Shown one piece after another: positions 1 to 64,000 of a DNA stretch of 64,000 bases. The position numbers and the translations under genes were made by a program. How positions within the stretch are numbered: the stretch's first letter is position 1; each line of letters starts with the position of its first letter. The notes under the pieces are model-generated. The model was not told where the DNA came from, did not search any database, and was given only the letters and a program-made list of their open reading frames with translations. The stretch spans positions 103,832-167,831 of the IMG/VR virus record IMGVR_UViG_3300023179_004209. One strand, written 5' to 3'. The DNA is from a virus. Taxonomy: Duplodnaviria > Heunggongvirae > Uroviricota > Caudoviricetes.

Positions 1-1101
1 GTTACTTGCACTTATTGTAGTATCGTTGATTTTAACCGTATTTGTTACAGTCAATGAACCTGTAATTGCTGCACTGCCACTAAATGGAAATCCTGCGCCA
101 GTACCACCACTTCCTGATGTTAATAATGCATAAGAAGCCGTGATTGCATATATTGAATTGCTTGACGATAAACTATTAAATGAATAGGAAGAAGTCAATG
201 CATAACTGGATGATATACTATTAAATGAATTTGATGCAGTTAATGTATAACTTGACGATATGGAATTATTTGAATATGAAGATGTGCCAAGCAAAGAACC
301 AGTAAACGATCCACTTATATAATTTGTTACTAGAAGACTGCCGGTAATTATTGCACTGCCACTAAATGGAAATCCTGCTGCGGTTCCACCTCCACCGCCA
401 CCACTTCCACTAATAAATGTAAAAGATTGTGGATTTAAATATCTAACTTCTACATCTGTATTATTTGGAGGGGGTACTGTAAAATTAAGTAATGAACCTG
501 TTATACTATAATCTGTTGTTGGTTTTTGTATTAATCCATCAATTGAAACCAAAACATCATAATTGTGAAGTACAGGTTGACCATTTGTAAGAGTAAATTG
601 AGTTGTAGAATTATTACCTGCGAAATATTCTACACCCATCGAACTGGTAACATATGTAATATTAAAATCAGTTTGAAATCTTCTTATTTCAATTTTACTT
701 CCTGATAATGGCAATCCATTTAATGTTAATGTAGATGATGTTAGTGTATAATTTGTTGTAGGTATTTGAGAAACACCATTGATAAAAATCAATGCATCCG
801 AAGAATCTGCATAACTTCCTGTAATTGTATATACTGTCGTTACACCATCTGAAATTATTGTTTGACTCTCTAAATTTACACTAGAAGATAGTACACTACT
901 TGTTATTACTAAATAACCAGATCCGCCTGTTCCACCACCACCGCCGCCTCCACCTCCTACATTACTTGAAGAAAAGAAATTTCCGACTGTAATTTGTTTG
1001 CTAGAGCCTGATATAAAATCACCAGTATCACTTACATCAACGATATATAGAATATCATTCAATGAAGCGGTAACTAATGTATTTAAATCGGTAATTCTCA
1101 T
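1..1101 (-). CDS. Fibre-like virion structural protein, partial (runs off the left edge)
   Basis: Not in the ORF track. Hand translation from the ATG at 1101 stays open to base 1: MRITDLNTLVTASLNDILYIVDVSD...; two 'V.I(N/D)G..Q.PTT(N/D)Y' small beta domains, poly-Gly linkers, two GFPFSGSA.ITGSL.VT motifs and SSSYA-type repeats. Confidence 0.8.
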   Translation of the reverse strand, partial: MRITDLNTLVTASLNDILYIVDVSDTGDFISGSSKQITVGNFFSSSNVGGGGGGGGGTGGSGYLVITSSVLSSSVNLESQTIISDGVTTVYTITGSYADSSDALIFINGVSQIPTTNYTLTSSTLTLNGLPLSGSKIEIRRFQTDFNITYVTSSMGVEYFAGNNSTTQFTLTNGQPVLHNYDVLVSIDGLIQKPTTDYSITGSLLNFTVPPPNNTDVEVRYLNPQSFTFISGSGGGGGGTAAGFPFSGSAIITGSLLVTNYISGSFTGSLLGTSSYSNNSISSSYTLTASNSFNSISSSYALTSSYSFNSLSSSNSIYAITASYALLTSGSGGTGAGFPFSGSAAITGSLTVTNTVKINDTTISASN

Positions 1102-1124
1102 TCTTTAATAAATATTAACTATTA

Positions 1125-4100
1125 TCATATATCTATCGCAAAACCGTACTGATCTGTAAATACATCAGTTCCATTCTGAAAAGAAGCAGTTATCCAAATG
1201 TCACTGGATGAATATATATCATCTGTTGAAGCATTCAATATTACTGGCAAATACCAATAACTACTTGTATTATATTGATAGTGAGGCCAGTTTTTTATTG
1301 AAAAACTAGCTTTATATGGTATATTATAATCTAGATTATCTTTATAAGTAGTTGTTGATCCCTTTCCAATTATAACTATTTCCAAATCGGACTGATAATC
1401 TATTCTACTTGATGTCAATTGACTACCGGACATGTAGAATATTTCATTTATTTGTCGTACATAGTGTCTCAATGATGAACTATTAAATGTTAAATTCGAA
1501 GAACTATCATATGGAACAAATGTTATCTTTGACGCAGTTGCTTGATCAGTTGTAATAGAATATAATTCTGTTCCCGTCAAACTTTGTGTTGTTTCTGATT
1601 TTTCTGGAGAATATACATTATTAATTGACAATTGTATTGTTTCATTTACTGACTTAAATGCGTCTAATGTAGTATATATTAAATCATTTAATCTTAAATT
1701 GTAATTTGATATTTCATTATACGATGTATAATCTATTTGCGGTCTTAAATTAAATGTTAATATTTCCGGTGAATATATATGATTTATATTTGTATATATC
1801 CTACTATCAATTATTTCCGGTGTATAAATATTATTTAATGAGGATGTAATTCTACTATCAATTATCTCTGGAGAATATACATAATTTAATGATGAAGATA
1901 TTCTGAAATTAATTGCGTCTATTTGATCAAACAAATATTTTAACGATATATCAATATCATAATTTATGATCTCTGGACTGTAATTGTAAATTACAGATGT
2001 ATTTACATTAAAATCAATAGATTCTTTGGATAAATTATAACTTAAATTGTTTGTAGAAAGATTGTTATTAGTTCTTTCCTGTGCCAATTCATAAATTAAA
2101 TTTTTTAAATTATTTGTTGAATCGGAAGACTCTTTAGATAATTCATAATTCAGATTATTTAAATTATTTGAATTGTTTACCGATTCTTTGGATAATTCAT
2201 AGTTTAAATTTCTTAAATTTAAATTTGATGATATAGGAGTTGAATTTTGTATATAAGACAATTCATTAATTTTATTTCTAAAAGTTGCTGGAAATGAATC
2301 ATATTTTATCAAAATATCATTGAATTTATTTGAAAAATTAAATTTGTCTGATAGTGTTAATTCATGTAATATCTGATTTACATTATTTGAATATTGAATT
2401 TTATCCGTTAATGTTAATTCGTGTAAAATATTATTTACACTTATACGAAATTCATTTTTATCTATATTAACAATCGAATTGAATATTTCATTCAAGTTCA
2501 ATTCAAACGGAGAAATGTCCAATAATAACCCATCACTACTATTGAATATTTGATTTAATGTTGGTTTGTTTAAACCAAAATCTATTGTGATAGATAAACT
2601 TTTATTTATCTCATTCAACTTTATTGAATTTTGATTTACATCAAAATAAGGTAAAACAAATGTTATATCATTTAATTTATTATAAAATAAACTGTTATCA
2701 ACAACTATTGGTGTATAATCTATACTATCAATTTTTAAATTATATGATGCAATGTCAACAGAAGTAACATAATAATCCGAATTTGATATTGTTGAATTAG
2801 TTGAAGACTTATCAATTTGTACCAGATTATAATTTATATCAGTCAAATTAACTTCAAAATTTCCACTGTTAACTTGATAAAATTTTGAATCTATATTGGA
2901 TAATTTATTATCTGTTGTAAATTTATCAATTAATGTTTGATAATATGATGTGTCATTAAGAGCTGTATTTAAATTAAATGTGTCGGTTAAAACAAAATAA
3001 TTATCCGTTGTTTTAACCGAACTATATTCTGTACTGTAATCAGGTAAACTTAATGTATAAGTTGTATTGTTTAATACATTATTATCAAATCCACTATCAG
3101 TTAAAACAAAAAACAATGTAGTATTATTTAATGTTCTATTAGTATTAAAAGTATCAATTATACTTTTATAATAATCCAATGATTGTAAATTACTGATATT
3201 ATTCGAAGTATCAAGTTTATATAAAAGATAATCCGTGTTTAATAGATTTTCTTGATTTGATGATTTATCCGGAACAAATATTAAATAATCAGTACTTTTT
3301 AAATTGCTTACATTGGCAGAATAATCTGGTCTATATAAAAGACAATCTGTATTTAATAAATTTTCTTTATTTAAAGAAGTGTCAGGAATAAAAGGTAAAT
3401 AATCAACTGTATTTAATGATATATTTGTTATTGATTTATTTATTTGCGGTTCAAAATAATTTAATAAATTAACAGTAATACTATCAGATGATGTATCAGT
3501 AACATAATTTAAATAATCAATTGTATTTAATGAACTATAATTTAATATTTCATCAACTATTTGTTGATTGTAATCAATTATATTTATTGATATACTACTA
3601 TCAGTCTTATCAATCAGAGTCAAATATAAATCAACTGTATTTAAATTAGAAACAACTGTAGATAAATCCAATGTAACATTAATACTATTTACTCCGACCA
3701 ATGACTCATTAATATTTGATGTATCTAAATTAACAAGATCAAGTTTTAAATTGTTTAAATTTAAATTATTATTATTTTGATCCAATAAAACTGTACTTAT
3801 TTCAACTCCACTTAAACCTTTTGTATTTGATGTAGTATCAATTTTTGTAAATTCATTATTTATTATTTTTGACGATAATGAATTTGATGTGGTATCTAAA
3901 TTTAGATTGTTATAACTAAATTCATTTGAACTCAATAAATTTTGAACTTTTTCTTTAGAAGTTTGTTCGTAATCATTGTTTTTTAATCCAAATGATGCAG
4001 TTACAGGCGAATAAGGAGCTAACTCGTAATTTGTATTTTTAAGTCCAAATGAAACTGAAGATTTTTCAGGATTAAAATAAAAATAATCAGTGTTTTTTAA

Positions 4101-4337
4101 AACCAAACCTGTTTGTCCAACTTCAGGAAGATAAAATTTACTTACATTAGATGTACCAAATTGAAAATTACTTTTATCTTTAAAATAATCTGGTAAAATT
4201 CCAACTTCACCCAATTTCAATGACGCACTTACACTTGATGTAAATGTTTCTGCAACAATTAATTCTTTTCCTCTTTTGTAATACGAAATAGGAAGAGATT
4301 TAAACTTTCTATAAAATATGTTATGAAATAATCTCAC
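1125..4337 (-). CDS. 1070-aa repeat protein (19/18/17-aa periodic array), putative structural or ruler protein
   Basis: Long ORF with strict periodicity of Asp and hydrophobic anchors; TATTTATA motif 4 nt upstream; lies among fibre genes. Function inferred. Confidence 0.6.
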   Translation of the reverse strand: MRLFHNIFYRKFKSLPISYYKRGKELIVAETFTSSVSASLKLGEVGILPDYFKDKSNFQFGTSNVSKFYLPEVGQTGLVLKNTDYFYFNPEKSSVSFGLKNTNYELAPYSPVTASFGLKNNDYEQTSKEKVQNLLSSNEFSYNNLNLDTTSNSLSSKIINNEFTKIDTTSNTKGLSGVEISTVLLDQNNNNLNLNNLKLDLVNLDTSNINESLVGVNSINVTLDLSTVVSNLNTVDLYLTLIDKTDSSISINIIDYNQQIVDEILNYSSLNTIDYLNYVTDTSSDSITVNLLNYFEPQINKSITNISLNTVDYLPFIPDTSLNKENLLNTDCLLYRPDYSANVSNLKSTDYLIFVPDKSSNQENLLNTDYLLYKLDTSNNISNLQSLDYYKSIIDTFNTNRTLNNTTLFFVLTDSGFDNNVLNNTTYTLSLPDYSTEYSSVKTTDNYFVLTDTFNLNTALNDTSYYQTLIDKFTTDNKLSNIDSKFYQVNSGNFEVNLTDINYNLVQIDKSSTNSTISNSDYYVTSVDIASYNLKIDSIDYTPIVVDNSLFYNKLNDITFVLPYFDVNQNSIKLNEINKSLSITIDFGLNKPTLNQIFNSSDGLLLDISPFELNLNEIFNSIVNIDKNEFRISVNNILHELTLTDKIQYSNNVNQILHELTLSDKFNFSNKFNDILIKYDSFPATFRNKINELSYIQNSTPISSNLNLRNLNYELSKESVNNSNNLNNLNYELSKESSDSTNNLKNLIYELAQERTNNNLSTNNLSYNLSKESIDFNVNTSVIYNYSPEIINYDIDISLKYLFDQIDAINFRISSSLNYVYSPEIIDSRITSSLNNIYTPEIIDSRIYTNINHIYSPEILTFNLRPQIDYTSYNEISNYNLRLNDLIYTTLDAFKSVNETIQLSINNVYSPEKSETTQSLTGTELYSITTDQATASKITFVPYDSSSNLTFNSSSLRHYVRQINEIFYMSGSQLTSSRIDYQSDLEIVIIGKGSTTTYKDNLDYNIPYKASFSIKNWPHYQYNTSSYWYLPVILNASTDDIYSSSDIWITASFQNGTDVFTDQYGFAIDI

Positions 4338-4549
4338 ATATTATAAATAGGAAGTTTATAATTTGTTCCATTTATTTTTATAATGATATAACCGGCAGAA
4401 ACACCGGCGCCACCAACAGGAGTTTGATCAAAATTCAAACTCCCTGACAATTCCAAAAAATTGCCGTTTATTTTAGCAAATGATACACGCAATGTATCTG
4501 CGTTATCAGAGTTGGCAATTGAACCTGAATTAACTAATTGATATGACAT
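4334..4549 (-). CDS. Small structural adaptor with a gp9/gp10-like N-terminal motif
   Basis: N-terminus 'ANSDNADTLRVSFAKINGNFLEL' resembles the 'DGTGDTLR.A..KIN.NF.ELY' start of T4 baseplate gp9/gp10-type proteins; ATGA overlap with the next gene. Confidence 0.5.
   Translation of the reverse strand: MSYQLVNSGSIANSDNADTLRVSFAKINGNFLELSGSLNFDQTPVGGAGVSAGYIIIKINGTNYKLPIYNM
4342..4349 (-). promoter_or_regulatory. TATTTATA late-gene motif
   Basis: Exact match 4 nt before the ATG at 4337. Confidence 0.65.
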
Positions 4550-4564
4550 AACAGTTCAACTAAA

Positions 4565-6508
4565 TTAAGCTCTATTCCAACTGTATCTAAATACAACCTT
4601 CAATGAATAATCTTTATCTTTAGTTTGATCATTTTGCAATACATAAACATATCCGTTATATCTGGCTGAATCTGTCATTGTACTTGGATTTGTATTCAAA
4701 CTTGTTGGTCCAATGCCAATTGTTCTCCATGCAGGAGCAGAACCTCCTGGCCAATAAGCAGAAGGAATATCAACATTATTTGCATTTGCATTGCTGAATA
4801 CGGCATATTTGTCTCTATAATAACTGCCTGTATTGTACGGTACAATTGTCATTGGCAATTCGAAAGAAAATACTTTAGAACCAGTATTGCTCGATCTATC
4901 TACAGATGCACTAAATAGTGTTGCGGAACCTGTATGTGTAGACAAGAATACACTTGATCCACGAACCCAGTAATTTGATAATTGATTTATTGGTGATGGA
5001 AGTGAACCACTTGGTGTAAATGGATTCCAATCATCCCAATATGTAAATTTTGCAGAAATTTTAGTATTCTTTGTATCATTTAATGAACTGGATCTGCCAA
5101 ACAAAATTCCATATGCGGGTTCATATAACGAACCTGTTCCGTTACCTCCAGGAACAGCTAAACTACTAGGATATACAGGATATGACCAACTACCACTTGT
5201 TTGCATAGAAGTATCATAAAAATATTCGTTTATTAAATTACTATTATTTAGTGATAATGATCCTGTTGTTCCTATAGAAGTATATGTTGCAAGTTTACAA
5301 TATGGAGTCCATAAATTGTCAAGGTTTTGAATTTGATTTGAATTTGTAACATATAATGCTGCTTTAGATTCTACAAACCCTGATTGAACAGTAATTGTAA
5401 TATCATTATATTTTCCTGTTCCGCCAACTACATCTTTAAAAGAACATGAAGTATAAACTCCACTAAAAACAGTATTTGCTGACGCTCTAACAAAATCGGT
5501 TGTAAAATAATTTCTAGGTAAGAAATATGTTGTATCAGGTACAACAAAACTTCCACTATATCTACCTCCAGAAATAGCATTACTTGCAGAAATAGAATAA
5601 TCTAAAATTTGATAAATATTACTATAACCTACGTCAAATTCTTGAAGTGGACCAATTGCTTTAAATGGATTTACTTCATAAGCAGATGATGCTGATGGAT
5701 AATAATTGACTCTGGTGCCATTATACCATCTATTTACAAATCCAAATGCAGGTCCGAAACTTAATTGACCTGGAGCAAATGGTTCATTACAAAATCCACC
5801 TTCATCAATTGGAGTTGCCAATCCACTACCACTATCAATACCACATAAACCTATTTTTTGAATTGCTTCTTTGTCCAATGAACCTGTTGTCCATCCAGTA
5901 AATGATGGAAATGGACTTGGAGTAATACCACCTACACTTGCAGTAGCAGGATTTAAATTTACACGAAGTTCATATGAAACACGCATAAATTGTCCAGCAT
6001 GCAAACTCATTGTTGGATCAAAACGAATTTTACTAAACAATGTATTTGCTGCAGGACTTTCTTTAAATCCTACTTCAGTATATGTAACATTGTCTGTTTC
6101 TTTATAAAAATCAAATGTTCTGAACAATCTTACTGTACTTCCTGATATTACATGTCCACAATTTCCTTGACCTGGCAAATAAAATGAATGTATTTTCTTA
6201 GGTCTCTTTAACATGGTTTCATCATACGATGCAGTAGCAGGATCAGCACCAGTATATGGATAATCTCCGATCAAACAAAATTGGAATGTTTGTGCCCATG
6301 GCATATAAGCAATTTTGTCTAACCCACTATTTAGAATAGTGTTTGGTTTCCAACCAGTTGAAAATGCTTCGTTAATATTGCCGGCCGCATCTGGTTCCAT
6401 GATAGATGCTTTATAGAAACCTTTTACAGTTCTATGTACATTAATAACTTGTGTTTTTTCTTCAACAGGTTTTTGGCCTGGTCTTACAATAAATTGATCC
6501 ATGTTCAT
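4565..6508 (-). CDS. Putative virion fibre/collar subunit (647 aa)
   Basis: Pattern 'NTILNSGLD..YTEVGF..LFSKIRF..MRVSYEL' and C-terminal 'TKDKDYSLKVVFRYSW' resemble tail-collar fibre type beta-sandwich domains; upstream TATTTATA. Confidence 0.5.
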   Translation of the reverse strand: MNMDQFIVRPGQKPVEEKTQVINVHRTVKGFYKASIMEPDAAGNINEAFSTGWKPNTILNSGLDKIAYMPWAQTFQFCLIGDYPYTGADPATASYDETMLKRPKKIHSFYLPGQGNCGHVISGSTVRLFRTFDFYKETDNVTYTEVGFKESPAANTLFSKIRFDPTMSLHAGQFMRVSYELRVNLNPATASVGGITPSPFPSFTGWTTGSLDKEAIQKIGLCGIDSGSGLATPIDEGGFCNEPFAPGQLSFGPAFGFVNRWYNGTRVNYYPSASSAYEVNPFKAIGPLQEFDVGYSNIYQILDYSISASNAISGGRYSGSFVVPDTTYFLPRNYFTTDFVRASANTVFSGVYTSCSFKDVVGGTGKYNDITITVQSGFVESKAALYVTNSNQIQNLDNLWTPYCKLATYTSIGTTGSLSLNNSNLINEYFYDTSMQTSGSWSYPVYPSSLAVPGGNGTGSLYEPAYGILFGRSSSLNDTKNTKISAKFTYWDDWNPFTPSGSLPSPINQLSNYWVRGSSVFLSTHTGSATLFSASVDRSSNTGSKVFSFELPMTIVPYNTGSYYRDKYAVFSNANANNVDIPSAYWPGGSAPAWRTIGIGPTSLNTNPSTMTDSARYNGYVYVLQNDQTKDKDYSLKVVFRYSWNRA

Positions 6509-6528
6509 AAGAAAATATATTTGCTAGA

Positions 6529-6536
6529 TATAAATA
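6529..6536 (-). promoter_or_regulatory. TATTTATA late-gene motif
   Basis: Exact match, intergenic, upstream of 6508. Confidence 0.7.
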
Positions 6537-6586
6537 TAAAAGTTCTATAGATTATATCCTAAAATGTTTAATTATATATATACAAT

Positions 6587-6618
6587 AAAAAACCCACATA
6601 AAGTTAATTATGTGGGTT
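6587..6618 (-). terminator. Intrinsic terminator
   Basis: Stem AACCCACATAA (6591-6601) / TTATGTGGGTT (6608-6618) with an A-run at 6587-6592, just downstream of 6641..6919. Confidence 0.8.
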
Positions 6619-6640
6619 GTTTTGAATTTTGTTTATAGTG

Positions 6641-6919
6641 TCACTTTTTTGCGGGAATAAAGGTGCCGTCTTTCAATGAAAGTGATCCTTCACCATATTT
6701 TGCAGTAATACCATTTAACCAAATTTCTTCTTCTTTTTGAATTTCCAAGAAGTTATTTTTTAAATTTGTTTCTGCTTCAGTTAGTTGTTTGAACTTTTCA
6801 TCCAATGATAGTTTATCCAGATACAACTGTCCGAATCGGAAAGTATTTTCTTGATATTTGGATTGAATTTTACCCAAACCATCTAACTCCTCTTGTGTAA
6901 ATTTAATTGGTTCAGACAT
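6641..6919 (-). CDS. Hypothetical coiled-coil protein (92 aa)
   Basis: Helical heptad pattern ending KYGEGSLSLKDGTF; followed by a terminator. Confidence 0.7.
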   Translation of the reverse strand: MSEPIKFTQEELDGLGKIQSKYQENTFRFGQLYLDKLSLDEKFKQLTEAETNLKNNFLEIQKEEEIWLNGITAKYGEGSLSLKDGTFIPAKK

Positions 6920-6922
6920 ACA

Positions 6923-7135
6923 TTAAGCATCAGGTGCGCCTGAGAAATCAGCAGAAGTTACTGTTGGTTGACTTCCATCTGCATTTACTACTCCGCCTTG
7001 TTGAGGCTGTAGTCTGTTTCGTAGTTCTTGGTTTAGAATACGAATATTAGCTTGTGCTTGTTCAGCTTTTGCCAATTCGTCATAAACCAAAGCCTTTAGT
7101 TCTGTAACACTGAATCTTGATAGTTGATTTTCCAT
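6923..7135 (-). CDS. Hypothetical coiled-coil protein (70 aa)
   Basis: ORF with SD-like AAAGGA upstream; helical LKALVYDELAKAEQAQANIRILNQEL. Confidence 0.7.
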   Translation of the reverse strand: MENQLSRFSVTELKALVYDELAKAEQAQANIRILNQELRNRLQPQQGGVVNADGSQPTVTSADFSGAPDA

Positions 7136-7206
7136 ATTATAATATCCTTTCTAACTTGTAACAAAGATATATATGTGTAATTGTACAATTTTGTTTATTA
7201 TAATTT

Positions 7207-7866
7207 ATGAAAATTTTGTTTTGTTTACCCGGCAGAGAATTTAGCGGTCAATTTTTACAATGTTGGACAAATCTACTTGGATATTGTTATAACAAAGGAC
7301 ATAGTGTTATTTACTCTCAAAAGTATAGTTGTAACATTTATTACGCTCGCAATATGTGTTTGGGCGGTAATATATTAGCAGGTGAAAATCAAAAACCATT
7401 TGGTGGTAAACTGGATTATGATTATATGATGTGGATAGATAGTGATATTATATTCACACCAAAACAATTTCAACAACTATTAGATCATAAAGAAGATATT
7501 GTTAGTGGTGTATACAAAATGGATGGTGGTACTCATTATGCAACTGTTCCTTATTGGGATGAAGATTACTTTCAACAAAATGGCAATTTCCAGTTTATGG
7601 ATGATACAGTGTTGAATGATTTTAAAAGTAAATACAAAAAATTTCCCGTGGTCTATACAGGATTTGGTTTTATGTTAATAAAACGAGGTGTATTCGAAAG
7701 TATGAAGTATCCTTGGTTTAAACCTGAATTTGTTAATATTAGAGGTTCAAAAGACTTTACTATGGAAGATGTTGCATGGTGTAGAGAAGTAAATAAATTG
7801 GATTATCAAGTAATGATTGACCCAAATATTGTTGTTGGTCATGAAAAATTAAAAATCTATACCTAA
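7207..7866 (+). CDS. GT-A fold (GT2-like) glycosyltransferase
   Basis: ARN motif, 'DYMMWIDSDI' DxD motif, 'GFGFMLIKRGVFE', 'EDVAWC', 'VGHEK'. Confidence 0.8.
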   Translation: MKILFCLPGREFSGQFLQCWTNLLGYCYNKGHSVIYSQKYSCNIYYARNMCLGGNILAGENQKPFGGKLDYDYMMWIDSDIIFTPKQFQQLLDHKEDIVSGVYKMDGGTHYATVPYWDEDYFQQNGNFQFMDDTVLNDFKSKYKKFPVVYTGFGFMLIKRGVFESMKYPWFKPEFVNIRGSKDFTMEDVAWCREVNKLDYQVMIDPNIVVGHEKLKIYT

Positions 7867-8874
7867 ACAGGTTAATAAATTTTCAATAAATTTTTCTTTG
7901 GACAACTTGCAAGCGTCAATACTTGCAAGTTTTCCTTTTTGTTTGACTTCATCTCTATTATTATAACAATATCGCATCGTTTCTACCATATGTTCTTCAT
8001 CATATTTTGACCATTTTGCACCAGGATATTCCCAAAATCCAGTGGAATCTACTTCTGTATGACGCAAACAAAAACTATTATCCAATGTTACAAACTCTTT
8101 TAATCCCGCATATCTAGCAACAATTACAGGCCTACCACATGCCATACTTTCGTGTTGCATTAATCCCCAGCCTTCTGCACTTACAGCAGATACAAAAACA
8201 TCGTTTGAACAATACCAATCTTTTAATTCTTGTTTATTTAAATTTTTAGTGTTATAAATAATCTTATTATCAAGAAACTTACGATTTTCACTTTCTGAAA
8301 TTTTAACCGATAATCTTACATCTTTTTCTTTAGGAAATGCTTTATTGAAACATTTTATAACATCAGGTAATCTTTTTCGTGGATCATTATTTCCAGTTCC
8401 AAAAACAAAAAAATCGGAATTATTTGGTTCGGTATAGTTAAAAATATTTGTATCTATACCAAGATTTACCACCGAAATTTTACTTGTACATCCTTGTTGT
8501 TCAAAAGATTCTTTATTCCAATTATTAGGAACTATAATTTGATCAAACATGTTGATTTTATCAATGTAGAAATCACCAATTCTAGTAGCTTCCCACATTG
8601 TAAATAATGACTTATTTTTTCCATTAAAAATATGCAATAATGGATGTCCGTCATCTGGATACACAAATGGCGGAAACAATAATAGTTCTTTTTCAGTTCC
8701 ATCTCTAGATGGGTATGATTCAAAAAAAGAAGAAAATTCTGTTTCTGGTCTGTGGTAATATTTCGGTATTATCACCACATTTCTTTTAACAGATTCTTCT
8801 AATATAGTTGAAAGTAATGTATTATAACCAGATTTAAAATTGTATTCGCTCGTAACCAGTAATCTATTTGACAT
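7849..8874 (-). CDS. GT-B fold (GT4-like) glycosyltransferase
   Basis: 'DVFVSAVSAEGWGLMQHESMACGRPVI' E-x7-E signature, 'PRKRLPDVIKCF', 'LGIDTNIF'. Confidence 0.88.
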   Translation of the reverse strand: MSNRLLVTSEYNFKSGYNTLLSTILEESVKRNVVIIPKYYHRPETEFSSFFESYPSRDGTEKELLLFPPFVYPDDGHPLLHIFNGKNKSLFTMWEATRIGDFYIDKINMFDQIIVPNNWNKESFEQQGCTSKISVVNLGIDTNIFNYTEPNNSDFFVFGTGNNDPRKRLPDVIKCFNKAFPKEKDVRLSVKISESENRKFLDNKIIYNTKNLNKQELKDWYCSNDVFVSAVSAEGWGLMQHESMACGRPVIVARYAGLKEFVTLDNSFCLRHTEVDSTGFWEYPGAKWSKYDEEHMVETMRYCYNNRDEVKQKGKLASIDACKLSKEKFIENLLTCLGIDF

Positions 8875-8875
8875 T

Positions 8876-9151
8876 TTATGTATTTGGTATAAAAATACTG
8901 CCTACAACACTTTCTCTTTTAGTTTGAAAATAAGCAAGCAAATTTTCATTGTCCGTAGTTAAATTTGAAAATGCTAAATTACAAACTTCAGATTGAGTTT
9001 TACCATTGGTATCTGAAAGAGACACCAATGTTTCAAGTGTTCCAGTATTTCCTGTTGTTAAATCTTTTGCCAAAAATCCAACCGCTATACATGTTGGACG
9101 ATCTGGTGGGTGTAATTCGTATCTAGATATTGTATATTCTATATTGTCCAT
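8876..9151 (-). CDS. Hypothetical protein (possible fibre assembly helper)
   Basis: 91-aa ORF directly downstream of the 1652-aa fibre; function inferred from position only. Confidence 0.55.
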   Translation of the reverse strand: MDNIEYTISRYELHPPDRPTCIAVGFLAKDLTTGNTGTLETLVSLSDTNGKTQSEVCNLAFSNLTTDNENLLAYFQTKRESVVGSIFIPNT

Positions 9152-9167
9152 ATATTTTAATTATAAA

Positions 9168-12100
9168 TTAACTGAAAATTCTTATCCATCTTGTAGTGCC
9201 ATCTACAGAAATAGGCAACCAACCGTAAAATGTTCTTCCGTTAGAACCAACAGAAGCAGCCAAAACCACTCCTGTATTATCAACACGAACAGCAGGATTT
9301 GTACCATCACCGTTAACATGTAATCTTGATGCGGGACTCACCGCAATTCCAAGACCACCGCCGGAACCATTTATTCTGAAATAATAACCTGTATAATTTG
9401 CTTGAGTATTATAAAATTCTAAGAAACCTGTGGTTCCGTCTCTTTTAATTGTATACTCGTAATTTCCAGTATTATCATATCCCATTCTCAAGAAAGAAGA
9501 ATATGGGGAAACATAAGATGGGAATATCTTTATTGTTGAATTGCTGGTTAAACCAGTCATAGTAAATTCAACGGAACTGTCTAATCCAGCTGCCTTTACC
9601 GCAGCCGATGCAACTGCATTTGCAGTTGTACAAGTAGCAGCATTACCAGAACAACTTGTAGAACTACCATTGATGTTCATTGTTTGACCAGTTATAAATG
9701 CTGCAACTTTTGCTGCGGTAGCACTACGAAGATAATTATCTCCAAATTTTGCCATTATATAAGTGATATTACCTGTGCTAACATCATCAGAACAGTTAAA
9801 ATAACTTGTTTGGATATAAGATCCACCAGCATATAGTGTTACACCAGCAGTAGAATATAGTGTATTACCACTGTGCCATACTATAGGATACCAAGCACCA
9901 GATGTATTGCCTGAATTTACTGTAGCATTTGTTGCGGTTGTTGCCGTTGTAGCAGAAGTTGCACTTGTAGCAGTAGCAGCGTTACCTGATATACTTATAC
10001 CCCAAGTTCCACTTGCACCAGTTCCAGTTAGTGTCGGAGAATAAGAATTGTAATTTCCAGAATTTAAATAATATACCCAGCTTCCAAAAGATCCGCCAGT
10101 GACATTTCTTGTTGCTAATCTATTTGCATTGTCTTCCCAACCCCAAGCTACTTGGGTTCCCCAGTAATTACTACCATTAGAGTGTCTATAATTGTCAACA
10201 AACCACCAAGTATTACCGGGGTTGTTTGTCGCATTTGCATCATCACCTAAATGTCTTACAGTTCCAGCAGGTGTATTTTGGAAATCTGTATTATAATTTC
10301 CAGATGATCCGCATCTCGCTATGTAATTACTAGAATTTAATCCTGTTGCTGTTGTAGCCGTAGTCGCATTACCACTTAATGCTCCTGTAAATGTTGTAGC
10401 AGTAACCGCAGCAAACGAACATGTATCAGTTGTTCTTACATACTGATTCATATTATATGCATATGGAGAATTAGTTGCATCTAATACTGTTCTCCAAGAT
10501 TGCCATGTTCCGCTGTTTTTACCTCTTATTGCTATTTGACCAGTTCTAAAATCACCATAAATTTGATGAATCCAAGATGTGCTATATGCCGATGCATACA
10601 TACCACCATCTGTTTGTCCAAATAAACTTACACTATTAACATACCCAATACCATTATTAGTATAAGAATCTTGTGCCAATGCATTTCCACTATCTCTATT
10701 ATAAAACGCACGACCATTAATATTATCAGTTGTTGTAGCAGTAGAGGCATTGCCTGTTACGCTTATACCCCAAGTTCCGCTTGCACCTGTGCCTGTTAAA
10801 GTTGGAGAATAAGAATTGTAATTATTTGCATGTAATGCTTTATATTGCGTTGTCGCACCACCAATATAAAGATCATCAGATACAGTAAATGATTTAGCAG
10901 CAGTTAAATCAGCAGAAGCTGCAACAGTGGTTAAACTAGCAAAAGTTGCTACTGTTCCGGGATTTGTAGTAGACACCACTCCGCTTTTAATAACCCATCC
11001 GCTAGATTGTTGATTATCATATATAGAAACAGTTAAATTACATGCACTAAGAGCATATATTTGAACCATAGCGCCATCATATGTGCTGCCTCTCATTATT
11101 CTTATTGCGCTAACAGGAGGACCACCATAATAGGTATTACTTACTACTGATAATTTCGCTCCTGAATCAGTTCCATAATGAGCAGTAGCATAAAAATGAA
11201 TAGCTTGATGTAAACCACTTGTTGTATCGGTAATAGTAAATTTTGCAGATGCTCTATTAGAATCATTAGCAGCAATCGTATACCAAGCGCCCGCAGCTAA
11301 AGATATGCTTACTTGTTGAGTATTTAAATTAGAAATTGATACATTTGCAGCATTACCTGTAGTGCTCATTGTATCTAACCATCCATGATATGTAGACCAT
11401 AATCTACCATCGGTATTGATAATGAACATTCTATTTGCATCTGCACTACCACCATAATAAAATATATGAGCAAATGCGCCACCACCATGTGGATTAGTAT
11501 TACCATCGGTTCTATAAATCATGGTTCTGCTATTTCCATACATTTGGAATTGAGCATCGTCACCGTTTTCTCTTAACCATGCATTGTTGACGCTATAATT
11601 TAAACCATCCACTGTTATAGCAGCACTACCATTGAAACTTACACCATTAATTGCTCTAGCAGTTTGTAATGTAGTTGCAGTAGCAGCATTACCATCAATA
11701 CTTATGCCTGTTAATGATAATGCGGATGATGTTCTATTAAGAGTAATAGCGGTTGTTCCGACATAAAGAGTGCTATTACCCAAAACACCAGATGGTATTG
11801 TGCCGCTTAAATTACCGGCAGTTAAAGTAGATGCGGCAGTTAAATTTCCAGATGCAGTGCCTGTCAACGCTCCTGTAAATGTTGTAGCTGATACTGCGGC
11901 AAATGTAGGACTGTCAGTAGTTCTAACATACTGATTCATATTAGCAGCATATGGATATGAAGAACTATCTAATATTCTTCTCCATCCGCTGTAATTATCA
12001 TTATTCCATTGTGTTTTGTATGCTAAATCACCTGTATGAGCAGCATAAAGTTGGAAAGAATGATTTGGCAATCTCCAACTCATTACACCACCATATGTGT

Positions 12101-14126
12101 AAACTCCGGTTGGATAATTTGTATGTCCACCACCACCAATGTTTTCAACTTGAATAACATTCATTTGACCAGCACCAACTGATGATGTTGTAAATAACTG
12201 CCAATCACCACTTCTGGTACCACCATACTTCATTAAATTATAAGCACCAATTCCAGTAGATGCTGCAAAAACTTCACTTGCAATAAAATTTTCATAACCT
12301 GAACCAGGATTGTTTCTTATTGCAATTCTACCACTACTTTCCATCAAAATGTTTGATGCTACTACTCCTGACCAATGAAATCCAAGTGCAGGTGCATAAA
12401 TTTCATTGGTATTACTACCTCCACCAACTGCTTCTCTGACTTGTATATGACTCGTATAAGCTGTGCCTGTAGTAGTTGTTTGTATATAAGCATTACCCGC
12501 AGCATAAATACCACCTGAATTACCATCAATACTTATGCCTGTAAGTGATAAAGCAGACGAAGTTCTATTAAGGGTAATACCAGTCGTTCCTATATAAACT
12601 GTACTGTTACCCAAAACACCGGATGGTATTGTACCACTCAAATTTCCGGCAGTTAATGTAGAATTTGTATATAATCCATTTGTTACCGTTGCAGCATTAC
12701 CACCAATACTTAATCCAGAAACAGTGCCGGAATAAGAAGTGTCTAGTATAGTATTACCTGCATATGTAGGTCTTGCTCTTGAAAAATTAACAACACCAGC
12801 ATTTGTTGCGGACATGAATATTTGAGGTCCTGTTGCATAATTATCGGTAGTAGCAAAAGCCATTGCAGTTCCTGTACTATTATTATTCGAAACATAAATG
12901 CCTGCTTGTGCTTCTGATGCGACATCTCCTTGGAATGTAATAGCTGCTTGCCTGTTATTACCACTTGTTCCTGATCCGTTGGCAATGTGAATTGTTCCTA
13001 CTACAGTTTTTCCAACACTGAAACTGTTATTTGCAACACCCGTTGCAGTATTCATAGTAGTATAAATTTGTCCGTCAGCTCTAATACTAATAGCCAAAAC
13101 ACCACCAGGAGTATTTGATGAACCACTGTTATATCCTTGGAAAAATATATTTGAAGCACCGTTTGGATTATCACTTATTGCTGTAAAAATACCAGCACTA
13201 CCATAACTGTAACCTGCACCAATTTGTCTGCCGACATACATTGCTTGTCCAGCAGCAGTAGATACAATTAATTGTGTAGATGTATTGTTTCCTCTTCCAG
13301 ATACAGTTCCTAAAGTTTCACTTGCTGCAGTACCAACAATGTTCATTGTTTGACCGCTAATAAAAGCAGCTACTTTTGCTGCAGTAGCACTACGATGGTA
13401 ATTATCACCAAACTTAGCCATAATGTAAGTGATATTACTTGTACTTACATCATCGCTTGTATTTACATAAGTTCCTGAAACATATCTAGTTGCAGTTAAA
13501 TCTCCTGCATTACTTAACACCATTTGTGTTGCGCTATTCGCATACCATCTTATATTTGCATCATCTCCAGATGCCATGTAATTATACCATTTTACTGTTC
13601 CGCTTGTTTGAAATTGTATACCACCTTCATAATTTGTTCTATTAATTACCAAATATGTATGTGTATTTGTTGTGCCATTAATAGTTAATTGAGGAAATGA
13701 AGTTCCAAAACTTGACCCACCAGCAGCAGATAATGTGCCGTTAACAGTTAAATTGTTATAAACAGTAACATTTCCACCTTGAGCAATAGTTAAACCATCA
13801 ATCCATGCATTTCCAGAAGCATTTCCTATACCAAATCTTTGTGTAGATGTATATGAGCCTGGATACATTTGACTGTTTCCGGATTGTAAATAAGTTGAAG
13901 CGTAAATTTGAGCTCCTGCTTGAAATCCCGCAGAAGCTTGTATATAACTACTGCCACCTCTGTATAATCTAGCACCTGTATCGTCACCAAACTGCAATCC
14001 TTCGGTTGCTGCGGTTGGAGATAGCTGACCTATTTGTAATCTTGTAGCAGGTGCGTTTGTAGCAATACCCACTTTATTATTAATATAAGCGTCACCGAAA
14101 ATATTTGTTGTCTTTAAGTCTGCCAT
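9168..14126 (-). CDS. Long mosaic tail fibre (1652 aa)
   Basis: Gly/Thr/Ser/Asn-rich; GNAATAT shaft repeats, three knob-like domains ending W..W, four duplicated internal modules. Confidence 0.85.
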   Translation of the reverse strand: MADLKTTNIFGDAYINNKVGIATNAPATRLQIGQLSPTAATEGLQFGDDTGARLYRGGSSYIQASAGFQAGAQIYASTYLQSGNSQMYPGSYTSTQRFGIGNASGNAWIDGLTIAQGGNVTVYNNLTVNGTLSAAGGSSFGTSFPQLTINGTTNTHTYLVINRTNYEGGIQFQTSGTVKWYNYMASGDDANIRWYANSATQMVLSNAGDLTATRYVSGTYVNTSDDVSTSNITYIMAKFGDNYHRSATAAKVAAFISGQTMNIVGTAASETLGTVSGRGNNTSTQLIVSTAAGQAMYVGRQIGAGYSYGSAGIFTAISDNPNGASNIFFQGYNSGSSNTPGGVLAISIRADGQIYTTMNTATGVANNSFSVGKTVVGTIHIANGSGTSGNNRQAAITFQGDVASEAQAGIYVSNNNSTGTAMAFATTDNYATGPQIFMSATNAGVVNFSRARPTYAGNTILDTSYSGTVSGLSIGGNAATVTNGLYTNSTLTAGNLSGTIPSGVLGNSTVYIGTTGITLNRTSSALSLTGISIDGNSGGIYAAGNAYIQTTTTGTAYTSHIQVREAVGGGSNTNEIYAPALGFHWSGVVASNILMESSGRIAIRNNPGSGYENFIASEVFAASTGIGAYNLMKYGGTRSGDWQLFTTSSVGAGQMNVIQVENIGGGGHTNYPTGVYTYGGVMSWRLPNHSFQLYAAHTGDLAYKTQWNNDNYSGWRRILDSSSYPYAANMNQYVRTTDSPTFAAVSATTFTGALTGTASGNLTAASTLTAGNLSGTIPSGVLGNSTLYVGTTAITLNRTSSALSLTGISIDGNAATATTLQTARAINGVSFNGSAAITVDGLNYSVNNAWLRENGDDAQFQMYGNSRTMIYRTDGNTNPHGGGAFAHIFYYGGSADANRMFIINTDGRLWSTYHGWLDTMSTTGNAANVSISNLNTQQVSISLAAGAWYTIAANDSNRASAKFTITDTTSGLHQAIHFYATAHYGTDSGAKLSVVSNTYYGGPPVSAIRIMRGSTYDGAMVQIYALSACNLTVSIYDNQQSSGWVIKSGVVSTTNPGTVATFASLTTVAASADLTAAKSFTVSDDLYIGGATTQYKALHANNYNSYSPTLTGTGASGTWGISVTGNASTATTTDNINGRAFYNRDSGNALAQDSYTNNGIGYVNSVSLFGQTDGGMYASAYSTSWIHQIYGDFRTGQIAIRGKNSGTWQSWRTVLDATNSPYAYNMNQYVRTTDTCSFAAVTATTFTGALSGNATTATTATGLNSSNYIARCGSSGNYNTDFQNTPAGTVRHLGDDANATNNPGNTWWFVDNYRHSNGSNYWGTQVAWGWEDNANRLATRNVTGGSFGSWVYYLNSGNYNSYSPTLTGTGASGTWGISISGNAATATSATSATTATTATNATVNSGNTSGAWYPIVWHSGNTLYSTAGVTLYAGGSYIQTSYFNCSDDVSTGNITYIMAKFGDNYLRSATAAKVAAFITGQTMNINGSSTSCSGNAATCTTANAVASAAVKAAGLDSSVEFTMTGLTSNSTIKIFPSYVSPYSSFLRMGYDNTGNYEYTIKRDGTTGFLEFYNTQANYTGYYFRINGSGGGLGIAVSPASRLHVNGDGTNPAVRVDNTGVVLAASVGSNGRTFYGWLPISVDGTTRWIRIFS

Positions 14127-14131
14127 ATGGT

Positions 14132-14139
14132 TATAAATA
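14132..14139 (-). promoter_or_regulatory. TATTTATA late-gene motif
   Basis: Exact match 5 nt before the ATG at 14126. Confidence 0.7.
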
Positions 14140-14143
14140 TATA

Positions 14144-15388
14144 TTAATATCCGTATTTATCTTTATATAAATTGCTTATTTGTTTGATTTCTGACGCAGT
14201 TAAAACCCTCTCATACATCAAAACTACAGCAATATCTCCCACCCAAGGATAAGCATTGGTTCCTTGTGGAGAACCATTTGGTTCATTTCCTATAGTTAAT
14301 GGGTAAGAAGGATTTGATAATAAACCACTATTTAGATTTGTAGCCGCATAACAATGAAAACCAGCATTATACATAACAAATGTATCATTATTTACTTGAA
14401 CACCATCAACATACAATGTGTCTCCACTACCATTTTGATGCCATGTATTTCCTGATGCATTTTGATATAAATCAATATAATTTTCGCCGTCACTATTTCC
14501 TATCAACTTTCTCCATCCACCGGAAACGGTACTTCTAGCAACCACAACAACTGTATATCCTTGACCAAGTTGACTTGTCTTTAAATTTTGTGGGAAATTA
14601 CTTCTAAAAATCTTATTGCCATTACCAGTGCTATTTCCTGTAAAATTACTAAATCCTGTGTCTTTATTCCAAGTAATATTACCTTGTATTGTAAAATCAT
14701 TGCCCCTACCACTCAAATCTCTCCAAACATTACCATTGTTTCTTACATTATTAGTGCTATTTGGACCATAAACAAATCTAGATGCATAATTTAACATTTC
14801 TAATTGTGGATTTTTATACAAAATAAATCCATCCGCAGCAAGTCTTACACTTCCGCAAGCGCCAGGATATAAAAATGCTCTTACATACGGATACCCAGCC
14901 AAAGAAACAGTAGATGTTAATACAACGGATCTCCAAACACCAAGCGCTTGACCGCTATTTGATATCGATCCAGCCGCACATTGTTCAAAATTAGCTATAT
15001 AATCTGTTTCAATAGTAGTTCCTGTACTGATTAAATAATCAAAACTAAATTGAACGGTAGATCCTGTTGGAAAAACAGAAGGAACAGCAACATCTACACC
15101 GTGATAATGACATCCTAATGTTCCTAATTCATATCTATAAACAACATCAGTTGGTTTTATTGTATAACCACCATAACTTCCACTTCTTATTCTCTGAAAT
15201 GTGCCTGTTCCATTGACAGGAAAAGTTCCTTCTGTAGGAACAAAATAATTTGTTGTTGGTCCGCCATCATAACTAGCTTCGTCACTTGAATCTAAATACA
15301 ATATCAATCCCTCTTTAACAGGAACTTCACTTAATGTTGATACAGTTGAATACTGTCCTCTTTTGCTTAATGAACTTATAACACTCAT
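14144..15388 (-). CDS. LamG/concanavalin-A-like lectin domain protein
   Basis: 'GLILYLD..SY', 'WRDLSGRGND' and C-terminal 'GDIAVVLMYERVLTASEIKQ' LamG-3 pattern. Confidence 0.8.
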   Translation of the reverse strand: MSVISSLSKRGQYSTVSTLSEVPVKEGLILYLDSSDEASYDGGPTTNYFVPTEGTFPVNGTGTFQRIRSGSYGGYTIKPTDVVYRYELGTLGCHYHGVDVAVPSVFPTGSTVQFSFDYLISTGTTIETDYIANFEQCAAGSISNSGQALGVWRSVVLTSTVSLAGYPYVRAFLYPGACGSVRLAADGFILYKNPQLEMLNYASRFVYGPNSTNNVRNNGNVWRDLSGRGNDFTIQGNITWNKDTGFSNFTGNSTGNGNKIFRSNFPQNLKTSQLGQGYTVVVVARSTVSGGWRKLIGNSDGENYIDLYQNASGNTWHQNGSGDTLYVDGVQVNNDTFVMYNAGFHCYAATNLNSGLLSNPSYPLTIGNEPNGSPQGTNAYPWVGDIAVVLMYERVLTASEIKQISNLYKDKYGY

Positions 15389-16659
15389 ATATGTTTCTGT
15401 ATTCCTAATTTATATAATGTTGATACTTCATCCGCAGTTAGTGCATGATCATAAATTCTTATTTCACCTATATATCCTTTTAAATTGTGAATTGCATTTG
15501 CAGTATTTACTGTATTTGGCGCAGTTCCAATTATAATACCACCACCCTGACCAGATGCGGGTTTTGACCATGCACTTGTTGAACTTGATGATGATATTCT
15601 GCTTCCAATTTGCGTTGCATCATAATATTTGACTATACTATTTTTATACATACCATCATTATTATAAACTCCAGTATACATATGCCATCCACTTGTATTT
15701 ACCGCATCGTTTCTACTACTCAATGATGGTCCGCCATTTCTTTCTACGATAAATCCAAAATCAGTAGTAGTATTGCCTGTTCCATATATAAGTAAATTAA
15801 TTCCATAACTACTACTATCTCTATAACCAAATAAATACATTGATGTATTTGTAGCATTTGCTAATTTATTTGCCCAAACTACTATAGTAAAACTTTTTCC
15901 TGAAGACAATAAGTTAGAAGCAATATTTGCATCCAATACTCGTATACAATTATTAGCACTAGATCCGTCAAAATAAAATGTGTTATTATGAAATACAGTA
16001 GTTGTAACATAACTTCCATAAGTCAAATCACCATTGTTATTGTTTCCAGTTAAATCAATCAAACCACCACCAGTCGCAACTGTTACACCTCTTGTCCCAC
16101 CAGCGCCAGCATAATTTGTTAAATGATTACTTTTTTCTAATTGATGATTTACTGCAATTTGTGTATTATCCGTATTATATTCATATGTAAACGAATAAGT
16201 ATTTATGTATGCAGTAGTTGCTTGTGTTGTAAATGTTCCAAAAATTCTATACCAACCACCAGGATATGGTATTCTATTAACAGAACTCCAAACACCAGCT
16301 TCTGTTAAGTAAGTTCCTCCACTATTATATTCGTATCTGTATAAATAATTTGCATTACCATAATCATTATTTACAACTTTATAAAATGCACTATAACAAT
16401 ATACAGTAGATGCTGTTAAATATACTCCGGTTTGATAAGTAAAAAACGATGGACAACAGTTAACATTGCCGGGATTGTTATATCTATTTATGGAAGCAGT
16501 TTGAACTCCGTTTGGTGTCCATATACCTCTATACGATGATGTATATGGAAATGCAAATCCACCATTAGCTGTAGGATACGCTGCAGTAAACAAATTGGTG
16601 GTGGGTTCACCTCTGAAACAGGTTACATCATATGGATCGTAATATAACTTTAAACTCAT
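15385..16659 (-). CDS. LamG/concanavalin-A-like lectin domain protein
   Basis: 'DLTGNNNNG', 'FTIVVW', 'WHMYTGVY', 'GYIGEIRIYDHALTADEVSTLY'. Confidence 0.82.
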   Translation of the reverse strand: MSLKLYYDPYDVTCFRGEPTTNLFTAAYPTANGGFAFPYTSSYRGIWTPNGVQTASINRYNNPGNVNCCPSFFTYQTGVYLTASTVYCYSAFYKVVNNDYGNANYLYRYEYNSGGTYLTEAGVWSSVNRIPYPGGWYRIFGTFTTQATTAYINTYSFTYEYNTDNTQIAVNHQLEKSNHLTNYAGAGGTRGVTVATGGGLIDLTGNNNNGDLTYGSYVTTTVFHNNTFYFDGSSANNCIRVLDANIASNLLSSGKSFTIVVWANKLANATNTSMYLFGYRDSSSYGINLLIYGTGNTTTDFGFIVERNGGPSLSSRNDAVNTSGWHMYTGVYNNDGMYKNSIVKYYDATQIGSRISSSSSTSAWSKPASGQGGGIIIGTAPNTVNTANAIHNLKGYIGEIRIYDHALTADEVSTLYKLGIQKHI

Positions 16660-17657
16660 GATATTCCTAATTCGTTGAAATTTTGTGCAAATGCAGTTCC
16701 CAATTTGGCTCTACTCATTTGTTTGTTATAAGCATATGTTTGACTTCTATTTGTCATATTAGCAAATACTACATTGTCATAATATAATACTGCAGTAGAT
16801 GCTTGACCGTAATTAGAAAGCGCCATCCATGTTACATATTTAGTTCCGTATCTAAATACATTATATCCGCAACCAGATGATTTGCCTTCACCTGTTAAAG
16901 TAACACTATATTTTGTCCATGTGGTAGGAAACGAACCACCGCAACTTAAATAATAACCATAAGTTCCTCCTGCTAAACCATTTGATACAGGAGTTCCCGC
17001 TGGCAATGTTCCAAAACTCCATGTCATATTATTATTTACGCCGTCTGTCGATAAATATAATGTATTTCCGGTTCTGGTTCCAAAATATATATCTGGATAT
17101 GTTGGATGACCAAATCCAAATCTAGTATAACCCCACGGAGTATAATATTTAGGATGATTTGCAGGAAAAAATAATATATTTTTAAAATAATACTGTGCAC
17201 CTGTTGCTTGCCATCCTGATGCATCTGTTAATGTAATTGTTGTATCGCCATTATTTACTGCTGCAGCTAATGTAGTATTACCACTATCTCCGTTATTTCT
17301 TAAATCTATAAAATTAAAATCTTCATCAAAACATTGTAATCCAGCATAACCTGCACTTTGTAAAGAACCAACTGATTTAAAATAAGCACTCAATAAATAA
17401 GTATCACCTGTATTTACAGGTATATAAACTCCTCCCGTATAACCTCTATAACCAACATCAACAAAACAATACGAACCGTCATAAGAACCAGTTCTACTTA
17501 CACCACCGGCATTGATATTATAAGTGGAACCAAATTCTGCGTCACCATTGACCATTAGATTTGCTAGACCTGTTTCTGGGTCAATAGAAACACGGTCATC
17601 AAAATTATATCCTTTTGTATAAAATATATTGTTGGTAGAACCTGATATTATATTCAT
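16656..17657 (-). CDS. Putative carbohydrate-binding (CBM-like) virion protein
   Basis: 'NLMVNGDAEFG', 'IPVNTGDTYLLSAYFK', 'WTKYS', 'YYDNVVF' galactose-binding-like jelly-roll pattern; ATGA-coupled to the LamG genes. Confidence 0.6.
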   Translation of the reverse strand: MNIISGSTNNIFYTKGYNFDDRVSIDPETGLANLMVNGDAEFGSTYNINAGGVSRTGSYDGSYCFVDVGYRGYTGGVYIPVNTGDTYLLSAYFKSVGSLQSAGYAGLQCFDEDFNFIDLRNNGDSGNTTLAAAVNNGDTTITLTDASGWQATGAQYYFKNILFFPANHPKYYTPWGYTRFGFGHPTYPDIYFGTRTGNTLYLSTDGVNNNMTWSFGTLPAGTPVSNGLAGGTYGYYLSCGGSFPTTWTKYSVTLTGEGKSSGCGYNVFRYGTKYVTWMALSNYGQASTAVLYYDNVVFANMTNRSQTYAYNKQMSRAKLGTAFAQNFNELGIS

Positions 17658-17668
17658 ATCTTTAATTA

Positions 17669-20600
17669 TTAACCAACCCAGTTAAAATCTAAACTATCAC
17701 TTGCACTATCCCATTCAATTCTCCACTTTGCAGTACCTGTTGTAGCAGCACTGATTTCAAATCCACCAGTTCCACTTGCACCTCTGGTTCTTACTATACC
17801 TTCTACATCCAATTTACGACCTGGATTACTTGTTCCAATACCAACATTTCCGTTATTTAACAACATCATTTTTAAACTATCCGCAGTTTGGAATTGTATA
17901 TCTCCTGTTCCTCTTGCGTTTAGATACAATGATGTATTATTTGTTGTTCTTATTTCATTTGAACCAGGAGTTGTATCATATGATGTTCCTAATAATATAC
18001 CACGAACAGAAACTGATTGAGCGCCGTTAGTTGTAGTTAACAGTGCAAACGATGTATCACTTTTTATTTGACCTAGATTTGTTTGAAGATAACCAGTTGC
18101 AGTAAAATTTACACCAGTATAACTATTGCCAGTGTTTAATGCATTTGCAGTAGTAGCCGTGGTTGCAGTAGCGGCATTACCGTCAATACTAACACCAGTA
18201 AGTGATAAAGCAGATGATGTTCTATTAATAGCAACAGCAGTTGTACCTATATACATTGTTTGATTTGTTGCTGCAGCACCTAATTCGGCTAATGTCCAAC
18301 TTACATCTGCACTTCCATTTACAGATTTTCCTGTTGATCCAATTGTCAATGTTCTTGCAGTAGTCCATATAGCTGCAGAATCAGCATAGCCAGCATAAAC
18401 TTTACCCCAAGATCCCCAAGTATTCGATTCTTTTTGTCTAATCCACAAATAATTATTTCCACCACCAACATTAATTCTTGGAAATGCTATTTGATTTACA
18501 TATGCTGAATAAGCATAATCATTACCAAGACCCATTGATATTACATAATATTGATTAGCTGGTTGACCTGCAGGAGCATCAGCAGCATTTTGACCCTGCA
18601 TGAAATAAAAACCAAAATCAGGTAAAGCACCAAAAGTAGTATATGTGGTATGATTATTACCAGTATTATTAAATAATTGAACTTTTGTTACTCCGCCAAG
18701 TTGTGTTGAATTGGTTGCAGTAGCTGCATTACCACTTGTATTTTGATTTCCAGCCGTATTTACGCCAGGAAGATTTATATCTGCGGAACCGTTAAAACTT
18801 ACACCACCTATGTTTCTTGCTGTTTGTAATGTAGTAGTAGTAGCCGCATTACCACTTATACTTCCGTTAATAGCATTTCTAAATACTGCGGTTCCAGCAT
18901 CCGTGATATAAAATTCAAAATTACTGGTACCATAATTATAAAATCCTATACCAGTTTGAACTGTGCCATTATTATCTCTTCCAAACCACCATTTATTTGT
19001 TCCAGCATCTTGAATTATGATTGCTCTTTCTGTATTAGTTGCACCGTTTAATGTAAAAAATGGTGCACTATCAGCGGTATTTGTATTTGTTGCAATTATT
19101 CCCGATCCTGTGAATGAACCCGTAAATGAAGTGGCAGTTACACTTGCAAATGTTGGAGTTGCTCCTGTGTGAATATTCTGTGGTAAACTTATTGTTATAC
19201 CACCTGTAGACGAATTGACACTTACTTGATTGGTTGTACCTGCTAAACTCGTAACGCCAGTGTTAGTGACTGTTACAGCACCAGTTGCAGATACATTTGC
19301 ACTTAAACCAGTATTGGTTGTTAATGATGTTACACCTGTATTTGTTATTGTTACGGTTGTCGCACCACTTTGATTTGTTGTAAATGTATTGGTTGTACCA
19401 ACACCAACACCTGTTCCAGCTGCAATTGTAATAGTTCCATTTCCTACATTCAATGCAGTTACTGCATTTGCAGCCCAACTACTTGTAATTGCCCAAGTTC
19501 CACTTGCATTTGTTCCATCCGTCCAACAAACATCTTTATAAGTTGAATAAGCACTAGCAGAATTAAATGTTTGTTGCCATATTCTCATTCCAAGAATATC
19601 TTTACGGAACATTACAAGATTATCATTTCCGCCAGTTGCATCTGTATATGAACGCAAATGCAAATAATCTGCCCAAGGTCCAGTGCTATTATTAGTCCAA
19701 CTGGTAAATCCAAATTGAAGATATCCATTTGAAATATTATTTGGAGCAATTGTTCTGATATCTTTCGTCAATAACTGTCCATTTGTACCAGTTACAGTTG
19801 TTGCACTTCCTGCTGTTGTTGATGAAGCAGCACTACCACCAATACTTAATCCAGAAGCAGTTCCTGTTAAACCTGTTCCCGCACCACTAAAACTACTACC
19901 ACTAATTACACCAACTACATGCAATGGCGTTGTAGGAAGTGTTGTTGATATACCCACATTACCATTAGCAATTATGGTAATTCTTTCTAAACCATTTGTA
20001 TACAACCTTGTTATTCCGTGCGTATAGTTAGCATTATTTTTGCTTATTTGTCCTATTTGTAATATACCTCCAGAATTTCCAATAGTGCCTGGCGTATAAG
20101 CTATTCCAATTTGATTATCCCAATCCCAAGTTTTTCCTAAAACCAAAGTGTTTGTAGGATTATTACCAATCATCCATAGATTACCATCGTTATAACCTAA
20201 CAAATCAAATCCATAATATCTAACACGCTCATAACCAGGAGTCAATCTTACACTTACTACATCATTGCCAGCTGCACCTACATCTAATTTATAAGATGGA
20301 CTACTTGTACCTATACCAACCAAACCTGCTTTTGTTATTCTTATATTGTTATCAATCTGTGTACCACCGTTATTAGAACCAAATACCAAATCATCTGTAG
20401 TATCTGTTCCTATATATCCAATATAATGATTACCGTCCGCACTTCCTCTTTCTCTTCTCCAACGCAATCCACCCCAACTTGATGTTGTAGGCATTGAAAA
20501 TGAAAGACCTTCAGCCCAAGCAGATGAAGCAGGTACACATCTTATATTTCCAACTACATCCAATTTTTGAGCAGCAGAGGTTGTTCCTATACCAACATTA

Positions 20601-22249
20601 GTGCCATTATCATAAATTAAGCTATTTCCTAATTTATAACCAGCAGTAGCTTTAGGAATATAATTTGCAGTTAAATTTGTTTGTCCGTCAGGACCAGTAA
20701 TAATTTTACCGTTAACTGCACTTCCTGTCAAGAAAAAATAATCTCCTTCACCATCCCATAAAAATTGACTTAATGTATTACTACCACTATCATACATTTG
20801 AATACCAGCATATCTTTGATATGGACTCAAAGCATTCATTATCAGAATGTTATCAGTAACTGTCAAATTACTTGATGTAATGTAAATATTACTTGCACTA
20901 AATGCAGTTACTGAGCCATTGACCGCAAAATTTCCATTAACAGTTAAATTACCAGAGATAGTATCACCTGCTTGATTTACAGGTGTATATCCTAATCTAG
21001 CCGGTATATTTGTATAATATGATGCAGCTTGTGCATTTAATTGTGTAGCATTTGTTGCGGTGCCAGCAGTTAAATTCGTTGCTGTTCCTGTCAAACCTGT
21101 ACCAGCACCATAAAATATTCCTGCGGTTCTTATATCACTATTATTTCCCCCATTTCCACTTGTAGAAACGCCCCATTCACATATATGATCAAATGTTGTT
21201 GTACTAAATAATGTTCCAGGATTAAAAGTAATTGTTTCGGTGTTAAGTGGAAATATTTCTACTGCCAAATTCGTTGATGTACCACCGTCATGTTTTACTT
21301 GAAGTGTAAATGAAGCATCATTATTAGTAATAATTCTTATAGTTAATTTACTATAAAAACCAGAAATCGCATATACTATAATATCTTGGAAATGATTTAC
21401 TAAAATATCAGCAAGTACATTTACTACAACAGAATTACTTGTTCCATTGAAAGTGGCTCTAATCGCACTTGATAAATTATCTCCAACAACATTACATACT
21501 GTAGTCCATGCAGAACTAGTTACATTATTAATTGTACTTGTATATTTTCTTGATACTGTATCATCTACTGCTATAGTTCTATTTGCACTTAAATCTCCAC
21601 CTCCAGAAATACCAGTGCCTGCTGTAATTGTTCTTGATGTTGGTGTATATGTACTATTATCATAACTTATTGTTGTACCTGATATTTTTACAAAACCAGT
21701 GCCGTTCAATGCAGTTTGATAATATGACGCTGCTTGTCCATTTAATTGTGTAGAATTTATTGCAGTATTAGCATTAACCGCATTGGTAGCCCAACTACCT
21801 GTACCTGTTAAATTGCCTGTAAATGTACCAGTAATTGTTTTATTTGTAAGTGTCTGTGTACCAGTTAAAGTAACATAACTTGCAGCAGCTACACCACCTA
21901 AATTTGTAGAATCTGATGCTAATGTAGTTGTAGCAGCATTTCCAGATATATCAATTGTTGCTAAATTTGTAAATGGATTATATGTACCACCAGCACCATC
22001 CATCATCAATGTCTTTGTACCTGTTTCCGCAGAACCAGATGCTAAAACAAACGGATAATTTACATTACTATTATTAACAGTAACATTTATAACATTTAAC
22101 GGCGCAGAAATAGCAGCAGCAGAAAGTGGTGCGTCAAAGTTTACACCATTGTTTGCATCCAATGTAAATGAATGTCGTCTTGTTACTTGTGCAGAATTGT
22201 CAACGAATTCTAGTTTACCTGAACTTGGTGTTATAATAATGTCTGGCAT
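17669..22249 (-). CDS. Long mosaic tail fibre (1526 aa)
   Basis: VGIGT repeats, 'TQTLTNKT', GNAATAT, 'ARNIGGVSFNGSADI', NTGVTS repeats, knob-like domains. Confidence 0.85.
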   Translation of the reverse strand: MPDIIITPSSGKLEFVDNSAQVTRRHSFTLDANNGVNFDAPLSAAAISAPLNVINVTVNNSNVNYPFVLASGSAETGTKTLMMDGAGGTYNPFTNLATIDISGNAATTTLASDSTNLGGVAAASYVTLTGTQTLTNKTITGTFTGNLTGTGSWATNAVNANTAINSTQLNGQAASYYQTALNGTGFVKISGTTISYDNSTYTPTSRTITAGTGISGGGDLSANRTIAVDDTVSRKYTSTINNVTSSAWTTVCNVVGDNLSSAIRATFNGTSNSVVVNVLADILVNHFQDIIVYAISGFYSKLTIRIITNNDASFTLQVKHDGGTSTNLAVEIFPLNTETITFNPGTLFSTTTFDHICEWGVSTSGNGGNNSDIRTAGIFYGAGTGLTGTATNLTAGTATNATQLNAQAASYYTNIPARLGYTPVNQAGDTISGNLTVNGNFAVNGSVTAFSASNIYITSSNLTVTDNILIMNALSPYQRYAGIQMYDSGSNTLSQFLWDGEGDYFFLTGSAVNGKIITGPDGQTNLTANYIPKATAGYKLGNSLIYDNGTNVGIGTTSAAQKLDVVGNIRCVPASSAWAEGLSFSMPTTSSWGGLRWRRERGSADGNHYIGYIGTDTTDDLVFGSNNGGTQIDNNIRITKAGLVGIGTSSPSYKLDVGAAGNDVVSVRLTPGYERVRYYGFDLLGYNDGNLWMIGNNPTNTLVLGKTWDWDNQIGIAYTPGTIGNSGGILQIGQISKNNANYTHGITRLYTNGLERITIIANGNVGISTTLPTTPLHVVGVISGSSFSGAGTGLTGTASGLSIGGSAASSTTAGSATTVTGTNGQLLTKDIRTIAPNNISNGYLQFGFTSWTNNSTGPWADYLHLRSYTDATGGNDNLVMFRKDILGMRIWQQTFNSASAYSTYKDVCWTDGTNASGTWAITSSWAANAVTALNVGNGTITIAAGTGVGVGTTNTFTTNQSGATTVTITNTGVTSLTTNTGLSANVSATGAVTVTNTGVTSLAGTTNQVSVNSSTGGITISLPQNIHTGATPTFASVTATSFTGSFTGSGIIATNTNTADSAPFFTLNGATNTERAIIIQDAGTNKWWFGRDNNGTVQTGIGFYNYGTSNFEFYITDAGTAVFRNAINGSISGNAATTTTLQTARNIGGVSFNGSADINLPGVNTAGNQNTSGNAATATNSTQLGGVTKVQLFNNTGNNHTTYTTFGALPDFGFYFMQGQNAADAPAGQPANQYYVISMGLGNDYAYSAYVNQIAFPRINVGGGNNYLWIRQKESNTWGSWGKVYAGYADSAAIWTTARTLTIGSTGKSVNGSADVSWTLAELGAAATNQTMYIGTTAVAINRTSSALSLTGVSIDGNAATATTATTANALNTGNSYTGVNFTATGYLQTNLGQIKSDTSFALLTTTNGAQSVSVRGILLGTSYDTTPGSNEIRTTNNTSLYLNARGTGDIQFQTADSLKMMLLNNGNVGIGTSNPGRKLDVEGIVRTRGASGTGGFEISAATTGTAKWRIEWDSASDSLDFNWVG

Positions 22250-22255
22250 ATTTTA

Positions 22256-22263
22256 TATAAATA
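22256..22263 (-). promoter_or_regulatory. TATTTATA late-gene motif
   Basis: Exact match 6 nt before the ATG at 22249. Confidence 0.7.
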
Positions 22264-25200
22264 TTAAAGTTCTGTGTTTAATTCAGGTACATCTGCTCTT
22301 ATTGCTGTAAAATCCCAGAAAAAGTCATAATCTTTATATGATTCAAACAATGCTTTATCATATGCAATTGTAAAATAATTTTCTGGTATATTGATATCAT
22401 CAACATATAGTGTTTTATTACACTTTATTCCCGTCAATTGTATATTTACACTGTCATGTAATATCAATTTATAAATGTATTCTGGTAATTCTACTTTACA
22501 TTTACCATCTTTTAATGTATCTCTTCCAGTCAATCTGATACCATGATATGGACTTTCTAATGAACCATATATAAGTTTCTTTCCTTTCTTTGTAGGATGA
22601 TCAATAATGAAACTCTTGGTTGTTGCACCAAAACTACCACTTACATACAATCTATATGTTCCAACATTACTATCACCAATACCTACTGCACCACTTCCAC
22701 TTACATACAATATCGCACCGCTAATAGGACTCTTTATATTCAATAAAGCACTATTACTTGATCCGGTAATTTCTAACTTAGCAGCAGGAGCCGCAGTACC
22801 AATACCAACTCTACCGTCATAATCAAATGTTGTATGTTTTAACCAAGCATTTGCTGAATTATATGACCATAAATCTAATCCAGTACCACCCGAATTTAAT
22901 TGTAAATTAAATGCTCTTGTATTACCTCCATTTGCCAAATAAACTTGTGTTTGTATTGTATCCGCACCATTTTTATATGATGCTAATGCACCGTAAACAG
23001 TAAGTTTATCGGTTGCATTTGTAGTACCAATACCAACATTTCCAGATTGAACTAGAAAATTGCCTGTTTCAATTGAAGATGTTGCAGGAGCAGAAACATT
23101 GCTTATTTTAAATACCAATGTACCGTCAGCAGATAACCCAAGTGTTTTTGTTGATGGACGATAAATACCTGTTGTAGGTATTGTACCAGCACCTGTTACA
23201 TCAACATATGCAGATGTCAACCCTGCAACTGTATATGTATTACTTACATTTAATGCATTTGCAGTACCAACAGTTAAACTAGCTGCAGTTCCTGTTAAAC
23301 CTGTACCTGCACCAACAAATGTTGATGCGCTAACAGGAAAAACAAAATAAGCAGATCCGTTTCCATCGCCAGATTCAAAAAGCAATCTTCCACCGGTTGG
23401 TGTAATACTCCAAGAACGAACGCCAAGTTCGTTAGTTCCAATTTTACCTGCTGTACCACTTCCAGCAATATTAACTCCGATAGAATTAACTTGATAATTA
23501 TTTGATGTATTTAACGCATTTGCAGTTTGTGCAGTTGTTGCATAACTTGCACTAACAACATTGCTAGCCCAACTACTTGTTCCTAAGAAACCAACCGCAT
23601 TACTTATGCTTGAAGTAAAACTGCTGCCACTGATGTTGCCATTAACTTGTAATGTTGCAACAGGAGATGTTGTACCTACACCAACATTTCCTCCGTTTGG
23701 ATTTAATACTAAACTATAATAAGTAGCAGCAGATGATTTTCTTGGTTGTATCCAAGCATAAGCAGTTGAAGTTGCATCAACGCCAAATGTATTTACAACA
23801 TCAGTCGTTGTATTTCCTAATATGAAAATACCGTTTGCATTTGTTGAACTTGTGGCAGGTCCATAATATGGAGCTGCTGTAGAATTAACTTGTAATTTTC
23901 CTATTACAGTAGAAGTACCTACACCAAGATTTCCAGATCCATCAATTCTAACTCTTTCAATTGGAAGAAGCGCAGAGTCATTTGCACTACCACTACCAAC
24001 ATTAAATGCTAGAAATTCTGTTCCCCATGTACCATATGTACCGTCCGCAAATCCTGTAATAATAGTTGATGTTCTTCTAGCACCTACATCTGATGGATAA
24101 TTATAAAATGTAGTATAAAAATCAATATAAGCTTTACGACTTGTACCACCATCATTAGCTCTTAATGTTAAAGTTGGATTTGTATCGTTTATTTGTAATT
24201 TTGATCCAGGACTACTTGTTCCAATACCAACACTTGAACTTGGAAATGTAACACTGTCATCAGCAGCACTGATTTGCATTCTTAATTGATTCAAATCATT
24301 TGTTATTTGAAAATGACCAGTAGTTCCACTATTTAATACATTTTTACCGATCTTCCAATCTCTGCCAGGATTAGAACCAATATAAATATAACTTGTATAA
24401 CCACTGCCTGTTGTATTAACAAATGTAGCAATCTTACCATCTGTACTGCTTTGTTTTTCAAACGAAGCAGCAACTTGTCCCGCAACTTCTGTTGGACCAC
24501 CATTAACTTGTAATTTATAAGTCGGAGCACTTGAACCTATACCAACATATCCAGTAGAATTAATTGTAACTTTTTCACTTCCGCCTGTAACTAATCCGAT
24601 TGTATCTGCACCAGAAGAATATATTCCTGTATTTGTATCACCAACAAATGCGATACCTGGAATTGATGTAGTACCTGTTGTAGCAAGAATCTGATAACCA
24701 GATCCCATTGATAAAGTTCCATTATTAGTTAATCCAGAAACTGTATAACTATTAGCTGTATTTAACGCATTTGCAGTTTGTGCGGTTGTTGCATAGCTTG
24801 CACTAACTACATTGTTAGCCCAACTACTTGTTCCAAATAAACTACTTGTAATAGCATTAACTGTAAAATTACCTGAAGAATCTAAAGATGCCACGGAATT
24901 TAAAGCAACAGGACTATTTGCTACTACAGTAGAAGATCCAGTAGAAGAATACCAGTAATGAACATTTCCTCTAATTGTATAAGCTCCTCTAGATACATTT
25001 ATACCCGTTGAACTTACAAATGTTCCTGCTGATGCTGATGGCCAAACTGCATATCCCAAAACAGGTCCACCATTGCTATATTCACCTCCTAATGTAACCA
25101 ATGCACCGTCGTTATAATATCCCGCAAGGATTTTTGATGCTTGAACAGAAACTTTATCTCCTGATGTAATATACCCACTTCTTACATCAAGCAACGATGC

Positions 25201-26829
25201 AGGAGATGTTGTACCTATACCAACACTTCCACTTAGAAAATAAAAACTTCCATTATTATTATTATCAAAATAAAATCTTATATTTGAAGATGCATCCACC
25301 AATCTCGCTGGATAATTGTTAAAAGTAAATTGCGTATTATCCCAATACCAACCCAATGTAGAATTATTTGGAGCATATGCTCTAACTTGACCAGATGAAC
25401 CACCAAATCCACCAGCTCCATTGAAATATAAATCTGGGGTTGTGGCATTACCATCACCAACAACATTGGCCGATCCACTAACATCCAATTTATAAGCAGG
25501 ACTTGTTGTACCTATACCAACATTGCCATTTATATCAATTCTTAATTGTTCTGAATATGAAGTACTTCCAGAAACTTTTCCTATTGCAAAATATTGATTG
25601 GAAGATACACCGTGTCCCCATATTAAATTTGATTCACTAAACCCATTACTATAATTTGTTCCAATTGATACACCAGTGGTAAATCCCGTTGGTAAATTAG
25701 CCCCAACATTACCATTAAACCATGACCAATTATTTCCATTTGCCGCTTTAAAAACTTGAAATAATGTACCAGGAACTGTTGTACCAATACCAACATTACC
25801 ATCATCTTTTACTATTAATTTTGTAGAATAAGCACTAGTTGGAGTTTGTATTAAAAAGTCACCATCATCATTTCCTAAGAAAACATTGTCACCAGATGAA
25901 TCTATTAATGATATAAAACAACTACTAGCTGAACTCTTGAATGTACCAATTGTAGAAGTTGACCCACTAATTCTTAAATCACCATAAACATCTAATTTAT
26001 ATCCAGGACTTGTTGTTCCAATACCAACATTACCGCCGGCATCAATTCGCATCCATTCGGCCATTGTTCCGGCTGTATTTGTAGTAGCAAATTGTAAATA
26101 CCCCGCATTACTACTAGATAATGCGTTTGTTTTTCTACCTGCTATTTGACCGAATGATTGATAACTACTTGTATTATAAGTTCCACCTAAACCTATTGCA
26201 CCACCAACATCAGCAGCAAATGAAGCACTAGTCCATACTCTTAATACATTATTTCCTGCTCCGTTATCAGTTGCAGGATTTGTAGGAAATTGTACTTCTA
26301 ATCTACTGCCAGGATTTGTTGTACCTATACCAACATTATTAGTTGCTCTATTTATTGTAATAGCATCTGCTGATAATGCCGAATTGTATATTCGGAACAT
26401 GTCATTATTAGCTCCGTTAACATATTGATTTTCCAATGACCAAGTAGTATATGTGCCTACTAAATCTACTTTTGCAGAAGCTACAGAATTTCCTTGTACT
26501 CTTATAGTGGGTGTAGCACCATATACGTGTAACAAAGCACCAGGAGCAGTTGTACCAATGCCAACTATACCAAAACTGCTTGTACCACTTGCACTAATAT
26601 TGCTTGCGGTAAGATTAGTAATTATGGAAGTGCTACCACTAACATAACTTGCAGTACCTACGGTGATACTATTTAGTGATGCGCTATTAATACGAGCGGT
26701 ACTATCAAAATAAATGAGAGAACTGGTTGCTGCAGCTATTTTAGTTTCTAAAAATGCTGTACCTGAACTACTTACTTGACTTAAGATTAAATCGCCGGTA
26801 TTATAAACTATTCCAGATCCTATTGGCAT
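22264..26829 (-). CDS. Long fibre with ~13 (G)NVGIGTT repeats (1521 aa)
   Basis: Repeated GNVGIGTTxP..L.V units; C-terminal 'KSFIIDHP...LESP' domain typical of fibre ends. Confidence 0.85.
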   Translation of the reverse strand: MPIGSGIVYNTGDLILSQVSSSGTAFLETKIAAATSSLIYFDSTARINSASLNSITVGTASYVSGSTSIITNLTASNISASGTSSFGIVGIGTTAPGALLHVYGATPTIRVQGNSVASAKVDLVGTYTTWSLENQYVNGANNDMFRIYNSALSADAITINRATNNVGIGTTNPGSRLEVQFPTNPATDNGAGNNVLRVWTSASFAADVGGAIGLGGTYNTSSYQSFGQIAGRKTNALSSSNAGYLQFATTNTAGTMAEWMRIDAGGNVGIGTTSPGYKLDVYGDLRISGSTSTIGTFKSSASSCFISLIDSSGDNVFLGNDDGDFLIQTPTSAYSTKLIVKDDGNVGIGTTVPGTLFQVFKAANGNNWSWFNGNVGANLPTGFTTGVSIGTNYSNGFSESNLIWGHGVSSNQYFAIGKVSGSTSYSEQLRIDINGNVGIGTTSPAYKLDVSGSANVVGDGNATTPDLYFNGAGGFGGSSGQVRAYAPNNSTLGWYWDNTQFTFNNYPARLVDASSNIRFYFDNNNNGSFYFLSGSVGIGTTSPASLLDVRSGYITSGDKVSVQASKILAGYYNDGALVTLGGEYSNGGPVLGYAVWPSASAGTFVSSTGINVSRGAYTIRGNVHYWYSSTGSSTVVANSPVALNSVASLDSSGNFTVNAITSSLFGTSSWANNVVSASYATTAQTANALNTANSYTVSGLTNNGTLSMGSGYQILATTGTTSIPGIAFVGDTNTGIYSSGADTIGLVTGGSEKVTINSTGYVGIGSSAPTYKLQVNGGPTEVAGQVAASFEKQSSTDGKIATFVNTTGSGYTSYIYIGSNPGRDWKIGKNVLNSGTTGHFQITNDLNQLRMQISAADDSVTFPSSSVGIGTSSPGSKLQINDTNPTLTLRANDGGTSRKAYIDFYTTFYNYPSDVGARRTSTIITGFADGTYGTWGTEFLAFNVGSGSANDSALLPIERVRIDGSGNLGVGTSTVIGKLQVNSTAAPYYGPATSSTNANGIFILGNTTTDVVNTFGVDATSTAYAWIQPRKSSAATYYSLVLNPNGGNVGVGTTSPVATLQVNGNISGSSFTSSISNAVGFLGTSSWASNVVSASYATTAQTANALNTSNNYQVNSIGVNIAGSGTAGKIGTNELGVRSWSITPTGGRLLFESGDGNGSAYFVFPVSASTFVGAGTGLTGTAASLTVGTANALNVSNTYTVAGLTSAYVDVTGAGTIPTTGIYRPSTKTLGLSADGTLVFKISNVSAPATSSIETGNFLVQSGNVGIGTTNATDKLTVYGALASYKNGADTIQTQVYLANGGNTRAFNLQLNSGGTGLDLWSYNSANAWLKHTTFDYDGRVGIGTAAPAAKLEITGSSNSALLNIKSPISGAILYVSGSGAVGIGDSNVGTYRLYVSGSFGATTKSFIIDHPTKKGKKLIYGSLESPYHGIRLTGRDTLKDGKCKVELPEYIYKLILHDSVNIQLTGIKCNKTLYVDDINIPENYFTIAYDKALFESYKDYDFFWDFTAIRADVPELNTEL

Positions 26830-26833
26830 ATTG

Positions 26834-26867
26834 TATAAATATTACTTTATTTATGTTTATATAAATA
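26834..26867 (-). promoter_or_regulatory. Two TATTTATA motifs (26834-26841, 26860-26867)
   Basis: Exact matches between the terminator and the ATG at 26829. Confidence 0.7.
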
Positions 26868-26869
26868 TA

Positions 26870-26899
26870 ATAACCCAAGAGGTTTATTTCTTGGGTTAT
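26870..26899 (-). terminator. Probable intrinsic terminator
   Basis: Stem ATAACCCAAGA / TCTTGGGTTAT downstream of 26933..29158; weak U-tail. Confidence 0.6.
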
Positions 26900-26932
26900 C
26901 ACTTTATTTACACTTTTATTGGTTATTTTATA

Positions 26933-29158
26933 TTAGAGTGACCAGTTTGAAATCGGTACTCTCTTCCAAATATTATTGGTATATACATATATAAAATTAT
27001 TATCAACGTTAATTTGACCAGGCATACCACTCGCAGTAGGATGTGATGGGACAATCCCTCCACCTAAAGGTGCGCTTCCTGTAGAAATAGTTAATGTTGT
27101 AAATGAACCAGTAACATAAGTTACTAAAGCACCAGTAATATATGTTATACTTCCAGTAGTAGCCGTAATTTTGCTTGAACTAATAGTTGTTCCTGTATAA
27201 GCTAATGTTGTTCCATCATCACTTATTAATGAATTAATAATTCCATTAACATCATATGCTTTTGGTATTCTATTAACAGTTAAAGATGGAATAGCACTAC
27301 CAAACGACGCAGTTGGACCAATAATAATATTGCTTGCAGTACTATTTTGATCAATTGTTATCCAATTATCTTGATCACCGTCCCATAATAATGATGCGCT
27401 TCTTTGATTGCTGCCACTATCATATACTTCAAAACCAGCATATCGTTCATATGGAAAATATGCATTTAATTGAATGATGTTATCATTAATAATGACCGTA
27501 CTGGAACTGATATAAACTACACTTGAACTACCAAATACAGTAAAATCCCCAGCAACATTTAATGAACCTGAAATCCATGTATCCTTGCTAATTCTAGCAC
27601 CACCATCAACTCTCAATGCGGCAACTGAATCAGTATAACTCGTAGCATTTGTTGCATTAGTAATTGCTGTAGTTAATTCTGTATAGACACCAGTATTAAC
27701 GCCTTGTCCAGTAAGCACTCTAAAACCATTACTATTTTTACCAACATATAATGATGCGGTATCATTACTAGATGGTTGTCCAATTTGAACAGTAGCTCCG
27801 CCGTTATCATTTGCATTATATAGTGCAATTGAATTTGGATTTGTACCATTATCATTGCTAATATACAATGAACCAGTTGTATTGCCTACAATAACTCTAT
27901 TTAATAATGGATTATAAGATAAAACATCCGCATCAGCTTTTAACGAATTGCTGCCAGTATTATTGACAAAAGTTACATAATATGTACTATTATCATTTAT
28001 AGCACCAATACTTGAACTTATTGCAATGTTTGTCCAACTTGATGTTCCTAATAAACTTCCTGTAAATCTTGAAGCAATTATTTGTCCACTTGCACTAATA
28101 TTGCTTGCGGTAATATTTGAACCAACTATATTTGAACTAGAACTAATGTTTGGTGCGATTAATTGATTTTGTATTAGTGTATATCCACTTCCACTGCCTA
28201 TTACTATTGCAGTACCATCAAGAGCAAAATTTAATGTTTGAACTCCTGTTTTAAGTAAATCAAACGCAGCATCCGCAGAACCAATTATTCCAATACTAGG
28301 ATGCATGATGTAAAGTCCAGATGAAGTAATTACTCCACTTGCACTAATATTGCTTGCGGTAATATTTGTAGCAATATAATTTGTACCAGCAATTATACCA
28401 TTACTTGCACTGATTGCATATGATGCTTGAGACCCAACCGCATTAATTGATAACGCAACTGAACTACCAGTTGATACGGTTGAATTAATACTGAACATTA
28501 CATCTGACCCAGTTGTAGCAGTACTTGTAAAATTAATATCTGGCGAAGTCAATGAGCCCGTTGCCATGGTTTCAGTATAAGTCATACTGTTGTTAAACCA
28601 GACATTGCTTGCACTTAATGTATTGCTTGCACTAACATTACTTGCAGTTAAATTTGTTGAAAATACATTTGATAATGTACTATTACCTATTACTGCAAGT
28701 GTACCCGTAATATATTCATTACTTGATGTAATATTTGCACTTGCACTTACTAACCCACTAAATGTAGCTGTAGTACCTGTTAATCCTGCCAATGTTGTCG
28801 ATCCAACAACAGTAAGAGTACCAGCATCTTGTATTGCGCTTGCAGTCAATCCCGCACTTGCACTTACTAAACCACTCAATGTTGATGCGCCAAGGACTAT
28901 AAGAGAACCGACATCAGTAATATTAGTTTTTACCCATACATTGCTTGCACTAATATAACCGCTAGCACTAATATTGCTAGCGGTAATATTATTTATATTT
29001 ATATCAGACGAACCGATTAATGTTCCCGTAGTATCTGTTTGTAAAATAAGTCGTGAACCGCTAATAATAGTTTCAACAAATGGTGCTTGTCCACCCTGTA
29101 AAGACGCAGACGTTTGAGGGATTACTATGTTAAGAATGTTAGAATTGGGGTATGGCAT
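26933..29158 (-). CDS. Fibre-like structural protein (741 aa), possibly collar/whisker
   Basis: NITASNISASG repeats; segment paralogous to the 1526-aa fibre; adjacent to the neck genes. Confidence 0.7.
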   Translation of the reverse strand: MPYPNSNILNIVIPQTSASLQGGQAPFVETIISGSRLILQTDTTGTLIGSSDININNITASNISASGYISASNVWVKTNITDVGSLIVLGASTLSGLVSASAGLTASAIQDAGTLTVVGSTTLAGLTGTTATFSGLVSASANITSSNEYITGTLAVIGNSTLSNVFSTNLTASNVSASNTLSASNVWFNNSMTYTETMATGSLTSPDINFTSTATTGSDVMFSINSTVSTGSSVALSINAVGSQASYAISASNGIIAGTNYIATNITASNISASGVITSSGLYIMHPSIGIIGSADAAFDLLKTGVQTLNFALDGTAIVIGSGSGYTLIQNQLIAPNISSSSNIVGSNITASNISASGQIIASRFTGSLLGTSSWTNIAISSSIGAINDNSTYYVTFVNNTGSNSLKADADVLSYNPLLNRVIVGNTTGSLYISNDNGTNPNSIALYNANDNGGATVQIGQPSSNDTASLYVGKNSNGFRVLTGQGVNTGVYTELTTAITNATNATSYTDSVAALRVDGGARISKDTWISGSLNVAGDFTVFGSSSVVYISSSTVIINDNIIQLNAYFPYERYAGFEVYDSGSNQRSASLLWDGDQDNWITIDQNSTASNIIIGPTASFGSAIPSLTVNRIPKAYDVNGIINSLISDDGTTLAYTGTTISSSKITATTGSITYITGALVTYVTGSFTTLTISTGSAPLGGGIVPSHPTASGMPGQINVDNNFIYVYTNNIWKRVPISNWSL

Positions 29159-29179
29159 ATAATTTCTTCTTTATCTAGT

Positions 29180-29193
29180 TATAAATATAAATA
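29180..29193 (-). promoter_or_regulatory. Overlapping tandem TATTTATA motifs
   Basis: Exact matches upstream of 29158. Confidence 0.7.
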
Positions 29194-29222
29194 TAAAAGA
29201 TATTAATATATAATTCTTAATT

Positions 29223-30398
29223 TTATGCAGTCCAATCCGCAATAGATTGTCTCAACCATCTTCCACCGGCATAAATGTAATGATAATCGCCATCATATGC
29301 CATCCAACCTGGTTCACCATAATCATTTGGTGTATTTGGAACATCATGCCAAATAGTAACTTGTTGTGATCCACTGACAGTTAAATTTATTGTTTGTTGA
29401 ATCAATGCTGCATAACTTTGTCTAATTGTAGTAATTGTTTCACCTGCCGCAGTTGTAGATTGTTCATTGGCAATTGTAGGCTTAGGAAATCTCCATTCAC
29501 TATCATTTTCAACCAATGGATTGATGCTATAATATGGATTTCCTTTATTACTATAAGTATTATCTTTAACTTTTTGATTGATTTTTGACATCTCAGTACT
29601 ACTAACAATTTCTGCTGTTAATTTTACTTGTTTTGGTGTCAATAATCGTTGAACTGTTTGTTTTCTATCTTCAAAAGATTCTGGTAACAAATAAGCATTA
29701 GTAGTCAAAGTAAATGTACTTCTAACCATTCTATCTTTCTCACCACTACTTTCTATAGTATTAGTGTAATTATCAATTTTAACTCTGAAGTTAAATCTTT
29801 GTTTGTCACCCCAATAATCTCCTTCTGCAAAATTAATCTTTTCTAATATTGCATTGTTTTGTTCAACATATTCGGTCCATACAATAAATTCATATTCTGC
29901 CTTAATATGATCAGGCATTGTTACTGCAAATATTTGATTGGTAGGAGCAACAGTTTTATTCAACAAACTAAATTTATCGTATTTGTTCTTTTCATTGAAT
30001 TTGGTCATTACCGGATAACTCAAATAACGATTAAATGTTTGATATCCTTCATCTTTTGCAAATGATGTTCTCTTGACCATTATTAATGGTATTTGTAATT
30101 TTCCTTGTTGATCTCTTAAACCGCCTTGAGCTTTTGCTGCATACCATTTTTCAGGATTACCATATATAATTGGCACTTTTATATTTTCACCTGCGTCAAT
30201 TACAGTAGGATTGATTACATTTTGTATATAACTAATCAATGCAGTATCAACATCCAATAGACTAACGGTAAAATTTTTCTTTGGATCTTCATCTCTTCTA
30301 GTATCCAATGCAATGTTTCTTACATTAGATGCAATAGGATTGTTCTTTTCAACATTGTTATTTGTTGGTACTGGATTGTTTTTATTACCTTCCCACAT
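29223..30398 (-). CDS. gp15: Tail terminator / sheath stabiliser (T4 gp15-like) with C-terminal extension
   Basis: 'IKVPIIYGNPEKW', 'IPLIMVKRTS', 'PDHIKAEYEFIVWT..QNNAILEKI'; syntenic after gp13/gp14-like genes. Confidence 0.7.
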   Translation of the reverse strand: MWEGNKNNPVPTNNNVEKNNPIASNVRNIALDTRRDEDPKKNFTVSLLDVDTALISYIQNVINPTVIDAGENIKVPIIYGNPEKWYAAKAQGGLRDQQGKLQIPLIMVKRTSFAKDEGYQTFNRYLSYPVMTKFNEKNKYDKFSLLNKTVAPTNQIFAVTMPDHIKAEYEFIVWTEYVEQNNAILEKINFAEGDYWGDKQRFNFRVKIDNYTNTIESSGEKDRMVRSTFTLTTNAYLLPESFEDRKQTVQRLLTPKQVKLTAEIVSSTEMSKINQKVKDNTYSNKGNPYYSINPLVENDSEWRFPKPTIANEQSTTAAGETITTIRQSYAALIQQTINLTVSGSQQVTIWHDVPNTPNDYGEPGWMAYDGDYHYIYAGGRWLRQSIADWTA

Positions 30399-30400
30399 AA

Positions 30401-30874
30401 TTAATATTGACGGTTAACTAAATTAATCTTGCTCAACTTAGTATAATGACTATTACAAATTATACTATGTGATTTATTTGATTGACCACCTAAAAATTGT
30501 TCTTGTACGACATTATCAATTTCATGATAACGATCATTAAATAATATCAAATCACCAACTTCTGGATAAAAACTTGCATCTTTTAAGGCTAATTCTCTAA
30601 ATTTAAATACTACAGTTTGATCTCTATCTGGTCCAAATCCTTCATCGTCTGTAGTAATATCACCACGATCAATTAAACTACTTAATTCTACACCAGAATA
30701 AAAACTTTTTCCTTCAGCAGCAACTGCTTCACCATAAATGTTTGTATTGGTTTCATTTGGTGCAATCTTAAATAAAACAACAAGTGTTTCAATAATATCA
30801 CGCATTAATTCGGCATTAAATTGATTTACCAAATTAATGTCTCGTTGACTAAAATATCTTCCAAATAATGCCAT
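30401..30874 (-). CDS. gp14: Neck / head-closure protein (T4 gp14-like)
   Basis: 'NIYGEA', 'FG....Q.VVF.F', 'PEVGDLILF..RYHEI..V' pattern; synteny. Confidence 0.7.
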   Translation of the reverse strand: MALFGRYFSQRDINLVNQFNAELMRDIIETLVVLFKIAPNETNTNIYGEAVAAEGKSFYSGVELSSLIDRGDITTDDEGFGPDRDQTVVFKFRELALKDASFYPEVGDLILFNDRYHEIDNVVQEQFLGGQSNKSHSIICNSHYTKLSKINLVNRQY

Positions 30875-30877
30875 ATA

Positions 30878-32083
30878 TTATCCTATATAAATTAATAATG
30901 GAACAGTTTTCATAATAGAAGTCATTTTTTCAGTTTCATCTGCCTTAGCTTCTATTTGAGCTTTACGACTGGTTGCTTCAAGATTTTCTCTTAATTGCGT
31001 AATTAATATTTCTTTTTCAGCTGATGCTTCACTTCTTAATTCAGAACCATCCAATGTTACTTCACCGCCAGGAATTGGAATCGTACTATATTTTTGTCTT
31101 ATTAAACCAAGATTTTCTTTACACAATGCCAAGAAATATTTCTTAACCCATTGTTTTCCAACTGCATTTAATTTATAATAAACTACATTTTGATAAGGAA
31201 CATTACTATAATCACTCACTACATCATAATTACTTCCACTACTAAATGTATTTGCACCACTCAATTTGTCTTTTTCAACTACATATTCAACATAAATTGT
31301 ATGGTCATGAGTAGGAATAGGAAATATCTTTAATTTATTATTGACAATTTCAAAACTATATGCACTCTTACGAACCATATCATTGAATTCAATTGCTTGA
31401 CCTCTCAATAAATCTTCAAATATTGGTGTCATTAAGAATTGTGTAGCAGGACTATAACCAGCAAATCCCATTTCATTCAATACGTTGCTATAACTCATAC
31501 CAGTCATACTAAATGGATCATATATACGAGCAAATGCTGGAGGAGGACCATGAAATACTCTTCTAATTTCAACTCTACTGCCTGTTTCAAGATTTGTACC
31601 AATTAAATCTTGTAAATCATATGTTTGTACACTGGATGTTAATTGAACTGGTGCTTTTTTGATATCAACATAACCACCTACACCAACTTCACTTCCGTAT
31701 CCTTTAGCTAATTGAATTATATATGGTAATCCTGTTCCAGTAACATTTTTACCAGTAATATTAGGATTATCTGCAGTGCTTAATCCTTGTAAATTCAATA
31801 AATTATTTCTGATATTAAATTGATTTACTTGAGCACCATATTCATTGACGGCTTCTTCAAAAGCAGCATAAAAATTAACATCAATCAATTCAATATCAAT
31901 GATCGGATATCCCATTCTTTTCGCAGCCCATTCTGCACTCTTTTCACAATCATATTCAAAATAACCAACACTGCCGCTCAAATATGATTCGTTTAAGTAA
32001 AATCCAAACGGTATGCTTCCAGTAGTTACCGCACTACCGCTGCCTGGCCATCTTACTCTATCTTGATCTAAATTAGCACTCAT
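30878..32083 (-). CDS. gp13: Neck / head-tail adaptor (T4 gp13-like)
   Basis: 'RMGYPIIDIEL', 'WVKKYFLALCKENLGLIRQKY..IPGGEVTLDGSELRSEA..E'. Confidence 0.85.
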   Translation of the reverse strand: MSANLDQDRVRWPGSGSAVTTGSIPFGFYLNESYLSGSVGYFEYDCEKSAEWAAKRMGYPIIDIELIDVNFYAAFEEAVNEYGAQVNQFNIRNNLLNLQGLSTADNPNITGKNVTGTGLPYIIQLAKGYGSEVGVGGYVDIKKAPVQLTSSVQTYDLQDLIGTNLETGSRVEIRRVFHGPPPAFARIYDPFSMTGMSYSNVLNEMGFAGYSPATQFLMTPIFEDLLRGQAIEFNDMVRKSAYSFEIVNNKLKIFPIPTHDHTIYVEYVVEKDKLSGANTFSSGSNYDVVSDYSNVPYQNVVYYKLNAVGKQWVKKYFLALCKENLGLIRQKYSTIPIPGGEVTLDGSELRSEASAEKEILITQLRENLEATSRKAQIEAKADETEKMTSIMKTVPLLIYIG

Positions 32084-32087
32084 TGTT

Positions 32088-32095
32088 TATAAATA
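32088..32095 (-). promoter_or_regulatory. TATTTATA late-gene motif
   Basis: Exact match 4 nt before the gp13-like ATG. Confidence 0.7.
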
Positions 32096-32097
32096 TA

Positions 32098-32361
32098 TTA
32101 TAATTTAGTTATTCTAACTTTTAAATCGCCATTTCCTTTAATAATTCTATGCCAAACTTCTTTTGGTATAAAAAGTTTACCAGACATAGTTTTTGGCAAT
32201 TCATTATCCATTTGTAATTGCCAATCAGTTGTACCAACTATTTCTACAATTCTATCTTCTCTATCTCTATGCCATTCCAAATCATCTATATCTACATTTT
32301 CTTCAAATTCTCTTAGATATAAATTATCTTGCAAATGTGTTTCTTTGAATGGAAATTCCAT
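32098..32361 (-). CDS. Small cupin-like protein
   Basis: 'WHRDREDR.V' and 'FIPKEVWHRIIKG' cupin motifs 1 and 2. Confidence 0.65.
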   Translation of the reverse strand: MEFPFKETHLQDNLYLREFEENVDIDDLEWHRDREDRIVEIVGTTDWQLQMDNELPKTMSGKLFIPKEVWHRIIKGNGDLKVRITKL

Positions 32362-32362
32362 A

Positions 32363-32974
32363 TCACCAATATTTGCCTTTACTTTTGGTACCTAATGATT
32401 TAATTCTGTGACTTCTGCAACTCCAATAACCTGCAGTTGTTCTATCTTTCTTCTGACTACATTTGTGTCTAGCTCTGAAACTCTTTCTACGAGCTTTACT
32501 ACTAGCTCTAATTCTCATTTTAGGATCGCCAAATGTAACTTTCTTTATATTACCACTTTTACCTCTAACATATACAGCAAATTTCTTTGGTCCTCCTGGA
32601 GTTCTAAATGGTCTATTAAGATGTACAGTTCTTCCTCTATGTTTTACCTCATTTAGATATTCATCTTCTTCCAATTCAATTGGCGCATCTAAATAAACTT
32701 CCATTCCTTCATATATTGCTTTACGACCAAGATCACTTTCAACAACATCTACATCGTCGTCATTCAATTCAATTAGATCTTGATTATACAATTCACGAAC
32801 TTCGTTTATCAATGAAAAATAAGATTCACTATAAGTTCTAAATATATTTTCTTCAAGAGTAAGATTATGATCCAAGTGATATTTTAAATTGGAACTAATT
32901 ACGGTATCTTGAACCAATTTCATTGGTGCATTTTTTTCTAAAATTTCATCCACTATATCTGTTAAATTTATCAT
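32363..32974 (-). CDS. Head-region protein with acidic N-half and very basic C-half
   Basis: MINLTDIVDE leader; C-half 'KKFAVYV..KKVTFGDP..RRKSFRARHKC..AGYWSC'. Confidence 0.7.
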   Translation of the reverse strand: MINLTDIVDEILEKNAPMKLVQDTVISSNLKYHLDHNLTLEENIFRTYSESYFSLINEVRELYNQDLIELNDDDVDVVESDLGRKAIYEGMEVYLDAPIELEEDEYLNEVKHRGRTVHLNRPFRTPGGPKKFAVYVRGKSGNIKKVTFGDPKMRIRASSKARRKSFRARHKCSQKKDRTTAGYWSCRSHRIKSLGTKSKGKYW

Positions 32975-32978
32975 ATAA

Positions 32979-32986
32979 TATAAATA
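32979..32986 (-). promoter_or_regulatory. TATTTATA late-gene motif
   Basis: Exact match after the capsid terminator, 4 nt before the ATG at 32974. Confidence 0.72.
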
Positions 32987-32998
32987 GAATTACAAAAT

Positions 32999-33025
32999 AA
33001 AAAACCCCGGCATTTCTGCCGGGGT
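32999..33025 (-). terminator. Intrinsic terminator after the major capsid gene
   Basis: GC stem ACCCCGGCA / TGCCGGGGT with an A-run at 32999-33004. Confidence 0.88.
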
Positions 33026-33051
33026 CATTGTTTAATCTATCTTAGTATTGA

Positions 33052-34734
33052 TTAGATTTGATCTAGGTCAGATACGTAGATCTTACCATAGAATTCAGGA
33101 CGTACTACCTTCTTAGCATAACGAGTCAATACACCTCTACGTGGAGTGAAGTTAATTGGATCGTATACCAATGGAGTTTGTACTAGTGGGATGTATGGGG
33201 AATATACAGCACCGGTTTCTAGGAAGTTATTTCCACGGAAGCCCATCAAGATGGTGTTTTCTTGCATATATGGGTTCTTGTAGACTTGGAAGCGACTTGC
33301 GAAGCTACCAACACGACTTACGCCCATTGCGAACTTAGCAGAATCACCATCAGTATTTACAACGTATCCTGGGATTGATTCCAAGATGGTTGCTACGTCT
33401 GGACCTACTACTAGGAAGTTTGCACCACCACGAAGAGTCAATTGATGAATCTTGTTGCTTACCTTTTGGATCTTGTTGCCAAGAGTTTGGTACCAAGTGC
33501 TCTTTACGTAAGCAGTACGATTTGTTGAATCGTTGTTTACGGTGAAAGTTGGGAGACCATTAGAGTCATTTGCACCCTTGATGATGTCCTTACCGATTAC
33601 TGCAGACCATCCTTCAGTTGTCAATGCTGGAGCAGCATTGATCAACATGTCCATGATTTCAAGATCAATTTCCATTGATACATATTCACTCAAGAGAGCA
33701 GTCAATTCTGCTTCTGCATCAATGCTGTGGTAAGCATTCAAGTCTTGAGCCAATTCTGGGGTCCAGACTGCCTTTAACTTACGGGTCTTAGCAACGATTG
33801 GTTCGCTCTTAAGTTCCAAGTTAACTTCTGGAATGTTGATATCGGTACCTTGGTTAATACCGCCACTTGAACCAGCTGTTCCTTTGAATGGATTGGTATC
33901 TTCAAAGTCACCACGGGTACTGTCAGTAGGTTGTACAGTGTAAGTTAATACAGCATTTCCTGGGAAAACTGGTGATTGTGAACCAGTTACGATGAATTGA
34001 ATTCTGTAATATGGAGAAGCCAAAGAACCTGTATTGTATACCTTGGTCAATTCATTGATTTGTAGTGTTGGATCGATTCCTGAACCGCTCAAAGCAAAAC
34101 TTCTTACTGCGTTCAAGTCAATTCTTGCACTGCTATTGTCGCCAACGTTTACGGTAATCTTTTTCCAAGATCCTGTAGCAACATAGGTTGAATCCAAATC
34201 AACATCACTGAAACTTACAGAACCAGTTGCATATGAAAATGATGCTGATTGATAGTTTTCAGTATAAGCATAACGACCTACACCATATAGACCGTTTACA
34301 GCTGCATCGGTAGAACCAAGTTTGGTGCTGTTACCACCGAATAGTGATTGACCGTTATAACCGTTTTGACCTGGCAAATTACCACGGGTAGTACCATACT
34401 TGAAGTCAAGATAGAAGATTAGACCGGATGGTAGGTTCATTGGTTGTACTGAAACGAATTCCTTAGCGGAAATTTCAGCGAACACACGGCGAACCAATGG
34501 AAGAGCTACGCCTGCCCATTGTTCACTGTTTGCAGAAGTACCAGTAGCGGTAGCTTCGTTCAACAATTGTTGTGCTTGATTTTCAAGCAAAATGGACATG
34601 TGTGCCTTATCGACACCTTCTAGTCCTTCAAGAAGACCAGTCTTGTCCCATTTGCTTTGCAATCCACGGGTTTCAGTCATCAACTTAGCCTGTGGATTCA
34701 TATTATTTGTCAATAATGATTTAATATCACTCAT
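33052..34734 (-). CDS. gp23: Major capsid protein (T4 gp23 family)
   Basis: 'LPLVRRVF', 'VQPMNLPSGLIF', 'AKTRKLKAVWTPELAQDLNAYHSIDAEAEL', 'YSPYIPL', 'FTPRRGVLTRYA'. Confidence 0.97.
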   Translation of the reverse strand: MSDIKSLLTNNMNPQAKLMTETRGLQSKWDKTGLLEGLEGVDKAHMSILLENQAQQLLNEATATGTSANSEQWAGVALPLVRRVFAEISAKEFVSVQPMNLPSGLIFYLDFKYGTTRGNLPGQNGYNGQSLFGGNSTKLGSTDAAVNGLYGVGRYAYTENYQSASFSYATGSVSFSDVDLDSTYVATGSWKKITVNVGDNSSARIDLNAVRSFALSGSGIDPTLQINELTKVYNTGSLASPYYRIQFIVTGSQSPVFPGNAVLTYTVQPTDSTRGDFEDTNPFKGTAGSSGGINQGTDINIPEVNLELKSEPIVAKTRKLKAVWTPELAQDLNAYHSIDAEAELTALLSEYVSMEIDLEIMDMLINAAPALTTEGWSAVIGKDIIKGANDSNGLPTFTVNNDSTNRTAYVKSTWYQTLGNKIQKVSNKIHQLTLRGGANFLVVGPDVATILESIPGYVVNTDGDSAKFAMGVSRVGSFASRFQVYKNPYMQENTILMGFRGNNFLETGAVYSPYIPLVQTPLVYDPINFTPRRGVLTRYAKKVVRPEFYGKIYVSDLDQI

Positions 34735-34782
34735 AATTTGAATTTATTTTATAGTTAGTTTTTACTCACCTTAATTTAACTT

Positions 34783-35844
34783 TTACTTCTTAATTCCGGC
34801 GAGCTTTTGGAATCTTGAAGCCATCACGTTGCTGTTTTCTACAATCAATTCCTTTGCAGGAGCTGTTGATGCAACTGGTTTACTTGCCAAACCTTCGGTG
34901 ATTGTTTTTGCAGTTGTATTAGTCTTTTTGACAACTGATCCACCTAAACTATATGATTCGGACAAAATAGTATAACTCAACTTGACTTCACGGATGGACT
35001 TAGCCAAGTCGAATGTTTCCACAACCTTAAGTTTTTGCTTTTGGTCGAGGTTAAATTGATTAAATAGTTTATTTGTATATAGCAACTTAGCATTCAACAA
35101 ATTAACTTCGTTAAGTTGATCACGGAGATATTGAACAGTAGACATAGCTTCGTTCAATTCGGCTTGAAGAGATTCGTCAACCTTTTCATCTTCAATCTTT
35201 TCATCTACTTTTTCTTCTTTTTCGTCTTCTTCTTTTTCTTCCTTTTCTTCATTGACAATGGATTCTTCCATTTCTTCTTCTTCGGTTTCTTCTTCGTTCA
35301 ATGAATCAAGAAGTTCTTGTAGATCAACGACTTCTTCTCCTTCAGCTTCTTCAGCTACTGGAGCAGGAGCAGGTGCTGGTGCTGCTGCGGTTGGATCAAC
35401 GGGAGCAGGTGCTGGTGCAACTGGAGCTGCCATTGGATCAACTGGTGCAGGTGCTGGTGCTGCTGCGGTTGGATCAACGGGAGCAGGTGCTGGTGCAACT
35501 GGAACATTTGGGTCAACTTGACCGGCTTCATCCAATTCACCTTCCAATTCAGCAAGAATTTCATTTAATTCTTCGTCTGTAATTTCCATTTCACCTTCAT
35601 CGACATATCTATCGATTCTCAATGGATGTTCACCATGATCATCGACATCTGATTTATCACCAGTTGGATCTGGATTTGCAATATCAGATGAACTTAAATC
35701 TGCGATTTCGTTTTTTAATTTTTCAGCTAACATAGCTTCTAGTTTTGGTTGGAATGCTTCTTCCAACGCTGCTTTTGCATTTGCAAGTGCTGTAGCACGT
35801 ACAGCCTTAGCGTCAGCAATAGCTTCTTTTAATAGATTTGACAT
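34783..35844 (-). CDS. Prohead core scaffold protein (T4 gp22-like)
   Basis: Acidic coiled coil directly upstream of the capsid gene, many (L/I/V)xE sites, Pro/Ala linker. Confidence 0.8.
   Translation of the reverse strand: MSNLLKEAIADAKAVRATALANAKAALEEAFQPKLEAMLAEKLKNEIADLSSSDIANPDPTGDKSDVDDHGEHPLRIDRYVDEGEMEITDEELNEILAELEGELDEAGQVDPNVPVAPAPAPVDPTAAAPAPAPVDPMAAPVAPAPAPVDPTAAAPAPAPAPVAEEAEGEEVVDLQELLDSLNEEETEEEEMEESIVNEEKEEKEEDEKEEKVDEKIEDEKVDESLQAELNEAMSTVQYLRDQLNEVNLLNAKLLYTNKLFNQFNLDQKQKLKVVETFDLAKSIREVKLSYTILSESYSLGGSVVKKTNTTAKTITEGLASKPVASTAPAKELIVENSNVMASRFQKLAGIKK
35369..35503. repeat. Two identical 57-bp direct repeats (period 78 bp) encoding a PAPAPVDP linker
   Basis: 35369-35425 equals 35447-35503 by direct reading. 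Confidence 0.9.
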
Positions 35845-35949
35845 ATTTATTTTCCTTATTTGTGTGAAGTTATTGAGGATATGAACTTCAATGAAGATTA
35901 ATTAATTATATGTTGCGACAAAGGAAATGTCGTATTACTGTTAAATAAA

Positions 35950-35957
35950 TATAAATA
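35950..35957 (-). promoter_or_regulatory. TATTTATA motif for the scaffold-capsid operon
   Basis: Exact match ~105 nt upstream of the scaffold ATG. Confidence 0.65.
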
Positions 35958-35985
35958 AAAAATTGAAAGTAATAAAAAATATTGA

Positions 35986-35993
35986 TATTTATA
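35986..35993 (+). promoter_or_regulatory. TATTTATA motif for the plus-strand gene pair
   Basis: Exact match on the plus strand 5 nt before the ATG at 35999; orientation follows the gene. Confidence 0.72.
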
Positions 35994-35998
35994 GTATT

Positions 35999-36589
35999 AT
36001 GCCATATAAAATCAAAGGTAAATGTATTTATAACAAAGACACTGGTAAAAAAATGGGATGCACTGATGGGGATGTTCAAAAATATCTACGTGCATTATAT
36101 GCAAATGTACCAGACGCAAAAAAGAATGAAATACGATCAAAATTGAAAGAAATATTTCGTAGATCATTTGCAAAGATGTTAAATGAAACCGCTGAACTTA
36201 ATAAGAAAAATGTTAAGTTTAGAGATGAATTAAATAAAAATCAAGGACTTGATTTTAAACCATATGAAGTTGCAAAAATTGCAGAAGTAACAGGCCCAGT
36301 CAATAATAAAAACGCTGGATCTGGTATGGAATTGAGTTTTGATAAAGAATTTAATGAAAATACAATTAAGTTTGTAATTAAGAAATTAAAAAACGAAGAA
36401 GATGATACAAAGAATTCTTTTAAATATGGTGTATGGTACACTGAATACCAAAATGAAGAAGACTTTGATAAACCTTCAGCAGAAATTCGTTATAAGTTAT
36501 CCGATCCAATTACTAATGATACTGGTGAAGGGCAAATAAAAAATAAATTATATAGCTTCATAAAAGACGCAATTAAAATTAATAATTAA
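35999..36589 (+). CDS. Hypothetical protein (start revised from 35963 to the ATG at 35999, MPYKIKGK...)
   Basis: The ATG at 35999 lies 5 nt after a sense-strand TATTTATA motif, as for many other genes here. Confidence 0.7.
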   Translation: MPYKIKGKCIYNKDTGKKMGCTDGDVQKYLRALYANVPDAKKNEIRSKLKEIFRRSFAKMLNETAELNKKNVKFRDELNKNQGLDFKPYEVAKIAEVTGPVNNKNAGSGMELSFDKEFNENTIKFVIKKLKNEEDDTKNSFKYGVWYTEYQNEEDFDKPSAEIRYKLSDPITNDTGEGQIKNKLYSFIKDAIKINN

Positions 36590-36591
36590 TT

Positions 36592-36900
36592 ATGACACAC
36601 TTAAAATCATTCTTAACAAAGGAAAGTGGAGAAAAAGAATATAAGTTGGATGATATAGATCATCCAAACGGATGGGATTGGAAAGAATTGGATATGTTAT
36701 ATGGAATGGGATTTGAACCAGAAGGTGATGCACGACTTGTATTAAAAGTAAAAAATCAGAAAGACATGGATGATTACACTTATAAAATATATAAAACAGA
36801 CGATGATTATATTTTATTAATAAATGATACCAAACATTTATTTAAATCATTCAGTGATATGTTAAATAAAATAGATGAACTTGGTTCAATAGAAATTTAA
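36592..36900 (+). CDS. Hypothetical protein (102 aa)
   Basis: Second gene of the small plus-strand pair; leader MTHLKSFLTKE. Confidence 0.7.
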   Translation: MTHLKSFLTKESGEKEYKLDDIDHPNGWDWKELDMLYGMGFEPEGDARLVLKVKNQKDMDDYTYKIYKTDDDYILLINDTKHLFKSFSDMLNKIDELGSIEI

Positions 36901-36905
36901 AAAAT

Positions 36906-36933
36906 AAACCCCACTGTAAAAAGTGGGGTTTTT
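36906..36933. terminator. Bidirectional intrinsic terminator
   Basis: Stem AAACCCCACT / AGTGGGGTTT flanked by A- and T-runs, between convergent genes. Confidence 0.85.
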
Positions 36934-36952
36934 CATTTCTATTTATAATTTT

Positions 36953-37393
36953 TTATTTTTGTGGATCTTTGATCTCAAAATATTTTTCTAAAATATTACC
37001 CATATCTTCATATAGGCTAACCATTTCATTATTTTGTTGTTGAGATTTAGCAGCATTTTTCTTAAATGCTTCAGACATCTTCTTCAATTCCTTGAAATGA
37101 CGAATTGCAGTATTTTCTTGCATCCAATCACCACATTCATTCAATGCATATGTTTCGGCATATTGAGAGATTTTATCAATATTTTCAGCAATCTTCATCA
37201 ATTGATGATATTCATAAAGAACTTTTCCATATTCATTATAATTATGTACCAATTCATAAAGAGCTTTTTTCTCTTCTTTGGTAAGTGTCTTTACTGCTGC
37301 TGGAGTTTCTCCTACAACTTGTAGTGTTGGTTGTGGAGATTGGACTTCTGGTTTGATGCCCAATGCTTCTGCAATTTCGGTTAATTTAATCAT
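36953..37393 (-). CDS. Hypothetical helical head-region protein (146 aa)
   Basis: MIKLTEIAE leader; upstream TATTTATA. Confidence 0.75.
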   Translation of the reverse strand: MIKLTEIAEALGIKPEVQSPQPTLQVVGETPAAVKTLTKEEKKALYELVHNYNEYGKVLYEYHQLMKIAENIDKISQYAETYALNECGDWMQENTAIRHFKELKKMSEAFKKNAAKSQQQNNEMVSLYEDMGNILEKYFEIKDPQK

Positions 37394-37397
37394 ATGA

Positions 37398-37405
37398 TAT
37401 AAATA
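37398..37405 (-). promoter_or_regulatory. TATTTATA late-gene motif
   Basis: Exact match 4 nt before the ATG at 37393. Confidence 0.7.
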
Positions 37406-39088
37406 TTATCTTAATTTGAAAATGTTCTTGTTTTTACTACTAATAGATTCAAATAGTTTATTTTCTGGTATAATCTTATCTTTTATAAATTTTATTTGGT
37501 TTTTATTTATACCAACAAAGATTACATTGTTAATTTTATTATTGACTTGTATTATATTTTTAAGTGTTAAAAATATGCTCTTGATCATTTTACCAATAGC
37601 ATCATCAATTTTTTGAGATAAATAATTTGAAATTAATTGATTTAATTCGGTTACATTTTTACCGCCGGATAATGTAGAATTTTTAGAAAACTCTATTGCT
37701 AAAGTATTGATTAGTTTACGTTTAAATAACATTCCCAATTTATTTACTTCCACTAATTTAATTTCAGTAAACAATTTAGGTTCTTCTGATTTTAATGCAT
37801 TGGAATTTAAAGAAAATTCAAATCTAATTCTATTTTTCATATTACATTTTATTTTATATGATGTAATATTATCATTATCAATTTTAAATGCCATTAATGT
37901 TTTTGACTCATTTGGTAATCTAGTATTAGAATTATCATTTAACTTTGAATTTAATATTTTTTCCGGATAAATTATAGTTAATCCGCTTAAAAATTCGTCT
38001 GTAATATATTCATCCAATTTGGCTTTTAATTCGTTTGTTAAACCATCTGCAGCGGAACCAGATACAGGTTCTGTTGTTGGAGTAGATGTACCTACAACTT
38101 TTTGATCTATATAATCAACAATATATTTAAATCTTTCTCCTTGTCTTTTCATCCAGTTAAGAACATTTTCTGGATTATAATTTGACATGTCTGGATTTGG
38201 TTGTATCTTAAAATACCAACTCAAATCTTTGAGAAAATCCAAGTATAATTCGGATTGTTCAGAATTTAATGCTTCCTTAATTATTCTTTCAGGAATTACA
38301 GATCTTCTTGCAGGATTAATTATTAAAGTTGCACTATAAGAAGTTCCCGCATCTTTATTTGCTACAGTAGAAATTGAATCAGAATATAATGTTTTATAAC
38401 TTACTGAATTATTTATTGATGCGGATATAGTTGAATAAGCATTCAAAAATTCAGGTTTAATCCAATATTCTAAAAATTGACCTCTTGATTCGGTTCCAAT
38501 ATATTTTTTATCTATTACGTTATTATTTACTAAACCTGAAACATCAAGATTACCTTTAAAAGTAGAACTAGTAACAAATAAAATAGGAGATATTTTATAT
38601 GCAGCTGTATATCCACTATTAATTGTTATATTATCAGCTCTTGGTTGTTGAAAAATTTTGATTAAATCGGTATTTAAATTTTTAGGAGTAGTAATATATT
38701 CTCTAGACTCTGTAGATGTAGATCCAGTAACAGAACCTGTTGTAGCAGTTGTAGGTGTCGTAGATCCAGTAACTGAGCCTGTAACAGCAACTGAACCAGT
38801 AGGTGATGCAGTTGGAGTTACTGATGATGTCGATGCAGTAGAACTCGTCGTAGTTGTAGAACCGGATGGTGTAGTTAATATTGGTGATGTAGCTACTGAT
38901 GGCGTAATTTTTTCAAACTTTTCTTTAAATCTTAAAAATAAAGTTTCTACTCCTTTATCTTTACTATCAGTCGTTACATCTCCAGCGCCTAATACATTTT
39001 TAATTCCTTGACCAAATCTTGATAGATTTGCTCTAAACATATCTGATGCTGCTTCATTAACTTTACGATTCATATCATTTAATTTCAC
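37406..39088 (-). CDS. Hypothetical protein with a Thr/Ser-rich linker (560 aa)
   Basis: Overlaps the protease stop; TGSV repeats; several xxE sites. Confidence 0.7.
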   Translation of the reverse strand: MKLNDMNRKVNEAASDMFRANLSRFGQGIKNVLGAGDVTTDSKDKGVETLFLRFKEKFEKITPSVATSPILTTPSGSTTTTSSTASTSSVTPTASPTGSVAVTGSVTGSTTPTTATTGSVTGSTSTESREYITTPKNLNTDLIKIFQQPRADNITINSGYTAAYKISPILFVTSSTFKGNLDVSGLVNNNVIDKKYIGTESRGQFLEYWIKPEFLNAYSTISASINNSVSYKTLYSDSISTVANKDAGTSYSATLIINPARRSVIPERIIKEALNSEQSELYLDFLKDLSWYFKIQPNPDMSNYNPENVLNWMKRQGERFKYIVDYIDQKVVGTSTPTTEPVSGSAADGLTNELKAKLDEYITDEFLSGLTIIYPEKILNSKLNDNSNTRLPNESKTLMAFKIDNDNITSYKIKCNMKNRIRFEFSLNSNALKSEEPKLFTEIKLVEVNKLGMLFKRKLINTLAIEFSKNSTLSGGKNVTELNQLISNYLSQKIDDAIGKMIKSIFLTLKNIIQVNNKINNVIFVGINKNQIKFIKDKIIPENKLFESISSKNKNIFKLR

Positions 39089-39692
39089 CTAATATATCAC
39101 GAATTAAATCTTCTACCTTTTCCCACTTGTTTGTCAATGGATTTTTTACAACTCCTTCTTGTAAAGATTGTTCACCGGATGGAAACATAAATGCACCTTT
39201 AGTAGATGGATTGCTAACAAAGTCAAATGCAATCAATTCAAAATCATCTTGAACTTCATCAGTTCCTTCATGTACATTCTTTTTAACACTACCCATTCCT
39301 CTGGAACTAATACCCAACTTAATACCACAATTGAGTAATTCTTTTAAAATATTGCCACTTGGTGTAGTTAAAATTTCTACTTCGCCCATTAAATCATTGC
39401 CATTCCAATACATTCTTTTTACATTATGACTAACATTCTTTAAATTCACAACGCTACTATCTGGATGGTCTAATTCACCAAGTGCTCTTCTTTCTCTGAT
39501 GAAATTTTCATCATATTTTTGAGCTTCTCTTTGTAAAATTTCTTTGCCGTATACTCTACCGTTTTGATTTTTTGCTTCGGCTCTTTGTAGAACACCTTGT
39601 ACAACCAATGGTCCACCTTTGGACATTGCTTCTTTAAGTACAGATTTATCTACATCAAATGTTATACAATCTACTAATAGTTTTTTATTCAT
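39075..39692 (-). CDS. gp21: Prohead protease (T4 gp21 family)
   Basis: 'NQNGRVY', 'ALGELDHP', 'VSH', 'GISSRGMGS', 'DFVSNPST..A'. Confidence 0.95.
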   Translation of the reverse strand: MNKKLLVDCITFDVDKSVLKEAMSKGGPLVVQGVLQRAEAKNQNGRVYGKEILQREAQKYDENFIRERRALGELDHPDSSVVNLKNVSHNVKRMYWNGNDLMGEVEILTTPSGNILKELLNCGIKLGISSRGMGSVKKNVHEGTDEVQDDFELIAFDFVSNPSTKGAFMFPSGEQSLQEGVVKNPLTNKWEKVEDLIRDILGEIK

Positions 39693-39697
39693 ATATA

Positions 39698-40399
39698 TTA
39701 TACTCCTTTTGTTGCAGTGTTTGTTGGTACAACAGGAGCAACTGGTGTTGCTGGAGCTTGTTGTTGTTTCTTCTTTACAGAAGGTGTAACAACTGCATTA
39801 CCTAAAATTTTGATTTGATATGGTGCTTTAACAAAGTATTCACTTTCTTTTTGTTTACCTTGTTCTCTACCTTTGACTATTATTACGTATTTTTCATAAT
39901 AAAAATCAATACTTACGCCAGAAACATTTACTATATAATCTTTTTCTGGTTGACCATATCCTTTTGATGCTCTTAATTGGACTTGTTTATTTCCAATTTT
40001 ACTCATTATTTTGTTTTGAAAAGTTCCTTTGTTTTGTAAAGTAGATTGCGATACTCTAGATTCAAAATCACTTAAATCAGATTTAGCATCATATAAATTT
40101 GGATCTTCTTGTCCTTGTTCGCCACCTTGTTGTACATTTGGATCTTGTTGAGGATTTGTACCTGGTTCGGCAGCTTCATTTACTGGCTTTGCAAGAGTAT
40201 ATCCAAGAGCAGTAGCTACGTCTGGTCTACCTTTTTTATTTTTAGAAACCCAAGTAGGAACTCTTGGTACACCAGCAGAACCTTCTCCACTACCAGCAGC
40301 AGCAGAAGTAGTAATTTCATCTACAACTTGTTTAATAAGTTCTCTTAACTTGTCTGTAAGAGATTCTTTTCCTTTAATTAATTCTTTCTTTTTGTTCAT
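39698..40399 (-). CDS. Hypothetical head-region protein (233 aa)
   Basis: ORF between the portal region and the protease; VDE and VNE sites. Confidence 0.7.
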   Translation of the reverse strand: MNKKKELIKGKESLTDKLRELIKQVVDEITTSAAAGSGEGSAGVPRVPTWVSKNKKGRPDVATALGYTLAKPVNEAAEPGTNPQQDPNVQQGGEQGQEDPNLYDAKSDLSDFESRVSQSTLQNKGTFQNKIMSKIGNKQVQLRASKGYGQPEKDYIVNVSGVSIDFYYEKYVIIVKGREQGKQKESEYFVKAPYQIKILGNAVVTPSVKKKQQQAPATPVAPVVPTNTATKGV

Positions 40400-40400
40400 A

Positions 40401-41267
40401 TTAAAGTTGATTTTTGATTTCCTTTATCAATTCATATGATAACAATAGAACCATTACTTGATTGTCTTTAACGAGATTAAATTTTTTAACATTATCAAGT
40501 TGTTTTACAGTTTCATTAATTTTAATCTTAATGACATCATCTGAAATTTTATTGGTTAATTCAGCCAATTGTTTCTTAACATTAGTTACTTCACTGTCAA
40601 TTAATGTTTTCAATGAATTTGTATTGCTTATACTATTAATATATTCTTTTAACAAATTCTTTTGACTTGAATCCAAATCTTTATATTTTTCATTTAAAGA
40701 TTCTACTAATATCTTATAACTTAAAAGACGAACTTCTTCATTTTGTTGTTTATAAACATTGATCATTTCGTCTTCTGTTTCTTTAGCAACTTTTTTAATG
40801 CCACATAAATTTTCAACAATACAAGTTCTAGATGTAACAATTTCTTTTACATCAAACTTTGAATTTTTATCACTATGATTTTCAAAAATTTTATATATTG
40901 AAGCTAAGACTTTATAATTTTTAATACTAGACTTAAATAAATCATTAATTGGATAAACATCTTTGATTTCTTTGATTAAATTATATTTTTCAGATGTTAA
41001 CGACTTTTGATTTAGTTTGTCTCTTTGTTTTAATACAATTTCAATATATTTTTCAGCTTGTGTTTCGTCTTTTGCAACTTCATTAACTAAAAAGTTATAC
41101 AATTGTAACTCTTTGCCTAATTCTTTATTCTCAGAAAAATATTTAAATAGAATATTTTTGGCAAAAGATTCGTCTTTTCCAGACAAAATATCTGATGTCA
41201 CTTGTCGAGTGAGCAATTCAAACAATATTCCTGTGTTTCTAAACTTTGAATGCTTAGCTTTGTGCAT
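40401..41267 (-). CDS. Hypothetical helical head-assembly-region protein (288 aa)
   Basis: Long ORF downstream of the portal gene with its own TATTTATA motif. Confidence 0.75.
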   Translation of the reverse strand: MHKAKHSKFRNTGILFELLTRQVTSDILSGKDESFAKNILFKYFSENKELGKELQLYNFLVNEVAKDETQAEKYIEIVLKQRDKLNQKSLTSEKYNLIKEIKDVYPINDLFKSSIKNYKVLASIYKIFENHSDKNSKFDVKEIVTSRTCIVENLCGIKKVAKETEDEMINVYKQQNEEVRLLSYKILVESLNEKYKDLDSSQKNLLKEYINSISNTNSLKTLIDSEVTNVKKQLAELTNKISDDVIKIKINETVKQLDNVKKFNLVKDNQVMVLLLSYELIKEIKNQL

Positions 41268-41288
41268 ATAATTTAATCTTCGTTATTT

Positions 41289-41296
41289 TATAAATA
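41289..41296 (-). promoter_or_regulatory. TATTTATA late-gene motif
   Basis: Exact match upstream of 41267. Confidence 0.7.
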
Positions 41297-41343
41297 TAGT
41301 AAATTTATAGTAAAAATCATTTTTAATATACTATTTACATGGA

Positions 41344-43269
41344 TTATTCAATAATATTTTTTTCGTCTAACATTGATAGACTTTTTGTTTCGTTTAAAAG
41401 TTCACTTTTGATTTGAGAAGTAGTTTTTAAAAAGTCATTTAAACCCTCTAAACTCAATGGAGATTTGGTTTTGGAACCTTGTCTAAGTGGATCAGTTTGT
41501 GATTGAGATATATTTTCTTTACTTCCTAGTGGATCATACCCAAATGCAATATCTTTTCTCTTTTTATGAGATCCTTTTTGTGAAGGTCTTTTGTATGTTC
41601 TAAGTGATTTTTCAGTTAATGCAGGAGCTTCACCGCCACCAGCTTCTCCTCCTTTTTCTCCACCGGTTTCAGCACTTGGTTCCGTACTACCTGATTCTGC
41701 ACCAGGTTCACCTCCACCAGTTTCGCCACCCATTTCTCCACCACCACTACTTGATCCGCCTTCTTCAGGTTTAATTTTGTTGAATGGTTTAGCTGGATCA
41801 ATACCTTCATCTTCAATTTGTTTGAATCTGTAAGATTGTTTAGCATCTTCAACCAAATCATTCTTTTGGATATCTACATCTTCTTCAGAAATCTTAAATA
41901 CATTTTCATATATCCACTTCTTACTAAATAACTTAGTTTCCATCATGTCTTTAGAAAGATTTACTTTATCTTGCCAAATAGCAATCTTTTCTTTTTCAAA
42001 AATCACTGACGGATTTGTTAATTCTAATGTAAAATCAACCAATGATGCATCTTTATATCCTTGAGCATACAAATGTACCATTGCAATTTTGTTCAATTCA
42101 CTAATCAATATTCTTTGTACTCTATTAACAGTCTTAGCAAATCTTACATCTTCACTTGCAAGTGTTGCTTTACCACTCAAATCTTCTTCATAACCCAAAA
42201 ATGCTTTTGGAATCTTTAATGCAGCTAACATCTTGTTACGAAGATATTCAATGTCATCAATACCATTGAATTCCATACCACTCAATGGTTCAATACTGGT
42301 ACCACTATCACTACCACGAACTGGTAAATAAAAGTCTTCTACCATGTTTTGAAGATTGAAACGAAGATTGTAGTCTCCAGTTCTTTCATCAATATATGGA
42401 ACTTTTTTCATCTTATCCATCAACTTTTGCATATATTGATCTACTTCAGATGGTGGAATATTGCCAACATCAACCTTAAAAATTCTCTTTTCAGGAGCAC
42501 GCATTACACGATGAATTAACATTGCATCTTCCATCAATGATAATTGTTTCCAAACTCTTCTGCCACCTTCAATAATACTCTTACCATATGGAATGAAATT
42601 ACTATCACTCAACATTCTAAAATGAGCAACTTGATAATTTTCCAATTCTTCTAATCTTCCACCTTCCGGCAAATTGATTTGGAATTTAACATAGTTCTTA
42701 TTTGTTAAATCACTATTTTCTACACGGGTAACATTGTATGCACTAATTGGTTCTACCATGTAAACACCATATTCTGGACTAATATACATTTTTAAATAGA
42801 AATCACCGTATTTTACAAGATTTCTAGTCCAACTCCACATGTTAAATTCAATATTAAGAATATCATAGAACAAATTATAAAGAATTTGTTTGATATTATC
42901 ATTACTTGAATGAATTACAAGAATTTCCCCCAATTCATTCTTAGTAACACATTCATCTGCATAAATATCCAATGCAGATGCAATGATTGGGTCCATATCC
43001 ATAGTATCATAATCACGGAATAATTCAATACGAGCAGCTTGATAACTTAATGTAAAGTCTCTGCTATATTGATTATATGAAGATGTTCTAATTCTATTAA
43101 AACGATCTCTAAGTGTATTACGGTCAGTAGCATACATTACTTCATCTGTATCTACTACCTTCAATTTCTTACCACCAACATTACGAATTACTGCATCAGT
43201 GGAAAAAAGTCTCTTTAATTTTGAATATAAAGATCTTTGTTTTAATATTTGAAATTCTTCGTTTGCCAT
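41344..43269 (-). CDS. gp20: Portal protein (T4 gp20 family)
   Basis: 'LMEDAMLIHRVMRAPEKRIFKVDVGNIP', 'EDFYLPVRG', 'DDIEYL..K...ALKIP'. Confidence 0.96.
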   Translation of the reverse strand: MANEEFQILKQRSLYSKLKRLFSTDAVIRNVGGKKLKVVDTDEVMYATDRNTLRDRFNRIRTSSYNQYSRDFTLSYQAARIELFRDYDTMDMDPIIASALDIYADECVTKNELGEILVIHSSNDNIKQILYNLFYDILNIEFNMWSWTRNLVKYGDFYLKMYISPEYGVYMVEPISAYNVTRVENSDLTNKNYVKFQINLPEGGRLEELENYQVAHFRMLSDSNFIPYGKSIIEGGRRVWKQLSLMEDAMLIHRVMRAPEKRIFKVDVGNIPPSEVDQYMQKLMDKMKKVPYIDERTGDYNLRFNLQNMVEDFYLPVRGSDSGTSIEPLSGMEFNGIDDIEYLRNKMLAALKIPKAFLGYEEDLSGKATLASEDVRFAKTVNRVQRILISELNKIAMVHLYAQGYKDASLVDFTLELTNPSVIFEKEKIAIWQDKVNLSKDMMETKLFSKKWIYENVFKISEEDVDIQKNDLVEDAKQSYRFKQIEDEGIDPAKPFNKIKPEEGGSSSGGGEMGGETGGGEPGAESGSTEPSAETGGEKGGEAGGGEAPALTEKSLRTYKRPSQKGSHKKRKDIAFGYDPLGSKENISQSQTDPLRQGSKTKSPLSLEGLNDFLKTTSQIKSELLNETKSLSMLDEKNIIE

Positions 43270-43280
43270 AGTTTTATATA

Positions 43281-43288
43281 TATAAATA
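43281..43288 (-). promoter_or_regulatory. TATTTATA late-gene motif
   Basis: Exact match upstream of the portal ATG. Confidence 0.7.
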
Positions 43289-43290
43289 TG

Positions 43291-44886
43291 TTACAATAAC
43301 CAAGTTAGGTTTTCTTTTTTATCTGTTATTTTTCCTGTTGTCATTTGCCATGCTTCTTGGCTACTAATAGTTTGTGCTTTATAAATATTTTGAGTCCCAC
43401 CGATTCTTGTAATACCTCCCAACATCGATCTATTTAAATCCATACTTTGTTGTCTTAACTTTAATGCTGTATCTCTTACCCATAATCCAATACTCATTGC
43501 CATTACCAAATCATCATTATAACCTTTCATTGCAGCTACTTTATTACCGTCCCAAATAAACACGGATAATTCATCCAAAAATCTAATAGATCTTACTTCT
43601 ACAGATCTTTCTCTAAAATAAGTTTCTAATTTTGAAATCAATAATGGTCTGGTTTTCTGACTATTAGTAAAACCAGGAATCATTTTCTTTTCATCTCTAT
43701 TGATCTTATTAGTCAACTGTCTTTCTACATCTACATATTGTAGGTCTGCACTACTATAGAACGTATTTGGATATTGTCTATCTATTATTTGTTGTAAAAC
43801 AGCCCAACCAACATTCGCATTTTCTACAATTAATAAAGCATTATTATAATCAGTAGCAACACTAACCAACATATTACCATAATCTTTAGTGCCAATCTGT
43901 CCTTTATATTCTGCTACTTGAGTCAATGATTCTACATCAATAACTTGAAATGCACTATAATCTGCACCATCGCCTCTTGCAACGTCAGCACTAACTATAT
44001 AATTTCTACTATAATCAGGATATTCCCAAATCCAATAACCATGATCCAATCCTCTCATTTCAATTGGATCTTTTACCTTACTTTGTTTATAAAAATCAAT
44101 AGTAGCAACATCAACAATTCCATTACCAGTAGTTGCAAAGTCACAATCACATTCTTGTGCAGCACCTTTTACACCAGATAGTTCGGTTTGTTTATCTCTC
44201 CAAGCTTGATCTCTTTCTGGATGTAAATGCCATGGAAGTCTAATTGTATTAAATTTATTTTCCTTGGCTTCTGCTTTTACCCAAGTTTGGTGAAAGAAAT
44301 TACCAACACCATTTGGTGTACTTAACATGATTGCTCTACCACCAGTACTTAATGTATATTGAGCAGATAACCAAATTTCTTCAATGTTATCAATGAATGC
44401 GGCTTCGTCAATAATCAACAATGACAATGCAGAAGAACGACCTGATGTACCAGCAGATGATACTGCTTTAATTTGCGAACCGTTTGTCAATCTTAAACTT
44501 AATCTATTATCTTCTTGTTCTTTTACTTTCAACCAAGAAGGAAGATTATCATTTGCAAATCTAACACGGGTAACAATTTCTTTAGATGTTTCTTGATTAA
44601 TACTAATACAAAGAACATTTTTATCTTTATGAAATACCATTAACCACAAACTGTATGCTGCGGTTAATGTACTAATACCCATTTGTCTGGACTTTAATAT
44701 GATATTAAAATCGTGTTCAACCAAGTCTGTTAAAGCTTCTTCTTGAAACGGATACAAATCAAAGTTTACAGTTCCACGAATAGGATGTTGTATCTTAACA
44801 TACTTTTTCATGAAGTAAATTGGATCTACAAGACATTTCTTATACTCCTCTTTAATTACTTCTTTAAGTGTTTTTGGCGTACTCAT
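43291..44886 (-). CDS. terL: Terminase large subunit (T4 gp17-like)
   Basis: Walker A 'KSRQMGIST', Walker B 'LLIIDEAAF', coupling motif 'STPNG', nuclease 'ADVARGDGADYS' and 'DDLVMA'. Confidence 0.96.
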   Translation of the reverse strand: MSTPKTLKEVIKEEYKKCLVDPIYFMKKYVKIQHPIRGTVNFDLYPFQEEALTDLVEHDFNIILKSRQMGISTLTAAYSLWLMVFHKDKNVLCISINQETSKEIVTRVRFANDNLPSWLKVKEQEDNRLSLRLTNGSQIKAVSSAGTSGRSSALSLLIIDEAAFIDNIEEIWLSAQYTLSTGGRAIMLSTPNGVGNFFHQTWVKAEAKENKFNTIRLPWHLHPERDQAWRDKQTELSGVKGAAQECDCDFATTGNGIVDVATIDFYKQSKVKDPIEMRGLDHGYWIWEYPDYSRNYIVSADVARGDGADYSAFQVIDVESLTQVAEYKGQIGTKDYGNMLVSVATDYNNALLIVENANVGWAVLQQIIDRQYPNTFYSSADLQYVDVERQLTNKINRDEKKMIPGFTNSQKTRPLLISKLETYFRERSVEVRSIRFLDELSVFIWDGNKVAAMKGYNDDLVMAMSIGLWVRDTALKLRQQSMDLNRSMLGGITRIGGTQNIYKAQTISSQEAWQMTTGKITDKKENLTWLL

Positions 44887-45542
44887 TGATTTAATCTATC
44901 CAAAACCATTTGTTTGGCTTTAGTTTCAATTTCAGAGTTATAATTTAATTTATTCAACTCTTCGTTTGCTTTTGCAATATTTTCCTCAACATTTTTTAAA
45001 TCTTCTTTTAGATCTGACAATACTTTTTGTATTTGTGTAGTATCATCCGTCCAAAATTCTTGACTACCATCATCATTAAAAAATTGCAATTTTTCTTCTG
45101 GATTTTTTTCCAAATATTCAATACTATCAGTAATATTTTTCTTAAAATCTTTCATTTCAGAAAGCATACTGTTATAGATTTTATATCTTTCATAATCCGC
45201 ATATACACCCAATACTTTTAATTTACTGTCAAATGAAATAGTACAATCGTAACATTTGCCTGTTTTAGGATAAAACTTATCATCAAGATAATTACCAAAC
45301 TTCATATCTGCATTACAGATACTACATCTTTGATCAATTTTTATTTGTCCAAGTTTGGATACTTTTCTTTTACTTCCATTTTTCCAAACCCATTTATTTC
45401 CTTGACCGTCTTCCCATTCTTCACCTTCTTTTCTTTTACTGTTGTTCAAGTTAGGATCATAACCAACTTGAATAAATGGACGATTTCCCTCGACATAATC
45501 TTTAACTATGTCAAGATTGCTTTTTCCTGTTGCTCTTTTCAT
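44883..45542 (-). CDS. Hypothetical zinc-finger/coiled-coil protein
   Basis: CSIC...CYDC; ATGA overlaps with both neighbours. Confidence 0.7.
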   Translation of the reverse strand: MKRATGKSNLDIVKDYVEGNRPFIQVGYDPNLNNSKRKEGEEWEDGQGNKWVWKNGSKRKVSKLGQIKIDQRCSICNADMKFGNYLDDKFYPKTGKCYDCTISFDSKLKVLGVYADYERYKIYNSMLSEMKDFKKNITDSIEYLEKNPEEKLQFFNDDGSQEFWTDDTTQIQKVLSDLKEDLKNVEENIAKANEELNKLNYNSEIETKAKQMVLDRLNQ

Positions 45543-48511
45543 AACTTTACTTTTAATCTGTCTAATTCCTTTTTGAAATCATCTAAGATCTCAGTTCTTT
45601 TGTTTTTATAACGAAAAGTATTACCTTTCACTAATTTAATTAGTTTTTCTAAAGTGTTAATGTCATTAAATGTTACATTATTGCCAAATAAAAATTTAGC
45701 AACGTCATCCATATCGGTATAAACAGTTTTTATATTTTGTTTTTCTTGTTTACCTTTTGCATTTATTATAACATCTGCACTTTGAAGACCTTTTTTCCAA
45801 TTCATTTGATATCTCTTCATCTTATTTGGATCTTCGGTAGGTTCATAACTATGTGACATAATATTCATTAATAGAATATTTCTTAATGCAGCTTTATACT
45901 TAGAATCTGGTGCTCCAGATAAAGCTTTAATCATGAAATTTAAATCACCGATCATCAAATCGATTTGTACATATCCATCTTCTTTTGGAATTTCTGTAGA
46001 TTTTACTGGATTTCCATCTTCATCTACAATAGGTACATTTAAGTGTAATTGATCTAATCCAGTATTTATTTTAAAAGCTGGTGTTGGAACATTTGACGGA
46101 GTATTTGCTTCTACATGTTGTTTTAATTTTTCATAAAACATCTTTTTATCATAATCATAATTTACACCAAATAATTCATTCAATTGTTCTGTGGATACCG
46201 CAACATCAATATCACCTAATATTGGCTTTGATTTATTTCCGATTATTTCATATTTTAAAGAATCAAGATTCCATATTTTAAATCCATTTTTTACAGTAGA
46301 ATCCAAATATTGTTTTGGTAAATCACTGTTTGCAGCTACTGCATTGCCACCTTCTGTAATTAAAAATTCTTTTAATATATCATTAACAATTTTATTTCCC
46401 AAATCAGCATGTTTTTTGATTTTATCAATAGATGCTTGAGTTTCTGGAGTGGTTGCTTTCTTTTCTTTCTTTGAATATTGTTCAATCATTTTTTCGGCAT
46501 ATTTGTCTTTTATAGCTTTAATAAATGATTGATAATCAAATCCCAAATCAGTAAGAATACCATTCTTATCAAGAGTTCTTGCAAATCCAAGAACGCCTGT
46601 AGTTAAATCTTTTAATTTAACATCATTTGGATTTACACCACCATGTGCAGATAAATTTGGATCAATATTAGTAATCTTTTTGTTAAACAATTCGGCCAAA
46701 AAGTCTGCCAAATCTCTTAAAAATGTACGAGGACTATTTGATATCAATTTATCCACAACATCTTTTCTTAACATTGGAGATACAATTTTACCATCCTTAA
46801 ATTTGGCTCTTACACCTGTATCACCAATTCTTATATTAAGAACTTCTGCCAATGCAGAATACATTCCTCCCATCGTAAATCCTTTTATACCTCTTTCAGG
46901 AGTAAATCTAGTAGCAAACCAATCTTTATATATTTTTGTAGTATATAATAAATCTAATTGAACCCAACTATCTTCTTCAATTTTAATTACAATTTGTTTA
47001 CCATCAGATCTCTTTGCACTTTCAATATCAATGTAATTTTGACCACTCGTTTCAATAAATTTAATTACATTAGTTATATATTCTTTTTTTGTATCACTAC
47101 CATCATCTTTTGATTCAATAGGTATTACGACCATTACATCAATATCACCGTAAGTTATTTGTTTTTTATCATGTTGATCTTGTTTATAATAACCAGCTGA
47201 ACCCAATATTTGATAATCTTTAATTGGAGTTAAAGGTACATTACTTAAAAACATATTCAAATCAGCTAAAAAATCTTTAAACTTTTCAGTTGCTTTTTCA
47301 ATTGTATCGGGTGACAAAATTGTCTTTGATGTTAATTCTGGTTTTAACCAACCACCTTCATCAATTGGTTGTTTATGTGCAGCTCTATTTGCTGCGCTGA
47401 ATTTGGAACGAGAAACATACTTAATGTCACCTTCTGGATGAGAGAATACATAACCTTCGCCTCCAGGTTGATTGCCTATATATGATTTAATTTCAGTATC
47501 TTGATTATCAATTTGATTAATAATTTCTTCTTTGACTGACATTATTTCTACAACTACTTTCCATAAAGATTCAAATCCGTCACGATTACTATTTACATAA
47601 TCAGTAATCTTCTTTTTCATTGCTCCTGTAAGATTACTTTGATCTACCCATTGTAGAAAATCATCGCCAATATTCACTAATCCAGTATCAACTTTACTAT
47701 TCAAATATTTATATAAAATATCTGGAAAGTTAGTCATTTTCATACTAGCCAATTTAGAAGGATTAATAAAATCATCTATATTTCTAGCATGTTTATTTAT
47801 ATAAAGTATAATATCTTTTAATCGTTTTTCATTTACATCAGGTGGATTGTGTACAGATATCGGTGGTATTACCAATAATTGTTTACCTTGAAATATATTG
47901 TAATTTGTAATTGCAGTTTCATTTCCAAAACTATCCACTTCTCTATGAACTACAACCGCAGCTTTACTTTGCGCAATCTTTCTTCCCAATTCAGAATTGA
48001 TGTCAACTGCATAAGTTACAATATTTGGTTTAAAAACATATCGACCATTTTCAATTAATGGCGTATTAAAATATAACAAATCTCCCTTAAAATAACCTCT
48101 AAATGTAGATGGAACTGCCGATTCAAATATTGAAAATGCATTTTTCATGTTTTGAACGAAAAATCTATATTCGTCGGTTTTAACACTTTTGCCTCTATTC
48201 AAAAACATTTGTTCCAATTCTTCTGGAGAAGTTGGTCTGCCATTATAACCTTTAGCAACAAATCCACTTTTATCTGTTAATACAAATTTACCTTCGTCAT
48301 TTCTACCAAATACAACTGCAGGAGAACCATCCCATTTCATTGTAACATTTTTATATCCCCCTTGTTCTAATTCAATAAAACTTTTAATAGAACGAATTGC
48401 TCCTTTTGATCCTTCCCAGAAAATCAAATCTTCAGCGTGATCTATACGAGTAGCTTCGTTTATCAATATATTAGATACCAGAAATTGTTCTAAGTTATTC
48501 AGCTTTATCAT
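45539..48511 (-). CDS. Multidomain protein: ATP-dependent ligase-like domain plus two Pol-beta-type nucleotidyltransferase domains
   Basis: KWDG / FKGDLLY / EGYV / IKYV ligase motifs; 'LGSAG..GDIDV..VQLDL' and 'IGN..GDIDV..VQIDL'. Confidence 0.7.
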   Translation of the reverse strand: MIKLNNLEQFLVSNILINEATRIDHAEDLIFWEGSKGAIRSIKSFIELEQGGYKNVTMKWDGSPAVVFGRNDEGKFVLTDKSGFVAKGYNGRPTSPEELEQMFLNRGKSVKTDEYRFFVQNMKNAFSIFESAVPSTFRGYFKGDLLYFNTPLIENGRYVFKPNIVTYAVDINSELGRKIAQSKAAVVVHREVDSFGNETAITNYNIFQGKQLLVIPPISVHNPPDVNEKRLKDIILYINKHARNIDDFINPSKLASMKMTNFPDILYKYLNSKVDTGLVNIGDDFLQWVDQSNLTGAMKKKITDYVNSNRDGFESLWKVVVEIMSVKEEIINQIDNQDTEIKSYIGNQPGGEGYVFSHPEGDIKYVSRSKFSAANRAAHKQPIDEGGWLKPELTSKTILSPDTIEKATEKFKDFLADLNMFLSNVPLTPIKDYQILGSAGYYKQDQHDKKQITYGDIDVMVVIPIESKDDGSDTKKEYITNVIKFIETSGQNYIDIESAKRSDGKQIVIKIEEDSWVQLDLLYTTKIYKDWFATRFTPERGIKGFTMGGMYSALAEVLNIRIGDTGVRAKFKDGKIVSPMLRKDVVDKLISNSPRTFLRDLADFLAELFNKKITNIDPNLSAHGGVNPNDVKLKDLTTGVLGFARTLDKNGILTDLGFDYQSFIKAIKDKYAEKMIEQYSKKEKKATTPETQASIDKIKKHADLGNKIVNDILKEFLITEGGNAVAANSDLPKQYLDSTVKNGFKIWNLDSLKYEIIGNKSKPILGDIDVAVSTEQLNELFGVNYDYDKKMFYEKLKQHVEANTPSNVPTPAFKINTGLDQLHLNVPIVDEDGNPVKSTEIPKEDGYVQIDLMIGDLNFMIKALSGAPDSKYKAALRNILLMNIMSHSYEPTEDPNKMKRYQMNWKKGLQSADVIINAKGKQEKQNIKTVYTDMDDVAKFLFGNNVTFNDINTLEKLIKLVKGNTFRYKNKRTEILDDFKKELDRLKVKL

Positions 48512-49277
48512 ATGGTTTTAAAAATGTTTTATCAAATACTGTTATAGCTTTATTATATGAACGAGTTGTTTCATCCAATGTATTGTCGGTAAATTGCCAG
48601 TTCCAAAACAATTCATTTGGTGTTTTGAATCCAAAAAATTGAAGTACTTCTTTTTGTGTTTCTGTTACATCTTTACCGTTCCAATTTTGCCCAGTTGCAA
48701 TAAAACCCGCATCAATGTCTTTTACTATATTTTTTTCTCCCAAATTACTATGTCTATTTTCAATCCAAGTTAATCTTTCAATTAATTTTTGATAATAACC
48801 ATTTGCTTGTCCCCATCTTATACTAGCAAAAAATAAAACGGTATCACTTTCAAATAATTCTTTACTTATTTTCCATAATTCATCATTCTTTTCATTTATG
48901 CTAGCCCAACAACGATGATATCCACTTGGATTCTTTTCTTTGTCTTTTAATAGTGCTTTTGCAGTTCCACAATGATTGCCACCAAATTCTCTATTACTAC
49001 TTACATTTCCTTCACATGGAAATATATTTAGTTTGGTAGTGTCTATAAGAGTTACCTTTTCTTTACCCAATAAGTCTTGGATTTTAGTAGCTAGTTGGTT
49101 GCTTTTAGGTACATCTTCTTTATGTTGTGACCATCTATTACTGGTAGTCAATAATAGTACTTTATTCTTATTCCTTAAATAATCAATGGTTTTCTTATAC
49201 TTTTTCGCATAAAAATCCATATCTTGTTCACTAGAAGGCATTTGTGCTTCTAATAATAAGTCAGTTAGCTTAATCAT
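48495..49277 (-). CDS. Flavodoxin-fold NAD(P)H-dependent FMN reductase / WrbA-Isf-like protein
   Basis: 'LLLTTSNR..S..LA', 'LNIFPCEG', 'DELWKI..ELFESDTVLFFASIRWG..YQKLIERL'. Confidence 0.8.
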   Translation of the reverse strand: MIKLTDLLLEAQMPSSEQDMDFYAKKYKKTIDYLRNKNKVLLLTTSNRWSQHKEDVPKSNQLATKIQDLLGKEKVTLIDTTKLNIFPCEGNVSSNREFGGNHCGTAKALLKDKEKNPSGYHRCWASINEKNDELWKISKELFESDTVLFFASIRWGQANGYYQKLIERLTWIENRHSNLGEKNIVKDIDAGFIATGQNWNGKDVTETQKEVLQFFGFKTPNELFWNWQFTDNTLDETTRSYNKAITVFDKTFLKPYDKAE

Positions 49278-49284
49278 CGTACAA

Positions 49285-49292
49285 TATAAATA
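49285..49292 (-). promoter_or_regulatory. TATTTATA late-gene motif
   Basis: Exact match after the sheath terminator, 7 nt before the ATG at 49277. Confidence 0.72.
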
Positions 49293-49304
49293 GATTTAAC
49301 AAAG

Positions 49305-49334
49305 AAAAAACCCCACTTATTTCTAAGTGGGGTT
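49305..49334 (-). terminator. Intrinsic terminator after the tail sheath gene
   Basis: Stem AACCCCACTTA / TAAGTGGGGTT with an A-run at 49305-49310. Confidence 0.85.
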
Positions 49335-49350
49335 CACTGTTTAGCGTTGT

Positions 49351-52300
49351 TTAACCATTAGGGAAGGTTGCGCCTGTTGGTAGAATGTTGAAGTCAAGTA
49401 CGATGAATTCAGCAGTCTTAGTTGGTTGTAGATAGATTTGACCGTATAGGATATTTCTGTCAACCAAATCAGGAGTATTGTTTGTATCATCCATTACAAC
49501 TTGGAAAGCGTACAATCCACTACGTTGTTGTACAGATTCCAAATATGGATTTACGATACTCAAGAAACGGTTTCTTGTAGCTGCTACATTTTGTTCGAAT
49601 ACCAAGAACTTACTGCTACTTGCAATGAACTTCTTGAGTGCGATTAACAATCTACGAACATTGATTCTATCAAGAGCACTTGGTTGAATTTGAAGTGTCT
49701 TTTGACCCCATACGCAGATACCTTGACCAGGGAATGCTGCGATTGGATTTACACGACCTTCATACAATGTATCTCTTTCACTATGAGTTGTTCTATCAAG
49801 AACTTGAACTGCTTGTGCAATTCCACCACGATTTAAACCAGCTGGAGCGAACCATTCAGCAGCAGCATTGTCGTTAGCAGCATAAACTGCTGGCATTACT
49901 ACTGAAGGAGGTACACTTACAATCTTGTTTAAGTTTGTATCTAGAATTTTAACCCATGGATAATATGTAGAAACATAACTACTATCAATTGTAGATACAT
50001 CATTTACTGCTGCATCAATCAATCCTACTGTTTGATTACTTGATGGGAAGACGATATTATCCATGATGTAGAAACAATCACCACGGGCTTCGCACATATC
50101 TGTTACCAAATCGGTAACATAACTGTGTTGTTCGTGGAAAATGCCTGGTGTAACGATCAAATTGATGTCAAATTCATCGGCATTTCCAAGAGCACCTACA
50201 CATTGTTTGTAAGCGATTGAACCTGCACTATTGATATTTGTACAATTCAAACCTTGAGTATTACCTGCGATAATATCCGATCCAACATTGATTGGAATTG
50301 CTGGTGATTGACCGTCAAATCCACCTTGGAATCCTACTACAAACTTACGCATCTTAACATATGTAGCTTCGTTAGTTGCATCATATGTTGAAGGAATACT
50401 ACCACTCAATGAAGCAGCAAGTAGTGAACCAGTTCCCATATAAGTTGAACTTGTTGATTCCAAATCAAATGCGATATTATATCCTACAGTAGCACCAAAT
50501 GGTAGAGGAGCAAAATATTGTTCTGTATCAACCTTTACTCCTGCATTTGCAGAACTAGTTGGATATAGAGCAGTCAATTCACTATCAGCACCTAGTGGAA
50601 TATCACTCATTACGGTACCGGATGGATATTTACCTGGAGCCATTCCATAAATACTTGCTTTGCTATATTGTACCACTGGAACATAATTTCCAATTGTACC
50701 TCCAAGTGGAGTAACATAAGCTTCATTACCATAAGGAACAGCAGATACTGGATATGGTACAGTAGCCATTTCAATTCTTACATACTTACTCAAGTTTGTA
50801 TAAGTACCGAATTCAATGATCTTGCCAGCATATGTAATAAAGTTATATCTATCACCAATTCTACGAGCAACAAAGTTTGAAGAATTTGGATCTAGACTCA
50901 AGTTTTGGAAGATTTCCAAATACTTTGGTTTCTTATCAGTATCACTATAAGATCTTACAGCAAGTGTGAATGAACCCCAATCACTTCCTGCAACAGTGCC
51001 AGACAATTTAACATTACTGATTTCAATCTTATATTGTTTATTTGTATTTGTACCATCACTCAAAGTATGTACTTTGAACAATTGATATTTTGTTACGGAA
51101 CCAGGATTTGCATTACCACTCCATGGAGCAATTCCTTGTGAAAGAATCCAAGGTGTTGCTGCACTTGTTAGTCCATATTGAGAATCACCAGCATTCAAGT
51201 TTGTTGAGTATTGATCAGTAAACTTCAATACTTCACCAGTTGCGAATGAACTGGATGGTAGATATGCACCATAGACTTTCCAACCTGGATTTCCACTATT
51301 CAATTCATCATTTACTTTTTGAATTGAATCTTCGAATGTCTTATACAAATAAGCTGCTTCAATCTTGGCACCAGAAACTTGATCGTCTTGATTACCAACT
51401 GTTGCATCATTTCCAAATACATTTGTGATGTAATTTGAATCTGCTGGGTTCAATGAGAAATCATAATATCCGATCAAAGAAACATCTTGTGCTAAAACCA
51501 ATTGGAAATTACCTAAAGATGTAGGATCTATAGAACCACTATAATTTCCAGATGTTGCGTTCTTTTGATTTAGTACTGAACCACTAAAACCTGGAGCATT
51601 GAAACTACTATCCAATGTGCCATATTGAGTATTTGCTAATACTGCTAATACTCTTGGTTTGTTAGTTACTGCGGTTGGATTACATGGATCGGCTGGTGTT
51701 GACCAAGAAGCACTGAACGCTCCAGTAATTTTACCAAATGAACCACTAATTACACCCTTTAGGTAAACTTGTGTTCCACATCCAGTTGAAGATCTTAGAG
51801 CAAAAATACTACCACTTACCAATGTAATATTAGTACCAACCAAATTTCCATCAGAATTTGTAATTGTTACACTATTTGCAAGTGAAGCGGAGAAATTTGA
51901 AGTAGTTGATGTAGATTCCGCAATTGCTTGTAATAATTTTTCATAATTGGTATATGCACCATTTCCTTGATAAGAAGATGTTACATGTGATGCAGCAAAT
52001 GATACGGAACCTATAGTGAAACTATAAGTTTGACCACTATTATATAAACTTCCGTTTGGTGAAGTAACACTTAATGTAGTATCATCTGCTGCGGTAGAAT
52101 TGAATTTTGCGGTAAATGTTGCACCAGATATAAATGATAATGTTCCGTTGTCAGTACCACTTCCTGAAATATAGGTAAATGTACTTGAAATATTTGCACT
52201 ATCATATAGTACATATGATGAACCGCTGTTCAAAGCACCAGCAGAACCGCTTCTTGCCCATGTACCTGGTTGTGCCCAAATTACGAATGGGTTAATTTGT

Positions 52301-52602
52301 CTATATCCAGTCAATGCACCTACACGACAAACAGTTACGAATCCTTTTTCATTTAAGTATTCTTTTGCAGTGTATGGACCATAATAAACACCATCAGCAA
52401 CACCGAACTTTTCTTCAAGATCGGCAGTATTAGTGATTAATGTTGGTGCGAAACCAGGACCTTTTGGAAATGGAGCAAGCACTACTGCTCCAATTTCAGC
52501 AACACCTTGTGCTACTCCGCTTAGGTCATTTTCTCTTGTAAATACTCCTGGACTGACTATACGGTCAACAGGACTAAATTTTCCTCCTTCAGTTATTGGC
52601 AT
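49351..52602 (-). CDS. gp18: Contractile tail sheath protein (T4 gp18-like)
   Basis: 'SPGVFTRENDLS', 'YYPWV', 'WFAPAGLNRG', 'WGQKTLQ..SALDRINVRRLL', 'PTKTAEFIVLDF'. Confidence 0.96.
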   Translation of the reverse strand: MPITEGGKFSPVDRIVSPGVFTRENDLSGVAQGVAEIGAVVLAPFPKGPGFAPTLITNTADLEEKFGVADGVYYGPYTAKEYLNEKGFVTVCRVGALTGYRQINPFVIWAQPGTWARSGSAGALNSGSSYVLYDSANISSTFTYISGSGTDNGTLSFISGATFTAKFNSTAADDTTLSVTSPNGSLYNSGQTYSFTIGSVSFAASHVTSSYQGNGAYTNYEKLLQAIAESTSTTSNFSASLANSVTITNSDGNLVGTNITLVSGSIFALRSSTGCGTQVYLKGVISGSFGKITGAFSASWSTPADPCNPTAVTNKPRVLAVLANTQYGTLDSSFNAPGFSGSVLNQKNATSGNYSGSIDPTSLGNFQLVLAQDVSLIGYYDFSLNPADSNYITNVFGNDATVGNQDDQVSGAKIEAAYLYKTFEDSIQKVNDELNSGNPGWKVYGAYLPSSSFATGEVLKFTDQYSTNLNAGDSQYGLTSAATPWILSQGIAPWSGNANPGSVTKYQLFKVHTLSDGTNTNKQYKIEISNVKLSGTVAGSDWGSFTLAVRSYSDTDKKPKYLEIFQNLSLDPNSSNFVARRIGDRYNFITYAGKIIEFGTYTNLSKYVRIEMATVPYPVSAVPYGNEAYVTPLGGTIGNYVPVVQYSKASIYGMAPGKYPSGTVMSDIPLGADSELTALYPTSSANAGVKVDTEQYFAPLPFGATVGYNIAFDLESTSSTYMGTGSLLAASLSGSIPSTYDATNEATYVKMRKFVVGFQGGFDGQSPAIPINVGSDIIAGNTQGLNCTNINSAGSIAYKQCVGALGNADEFDINLIVTPGIFHEQHSYVTDLVTDMCEARGDCFYIMDNIVFPSSNQTVGLIDAAVNDVSTIDSSYVSTYYPWVKILDTNLNKIVSVPPSVVMPAVYAANDNAAAEWFAPAGLNRGGIAQAVQVLDRTTHSERDTLYEGRVNPIAAFPGQGICVWGQKTLQIQPSALDRINVRRLLIALKKFIASSSKFLVFEQNVAATRNRFLSIVNPYLESVQQRSGLYAFQVVMDDTNNTPDLVDRNILYGQIYLQPTKTAEFIVLDFNILPTGATFPNG

Positions 52603-52649
52603 ATGTTAAATTCCTTTCAAATGTAGAAATTTTGATAAAAAAATCTAAA

Positions 52650-52657
52650 TATAAATA
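52650..52657 (-). promoter_or_regulatory. TATTTATA late-gene motif
   Basis: Exact match upstream of the sheath gene, which also has an SD-like GAAAGGA. Confidence 0.68.
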
Positions 52658-52702
52658 TTCCCAAAAAATTCAAGATGTTAATATTTATAAACAATTTTAA
52701 AA

Positions 52703-55700
52703 TTATTGGTATAAAGGAAAAAATCGTCTTCCACTGCCTTCAACATATACGGGCGCCCAACCCCAAAATGTTTTGCTTCCAATACCACTCAAATCTTGAT
52801 TTGTACCGCCTCCATTGATTGTAAATATATAAGCATTTGGATCTGTTAACCCACCACCACCAATACTATAATCACCTTCTCCAATTAAATATAGATTTGG
52901 TATAATTGTTTTATTTTCTAATCCCGGTGTTTTCAAATCAGATACGAATGCACTATATTTCTTTTCGGGATATAATGATGATGTATTATTATAATAAATG
53001 AATGATAAAACCATTTCTTGTGCCGGTGCAAGTGTAATTGATCCTGATTCTTCAATTGATCCACTTCCCGGACCATCGAATCCGGCTACTCCACTCCATT
53101 CTATTTGTTGATAAGGATAAAAATTAATTGTATTATTTGTACTTCCAGAAGATACTAATCTAATACTAAATGAACCTGATTCCGTTGAAGAACTAATATA
53201 TACATTTAAATTGTTGAGTGTATGTAAATGCCAAAAAGAATAGTCTGTGGAACAGGTGATTGAAGATGTAGACCCACTAAAATATGATGATGTAAAAGAA
53301 AACTCTCCTTGTCCTGCTGGTCCTGTTGGCGATGGTATCCAGTAAGTATCGTAGTCATTTGAACTACTCTTTGCTAAAATATAAGATGTAGCTCCACCAG
53401 TTGGTATTCCGTTATTGGCATAACTAGCAGTAGTAGCAAAAGAACTACTAAATGAATAACTTGATGTATTAGAATAACTGGATGAAACAGTATAACTTGC
53501 AGTAATTGCTCTTGATGCACTAATTGCCCAAGAAGCAGTACCATATAAACTAGATGTAATATTATATGAATATATCGATCCTGTAACCGTCAAAGATCCT
53601 GTAATTTCTGCACTTCCAGTAAATGGAAATCCACTTCCTGTTCCACCAGCACTCGCACTAATAGTTACTATTGGACCAGATCCACTAATTATAGTTACTC
53701 CGGGTCCACCAATTATAGAAGTAATATTACCACCACCACTTCCAGATATAATACTTCCAGAAGCAACCGCACTAGAAGTCATTACACAAATTTTCCCAGA
53801 ACTATCATCCCATGTTAAGAAATATTTAAATGGAACAGGACTATTAGATATACAATCTGGACTAATCCAAGTAATACTTGATGTAACAATTAAATTATTA
53901 GTTGAAATCGTCGTACTACTTCCTATATCCGGAGGAGAACTACTACCAGATGGATCAAAAACTTGAACGGTTCTTAAATTAGTATAAGAAAGATTTGAGT
54001 TTACATCATACAGTTCAGATTTTATTTCAAATACTTCATTCGCTACATTTATTGGAAACGGAACTTTTACATAATAAGCATTTCCAGTATATCCATACAA
54101 TTCAGAAACTTTTATTGATAAATCAGAAACAATTATTTGTTTGATATTTTCAGGATAAACAACTAAAGTTCCATAAAGATCTTCAGGAAATTTAAATTCA
54201 AAATTTTGTTTTTGATCAAAATATTTTCCAGTTGTACTTCCACTGTAAGCAAATTCTGCAATTAATACACCACGATTTGGATCGTATCCTATATTTTTAT
54301 TTACACTTGGCAATGAACTAGTAATATAAAACTTTAATTTGGCAGTTGCAGAGGAATCTTTTTCTACCACCGATGTTCTAAACGAAAATACATAATCGGT
54401 ATCTTTATAAAAACTTAAAAAATTGCTGTCATAATTAGACCCTGATTGAGCAGCTTGTTGATTTGCATTATATGGCAAATAAGAAACATTTCTGTTTGTA
54501 AATGATGTATTTGCTTTTACAATTGCATATGTACCATTTAAATTACTACCTGATATTTTTAAACCATCAACAAATGTTTGATTATCATATTTTAAACTTA
54601 AATCATTTGAGCTTGTAAACCAAAAATTATTTATGTGAAATTGACTAAAAAATACACCCAATCTTTCAAACGCTTTATTTGGTGTAACAGGATCTCTTAA
54701 TATTTCAGTATCGCCAAATGTTTCATCAATTACCGATTCAAAATCACCAAGAGTTCTTAAACTTTTTCTATAAACTTTATGTTTTGCTGGTTTACCTGTA
54801 AAGGTATTTATATTTTTATAAATTATCTTTGCATAAGAAAACTTCTTATATTGTTTTGCACCACTTAATCCCAAAGATTCTTGTAAATAAGAGGAAGATA
54901 AAAATAAATTGGAGTTATAAGTAATGTCATTATAAACAATTTTATAATTACCACTTGTAATTGTAGCAACTTTATTATTATAAGTAAATGGTGTATCTAA
55001 AATTAATGTTGTAGTGTTTAATACATCTTTAATTAAAAATGAAGAAGTCGTATTAATACTGATTTCATTTAAACTAGCATAATCTCTAATTTTATTTACA
55101 TATAATTGTATCTGAAAATTCTTTAAACTTGAACTAAAATTAGCGGTTCCATCAATTATTCTATAATCTACCAAATTTTTTCTATATCCAAACTTTTGAA
55201 TGTCAAAATCAGCTTTAGGTTGTACTGCGGTTGATAAAAAACTACCTGTAATTGTTTTTGGATTATTTTCTACAGAAGAAGAAACTGCATAAGATAATAT
55301 TGGTTCAACTTCAATTAATGGTTGATTGTAGAATCTGATTTTTGAATCGGTAACTTTATTAACATTTATATTAATATTAGCAGACCATCTTACTGTTTTA
55401 TTATCTACAGTTGTAGAAACTAAAATTATCTTTCCTGAACCAATTGAGTTTTGTTCATAAACATAAATTGATAATACAATAATTCTTTTATTAGTTAATT
55501 GGTCAACACTAACAGCCTTTTCTATAAAAAGTGGTACACCGTTACTATCAAATGCTTCGGTAAGTATTTCAGCACCAATTTTAAGTTTGTCACTTCCATT
55601 AATTACCAACGCATTTTTCCCCACAGAGAATTCTGGTGAAAACTCTGTGAGGTTAAAATATTCAGATAAGTATGTCTTATCTTCTATATTAACGGTTTGA

Positions 55701-55741
55701 CTTGATAAACCTAAAATTTGACCTGTCTTTATGCTGGGCAT
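52703..55741 (-). CDS. Large virion structural protein (1012 aa) with a fibre-like C-terminal part
   Basis: Beta-rich; GFPFTGSAEITGSL and TASYA repeats shared with the ORF at 1-1101. Confidence 0.65.
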   Translation of the reverse strand: MPSIKTGQILGLSSQTVNIEDKTYLSEYFNLTEFSPEFSVGKNALVINGSDKLKIGAEILTEAFDSNGVPLFIEKAVSVDQLTNKRIIVLSIYVYEQNSIGSGKIILVSTTVDNKTVRWSANININVNKVTDSKIRFYNQPLIEVEPILSYAVSSSVENNPKTITGSFLSTAVQPKADFDIQKFGYRKNLVDYRIIDGTANFSSSLKNFQIQLYVNKIRDYASLNEISINTTSSFLIKDVLNTTTLILDTPFTYNNKVATITSGNYKIVYNDITYNSNLFLSSSYLQESLGLSGAKQYKKFSYAKIIYKNINTFTGKPAKHKVYRKSLRTLGDFESVIDETFGDTEILRDPVTPNKAFERLGVFFSQFHINNFWFTSSNDLSLKYDNQTFVDGLKISGSNLNGTYAIVKANTSFTNRNVSYLPYNANQQAAQSGSNYDSNFLSFYKDTDYVFSFRTSVVEKDSSATAKLKFYITSSLPSVNKNIGYDPNRGVLIAEFAYSGSTTGKYFDQKQNFEFKFPEDLYGTLVVYPENIKQIIVSDLSIKVSELYGYTGNAYYVKVPFPINVANEVFEIKSELYDVNSNLSYTNLRTVQVFDPSGSSSPPDIGSSTTISTNNLIVTSSITWISPDCISNSPVPFKYFLTWDDSSGKICVMTSSAVASGSIISGSGGGNITSIIGGPGVTIISGSGPIVTISASAGGTGSGFPFTGSAEITGSLTVTGSIYSYNITSSLYGTASWAISASRAITASYTVSSSYSNTSSYSFSSSFATTASYANNGIPTGGATSYILAKSSSNDYDTYWIPSPTGPAGQGEFSFTSSYFSGSTSSITCSTDYSFWHLHTLNNLNVYISSSTESGSFSIRLVSSGSTNNTINFYPYQQIEWSGVAGFDGPGSGSIEESGSITLAPAQEMVLSFIYYNNTSSLYPEKKYSAFVSDLKTPGLENKTIIPNLYLIGEGDYSIGGGGLTDPNAYIFTINGGGTNQDLSGIGSKTFWGWAPVYVEGSGRRFFPLYQ

Positions 55742-55747
55742 ATATAC

Positions 55748-55755
55748 TATAAATA
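55748..55755 (-). promoter_or_regulatory. TATTTATA late-gene motif
   Basis: Exact match 6 nt before the ATG at 55741. Confidence 0.7.
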
Positions 55756-55769
55756 TATATACCCATCAA

Positions 55770-58700
55770 TTATACATAATTAACTTTAGAGAACCCGTTT
55801 TCTTTCTTAATTTCAAGTCTATTGTCAACCATGTCCCTCATACTATCCAAATGACTGATAATCCATACAAAATCAAAATTAGTCTTTAAGAACGCAAATA
55901 AAGCACCCATAGATGATAAGTTATCAGCATCTGCACATCCAAATCCTTCATCTATAGCTATAAAATTGGGTCTTGGTAGATTACTAATGTTAATTAACGC
56001 TACTCTCATGGCCAACGAACTAACAAATCGTTCCATACCACTCGCTAATTCTAGTGGCCAGCGTTTATCTTCATAATTAATATGTGTAGTTACATTTTTA
56101 CCATCAGTCTGTAAGATTACCGTAAATTCAACTATTTGGTTTAATATATTATTTACTTCCTTCTCAATCGTTGGAAGAGCCTGACTAATCAATTCATATG
56201 GAATACCATCTCTGGAGATGGCATTTGTATATAATTGATATGCTTCATATTCAACTTCAAGTACTTTTACGTCTTCAATTGACTTTTGAATTGTCTTTCT
56301 TTGTTCTTCCAATCCAGAAATCTTAGTATTATAACTAATAATGTTATTGTTTACATTCTTAATTTCAAAATCGATTGTTTTGATATTAGACTTAATAACA
56401 TCAATTGTTTCTTTAATTGTCTTATTGAATTCAATTGCATCCTTGTTATTATAATATTCTTCAATCTGATTTTCAATATTAATAAGATTGTTCTGGTCAG
56501 AACTAATCTTATTTGATATTTTTAAAATTTCATTATTTAACTTATTGATTTTAGATTGCGTTTCAACATGCAATTTATGTGTATCATTATATTTTTTCCA
56601 ATCATCTTTTATATAAGATAATTCATTTACTTTCTTTTTGATATTCGTATATTCCCCAACAAGATTTTGAGCTTCAACTTTATCTGATTCAAGTTCTTCT
56701 CTTGTTTTAATTGCATCTTTAACGAATACATTGGTTGTACAAAAAGTACAATTTGGATCATACTTATGTTCTTCCAACTTTTTTAGTTTCTGCAATTTGG
56801 ATGTAACAACAATCTTTTTCTTTTCAATGAATTGTTCTTTTTGACTCAATGAATTTTCCAATTCTTTAAGTGATTCATACTTAGTTGTAATATCTACAGC
56901 ATCATAATTCTTTATGATTTCATCGTATTCTTTAAATGTAGATTCAATAGATGATAATTGATTTTTATAAGAATCTAAACTAGATGATTGTATTGATATA
57001 GAATTACTCAACGAAACTTTATTTGATTCAAGAGATACAATATCAACAATGTTACCATTAACATTGATAATTTTCTTTGTTTCTTCCAAAAGTCTTTCAT
57101 TTTCAGATTCTCTTTTATCTGTTAGTTTTTCTAAATTAACATTTTCATTTCTTAACGAACCAGAAAAGTTCTCAATGTCAGAATTTAAATTTAATAACTT
57201 TTGAGTATAATCAGTATTCTTAAAATTCTTCAATAATGAATTGATTTCTTTGGTTTTATCAGACGCATCATTATATAAACTATCAAATACGGTAAGTCCC
57301 ATAAATTGAGCCAACAGATCTTTTCTTTCTGTTTGACCCATATCTACAAATGAACCTACTTTATTATTCTGAATACTCAATACAGTTAAAATAAAGTCAT
57401 CATAAGTACCAACATAATCACGGATAATGTCATTGGTACTTCTACGAGCCTCTCCGTTAAGTTCTATAACTTTACCGCCCTCTTCTTTCCAGAACTTAAC
57501 ATCTACTTTAACATTACCTTTCTTATCAGCATTGCCTTTTCTTTCAATATAAAAATCTACACCGTTAACTTCAAAGTTAAACTTACAACGGAATGACATC
57601 TTTTGTGTATTAAGAATATGAGATGCCTTAAATGCTCTATCACATTTATCAAAAATACAAAAAGATAAAGCAGACAATATACTTGATTTACCAGATGCGT
57701 TATTAGCAAATAATCCAACTACATTATGCATTTTGGTAAAGTCAATAACATTGTCTTCACCATAGCTAAACATATTATCAAATTCAAACTTCTTTGGTTT
57801 CCATCTGATATTTCTTACGACAGATTCTTTTTCCAAAGATGCATTTAAATCTTTGTTGATTTTATAAATCTTATCTAGTGTATCCTTCGTTGGATTAAAA
57901 TTCTTATTGTTAAGATATTCCGTAATTAATTTATTTTGATAATCAATATCTGATACATCATTCAAATTAAAATTGGTATTATCAATAATATTACTAGATG
58001 ATGAATTTGGTGAATCTACACGGACATACGCCACTTCTGTGACATCAGATTTTTCTCTGATTGTTGATAACACAGATTTAACTTCAGTAGCAACACTTTC
58101 AAAGCATTTTAATCTCAATCTTGCCTTCTTGGGCATATCAGAAATGTCAGTAAGCAATTTTCCTCTGCTTATTTCAGCTGTATAAAAACCATAATCATTT
58201 GGAATTTCAAAATGTTTGAATACTTTAGTCTTTAAATCCCAGAATACAAATCCATGTCCTTTTAGTTCTTCTCCATGATTCTGTTGAATTAGTGAACCTA
58301 CGTAAACAATGATTGGGTCAGATTGACTTAAAACTTGATGTCTATGAATATCTCCTAGTAGTACAATGTCATGACCATCAAAAATTTCATTTGTAATGGT
58401 TCTACTTGCAACTTTATATCCTACATCAGTAATTGCATTATTTACTGGACCATGAAATAGAGCAATCTTGTAACGGGTTTCATTTAGATATATTTTTGGA
58501 ATATCCTTGAACTTGATGTACTTATCTGGTTCGTCAAATACACTATAGTGATTGAATAAAATGTCTCCGAGAATATAAAGACCTGAATCTTTCAGATAAA
58601 ATAAATTCGTGTGATTAATTGCGTCAACAATGGGACTTAGACTATCTAATCTATTTTTATTAGCCAAAGTAGCATCGTGATTACCAGCGATTAATACAGT

Positions 58701-58955
58701 TGGTCTTCTATCGGCAAGATTTTGTAGAAACTCTGTTGTAATCTTTACACATTCTGGTGAAAGATCACTCTTGGAATGTAAAACATCTCCTAAAACAGCA
58801 ACTACAGTTTCCGATGGTGTTCTTTCTACTGCTTTATATAGTCTTTCAAATACTTGATTGTATTCATCGTGTCTTTTTGTAAGACGCAAATGAATATCAG
58901 CAATATGAAACACATTCTTGAACTCTTTTATATCTGATTTAAGATATTTTACCAT
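55770..58955 (-). CDS. Fused Mre11/SbcD nuclease - Rad50/SbcC ATPase (T4 gp47-gp46-like)
   Basis: Phosphoesterase motifs DIH, GD, GNHD, GDIH; Walker A 'NASGKSS', zinc hook CTFC, signature 'ASGMERF', 'IDEGFG', 'ISH'. Confidence 0.93.
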   Translation of the reverse strand: MVKYLKSDIKEFKNVFHIADIHLRLTKRHDEYNQVFERLYKAVERTPSETVVAVLGDVLHSKSDLSPECVKITTEFLQNLADRRPTVLIAGNHDATLANKNRLDSLSPIVDAINHTNLFYLKDSGLYILGDILFNHYSVFDEPDKYIKFKDIPKIYLNETRYKIALFHGPVNNAITDVGYKVASRTITNEIFDGHDIVLLGDIHRHQVLSQSDPIIVYVGSLIQQNHGEELKGHGFVFWDLKTKVFKHFEIPNDYGFYTAEISRGKLLTDISDMPKKARLRLKCFESVATEVKSVLSTIREKSDVTEVAYVRVDSPNSSSSNIIDNTNFNLNDVSDIDYQNKLITEYLNNKNFNPTKDTLDKIYKINKDLNASLEKESVVRNIRWKPKKFEFDNMFSYGEDNVIDFTKMHNVVGLFANNASGKSSILSALSFCIFDKCDRAFKASHILNTQKMSFRCKFNFEVNGVDFYIERKGNADKKGNVKVDVKFWKEEGGKVIELNGEARRSTNDIIRDYVGTYDDFILTVLSIQNNKVGSFVDMGQTERKDLLAQFMGLTVFDSLYNDASDKTKEINSLLKNFKNTDYTQKLLNLNSDIENFSGSLRNENVNLEKLTDKRESENERLLEETKKIINVNGNIVDIVSLESNKVSLSNSISIQSSSLDSYKNQLSSIESTFKEYDEIIKNYDAVDITTKYESLKELENSLSQKEQFIEKKKIVVTSKLQKLKKLEEHKYDPNCTFCTTNVFVKDAIKTREELESDKVEAQNLVGEYTNIKKKVNELSYIKDDWKKYNDTHKLHVETQSKINKLNNEILKISNKISSDQNNLINIENQIEEYYNNKDAIEFNKTIKETIDVIKSNIKTIDFEIKNVNNNIISYNTKISGLEEQRKTIQKSIEDVKVLEVEYEAYQLYTNAISRDGIPYELISQALPTIEKEVNNILNQIVEFTVILQTDGKNVTTHINYEDKRWPLELASGMERFVSSLAMRVALINISNLPRPNFIAIDEGFGCADADNLSSMGALFAFLKTNFDFVWIISHLDSMRDMVDNRLEIKKENGFSKVNYV

Positions 58956-58956
58956 A

Positions 58957-59910
58957 TTATATTCTTAGTTTTAACTTAAACAACTTTTCGAAATCCATAG
59001 TATCACAACTATCTATCATTTGCCAAGTTTTTTCAAAACCTATTGTACTTGGATCTTTACCGTCTAATATTACTAATTTAGTTGGAATACTATTTTTGAT
59101 TAGAAATTCGCATATTTTGATAGAATCTTTTATCGCATCATTGTCTAATAAAATATGTACCATCGGAACATCGTTTTCTAATAATTTTAATTTTAACTGT
59201 TTACTCATCGTCTTTCCAAACAACGGTATACAGTTATTTTTAACTGAAATCGCATCAAATGGACCTTCAACCAAAGTGATTGGTTGTTCAAAGTTAATAA
59301 ACAATTCAAACCCAATTATATTCTTTGATGCGGAACAACTGACATATTTCAATCCTTTAGTTTCAAAAAAACTTCTAGCAGTATAAAAATTTAATGTACC
59401 ATTGCAGTCATATGATGGTATAACCACTCTGTTTTTCAGATCACCTTCTGTACAATATCCAATATTATATCTTACAATATCATTTTTAGTAATATTTCTA
59501 GATTTAAGATATTTTACCGCATGTTTATATTCCAATTCGTTTACTGGTTCACTTATAGGTTTAAATTCTTTTGGTAATCTTACTAGTTTTTGTTCTTCGG
59601 GTTCATCGTCAAATGAAATAACAAAATCGGTAATCGGCTTTTTAGAAAATGATTTCTGACTTAATCCAATGCATGTGTAATATTCACTTGGCGCATTTAG
59701 TTTCTTAAATAAAGTCTTAAAACTTGTTCCACTAAACCCACATACCCAACAATTATATTTTCCTGTATGTAAATTGATTTCCAGTTTTCTTTTATAATGT
59801 TTACAAGAGGGACAATGATAAACTGCATCAGTTCCCTTACGAATCTTGGGAGTTTGATTCAACAGTTTATTTAAAACAGATATTATTGTTTCTTGATATA
59901 ACAACATCAA
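58957..59910 (-). CDS. DNA primase (DnaG / gp61-like)
   Basis: Zn finger CPSC..CWVC, 'YLKSRNI', 'RVVIP', TOPRIM 'LVEGPFDAI' and 'LDND'. Confidence 0.9.
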   Translation of the reverse strand: MMLLYQETIISVLNKLLNQTPKIRKGTDAVYHCPSCKHYKRKLEINLHTGKYNCWVCGFSGTSFKTLFKKLNAPSEYYTCIGLSQKSFSKKPITDFVISFDDEPEEQKLVRLPKEFKPISEPVNELEYKHAVKYLKSRNITKNDIVRYNIGYCTEGDLKNRVVIPSYDCNGTLNFYTARSFFETKGLKYVSCSASKNIIGFELFINFEQPITLVEGPFDAISVKNNCIPLFGKTMSKQLKLKLLENDVPMVHILLDNDAIKDSIKICEFLIKNSIPTKLVILDGKDPSTIGFEKTWQMIDSCDTMDFEKLFKLKLRI

Positions 59911-59931
59911 TGATACTTTACAGTAAAACTT

Positions 59932-60597
59932 TTATTCTATCAACTTTTTATTTGGATCATTTTTAACCCAGAGTTTTTTATCTAATGCAACCGCAATCTT
60001 CATCAATTTGATCGGATCAATTGGTGTCTCTTTAACAACATCTTCGGATTTTTTATCCTTACTAGAAGATTTATCGTTACTTTCTTCGGATTTCTCACTT
60101 TTATTATCTTCAAAAACATCTTCAGTTTCTGGTATAGGAGGTGTCTGGGGAATATCTGGCTGCACAACATTTTCTTGGGTATATGTTTGTGGTTTTGGTA
60201 TATAACCAATCGCATGTCTAGAAATTATTCCTTGTATTAAGTATCTTTTGTAGTCATTGTACATGTCTCTATAATATTCAAATGCACTTGTAATATTGTC
60301 ATATTCTATTTGAGTAAGATGAATGCAGACACACTTGTTTTTTTCTTTCCATTTGAACCCAGGAACATCCAATATCATACATGATACATTAATTAATAAT
60401 TCTCTTTCATTTGAATCATTTATTATAATGTAATAATTTTTTCTTTCTTCTGATATAGATATTTCACTCTCAGATATATTATATTTTTCACATATCCGTT
60501 CTAGTTTTTCTTTAGCCGCATTTTTTTCGCCACCTTTACCCTTTTCGGCTAATGCTTTTATCTTTTTTGCTAACTCTATTATTTTGTTGCGGTTCAT
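59932..60597 (-). CDS. Hypothetical protein (DUF2786-like N-terminus); start at 60597 or 60612
   Basis: 'KIKALAEKG..GEKNAAKEKLERICEKYNI' helical motif; start ambiguous. Confidence 0.55.
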   Translation of the reverse strand: MNRNKIIELAKKIKALAEKGKGGEKNAAKEKLERICEKYNISESEISISEERKNYYIIINDSNERELLINVSCMILDVPGFKWKEKNKCVCIHLTQIEYDNITSAFEYYRDMYNDYKRYLIQGIISRHAIGYIPKPQTYTQENVVQPDIPQTPPIPETEDVFEDNKSEKSEESNDKSSSKDKKSEDVVKETPIDPIKLMKIAVALDKKLWVKNDPNKKLIE

Positions 60598-61102
60598 CTT
60601 TGTATAATGCACATACTATACCATCATACATATCACCATTTCTTTCATCCCAGTTACCCTTTTTGTTAAGAACGGTAAATTTAATTACATCTGGACAAAG
60701 AGACTCTAATTCGGATTTAACAAAGTCTTTGGATTTAATGCCTTTAATCCTACATTTACCAAATAATTGTTTACGCATGGTGTTTACTGATAACAAATTA
60801 ACCTTGACTTTAAAGTGTTCTTCAATAATATAAGCAAAGACTGCATTATGACGGGCTAATGTAATAATAACTTGTTGTGAAGTAAACCCTCCAGCAAATC
60901 CACTCAAAGCAGCTTCTAAATTAATAACAGTAATATCTTTGATTAATGGATTTTTTTCTAATTCTGATATAACAAAAAAAGTTTTTTCTTTTGTTGTCTC
61001 AAACTTTTTGGTATCAATATAACCAGCATCTAAGACTTTTCCGTCTTTACTAAATGCCCAACCTGTAACTGATGTGGATGAATCTAAACCTAATATAACC
61101 AT
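60536..61102 (-). CDS. RuvC-like Holliday junction resolvase
   Basis: 'ILGLDSSTSVTGWA', catalytic E in 'INLEA', 'DMYDGIVCA'. Confidence 0.82.
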   Translation of the reverse strand: MVILGLDSSTSVTGWAFSKDGKVLDAGYIDTKKFETTKEKTFFVISELEKNPLIKDITVINLEAALSGFAGGFTSQQVIITLARHNAVFAYIIEEHFKVKVNLLSVNTMRKQLFGKCRIKGIKSKDFVKSELESLCPDVIKFTVLNKKGNWDERNGDMYDGIVCALYKDEPQQNNRVSKKDKSISRKG

Positions 61103-61123
61103 ATACTAATATATAGTATATGT

Positions 61124-61420
61124 TTAACCTTTATATTTTTTATTATTAAATCCTTTTACCAATGAAGATAATTCTTTAGAAGTGGAATTTTTTCTATCAG
61201 GTACATCTGCCAAATCAGACAATCCAAGTGGTTGTTTTACTCTGAATCCACCTTTATCAATAGTAAATTGTTGGCCTTTTGCAGAAGGATTTGGACCAGT
61301 TGTTATAGAATCTGGTTTGGTATTAATGTCTTTAGCATTAAATGCACCTCCTGAACTTTGAGATTGATATCTTTGTTCTAGACTCTTATTTAAAGATTCT
61401 CTATTTACTGGTGTTGGCAT
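61124..61420 (-). CDS. Hypothetical protein (98 aa)
   Basis: ORF with upstream TATTTATA motif. Confidence 0.65.
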   Translation of the reverse strand: MPTPVNRESLNKSLEQRYQSQSSGGAFNAKDINTKPDSITTGPNPSAKGQQFTIDKGGFRVKQPLGLSDLADVPDRKNSTSKELSSLVKGFNNKKYKG

Positions 61421-61437
61421 ATATTATACTTTCTTTT

Positions 61438-61445
61438 TATAAATA
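61438..61445 (-). promoter_or_regulatory. TATTTATA late-gene motif
   Basis: Exact match upstream of 61420. Confidence 0.68.
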
Positions 61446-61448
61446 TAT

Positions 61449-63764
61449 TTAAATATCCCATTTTACTAAAATATTTAATGGTAATTCGCCAGTATTTTTA
61501 ATTGGCATACCCAATTTAGCAATCGCAACTAAATCTGCACCACTATAAAGTCCTACAGTTGTTATATATGGAGCTAAATAAGAACCAGTTGGGTCAATTG
61601 ATGAACTATAATTGAATCCAAAAAATTCTTCTTTTATCGACTTACCTCCAAATTTCCCAGTTTGTTGATCAATATAACTTACAATTTGTTGTACTGTTTT
61701 TCTGGTAGACTTTGGTTCTACATATTTAAATAATTCGGTTTGATTCAAACTATTAGTAAAATACTTCCAAAGTATATACATGTCGTTCAAATTAACTTTA
61801 TTATTACCGTCAACATCAAAATTATAATAATTTGATGTTAATTGCGAACTATAATTGGTTGTATAACTTGATGATATATTATAATCTACTGAATATAAAT
61901 CAAATAACGATTGTTCTTGATTTGTAAATGTCATATATTCCCACCAATTATACGAATTATTTATTTGATAATTGATGTATTTTAAAATTAAATCTAAATC
62001 GGTAAAATCAAACACTTTATTACCGTCAATATCAAAATCAAATGTATTTGGAATCAGTGATGTAGGATTTGTACTATAATTGAATTCTCCTGGTTCAATT
62101 CTACAAAACACTTGTTTTTCATATATTTTAATATTACTATTATATTCAATGTTATATTTAGATTCTAATGGATTTGAACGATTTTTTAGTAAATTATCAA
62201 ATATTGAACCACTATTTGACAAAATAATTTTACCGTCTCTATAAAATACATTTCCGATATGATGATCGGTTACAAGATCATTAAAATTATATATGTACGA
62301 ATAACCATTGATGGTATCATATATTGAAGATGTCATTTCACTTGGATTTACCAAGAATAAAGGAGATCCAATTGAAATTATATTATTCGTAATTGCAGAA
62401 CTATATCCAAATGTAGTGTATGGATAACCATATTGTTTTTTCTTAGTTACGACAGAATTAATTTCCCATAAAGATGTAGATAATGATGATGTATAATAAA
62501 CAAATTGACCTAATGTATCAATTACACTATCGTTTGGATTGCAATTAAATCTTTTATTTATTGTATTTTTAATATAACTGGAACTAAATTGACTAATATC
62601 TTTTGTACTTGTAGCAATCGCATTACCATCATAAATGTCAACCGAGTATCCTAAATTATTTGATTCAAGAATATTTTCATTTCCAAACGATTTTTCTAAT
62701 AAAAACCAATCAGTTGCATCTGAACATTTTTTCCAAAAATAAACTGCTCCTCTATTTCTTAAAACTGTAGAACCGCTCCATTCATAATAGTACATATCAT
62801 TAGGAGAACCTATTATGATTGTGTCGCCATAGATTGATACTGAATTGCCATAATTACTACCACTTGGTTGATTACCTGGAAAATATGGCTGTGTATCTAT
62901 AAAATTTAATGAACCGGTAATTGTTCTATCTTGATCTAAGATGTCGTTTTGTTCCCATTGATTTGTAGTTGTATTTAATTCATATACATAAACTGCACTG
63001 CCAGTGGATCTATTACCAACTACTATTCTATTTGATCCACTTGGATCAATTTTAACTACACTTCCATAATAATAATCCGATGGTAATCCGCCAGGAGATA
63101 ATGTTTGATAATGACTCCATACACCAAGAGATTGAGTATATATATAAGCACAGTTATTTTTACTTGACCCAACTACTAATTTATTTTGATAAATAGAAAC
63201 AGATTCACCAAATGTAGAATATTCTAAATTGTCAAATGAATTTGTAATACTATATTTTGGATAATAAACCGTACCTGAAACATAACTACTTGAATAATCA
63301 GATAAATCGTATATATCAATACAAGAACCAGTATAAACAATAGATCCTTGAATTAATGAAAATCTATAATATGGATTTCCAATTACTACTATAGATCCAG
63401 AAACATCTACAGATACACCATATGAATCATCATAAATAATAGGGTTCCATGTACCTAAATCAATTTCGATATTCAATCCTAAAACAGGAACAGATGATGT
63501 ATCTGCATTTATATATGTAGTATCTACACTACTAGTATCAGCGGATAAATAACCAGGAAAATCATCGGGATTTATGTATTTATAAAATATAAAATTAGGA
63601 TTGTATAAATCTGTAGTTTTAGAATATTTGAATAATTCGACTGATCCTTTATTGTTTAATACAAACGATCCAGATAAAAAAGATGTTGGATTTCCAACTG
63701 CTACATAATCACCGTCAGCAGCAATTGAATATCCTGTTTTTAATTTATAAATTAGATCGGTCAT
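61449..63764 (-). CDS. Virion structural protein: FG-GAP-like beta-propeller, paired dockerin/EF-hand-like loops, baseplate-type C-terminus
   Basis: About 7 repeats (Y/F)G.SV.I.G..(I/V)V(I/V)G.P; DIDGN..D..D and DVDGN..N..D; 'YITTVGLY..DLVAIAKL..PIK'. Confidence 0.7.
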   Translation of the reverse strand: MTDLIYKLKTGYSIAADGDYVAVGNPTSFLSGSFVLNNKGSVELFKYSKTTDLYNPNFIFYKYINPDDFPGYLSADTSSVDTTYINADTSSVPVLGLNIEIDLGTWNPIIYDDSYGVSVDVSGSIVVIGNPYYRFSLIQGSIVYTGSCIDIYDLSDYSSSYVSGTVYYPKYSITNSFDNLEYSTFGESVSIYQNKLVVGSSKNNCAYIYTQSLGVWSHYQTLSPGGLPSDYYYGSVVKIDPSGSNRIVVGNRSTGSAVYVYELNTTTNQWEQNDILDQDRTITGSLNFIDTQPYFPGNQPSGSNYGNSVSIYGDTIIIGSPNDMYYYEWSGSTVLRNRGAVYFWKKCSDATDWFLLEKSFGNENILESNNLGYSVDIYDGNAIATSTKDISQFSSSYIKNTINKRFNCNPNDSVIDTLGQFVYYTSSLSTSLWEINSVVTKKKQYGYPYTTFGYSSAITNNIISIGSPLFLVNPSEMTSSIYDTINGYSYIYNFNDLVTDHHIGNVFYRDGKIILSNSGSIFDNLLKNRSNPLESKYNIEYNSNIKIYEKQVFCRIEPGEFNYSTNPTSLIPNTFDFDIDGNKVFDFTDLDLILKYINYQINNSYNWWEYMTFTNQEQSLFDLYSVDYNISSSYTTNYSSQLTSNYYNFDVDGNNKVNLNDMYILWKYFTNSLNQTELFKYVEPKSTRKTVQQIVSYIDQQTGKFGGKSIKEEFFGFNYSSSIDPTGSYLAPYITTVGLYSGADLVAIAKLGMPIKNTGELPLNILVKWDI

Positions 63765-64000
63765 ATATCAGTGAATTCTATTTCTTGATAAGTAGAAAAA
63801 TAACTTCCACTAAGTATTAAATTTTCATTTCCGTCATCTACAATTATATAATTAGAATCATCTTGATCATCAATTATTCTTACACTATAAGGTGAAATTT
63901 TTTCACCAAACTTAATTCTCGGAATAGTAAATACATCCATTACATCCGTTAAAAGTCTATATGTAGTATTTAAATTAAAATTTTCTACACCCCATAGTTG
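63761..64000 (-). CDS. C-terminal 79 aa of a structural-region protein (enters from the right edge)
   Basis: Hand translation: QLWGVENFNL...FGEKISPYSVRIIDD...IVDDGNENLILSGSY...FTDI*; ATGA overlap with the next gene. Confidence 0.75.
   Translation of the reverse strand, partial: QLWGVENFNLNTTYRLLTDVMDVFTIPRIKFGEKISPYSVRIIDDQDDSNYIIVDDGNENLILSGSYFSTYQEIEFTDI

What the first reader, a model, noticed from the sequence alone, without database searches (positions are those of the whole stretch)
33979..34248. [S/T]-[G/A/S]-S tripeptide concentrated in variable insertions of structural proteins: candidate virion glycosylation sequon
Seen: the capsid protein has six copies (SAS, TGS, TGS, SGS, TGS, TGS) in this ~90-aa stretch and I found none in the rest of the protein. 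The sheath has many in its central insertion (RSGS, NSGS, ISGS, VTSS, FSAS, VSGS, FSGS, YSGS, LSGS) but almost none in its conserved C-terminal domain. The motif recurs in the gp13-like protein, the gp15 extension, the 71, 647, 741, 771 and 1012-aa proteins and both edge ORFs, yet is rare in terminase, primase, protease and Mre11-Rad50. Established: the equivalent region of T4 gp23 is the outward-facing insertion domain, and some phages glycosylate virion proteins on Ser using their own glycosyltransferases. Inference: unrelated folds converged on one short motif because it is a modification site, perhaps for the GT2/GT4 pair at 7207-8874, giving a glycan-coated particle.
Basis: partly seen in the sequence, partly recalled or inferred. 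Interest (0 to 1): 0.8.

Follow-up and report, generated by a model that had tools for sequence, protein, structure and literature searches.

The report
Serine tag on phage surface proteins
The outward-facing head, tail and fibre proteins of this 296-kb aquatic T4-like phage carry the ordered tripeptide Ser/Thr-small-Ser about twice as often as chance allows. Related phages show the excess only when they also encode one conserved pair of sugar-transferring enzymes, so it is probably, but not provably here, where the phage attaches a sugar coat.

Summary
Observation confirmed and sharpened. The capsid protein has six [ST][GAS]S copies at residues 163-252 and none elsewhere. In the phage's structural gene block the motif occurs 625 times against 278-351 expected under three local shuffles. 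The other 263 ORFs show 84 against 83-92.

The motif is ordered (TGS, not SGT) and sharply defined: position 1 is S or T, position 2 is G, A or S, position 3 is S only. It acts at protein level and favours beta-strand exits. Its sites are better conserved than their variable surroundings. T4 lacks the excess.

Interpretation partly supported. There is no chemistry, but capsid, sheath and neck orthologues gain or lose the motif together across genomes. Of 300 ORFs, only two fit that pattern. They are adjacent genes outside the window (genome 21.1-23.1 kb): a phage-type GT-B and a small GT2. The GT2's nearest solved relative is GmaR, the Listeria flagellin O-GlcNAc transferase.

The main rival is an unmodified structural strand-exit motif. 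The covariation may rest on only one or two evolutionary events. Earlier notes of this scan report the same or similar motifs in other aquatic T4-like and unrelated phages.

The parts
33979..34248 (-). Capsid insertion-domain stretch (aa 163-252) with six [ST][GAS]S copies. Their codons lie at 34240-34248, 34219-34227, 34168-34176, 34081-34089, 34024-34032 and 33979-33987.
   Evidence: Five of the six sites keep a motif within 3 columns in 18-29 of 29 relatives. Four of the six sit at beta-strand C-terminal ends in the AF2 model (pLDDT 86).
33052..34734 (-). Major capsid protein, T4 gp23 family, 560 aa.
   Evidence: Pfam Gp23 7e-71. The model matches T4 gp23 at Z 20-22.
50398..52251 (-). Sheath N-terminal and insertion part (aa 118-735) carrying 15 motif copies. 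The conserved C-terminal domain has one.
   Evidence: Sites 208, 263, 286, 682, 724 and 733 are kept in 30-42 of 43 non-redundant homologues, although their flanks are only 23-71% conserved.
30878..32083 (-). gp13-like neck/adaptor protein, 6 copies against about 1 expected.
   Evidence: phrog_211.
1..6508 (-). Fibre-like proteins: edge ORF 1-1101, then 1070 aa, 71 aa and 647 aa. All are motif-rich.
15385..29158 (-). Large virion proteins of 424, 1526, 1521 and 741 aa, motif-rich. The 741-aa protein has 42 copies in N-I-[ST]-A-S type repeats. The 333-aa ORF at 16656-17657 in this span is not enriched (2 against 1.3).
52703..55741 (-). 1012-aa fibre-like protein, 40 copies against about 13.
61449..63764 (-). 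771-aa FG-GAP repeat protein, 18 copies against about 4.
7207..8874 (.). They are a lineage-specific accessory pair, not the conserved correlate of the motif.
9168..14126 (-). 1652-aa S/T/G/A-rich fibre-like protein that is depleted in the motif (6 against 14). It serves as an internal negative control.
37406..39088 (-). 560-aa head-module protein with a Ser/Thr/Pro-rich linker (aa about 70-127) holding 10 motif copies.

Best explanation
[ST]-[GAS]-S is a selectively maintained acceptor tag for cytoplasmic O-glycosylation of virion proteins. It usually sits where a beta strand leaves the fold on outward-facing parts of the particle: the capsid insertion domain, the sheath outer domains, the neck and the fibres.

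Soluble phage glycosyltransferases would modify the Ser, most likely the invariant third residue, before or during assembly. This resembles the way flagellins are glycosylated on their exposed central domains.

The best candidate initiating enzymes are not the pair in the window. They are a conserved adjacent pair at genome 21,153-23,133: a phage-specific GT-B of 436 aa and a GmaR-like GT2 of 222 aa. The rest of the phage's sugar-nucleotide and GT island, and perhaps the window pair, would elaborate the glycan.

Shown: the motif, its specificity, its distribution, its conservation, and its covariation with the GT pair. Inferred: that any sugar is attached.
For: 1. Sharp residue rules. At position 3 only S is enriched (625 against 293); T, N and D are not. 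At position 1 only S and T are enriched. At position 2 only G, A and S are enriched. The motif is directional. Codon use at the motif matches background, so it is not a DNA signal.

2. Confined to the structural block. The ratio there is 1.8-2.25 under three nulls, against 0.9-1.0 for the other 263 ORFs. Terminase, protease and the other head-module ORFs carry none, and portal has 3 against 1.4.

3. Not a general feature of T4-like virions. T4 has 52 against 59, and P-SSM2 has 43 against 33, not significant.

4. Purifying selection. Motif tripeptides are more conserved than other S/T/G/A tripeptides in the same regions (sheath p=0.004, capsid p=0.03). Sheath S209 and S210 are invariant in 44 sequences.

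5. Concerted presence or absence across three unrelated orthologues, given as capsid/sheath/neck counts:
- Pair-bearing genomes: window 6/16/6, G003 4/8/5, G004 5/6/4, Mel-JY01 5/11/5, immuto 3/-/2.
- Pair-less genomes: LR756508 1/1/1, G005 0/4/-, RM378 1/2/3, T4 0.
- In LR756508 and G005 several of the sites are replaced by acidic residues.

6. Phyletic profiling. Of 300 ORFs, only the adjacent GT-B and GT2 hit all four motif-bearing genomes and none of the four others. The GT-B is also found in two further motif-rich partial contigs.

7. The GT2 aligns along its length with the GmaR flagellin O-GlcNAc transferase domain (E 4e-6, DxD region aligned; GmaR function from PMC9638930).

8. DNA is an unlikely target. 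The genome has no ThyA-fold hydroxymethylase. In immuto, which has the pair, nucleoside analysis found canonical dA, dC and dT plus fdPreQ1, and no sugar-bearing nucleoside is reported (PMC10516641).

9. Known bacterial O-glycosylation sites look similar: SASSAS in Lactobacillaceae S-layers (PMC10221546) and G-[ST]-X in Kuenenia (PMC5088730).
Against: - There is no chemical evidence of any glycan.
- The motif has a consistent structural context. Nine of 16 sites are at strand C-terminal ends, with a hydrophobic residue before and after. A purely structural role could explain both conservation and enrichment.
- Some sites are conserved across capsid proteins at 30-64% identity, as structural positions would be.
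- The covariation with the GT pair may rest on one or two events. LR756508, G005 and L087 group together in the capsid tree (86/83), and the tree is otherwise star-like.
- Mel-JY01 has the pair but only weak overall enrichment (1.3). RM378 lacks it yet shows 1.7 on small numbers.
- One exposed-looking fibre protein is depleted, and a probable head-internal protein carries the motif in a linker.
- The GmaR match is modest, and GT2 enzymes have many kinds of acceptor.
Confidence: 0.5

Rival explanations
1. An unmodified structural motif. Ser/Thr-small-Ser is a lineage-specific way of ending beta strands or forming tight exits in the beta-rich outer domains and fibres. The association with glycosyltransferases is shared ancestry, and the enzymes act on something else, such as the host envelope or small molecules.
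For: The motif prefers strand exits, 9 of 16 sites, P about 0.001, and never strand entries in the capsid. Flanks are hydrophobic and charges are depleted. Sites are conserved at fixed columns over deep divergence. The pair-less genomes cluster in the capsid tree, so there are few independent events.
Against: The same folds exist without the motif. Homologous capsid insertion domains in LR756508 and G005, and in P0003-type capsid proteins, replace all the sites together, often with acidic residues. T4 virion proteins show no excess. Glycine-dependent turn geometry does not explain why A and S are accepted at position 2. It also does not explain why T, N and D are rejected at position 3. It is unexplained why unrelated folds in one genome would adopt the motif and drop it together.
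Confidence: 0.32
2. One reading: the GT-A/GT4 pair at window 7207-8874 writes the modification.
For: The GT4 lies in the fibre cluster on the late-gene strand, directly downstream of the 1652-aa fibre gene. The 219-aa protein groups with viral GT-like clusters.
Against: The GT4 has no homologue in the complete motif-bearing genomes G003 and G004. The pair was not recovered by phyletic profiling and is unrelated to the conserved pair. At most it extends or varies the glycan in this lineage.
Confidence: 0.08
3. A different modification of the Ser, such as phosphorylation or acylation, or a recognition site for an assembly factor.
For: Strict Ser at position 3 fits any Ser-directed chemistry.
Against: There is no Pkinase-family gene in the genome. 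The only genes tracking the motif are glycosyltransferases.
Confidence: 0.07
4. An artefact of Ser/Thr/Gly-rich composition, low complexity or paralogous repeats.
For: The fibre proteins contain repeats, and motif-rich proteins are S/T-rich.
Against: The excess survives three local nulls, including permuting only S/T/G/A among their own positions (z 18.5), and it survives paralogue masking. The reversed tripeptides are not enriched. An S/T/G/A-rich fibre protein is depleted.
Confidence: 0.02

Closest known systems
Virion glycosylation of mycobacteriophages by phage-encoded glycosyltransferases (Freeman et al. 2023, as summarised in PMC12619734)
   Same: A phage encodes its own soluble glycosyltransferases, and the proposed targets are capsid and tail proteins modified inside the cell.
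   Different: There the glycans sit on the C-termini of the capsid and tail-tube subunits. Here a short internal tripeptide is spread over many proteins (capsid insertion domain, sheath, neck, fibres) in a T4-like myovirus, with unrelated enzymes and no chemical proof.
Flagellin O-glycosylation by GmaR in Listeria monocytogenes (PMC9638930)
   Same: A small GT-A domain glycosylates a self-assembling surface protein in the cytoplasm. The conserved 222-aa GT2 aligns with the GmaR GT domain (E 4e-6).
   Different: The phage protein lacks GmaR's TPR and anti-repressor domains. The acceptors would be many unrelated virion proteins, and the sugar is unknown.
Ser-small-Ser O-glycosylation sites of bacterial S-layers (SASSAS in Lactobacillaceae, PMC10221546; G-[ST]-X in Kuenenia, PMC5088730)
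   Same: The modified Ser is preceded by a small residue, on an exposed lattice-forming protein.
   Different: Those proteins carry one or a few sites and are handled by cellular systems. Here there are hundreds of sites across a virion proteome.
Type II' beta-hairpin turns (Gly followed by Ser, Thr or Asn); this rests on general structural knowledge, not on a paper read here
   Same: A small residue followed by Ser at a strand exit.
   Different: Ala and Ser substitute for Gly, and Thr and Asn do not substitute for the final Ser. That does not fit a rule based on backbone geometry.

Membership tests
T4 gp23-type major capsid protein | Sequence match to the Gp23 family and an HK97-like fold with an insertion domain | tested here: met
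   Pfam Gp23 7e-71. The AF2 model matches T4 gp23 chains at Z 20-22.
Mycobacteriophage-type virion glycosylation | Phage-encoded glycosyltransferases present | tested here: met
   One Glycos_transf_2 match and five Glycos_transf_1 matches in the genome, four of them over the curated cut-off.
Mycobacteriophage-type virion glycosylation | Acceptor sites at the C-termini of the capsid and tail-tube subunits | tested here: not met
   The capsid sites are internal (aa 163-252 of 560) and the C-terminus has none.
Mycobacteriophage-type virion glycosylation | Glycans demonstrated on virion proteins | not testable with these tools
   Needs glycoprotein staining or mass spectrometry of virions.
GmaR-like protein O-GlcNAc transferase | GT-A domain homologous to the GmaR N-terminal domain, with a DxD motif | tested here: met
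   L261:7465-8133 against 22ao_A: E 4e-6, residues 3-127 and 157-209 aligned. The IDDDE segment aligns to IDADE.
GmaR-like protein O-GlcNAc transferase | TPR and anti-repressor domains after the GT domain | tested here: not met
   The protein is 222 aa and consists of the GT domain only.
GmaR-like protein O-GlcNAc transferase | Transfers GlcNAc to Ser/Thr of a protein acceptor | not testable with these tools
   Needs an enzyme assay.
Serine-rich-repeat protein glycosylation (GtfA/GtfB type) | GT4 enzyme related to GtfA | tested here: inconclusive
   Neither GT-B protein gave a GtfA match by sequence in the PDB. Folds were not compared.
Glycine-dependent beta-turn motif | Gly is required at the turn position, and Ser, Thr and Asn are interchangeable after it | tested here: not met
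   Position 2 accepts A (139 against 65) and S (228 against 151). Position 3 rejects T (207 against 218) and N (166 against 160).

The most novel reading that the evidence does not exclude
A whole clade of aquatic T4-like phages coats the outside of its particles (capsid insertion domain, sheath, neck, fibres) with sugars. The sugars are attached in the cytoplasm at a genome-wide sequon, [ST]-[GAS]-S at beta-strand exits. The writers are a conserved phage GT-B plus a GmaR-like GT2. This would be a phage counterpart of flagellin glycosylation, and a far broader system than the C-terminal glycosylation known from mycobacteriophages.
Probability: 0.45. Interest if true: 0.85.

Novelty: new variant of a known kind. 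Interest (0 to 1): 0.7.

Why it matters
If the tag is a glycosylation site, particle-wide sugar coating would be a common and unrecognised property of abundant freshwater and marine myoviruses. That would bear on adsorption, stability, grazing and aggregation, antibody or lectin recognition, and the purpose of the many glycosyltransferase and sugar-nucleotide genes in large phages. It would also give a simple sequence rule for predicting exposed, modified surfaces. The idea can be tested directly, because two cultured phages (Flavobacterium phage immuto and Microcystis phage Mel-JY01) carry both the motif and the candidate enzyme pair.

Tried and rejected
- **DNA-level signal:** rejected. Codons at the motif mirror background usage and no nine-base word dominates.
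- **Composition or low complexity:** rejected by whole-protein shuffles, 15-30-residue block shuffles, shuffles with hydrophobic positions fixed, and shuffles of S/T/G/A only.
- **Paralogous repeats:** the excess persists after masking.
- **General property of T4-like structural proteins:** rejected by T4. P-SSM2 is not significant.
- **Window GT pair as the conserved writer:** rejected.
- **DNA glycosylation as the target of the enzymes:** made unlikely. There is no ThyA-fold enzyme, and published immuto nucleoside data show no sugar-bearing base.
- **Phosphorylation:** no Pkinase-family gene.

Things that led nowhere or could not be done:
- Scans with P0023 and P0025 gave only 1-2 loci.
- The sheath AF2 model is poor outside residues 100-400 (pLDDT 55 overall), so sites 450-735 have no structural context.
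- Solvent accessibility could not be computed because model coordinates are not exposed to the script machine.
- PDB sequence search found nothing for the 436-aa GT-B.
- The capsid tree did not resolve how many independent gains or losses occurred.

Full report
**What the window is.** It is bases 103,832-167,831 of a 295,831-bp phage record with 31.7% G+C. It holds the late module of a T4-like myovirus:
- a gp23-family capsid protein (33052-34734, Pfam Gp23 7e-71), a T4-type portal, large terminase, prohead protease, a 1083-aa sheath whose last 330 residues match sheath families, and a gp13-like adaptor;
- many large fibre-like proteins without family matches.

The nearest isolates by capsid protein are Flavobacterium phage immuto (53%), Microcystis phage Mel-JY01 (50%) and Rhodothermus phage RM378 (38%). 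IMG/VR holds many uncultured relatives at 70-98% identity.

- The capsid protein has SAS163, TGS170, TGS187, SGS216, TGS235 and TGS250 and no other copy. This is exactly the reported interval.
- The sheath has 15 copies before residue 747 and one in the conserved C-terminal domain.
- Across the 44 window ORFs there are 282 copies against about 123 expected from shuffles within 15-30-residue blocks.
- Over the whole genome, the structural block (85-190 kb, 77 ORFs) has 625 against 293, while the other 263 ORFs have 84 against 87.
- Two stricter nulls give 278 (hydrophobic positions held fixed) and 351 (only S/T/G/A permuted among S/T/G/A positions, z 18.5). The non-structural ORFs stay at 0.9-1.0.
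- Aggressive masking of paralogous segments still leaves 109 against 54.

**The motif is a sharply defined, ordered, protein-level signal.**
- An unbiased count of all tripeptides puts SGS, TGS, TSS and SAS among the most enriched. The reversed SGT, SST and SAT are at expectation.
- In the structural block T[GSA]S outnumbers S[GSA]T by 304 to 118. Elsewhere the ratio is 31 to 46.
- Position by position: only S and T are enriched at position 1, only G, A and S at position 2, and only S at position 3. T, N, D, A and G are all at or below expectation at position 3.
- Codons at the motif follow background usage, so the signal is not in the DNA.
- The residue before the motif is typically I, V or F. 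The one after is W, Y, L or F. K, E, D and Q are depleted nearby.

**Structural context.**
- An AF2 model of the capsid protein (98-sequence alignment, pLDDT 86, matches T4 gp23 at Z 20-22) places four of the six sites at the C-terminal end of a beta strand or its first loop residues. One is inside a strand and one is in a loop.
- The sheath model is poor overall (pLDDT 55) but has pLDDT of about 65-86 over most of residues 100-400. There, five of ten sites are at strand C-terminal ends.
- Combined, 9 of 16 sites are at strand exits against 19% expected (P about 0.001). There is no preference for strand entries.
- Exposure itself could not be computed.

**Conservation.**
- In 29 non-redundant capsid relatives (72-97% identity), five of the six sites keep a motif within three columns in 18-29 sequences. 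Register shifts and in-class substitutions (TGS, SGS, TAS, TSS) occur. The insertion domain as a whole is only 59% conserved.
- In 91 diverse capsid proteins (28-64% identity), the insertion domain often carries 5-10 copies against 1-3 expected, and the rest of the protein almost none. Recurrent columns lie near residues 163, 172, 182, 217 and 250.
- In 43 non-redundant sheaths (61-95% identity), the N-terminal part always shows about twofold excess. Sites 208, 263, 286, 682, 724 and 733 are islands of conservation, for example 0.84 identity against 0.23 for the flanks at site 208. S209 and S210 are invariant.
- Motif tripeptides are more conserved relative to their flanks than other S/T/G/A-only tripeptides (sheath p=0.004, capsid p=0.03).

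**It is lineage-specific and behaves as a genome-wide trait.**
- T4's structural regions, including gp34, gp37, gp12, gp18, gp23, Hoc and Wac, show 52 against 59. P-SSM2 shows 43 against 33, not significant.
- Among 160 IMG/VR loci around related capsid genes, neighbours that include Ser-rich proteins are typically enriched about twofold. The two loci whose capsid protein has no motif (L087, L088) show 0.6-0.8.
- Whole-genome ratios for Ser-rich proteins: this phage 2.20, G004 2.46, immuto 2.04, G003 1.80, RM378 1.74 (small numbers), Mel-JY01 1.31, LR756508 1.20, G005 1.18, T4 1.14.
- Three unrelated orthologues change together. Capsid/sheath/neck counts are 6/16/6 here, 4/8/5 (G003), 5/6/4 (G004), 5/11/5 (Mel-JY01) and 3/-/2 (immuto). 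They are 1/1/1 (LR756508), 0/4/- (G005), 1/2/3 (RM378) and 0 (T4).
- In LR756508 and G005 several of the homologous positions are occupied by acidic residues. The folds therefore do not require the motif.

**Which enzymes track it.**
- Pfam GT2 and GT1-family genes are present in all the strongly motif-bearing genomes. They are absent from G005 and T4. LR756508 has no GT2, and RM378 has only a sub-threshold GT2 hit.
- A blastp phyletic profile was run for all 300 ORFs of this genome against eight others. Exactly two proteins hit all four motif-bearing genomes and none of the four others: adjacent genes at genome 21,153-22,463 (436 aa) and 22,465-23,133 (222 aa).
- Six-frame searches of the full records confirmed their absence from LR756508, G005, RM378 and T4.
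- Homologues of both genes lie adjacent or within about 2 kb of each other in immuto, G003, G004 and Mel-JY01.
- The GT-B also occurs in two partial contigs that are motif-rich (G016 and G024). Among 50,697 phage records, only immuto and Mel-JY01 have it.
- The 436-aa protein is a phage-specific GT-B (weak Glycos_transf_1 match, virus-only Atlas clusters).
- The 222-aa protein is a GT2. [quoted passage not shown]
- GmaR transfers GlcNAc to Listeria flagellin (PMC9638930).
- The next gene encodes a DegT-type sugar aminotransferase.
- The two window genes are unrelated to this pair beyond generic GT-B features.

**Other possible targets for the enzymes.**
- This genome has no ThyA-fold hydroxymethylase.
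- For immuto, published nucleoside analysis found canonical dA, dC and dT, with G fully replaced by a formylated deazaguanine. No sugar-bearing nucleoside is reported (PMC10516641). DNA glycosylation therefore does not explain the conserved pair there.
- No protein kinase family gene is present.
- Modification of the host envelope remains possible and was not tested.

**Weighing the readings.**

For a sequon:
- strict Ser at position 3;
- a size rule rather than a glycine rule at position 2;
- restriction to virion proteins that are or are likely outward-facing;
- selection on the sites;
- concerted gain or loss across unrelated proteins;
- the only two genes with the matching phyletic pattern are an adjacent glycosyltransferase pair, one of them GmaR-like;
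- similarity to known bacterial sites (SASSAS, PMC10221546; G-[ST]-X, PMC5088730).

Against a sequon:
- no chemistry;
- a clear strand-exit context with hydrophobic flanks, which a purely structural role would also produce;
- deep conservation of some sites;
- imperfect correlation in Mel-JY01 and RM378;
- a motif-poor fibre protein and a motif-rich linker in a probable head-internal protein;
- a capsid tree in which the pair-less genomes LR756508, G005 and L087 group together (86/83) inside a star-like radiation, so the association may reflect one or two events only.

**Relation to earlier notes of this scan (unchecked leads, not evidence).**
- The same genome was noted to carry a large soluble glycan-gene island without export genes (e1-5683259). 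My Pfam hits at 4.7-23 kb agree with that.
- The same or similar Ser tags were reported in other aquatic T4-like phages (e1-5729095, e1-5835772) and in unrelated phages (e1-5906113, e1-5769461).
- My finding that the excess runs through a wide capsid clade is consistent with those notes.

Noticed in passing
window 4342, 14132, 22256, 26834, 32088, 32979, 37398, 43281, 49285, 55748, 61438 and others: The octamer TATAAATA on the plus strand, which reads TATTTATA on the coding strand of the minus-strand genes, occurs 34 times against 18 expected. In more than a dozen cases it lies about 5-50 nt upstream of a late-gene start codon. It may be a promoter or an initiation-region element of this lineage.
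   Followed up: partly
window 9168-14126: This 1652-aa fibre-like protein has long internal duplications (for example the stretch beginning YNSYSPTLTGTGASGTWGIS occurs twice, and the one beginning TAGNLSGTIPSGVLGNST occurs twice). It is rich in S/T/G/A but depleted in the motif (6 against 14). It may be a separately acquired or deliberately untagged fibre.
   Followed up: partly
window 37406-39088 (aa about 70-127): A head-module protein with a leader like the head-targeting tags noted earlier has a mucin-like Ser/Thr/Pro linker carrying ten motif copies. This is the one clear case of the motif in a protein that is probably inside the head.
   Followed up: no
G000 genome 21153-24490 (L261:6153-9490), outside the window: A conserved gene trio: GT-B (436 aa), GmaR-like GT2 (222 aa) and a DegT-family sugar aminotransferase (435 aa). 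The first two are the only ORFs whose distribution matches the motif across nine genomes.
   Followed up: yes
window 7849-7866: The plus-strand 219-aa GT-A-like gene and the minus-strand GT4 gene overlap by 18 nt at their 3' ends. The GT4's second-best PDB sequence hit is a chlorovirus glycosyltransferase (B736L, E 5e-4).
   Followed up: partly
Related genomes LR756508 and G005 (L084, L171-L184): In relatives that lack the motif, the homologous surface positions of the capsid protein (and of the neck protein in LR756508) are acidic rather than Ser-rich. Sheath insertion sites align only in G005. This suggests two alternative surface chemistries within one capsid clade.
   Followed up: partly

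Follow-up and report, generated by a model that had tools for sequence, protein, structure and literature searches.

The gene considered here lies in the genome of an uncultured T4-like freshwater phage (296 kb, about 347 ORFs), and was analysed within a window, i.e., the whole stretch of 64,000 nucleotides to which all coordinates refer. The gene, P0001, encodes a chain of 990 aa (113 kDa when intact) in which a short leader is followed by three domains, D1, D2, and D3. The original prediction had placed an open reading frame at 45539 to 48511. Its existence and its length of 990 aa were borne out; its strand is minus, with the start at 48511 and the end at 45539, and the plus-strand frame is stop-riddled. 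The features of the locus and of the nearby head module are as follows (a slash marks a candidate cutting point).

33052..34734, minus strand: major capsid protein of the gp23 type; its candidate propeptide site, LLNE59/AT, lies 22 aa upstream of LVRRVF
39075..39692, minus strand: T4 gp21-type prohead serine protease (Peptidase_S77, E 8e-27; phrog_207, E 2e-53)
45539..48511, minus strand: the whole gene P0001, 990 aa, three domains
45542..46351, minus strand: D3 (aa 721-990), the other Pol X-like domain, belonging to the GGN(V/I)FK type, which is widespread
46346..46366, minus strand: linker 2, FLITE/GG (aa 716-722), a low-confidence junction, with a second conserved site, LKE715, just before it
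46352..47356, minus strand: D2 (aa 386-720), Pol X-like palm and thumb (aa 388-633) and then a helical extension (aa 634-715), beginning with GGW
47345..47368, minus strand: linker 1, PIDE/GGWL (aa 382-389), a low-confidence junction, with hxE in 8 of 8 orthologues
47357..48454, minus strand: D1 (aa 20-385), DUF6267 ligase-type covalent nucleotidyltransferase, as assigned by Pfam, AF2, and motif invariance
48455..48511, minus strand: leader MIKLNNLE...LINE/A (aa 1-19), a candidate capsid-targeting propeptide with low pLDDT and a conserved site
48495..49277, minus strand: 260-aa gene upstream of P0001 in the same transcription unit, with the leader MIKLTDLLLE/A
49285..49292, minus strand: late-promoter-like motif, reading TATTTATA in the coding direction and TATAAATA on the plus strand, placed 8 nt upstream of the 260-aa gene
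49305..49332, minus strand: likely terminator, a GC-rich hairpin and T-run 3′ of the sheath gene, read from sequence

P0001 shares 17 nt with the 260-aa gene upstream of it and 4 nt with the TerS-like gene that follows, and is operonic with the latter and TerL downstream of the late-promoter-like motif. This motif repeats immediately upstream of many minus-strand late genes, with 34 matches against 18 expected, a number that was reached in 0 of 100 shuffles. The transcription unit likely runs from the 260-aa gene through P0001 and the TerS-like gene to TerL, its start being set by the sheath-gene terminator. A related 215-kb contig carries a domain-swapped gene in the equivalent position. The closest cultured relatives share only 23-26% identity with the target. 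The translational coupling to the TerS-like gene and TerL, together with the same gene position in the related contig, would suit a protein that is not cargo at all, i.e., an uncleaved multi-domain late enzyme of DNA maturation that acts in the cytoplasm and mends gaps and nicks of concatemers, by filling and sealing, for packaging by the neighbouring terminase.

D1 belongs to DUF6267 (PF19782), as had been guessed beforehand: the Pfam HMM scores 113.3 bits (cut-off 27; E 2e-32) and covers aa 22-378, corresponding to profile positions 3-374 of 376. The ligase motifs quoted in the original prediction were all found (KWDGS at aa 59, GDLLY at 143, GEGYV at 351, and IKYV at 363), and motifs I (KxDG), III, IIIa, IV (EGYV), and V (K-x-V) follow the canonical order, their numbers being assigned by order and pattern rather than by residue-level superposition. 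Among 117 DUF6267 domains, K59, D61, G62, Y167 (motif IIIa), E352, G353, and R368 (motif V) are invariant, and D144 of motif III (GDLLY) as well as K364 and V366 of motif V are kept in at least 90%. K59 of KxDG (codon 48335-48337) is the lysine predicted to be adenylated. D1 also has an invariant H-x-E-D upstream of motif I and a helical insert of about 108 residues (aa 228-335) between motifs IIIa and IV.

At the sequence level D1 matches neither a Pfam family of ligases nor a ligase chain in the PDB, and Foldseek alone gave weak matches (best E 0.12). Its AF2 model (pLDDT 92.2) was compared with 48,161 PDB representatives by VIA-align, and the top 19 were all RNA or DNA ligases (Z 7.1-5.4, 163-194 residues), such as 5cot (7.1 over 186 aa), REL1 (6.6), T4 Rnl2 (6.3), T4 Rnl1 (5.6), and DNA ligases (5.4-5.7); capping enzymes scored 5.0-4.4 in the same search. 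The Z scores (at most 7.1) are individually middling, and the case for the fold lies in the clean ranking and the motifs combined. In the model, an OB domain is absent after motif V; beyond K364 there is one helix (aa 368-379) and then a disordered linker, and on that trait D1, as modelled, is RNA-ligase-like. The model, the ligase-only top 19, and the motif set are all in agreement with the ligase-type nucleotidyltransferase fold without an OB domain that had been proposed. By sequence and predicted structure, D1 is a ligase-type nucleotidyltransferase with a complete conserved set of active-site motifs.

With regard to the other two domains, the quoted Pol-beta-type motifs are also all present, i.e., LGSAG at 436, GDIDVMV at 455, VQLDLL at 517, IGNKS at 757, GDIDVAV at 766, and VQIDLM at 848. 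Two Pol-beta-superfamily domains with intact carboxylate triads had been proposed, and the catalytic residues are indeed conserved: in D2-type sequences, G437, S438, D456, and D458 occur in 18 of 18 and D520 in 17 of 18, while the D3 triad (D767, D769, and D851) is invariant in 71 D3-type sequences, with G758 of the hG[GS] motif present. In the joint model of D2 and D3 (pLDDT 91.4), D2 aligns to Pol beta residues 139-335 (Z 10.5-10.7) and to the whole of ASFV Pol X (Z 10.3-10.5, 170-173 of about 175 residues, rmsd 3.3, 17-18% identity). The nine top-ranked PDB representatives for it all belong to the family X polymerases and align to model residues 3-248, and the neighbours over palm and thumb include Pol beta, ASFV Pol X, TdT, Pol lambda, and Pol mu. 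Foldseek returned 166 matches at E<=1e-3 with Pol beta and Pol lambda on top. Other nucleotidyltransferases match the palm alone, over about 100-124 residues with Z<=8.4. Because D2 resembles family X over palm and thumb and other Pol-beta-fold enzymes over the palm only, the suggestion that D2 and D3 are CCA-type enzymes is unsupported; no CCA-adding enzymes were found among the best 50 structural representatives for D2, an absence that is no proof by itself.

The palm-only matches bear on a further proposal, that the Pol-beta-fold domains, like CD-NTases and OAS, make or divert cyclic or linear oligonucleotides and that the ligase-fold domain modifies a protein or nucleotide. OAS1, OAS2, and several CD-NTases do occur among the D2 neighbours (Z 5.7-8.3). 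However, they rank below all nine family X representatives, and the C-terminal subdomain of D2 is thumb-like, not the helical lobe of OAS/cGAS, which makes a role in nucleotide signalling very improbable.

D3 was related to D2 by hhalign (probability 95.7%, E 1e-8, 150 columns) and by a jackhmmer profile of D3 that matches D2 at 1e-10 to 1e-27; secondary-structure elements come in equal order in the model of D2 and D3, and a stand-alone ESM Atlas cluster matches D3 at TM 0.84. On sequence and model, D2 and D3 are homologous and both Pol X-like with conserved active-site residues, and a thumb in D3 is suggested by its homology to D2 and the order of its secondary-structure elements. Both domains begin at the palm, the 8-kDa dRP-lyase domain and the helix-hairpin-helix fingers being absent, and the GG at the start of D2 aligns with the N-terminus of ASFV Pol X. 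The Pfam families DNA_pol_B_palm and DNA_pol_B_thumb have no match to the target, which has no Pfam match at E<=1 besides DUF6267; language-model leads were weak (scores 0.76-0.84). The predicted folds of the three domains are almost certainly correct, and the domains are likely to be catalytically competent.

The three domains are separated by short junctions. The candidate sites INE19/A, IDE385/GG, and ITE720/GG lie exactly at the domain boundaries, as had been claimed, and pLDDT falls below 50 only at aa 1-19, 382-390, and 716-722 in the models of D1 and of D2 and D3. Low interdomain pLDDT is usual for any linker. The target contains 15 [LIVM]xE tripeptides, and those at 17, 383, 713, and 718, all at boundaries, are the only ones kept in 8 of 8 diverged orthologues, which upholds the conservation expected at the junctions; one further site, at 128 within a helix, is kept in 7 of 8. 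Among the 117 DUF6267 domains, whether internal or N-terminal, P3 of the D1-start site is L, I, V, or M in all 111 sequences with a residue there, P1 is E in 107 of 115, and 87 have A, G, or S at P1′. The conservation of residues in relatives indicates that neither the motifs nor the junction features are due to chance.

Stand-alone homologues of D1, D2, and D3, proposed as a check in the original prediction, do exist and begin at the GG or A points, where they either follow short leaders like the T4 capsid-targeting sequence (CTS) or begin directly with M-GG. The D3-type domains start with hxE/GGN both internally and after a leader of 4-20 aa, while leaderless ones begin M-GG, which places the Glu outside the fold. 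Leaders of 9-12 aa on stand-alone DUF6267 proteins, such as MRLFEFTQPLME, MRAHEFVTE, and MKIIELLTE, each placed directly before the cutting point, resemble the T4 CTS, MKTYQEFIAE (PMC8442874). In some relatives the leader has just 4-6 residues (MLLTE/GG), shorter than the 10-residue T4 CTS, and the hxE motif of such proteins may have another purpose.

The head module provides a candidate enzyme for these sites. The gp21-type protease, which had been expected nearby, is encoded 6 kb from the target, and T4 gp21 is known to cut C-terminal to L/I-X-E, one such site being a Glu-Ala bond (PMC9026906). The LNE/A site of the capsid protein matches the target site and serves as an internal reference for protease specificity. 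In addition, a MIKL-type start (MI[KN]L[TNK][DEN]) occurs in 9 of the approximately 347 ORFs, 4 of them in the head module, and the MIKL leader is thereby common to the target and to unrelated head-module proteins.

These observations also weigh on the cytoplasmic DNA-maturation enzyme introduced above, for which the hxE-G/A motifs would be domain N-caps or generic linker features. In its favour, leaderless relatives are evidently cytoplasmic replication-module enzymes, and neither PF01068 nor PF01653 was detected in the 296-kb genome, in which no canonical DNA ligase was found. It is nevertheless unlikely: unrelated proteins of the head module carry the MIKL leader as well, the hxE motif sits in segments left disordered by the model, the Glu is dispensable in the M-GG forms, and stand-alone members with leaders of 9-12 aa are very like the T4 CTS.

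Since the chain has a head-loading tag and a head-protease site in each linker, it is probably packed into the head, cut into three, and injected; packaging and cleavage are fairly likely from sequence and from the analogy with T4. Briefly, the 19-residue leader would act in the manner of the T4 CTS and bring the chain into the scaffolding core, and the gp21-type protease would cut after E19, E385, E720, and perhaps E715. Three enzymes of about 42, 38, and 31 kDa with the new N-termini A20, G386, and G721 would be released, would remain in the head, and would enter the cell with the DNA. With less assurance, they may act jointly as a fill-and-seal kit on nucleic-acid breaks, the likeliest targets being gaps, nicks, and ends of the incoming phage DNA before phage gene expression. 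A late capsid-targeted polyprotein that yields three injected enzymes of this kind is the best explanation overall, with belief and doubt in it about evenly matched.

It has been reported that T4 IPI, IPII, IPIII, and Alt are CTS cargo that is trimmed by gp21 and ejected with the DNA (PMC3012670, PMC9026906, PMC8442874). As in these internal proteins, the leader of the target is short and N-terminal, ends in L/I-x-E followed by a small residue, and recurs on otherwise unrelated proteins of one phage; a Peptidase_S77 gp21-type protease is present in the head module, and the cargo is enzymatic, as is Alt. On the other hand, the target leader, which begins MIKL, differs in sequence and runs to 19 residues, and the cargo is neither an ADP-ribosyltransferase nor a restriction inhibitor but a set of nucleic-acid enzymes. 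Moreover, the target joins three predicted enzymes in one chain with two extra internal candidate sites, and therefore processing would free separate enzymes besides removing a propeptide.

Polyvalent proteins are likewise multi-enzyme chains of mobile elements that are thought to be delivered with DNA and cut into effectors (Iyer et al. 2017, PMC5512222), and their 2H domains were never seen associated with RNA ligases in that study. In BFVD, D2 is closest to a phage protein of 1096 aa that contains a ParB/Srx domain, a module characteristic of polyvalent proteins. In the target, Pfam showed no embedded peptidase and no MuF or portal fusion, and the prohead protease would do the cutting.

At the level of single domains, D1 shares with RNA ligases of the Rnl2/Rnl5/REL1 type the adenylyltransferase fold, the motif order, and the lack of an OB domain, and differs from them in having no sequence match, an insert of about 108 residues, and the H-x-E-D. 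ASFV Pol X is a minimal family X polymerase of 174 aa that works with a viral ligase in base-excision repair. Like it, D2 consists of palm and thumb without the 8-kDa lyase domain and fingers and is encoded together with a ligase-fold enzyme, whereas the helical extension of about 85 residues, the two copies per chain, the phage host, and the apparent delivery in the virion set the target apart. The Pol X-like modules of this large phage family have a mature N-terminus of Gly-Gly, obtained through predicted hxE cleavage or encoded as M-GG. Cutting by the prohead protease might then activate the enzymes besides releasing them, the free Gly-Gly alpha-amino group acting as the Schiff-base nucleophile of a dRP/AP lyase in place of the 8-kDa domain, so that a lyase-polymerase-ligase kit would be injected; this is a speculative and improbable extension.

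As to the substrate, the original prediction had put forward tRNA or RNA repair, in which D1 would reseal cleaved tRNA or other RNA and D2 and D3 would rebuild or tail RNA 3′ ends against anticodon nucleases or RNA-targeting defences. The best neighbours of D1, which lacks an OB domain, are nick-sealing RNA ligases (Naegleria Rnl, REL1, and T4 Rnl2), TUTases and GLD-2 are found among the D2 neighbours (Z 6.9-8.4), and some Pol X enzymes, such as Pol mu and TdT, accept rNTPs. However, the RNA-ligase and DNA-ligase Z scores of D1 differ by less than 1.7 units, the best being those of RNA ligases, and the tRNA-repair reading fails on the fold of D2, which is that of family X DNA polymerases over palm and thumb, RNA-specific or signalling nucleotidyltransferases matching the palm only and at lower Z. 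A separate T4 Rnl1-type RNA ligase is already encoded elsewhere in the genome. Furthermore, leaderless relatives occur in DNA-replication contexts, i.e., beside gp43/UvsX/gp41 in S-PM2, beside primase and exonuclease in Flavobacterium phage immuto, and beside primase/helicase in Atu_ph07, and D3-type domains elsewhere have a PD-(D/E)XK nuclease or ParB as fusion partner. An injected kit for RNA repair or tailing is unlikely. The Pol X-like fold, the lack of a detected canonical DNA ligase, the separate Rnl1-type ligase, the replication-context relatives, and the nuclease and ParB fusions incline the assignment to DNA; filling and sealing of DNA gaps is thereby weakly preferred to repair of RNA, and DNA as the substrate is put at roughly an even chance. 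The cyanophage DUF6267 proteins are leaderless and located in replication modules, and thus membership of DUF6267 does not by itself make a protein cargo.

DUF6267 and the Pol X-like families are large and uncharacterised: the families involved have 1,273 matches among 1.84 billion representative proteins, no mention of DUF6267 was found in the literature, and the Pol X-like domains D2 and D3 are in no Pfam family. In T4, the capsid-targeting system is known to serve Alt and a few small internal proteins, and here the same logic apparently loads a three-enzyme nucleic-acid repair chain. If confirmed, compact Pol X-like and ligase-like enzymes as well as naturally occurring leaders and linkers that can be cleaved and used to load phage heads with protein would become available, and a function would be given to a ligase-fold family that may replace the DNA ligase not found in this genome. 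Were the lyase proposal true, the injected kit would mend nicks, gaps, abasic sites, or defence-inflicted breaks in the incoming genome before gene expression, representing a new class of virion-borne counter-defence. More generally, confirmation would mean that the DNA of aquatic T4-like phages enters together with polymerase and ligase activities, and would explain in a new way how a genome lasts through the first minutes inside the host.

The target is a single 990-codon ORF (ATG at 48511, stop at 45539-45541) in a virus record of 295,831 bp and 31.7% G+C, whose DNA recurs in metagenomes from lake and other freshwater in several studies. The original prediction had delimited this ORF correctly, but the strand is minus. 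Its gene overlaps both neighbouring genes, in the following order.

Genes around the target (window positions)
58957-59910, minus: primase
55770-58955, minus: fused gp46/47-like nuclease, 1061 aa, with gp47-like (Mre11/SbcD) and gp46-like (Rad50/SbcC) parts
52703-55741, minus: 1012-aa protein, no assigned function
49351-52602, minus: tail sheath
48495-49277, minus: 260-aa protein, no assigned function
45539-48511, minus: target, 990 aa
44883-45542, minus: 219-aa protein at the TerS position
43291-44886, minus: TerL
41344-43269, minus: T4-type portal
40401-41267 and 39698-40399, minus: two proteins, no assigned function
39075-39692, minus: gp21-type prohead protease (Peptidase_S77)
37406-39088, minus: 560-aa protein, no assigned function
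33052-34734, minus: gp23-type capsid protein

Among 50,697 phage records, no match was found to the locus by megablast or to aa 386-990 by tblastn. Contigs of independent freshwater samples span window positions 44800-49400 with zero indels and 88-100% identity, and their base changes are mostly transitions; such transition-rich, indel-free variation fits an intact ORF under purifying selection. Metatranscriptome libraries account for two of the samples, and their contigs bridge both gene junctions without indels, which was discarded as proof of transcription because RNA-library contigs can come from DNA.

A hairpin with a T-run lies after the sheath gene, and the motif TATTTATA occurs 8 nt upstream of the 260-aa gene. 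The same motif is found upstream of many minus-strand genes in the window (34 copies versus 18 expected); read on the plus strand it is TATAAATA, and in many cases a few bases separate it from the gene start that follows (for example at 4342, 6529, 14132, 22256, 26834, 32088, 32979, 37398, 43281, 49285, and 55748). The motif is late-promoter-like, at an unusually short distance from the start codons that leaves almost no 5′ leader. Given the gene overlaps, the hairpin and T-run, and this motif, the target looks like a late gene sharing one transcript with terminase.

The first domain after the leader (D1, aa 20-385) is assigned to DUF6267 by Pfam (113 bits), a family on which no papers were found. 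No Pfam ligase family matches D1, and PDB sequence searches with the whole protein and with a profile of 117 DUF6267 sequences returned nothing meaningful. The AlphaFold model built from the 117-sequence alignment has a pLDDT of 92.2 and a pTM of 0.88, with values below 50 only at aa 1-19 and 382-390. When it was compared exhaustively with 48,161 PDB representatives by VIA-align, places 1-19 were all taken by ligases, led by Naegleria RNA ligase (Z 7.1 over 186 aa) and including REL1, T4 Rnl2, Trl1, T4 Rnl1, archaeal Rnl3, and the DNA ligases I, III, IV, and T7; capping enzymes rank after them. The clean ranking comes from VIA-align only and not from Foldseek, whose list (best E 0.12) is enriched in ligases and not significant alone. 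The Z scores are individually middling, and the case is made by the ranking together with motif conservation: K59-x-D61-G62, Y167, E352-G353, and R368 are invariant in the 117 domains, and D144 and K364 are near-invariant. This combination establishes D1 as a predicted covalent-nucleotidyltransferase domain. In the model it carries a 108-residue helical insert (aa 228-335) and has no OB domain.

The remaining two domains (D2, aa 386-720, and D3, aa 721-990), neither of which is represented in Pfam, were folded together from a rebuilt alignment that left out the most divergent D3 sequences, because MAFFT had aligned stand-alone D2 sequences onto D3. This model has a pLDDT of 91.4, with aa 716-722 as the sole segment below 50. 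Foldseek matched it to 166 PDB chains at E<=1e-3, Pol beta and Pol lambda first, although in such two-domain searches the match lists are filled by D2. By VIA-align, aa 388-633 superpose on the palm and thumb of Pol beta (residues 139-335, Z 10.7) and on nearly the whole of ASFV Pol X (170-173 residues, rmsd 3.3, Z 10.3-10.5, 17-18% identity). The nine best cluster representatives are exclusively family X enzymes (Pol beta, ASFV Pol X, Leishmania Pol beta, TdT, Pol lambda, Thermus Pol X, and Pol mu), whereas GLD-2, OAS, TUTases, CD-NTases, and poly(A) polymerases reach Z<=8.4 in palm-only alignments. BLASTP aligns D2 with D3 at the DxD and QxD motifs only; a D3 profile matches D2 at 1e-10 to 1e-27, hhalign gives 95.7% probability over 150 columns, and the modelled secondary-structure elements follow an identical order. 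Judged by these comparisons D2 and D3 are homologous, a relationship visible to profile methods and not to BLASTP. Both keep the GS motif and three carboxylates. With the palm and thumb of D2 matching family X, D3 homologous to it, and the active site conserved in both, they are, on the models, minimal Pol X-like modules and not generic "Pol-beta NTases". The readings of D2 and D3 as CCA-adding enzyme, TUTase, OAS, or CD-NTase were ranked under Pol X as palm-only matches.

The folds originally predicted, a ligase fold in D1 and the Pol-beta superfamily in D2 and D3, are thus borne out, while the label "RNA ligase plus CCA-type transferases" gives way to "ligase-fold enzyme plus two Pol X-like polymerases".

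In a viral structure library, the neighbours of D2 and D3 are uncharacterised phage proteins, Atu_ph07 gp065, giant-virus Pol X proteins, and a 1096-aa phage protein with a ParB/Srx domain. Proteins among the ESM Atlas and BFVD neighbours combine such a module with a PD-(D/E)XK nuclease (an archaeal cluster), with NTP_transf_2, or, in that 1096-aa protein, with ParB/Srx.

L/I-X-E is the sequence after which the T4 prohead protease gp21 cleaves, with a Glu-Ala bond as the classical case (PMC9026906). The three low-confidence segments of the models end at E19, E385, and E720, each closing a hydrophobic-x-Glu (hxE) tripeptide. The target contains 15 [LIVM]xE tripeptides; four of them, at 17, 383, 713, and 718, are conserved in 8/8 diverged orthologues, and the others are not. 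The 117 DUF6267 domains, N-terminal ones and those inside longer chains alike, have L/I/V/M at P3 without exception, Glu at P1 in 107 of 115, and A/G/S at P1′ in 87. D3-type domains always start hxE|GGN(V/I)FK, internally or after 4-20 residues; a few D2- or D3-type proteins start directly with M-GG, among them Atu_ph07 gp065, which has a stop codon 12 codons upstream. As these M-GG starts show, the fold does not need the junction Glu and hydrophobic residue; both are nevertheless there whenever something precedes the domain. Stand-alone DUF6267 proteins have leaders of 9-12 residues (such as MRLFEFTQPLME|, MRAHEFVTE|, and MKIIELLTE|) resembling the T4 capsid-targeting sequence (CTS) MKTYQEFIAE (PMC8442874), and the CTS is the single conserved feature of the otherwise diverse T-even internal proteins (PMC3012670). 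Stand-alone genes starting at the junction points, a check that the original prediction had proposed for the GG sites, were found for all three domains, and the idea of processing sites passed every computational test applied.

The phage encodes a Peptidase_S77 protease, and its capsid protein has an LLNE59|AT site with the conserved stretch LVRRVF 22 residues further on; the site is at the position where T4 gp23 loses its propeptide. Genome-wide, 9 of ~347 ORFs begin MI[KN]L[TNK][DEN] and form a candidate cargo set.

ORFs with the MI[KN]L leader (window positions, or C1 for the phage's own genome)
45539-48511, minus: target
48495-49277, minus: 260-aa upstream neighbour, leader ends hxE
32363-32974 and 36953-37393, minus: two further head-module ORFs, leader ends hxE
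C1:209402-215559: four paralogues, leader ending hxE, then ..PNIF(I/V)PRRMEDR
C1:269811-270350: one ORF, leader ends hxE

That the target is packaged, cleaved, and injected is well motivated but unproven, and a cytoplasmic role beside terminase is a serious rival. The virion proteome of cyanophage S-CREM2 lists a cytidylyltransferase; DUF6267 is absent from the table, which carries no weight (PMC10665884). No published description of capsid-tagged Pol X-like/DUF6267 protein sets was found in the literature searched.

Related loci differ in composition. In Synechococcus phage S-PM2, the DUF6267 protein (S-PM2d138, L001:5983-7758) lacks a leader and carries a fused cytidylyltransferase-like (HxGH) domain, and its gene adjoins gp43 (DNA polymerase), UvsX, gp41 (primase-helicase), and MazG. 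This cyanophage DUF6267 member is a candidate DNA ligase of T4-like cyanophages, which are not known to have a gp30 homologue. In a related phage, a 215-kb contig encodes a 945-aa protein (L006:10001-12838) at the matching position, after a gp46/47 fusion and a 772-aa gene and before TerS and TerL. Its C-terminal Pol X-like domain is as in the target, and its N-terminal domain is different (signature LFE|GGAFGHLAHPFE ... EKIDGQ) and may represent a second, unrecognised KxDG ligase-like family.

The RNA repair originally proposed finds support in the lack of an OB domain in D1 and in the RNA ligases heading its structural list, by a margin of only ~1.5 Z units. DNA is favoured by the Pol X-type fold of D2 and D3 and by the ligase inventory: neither PF01068 nor PF01653 (ATP- and NAD-dependent DNA ligase families) was found in the 296-kb genome, yet a T4 Rnl1-type RNA ligase is already encoded far from the head module (363 aa, PF09511 E 3.6e-15, C1:287504-288595, L003:1258-2349). 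The genomic company of relatives also favours DNA, as leaderless ones adjoin replication genes in S-PM2, in Flavobacterium phage immuto (primase and exonuclease), and in Atu_ph07 (near primase/helicase), and D3-type domains elsewhere are joined to PD-(D/E)XK nuclease or ParB. Pol X-like, DUF6267, and HxGH-type nucleotidyltransferase domains are recurrently fused or adjacent, in either order, which argues that these modules serve one pathway. For the enzymes of the target, the likeliest job would be the filling and sealing of DNA breaks.
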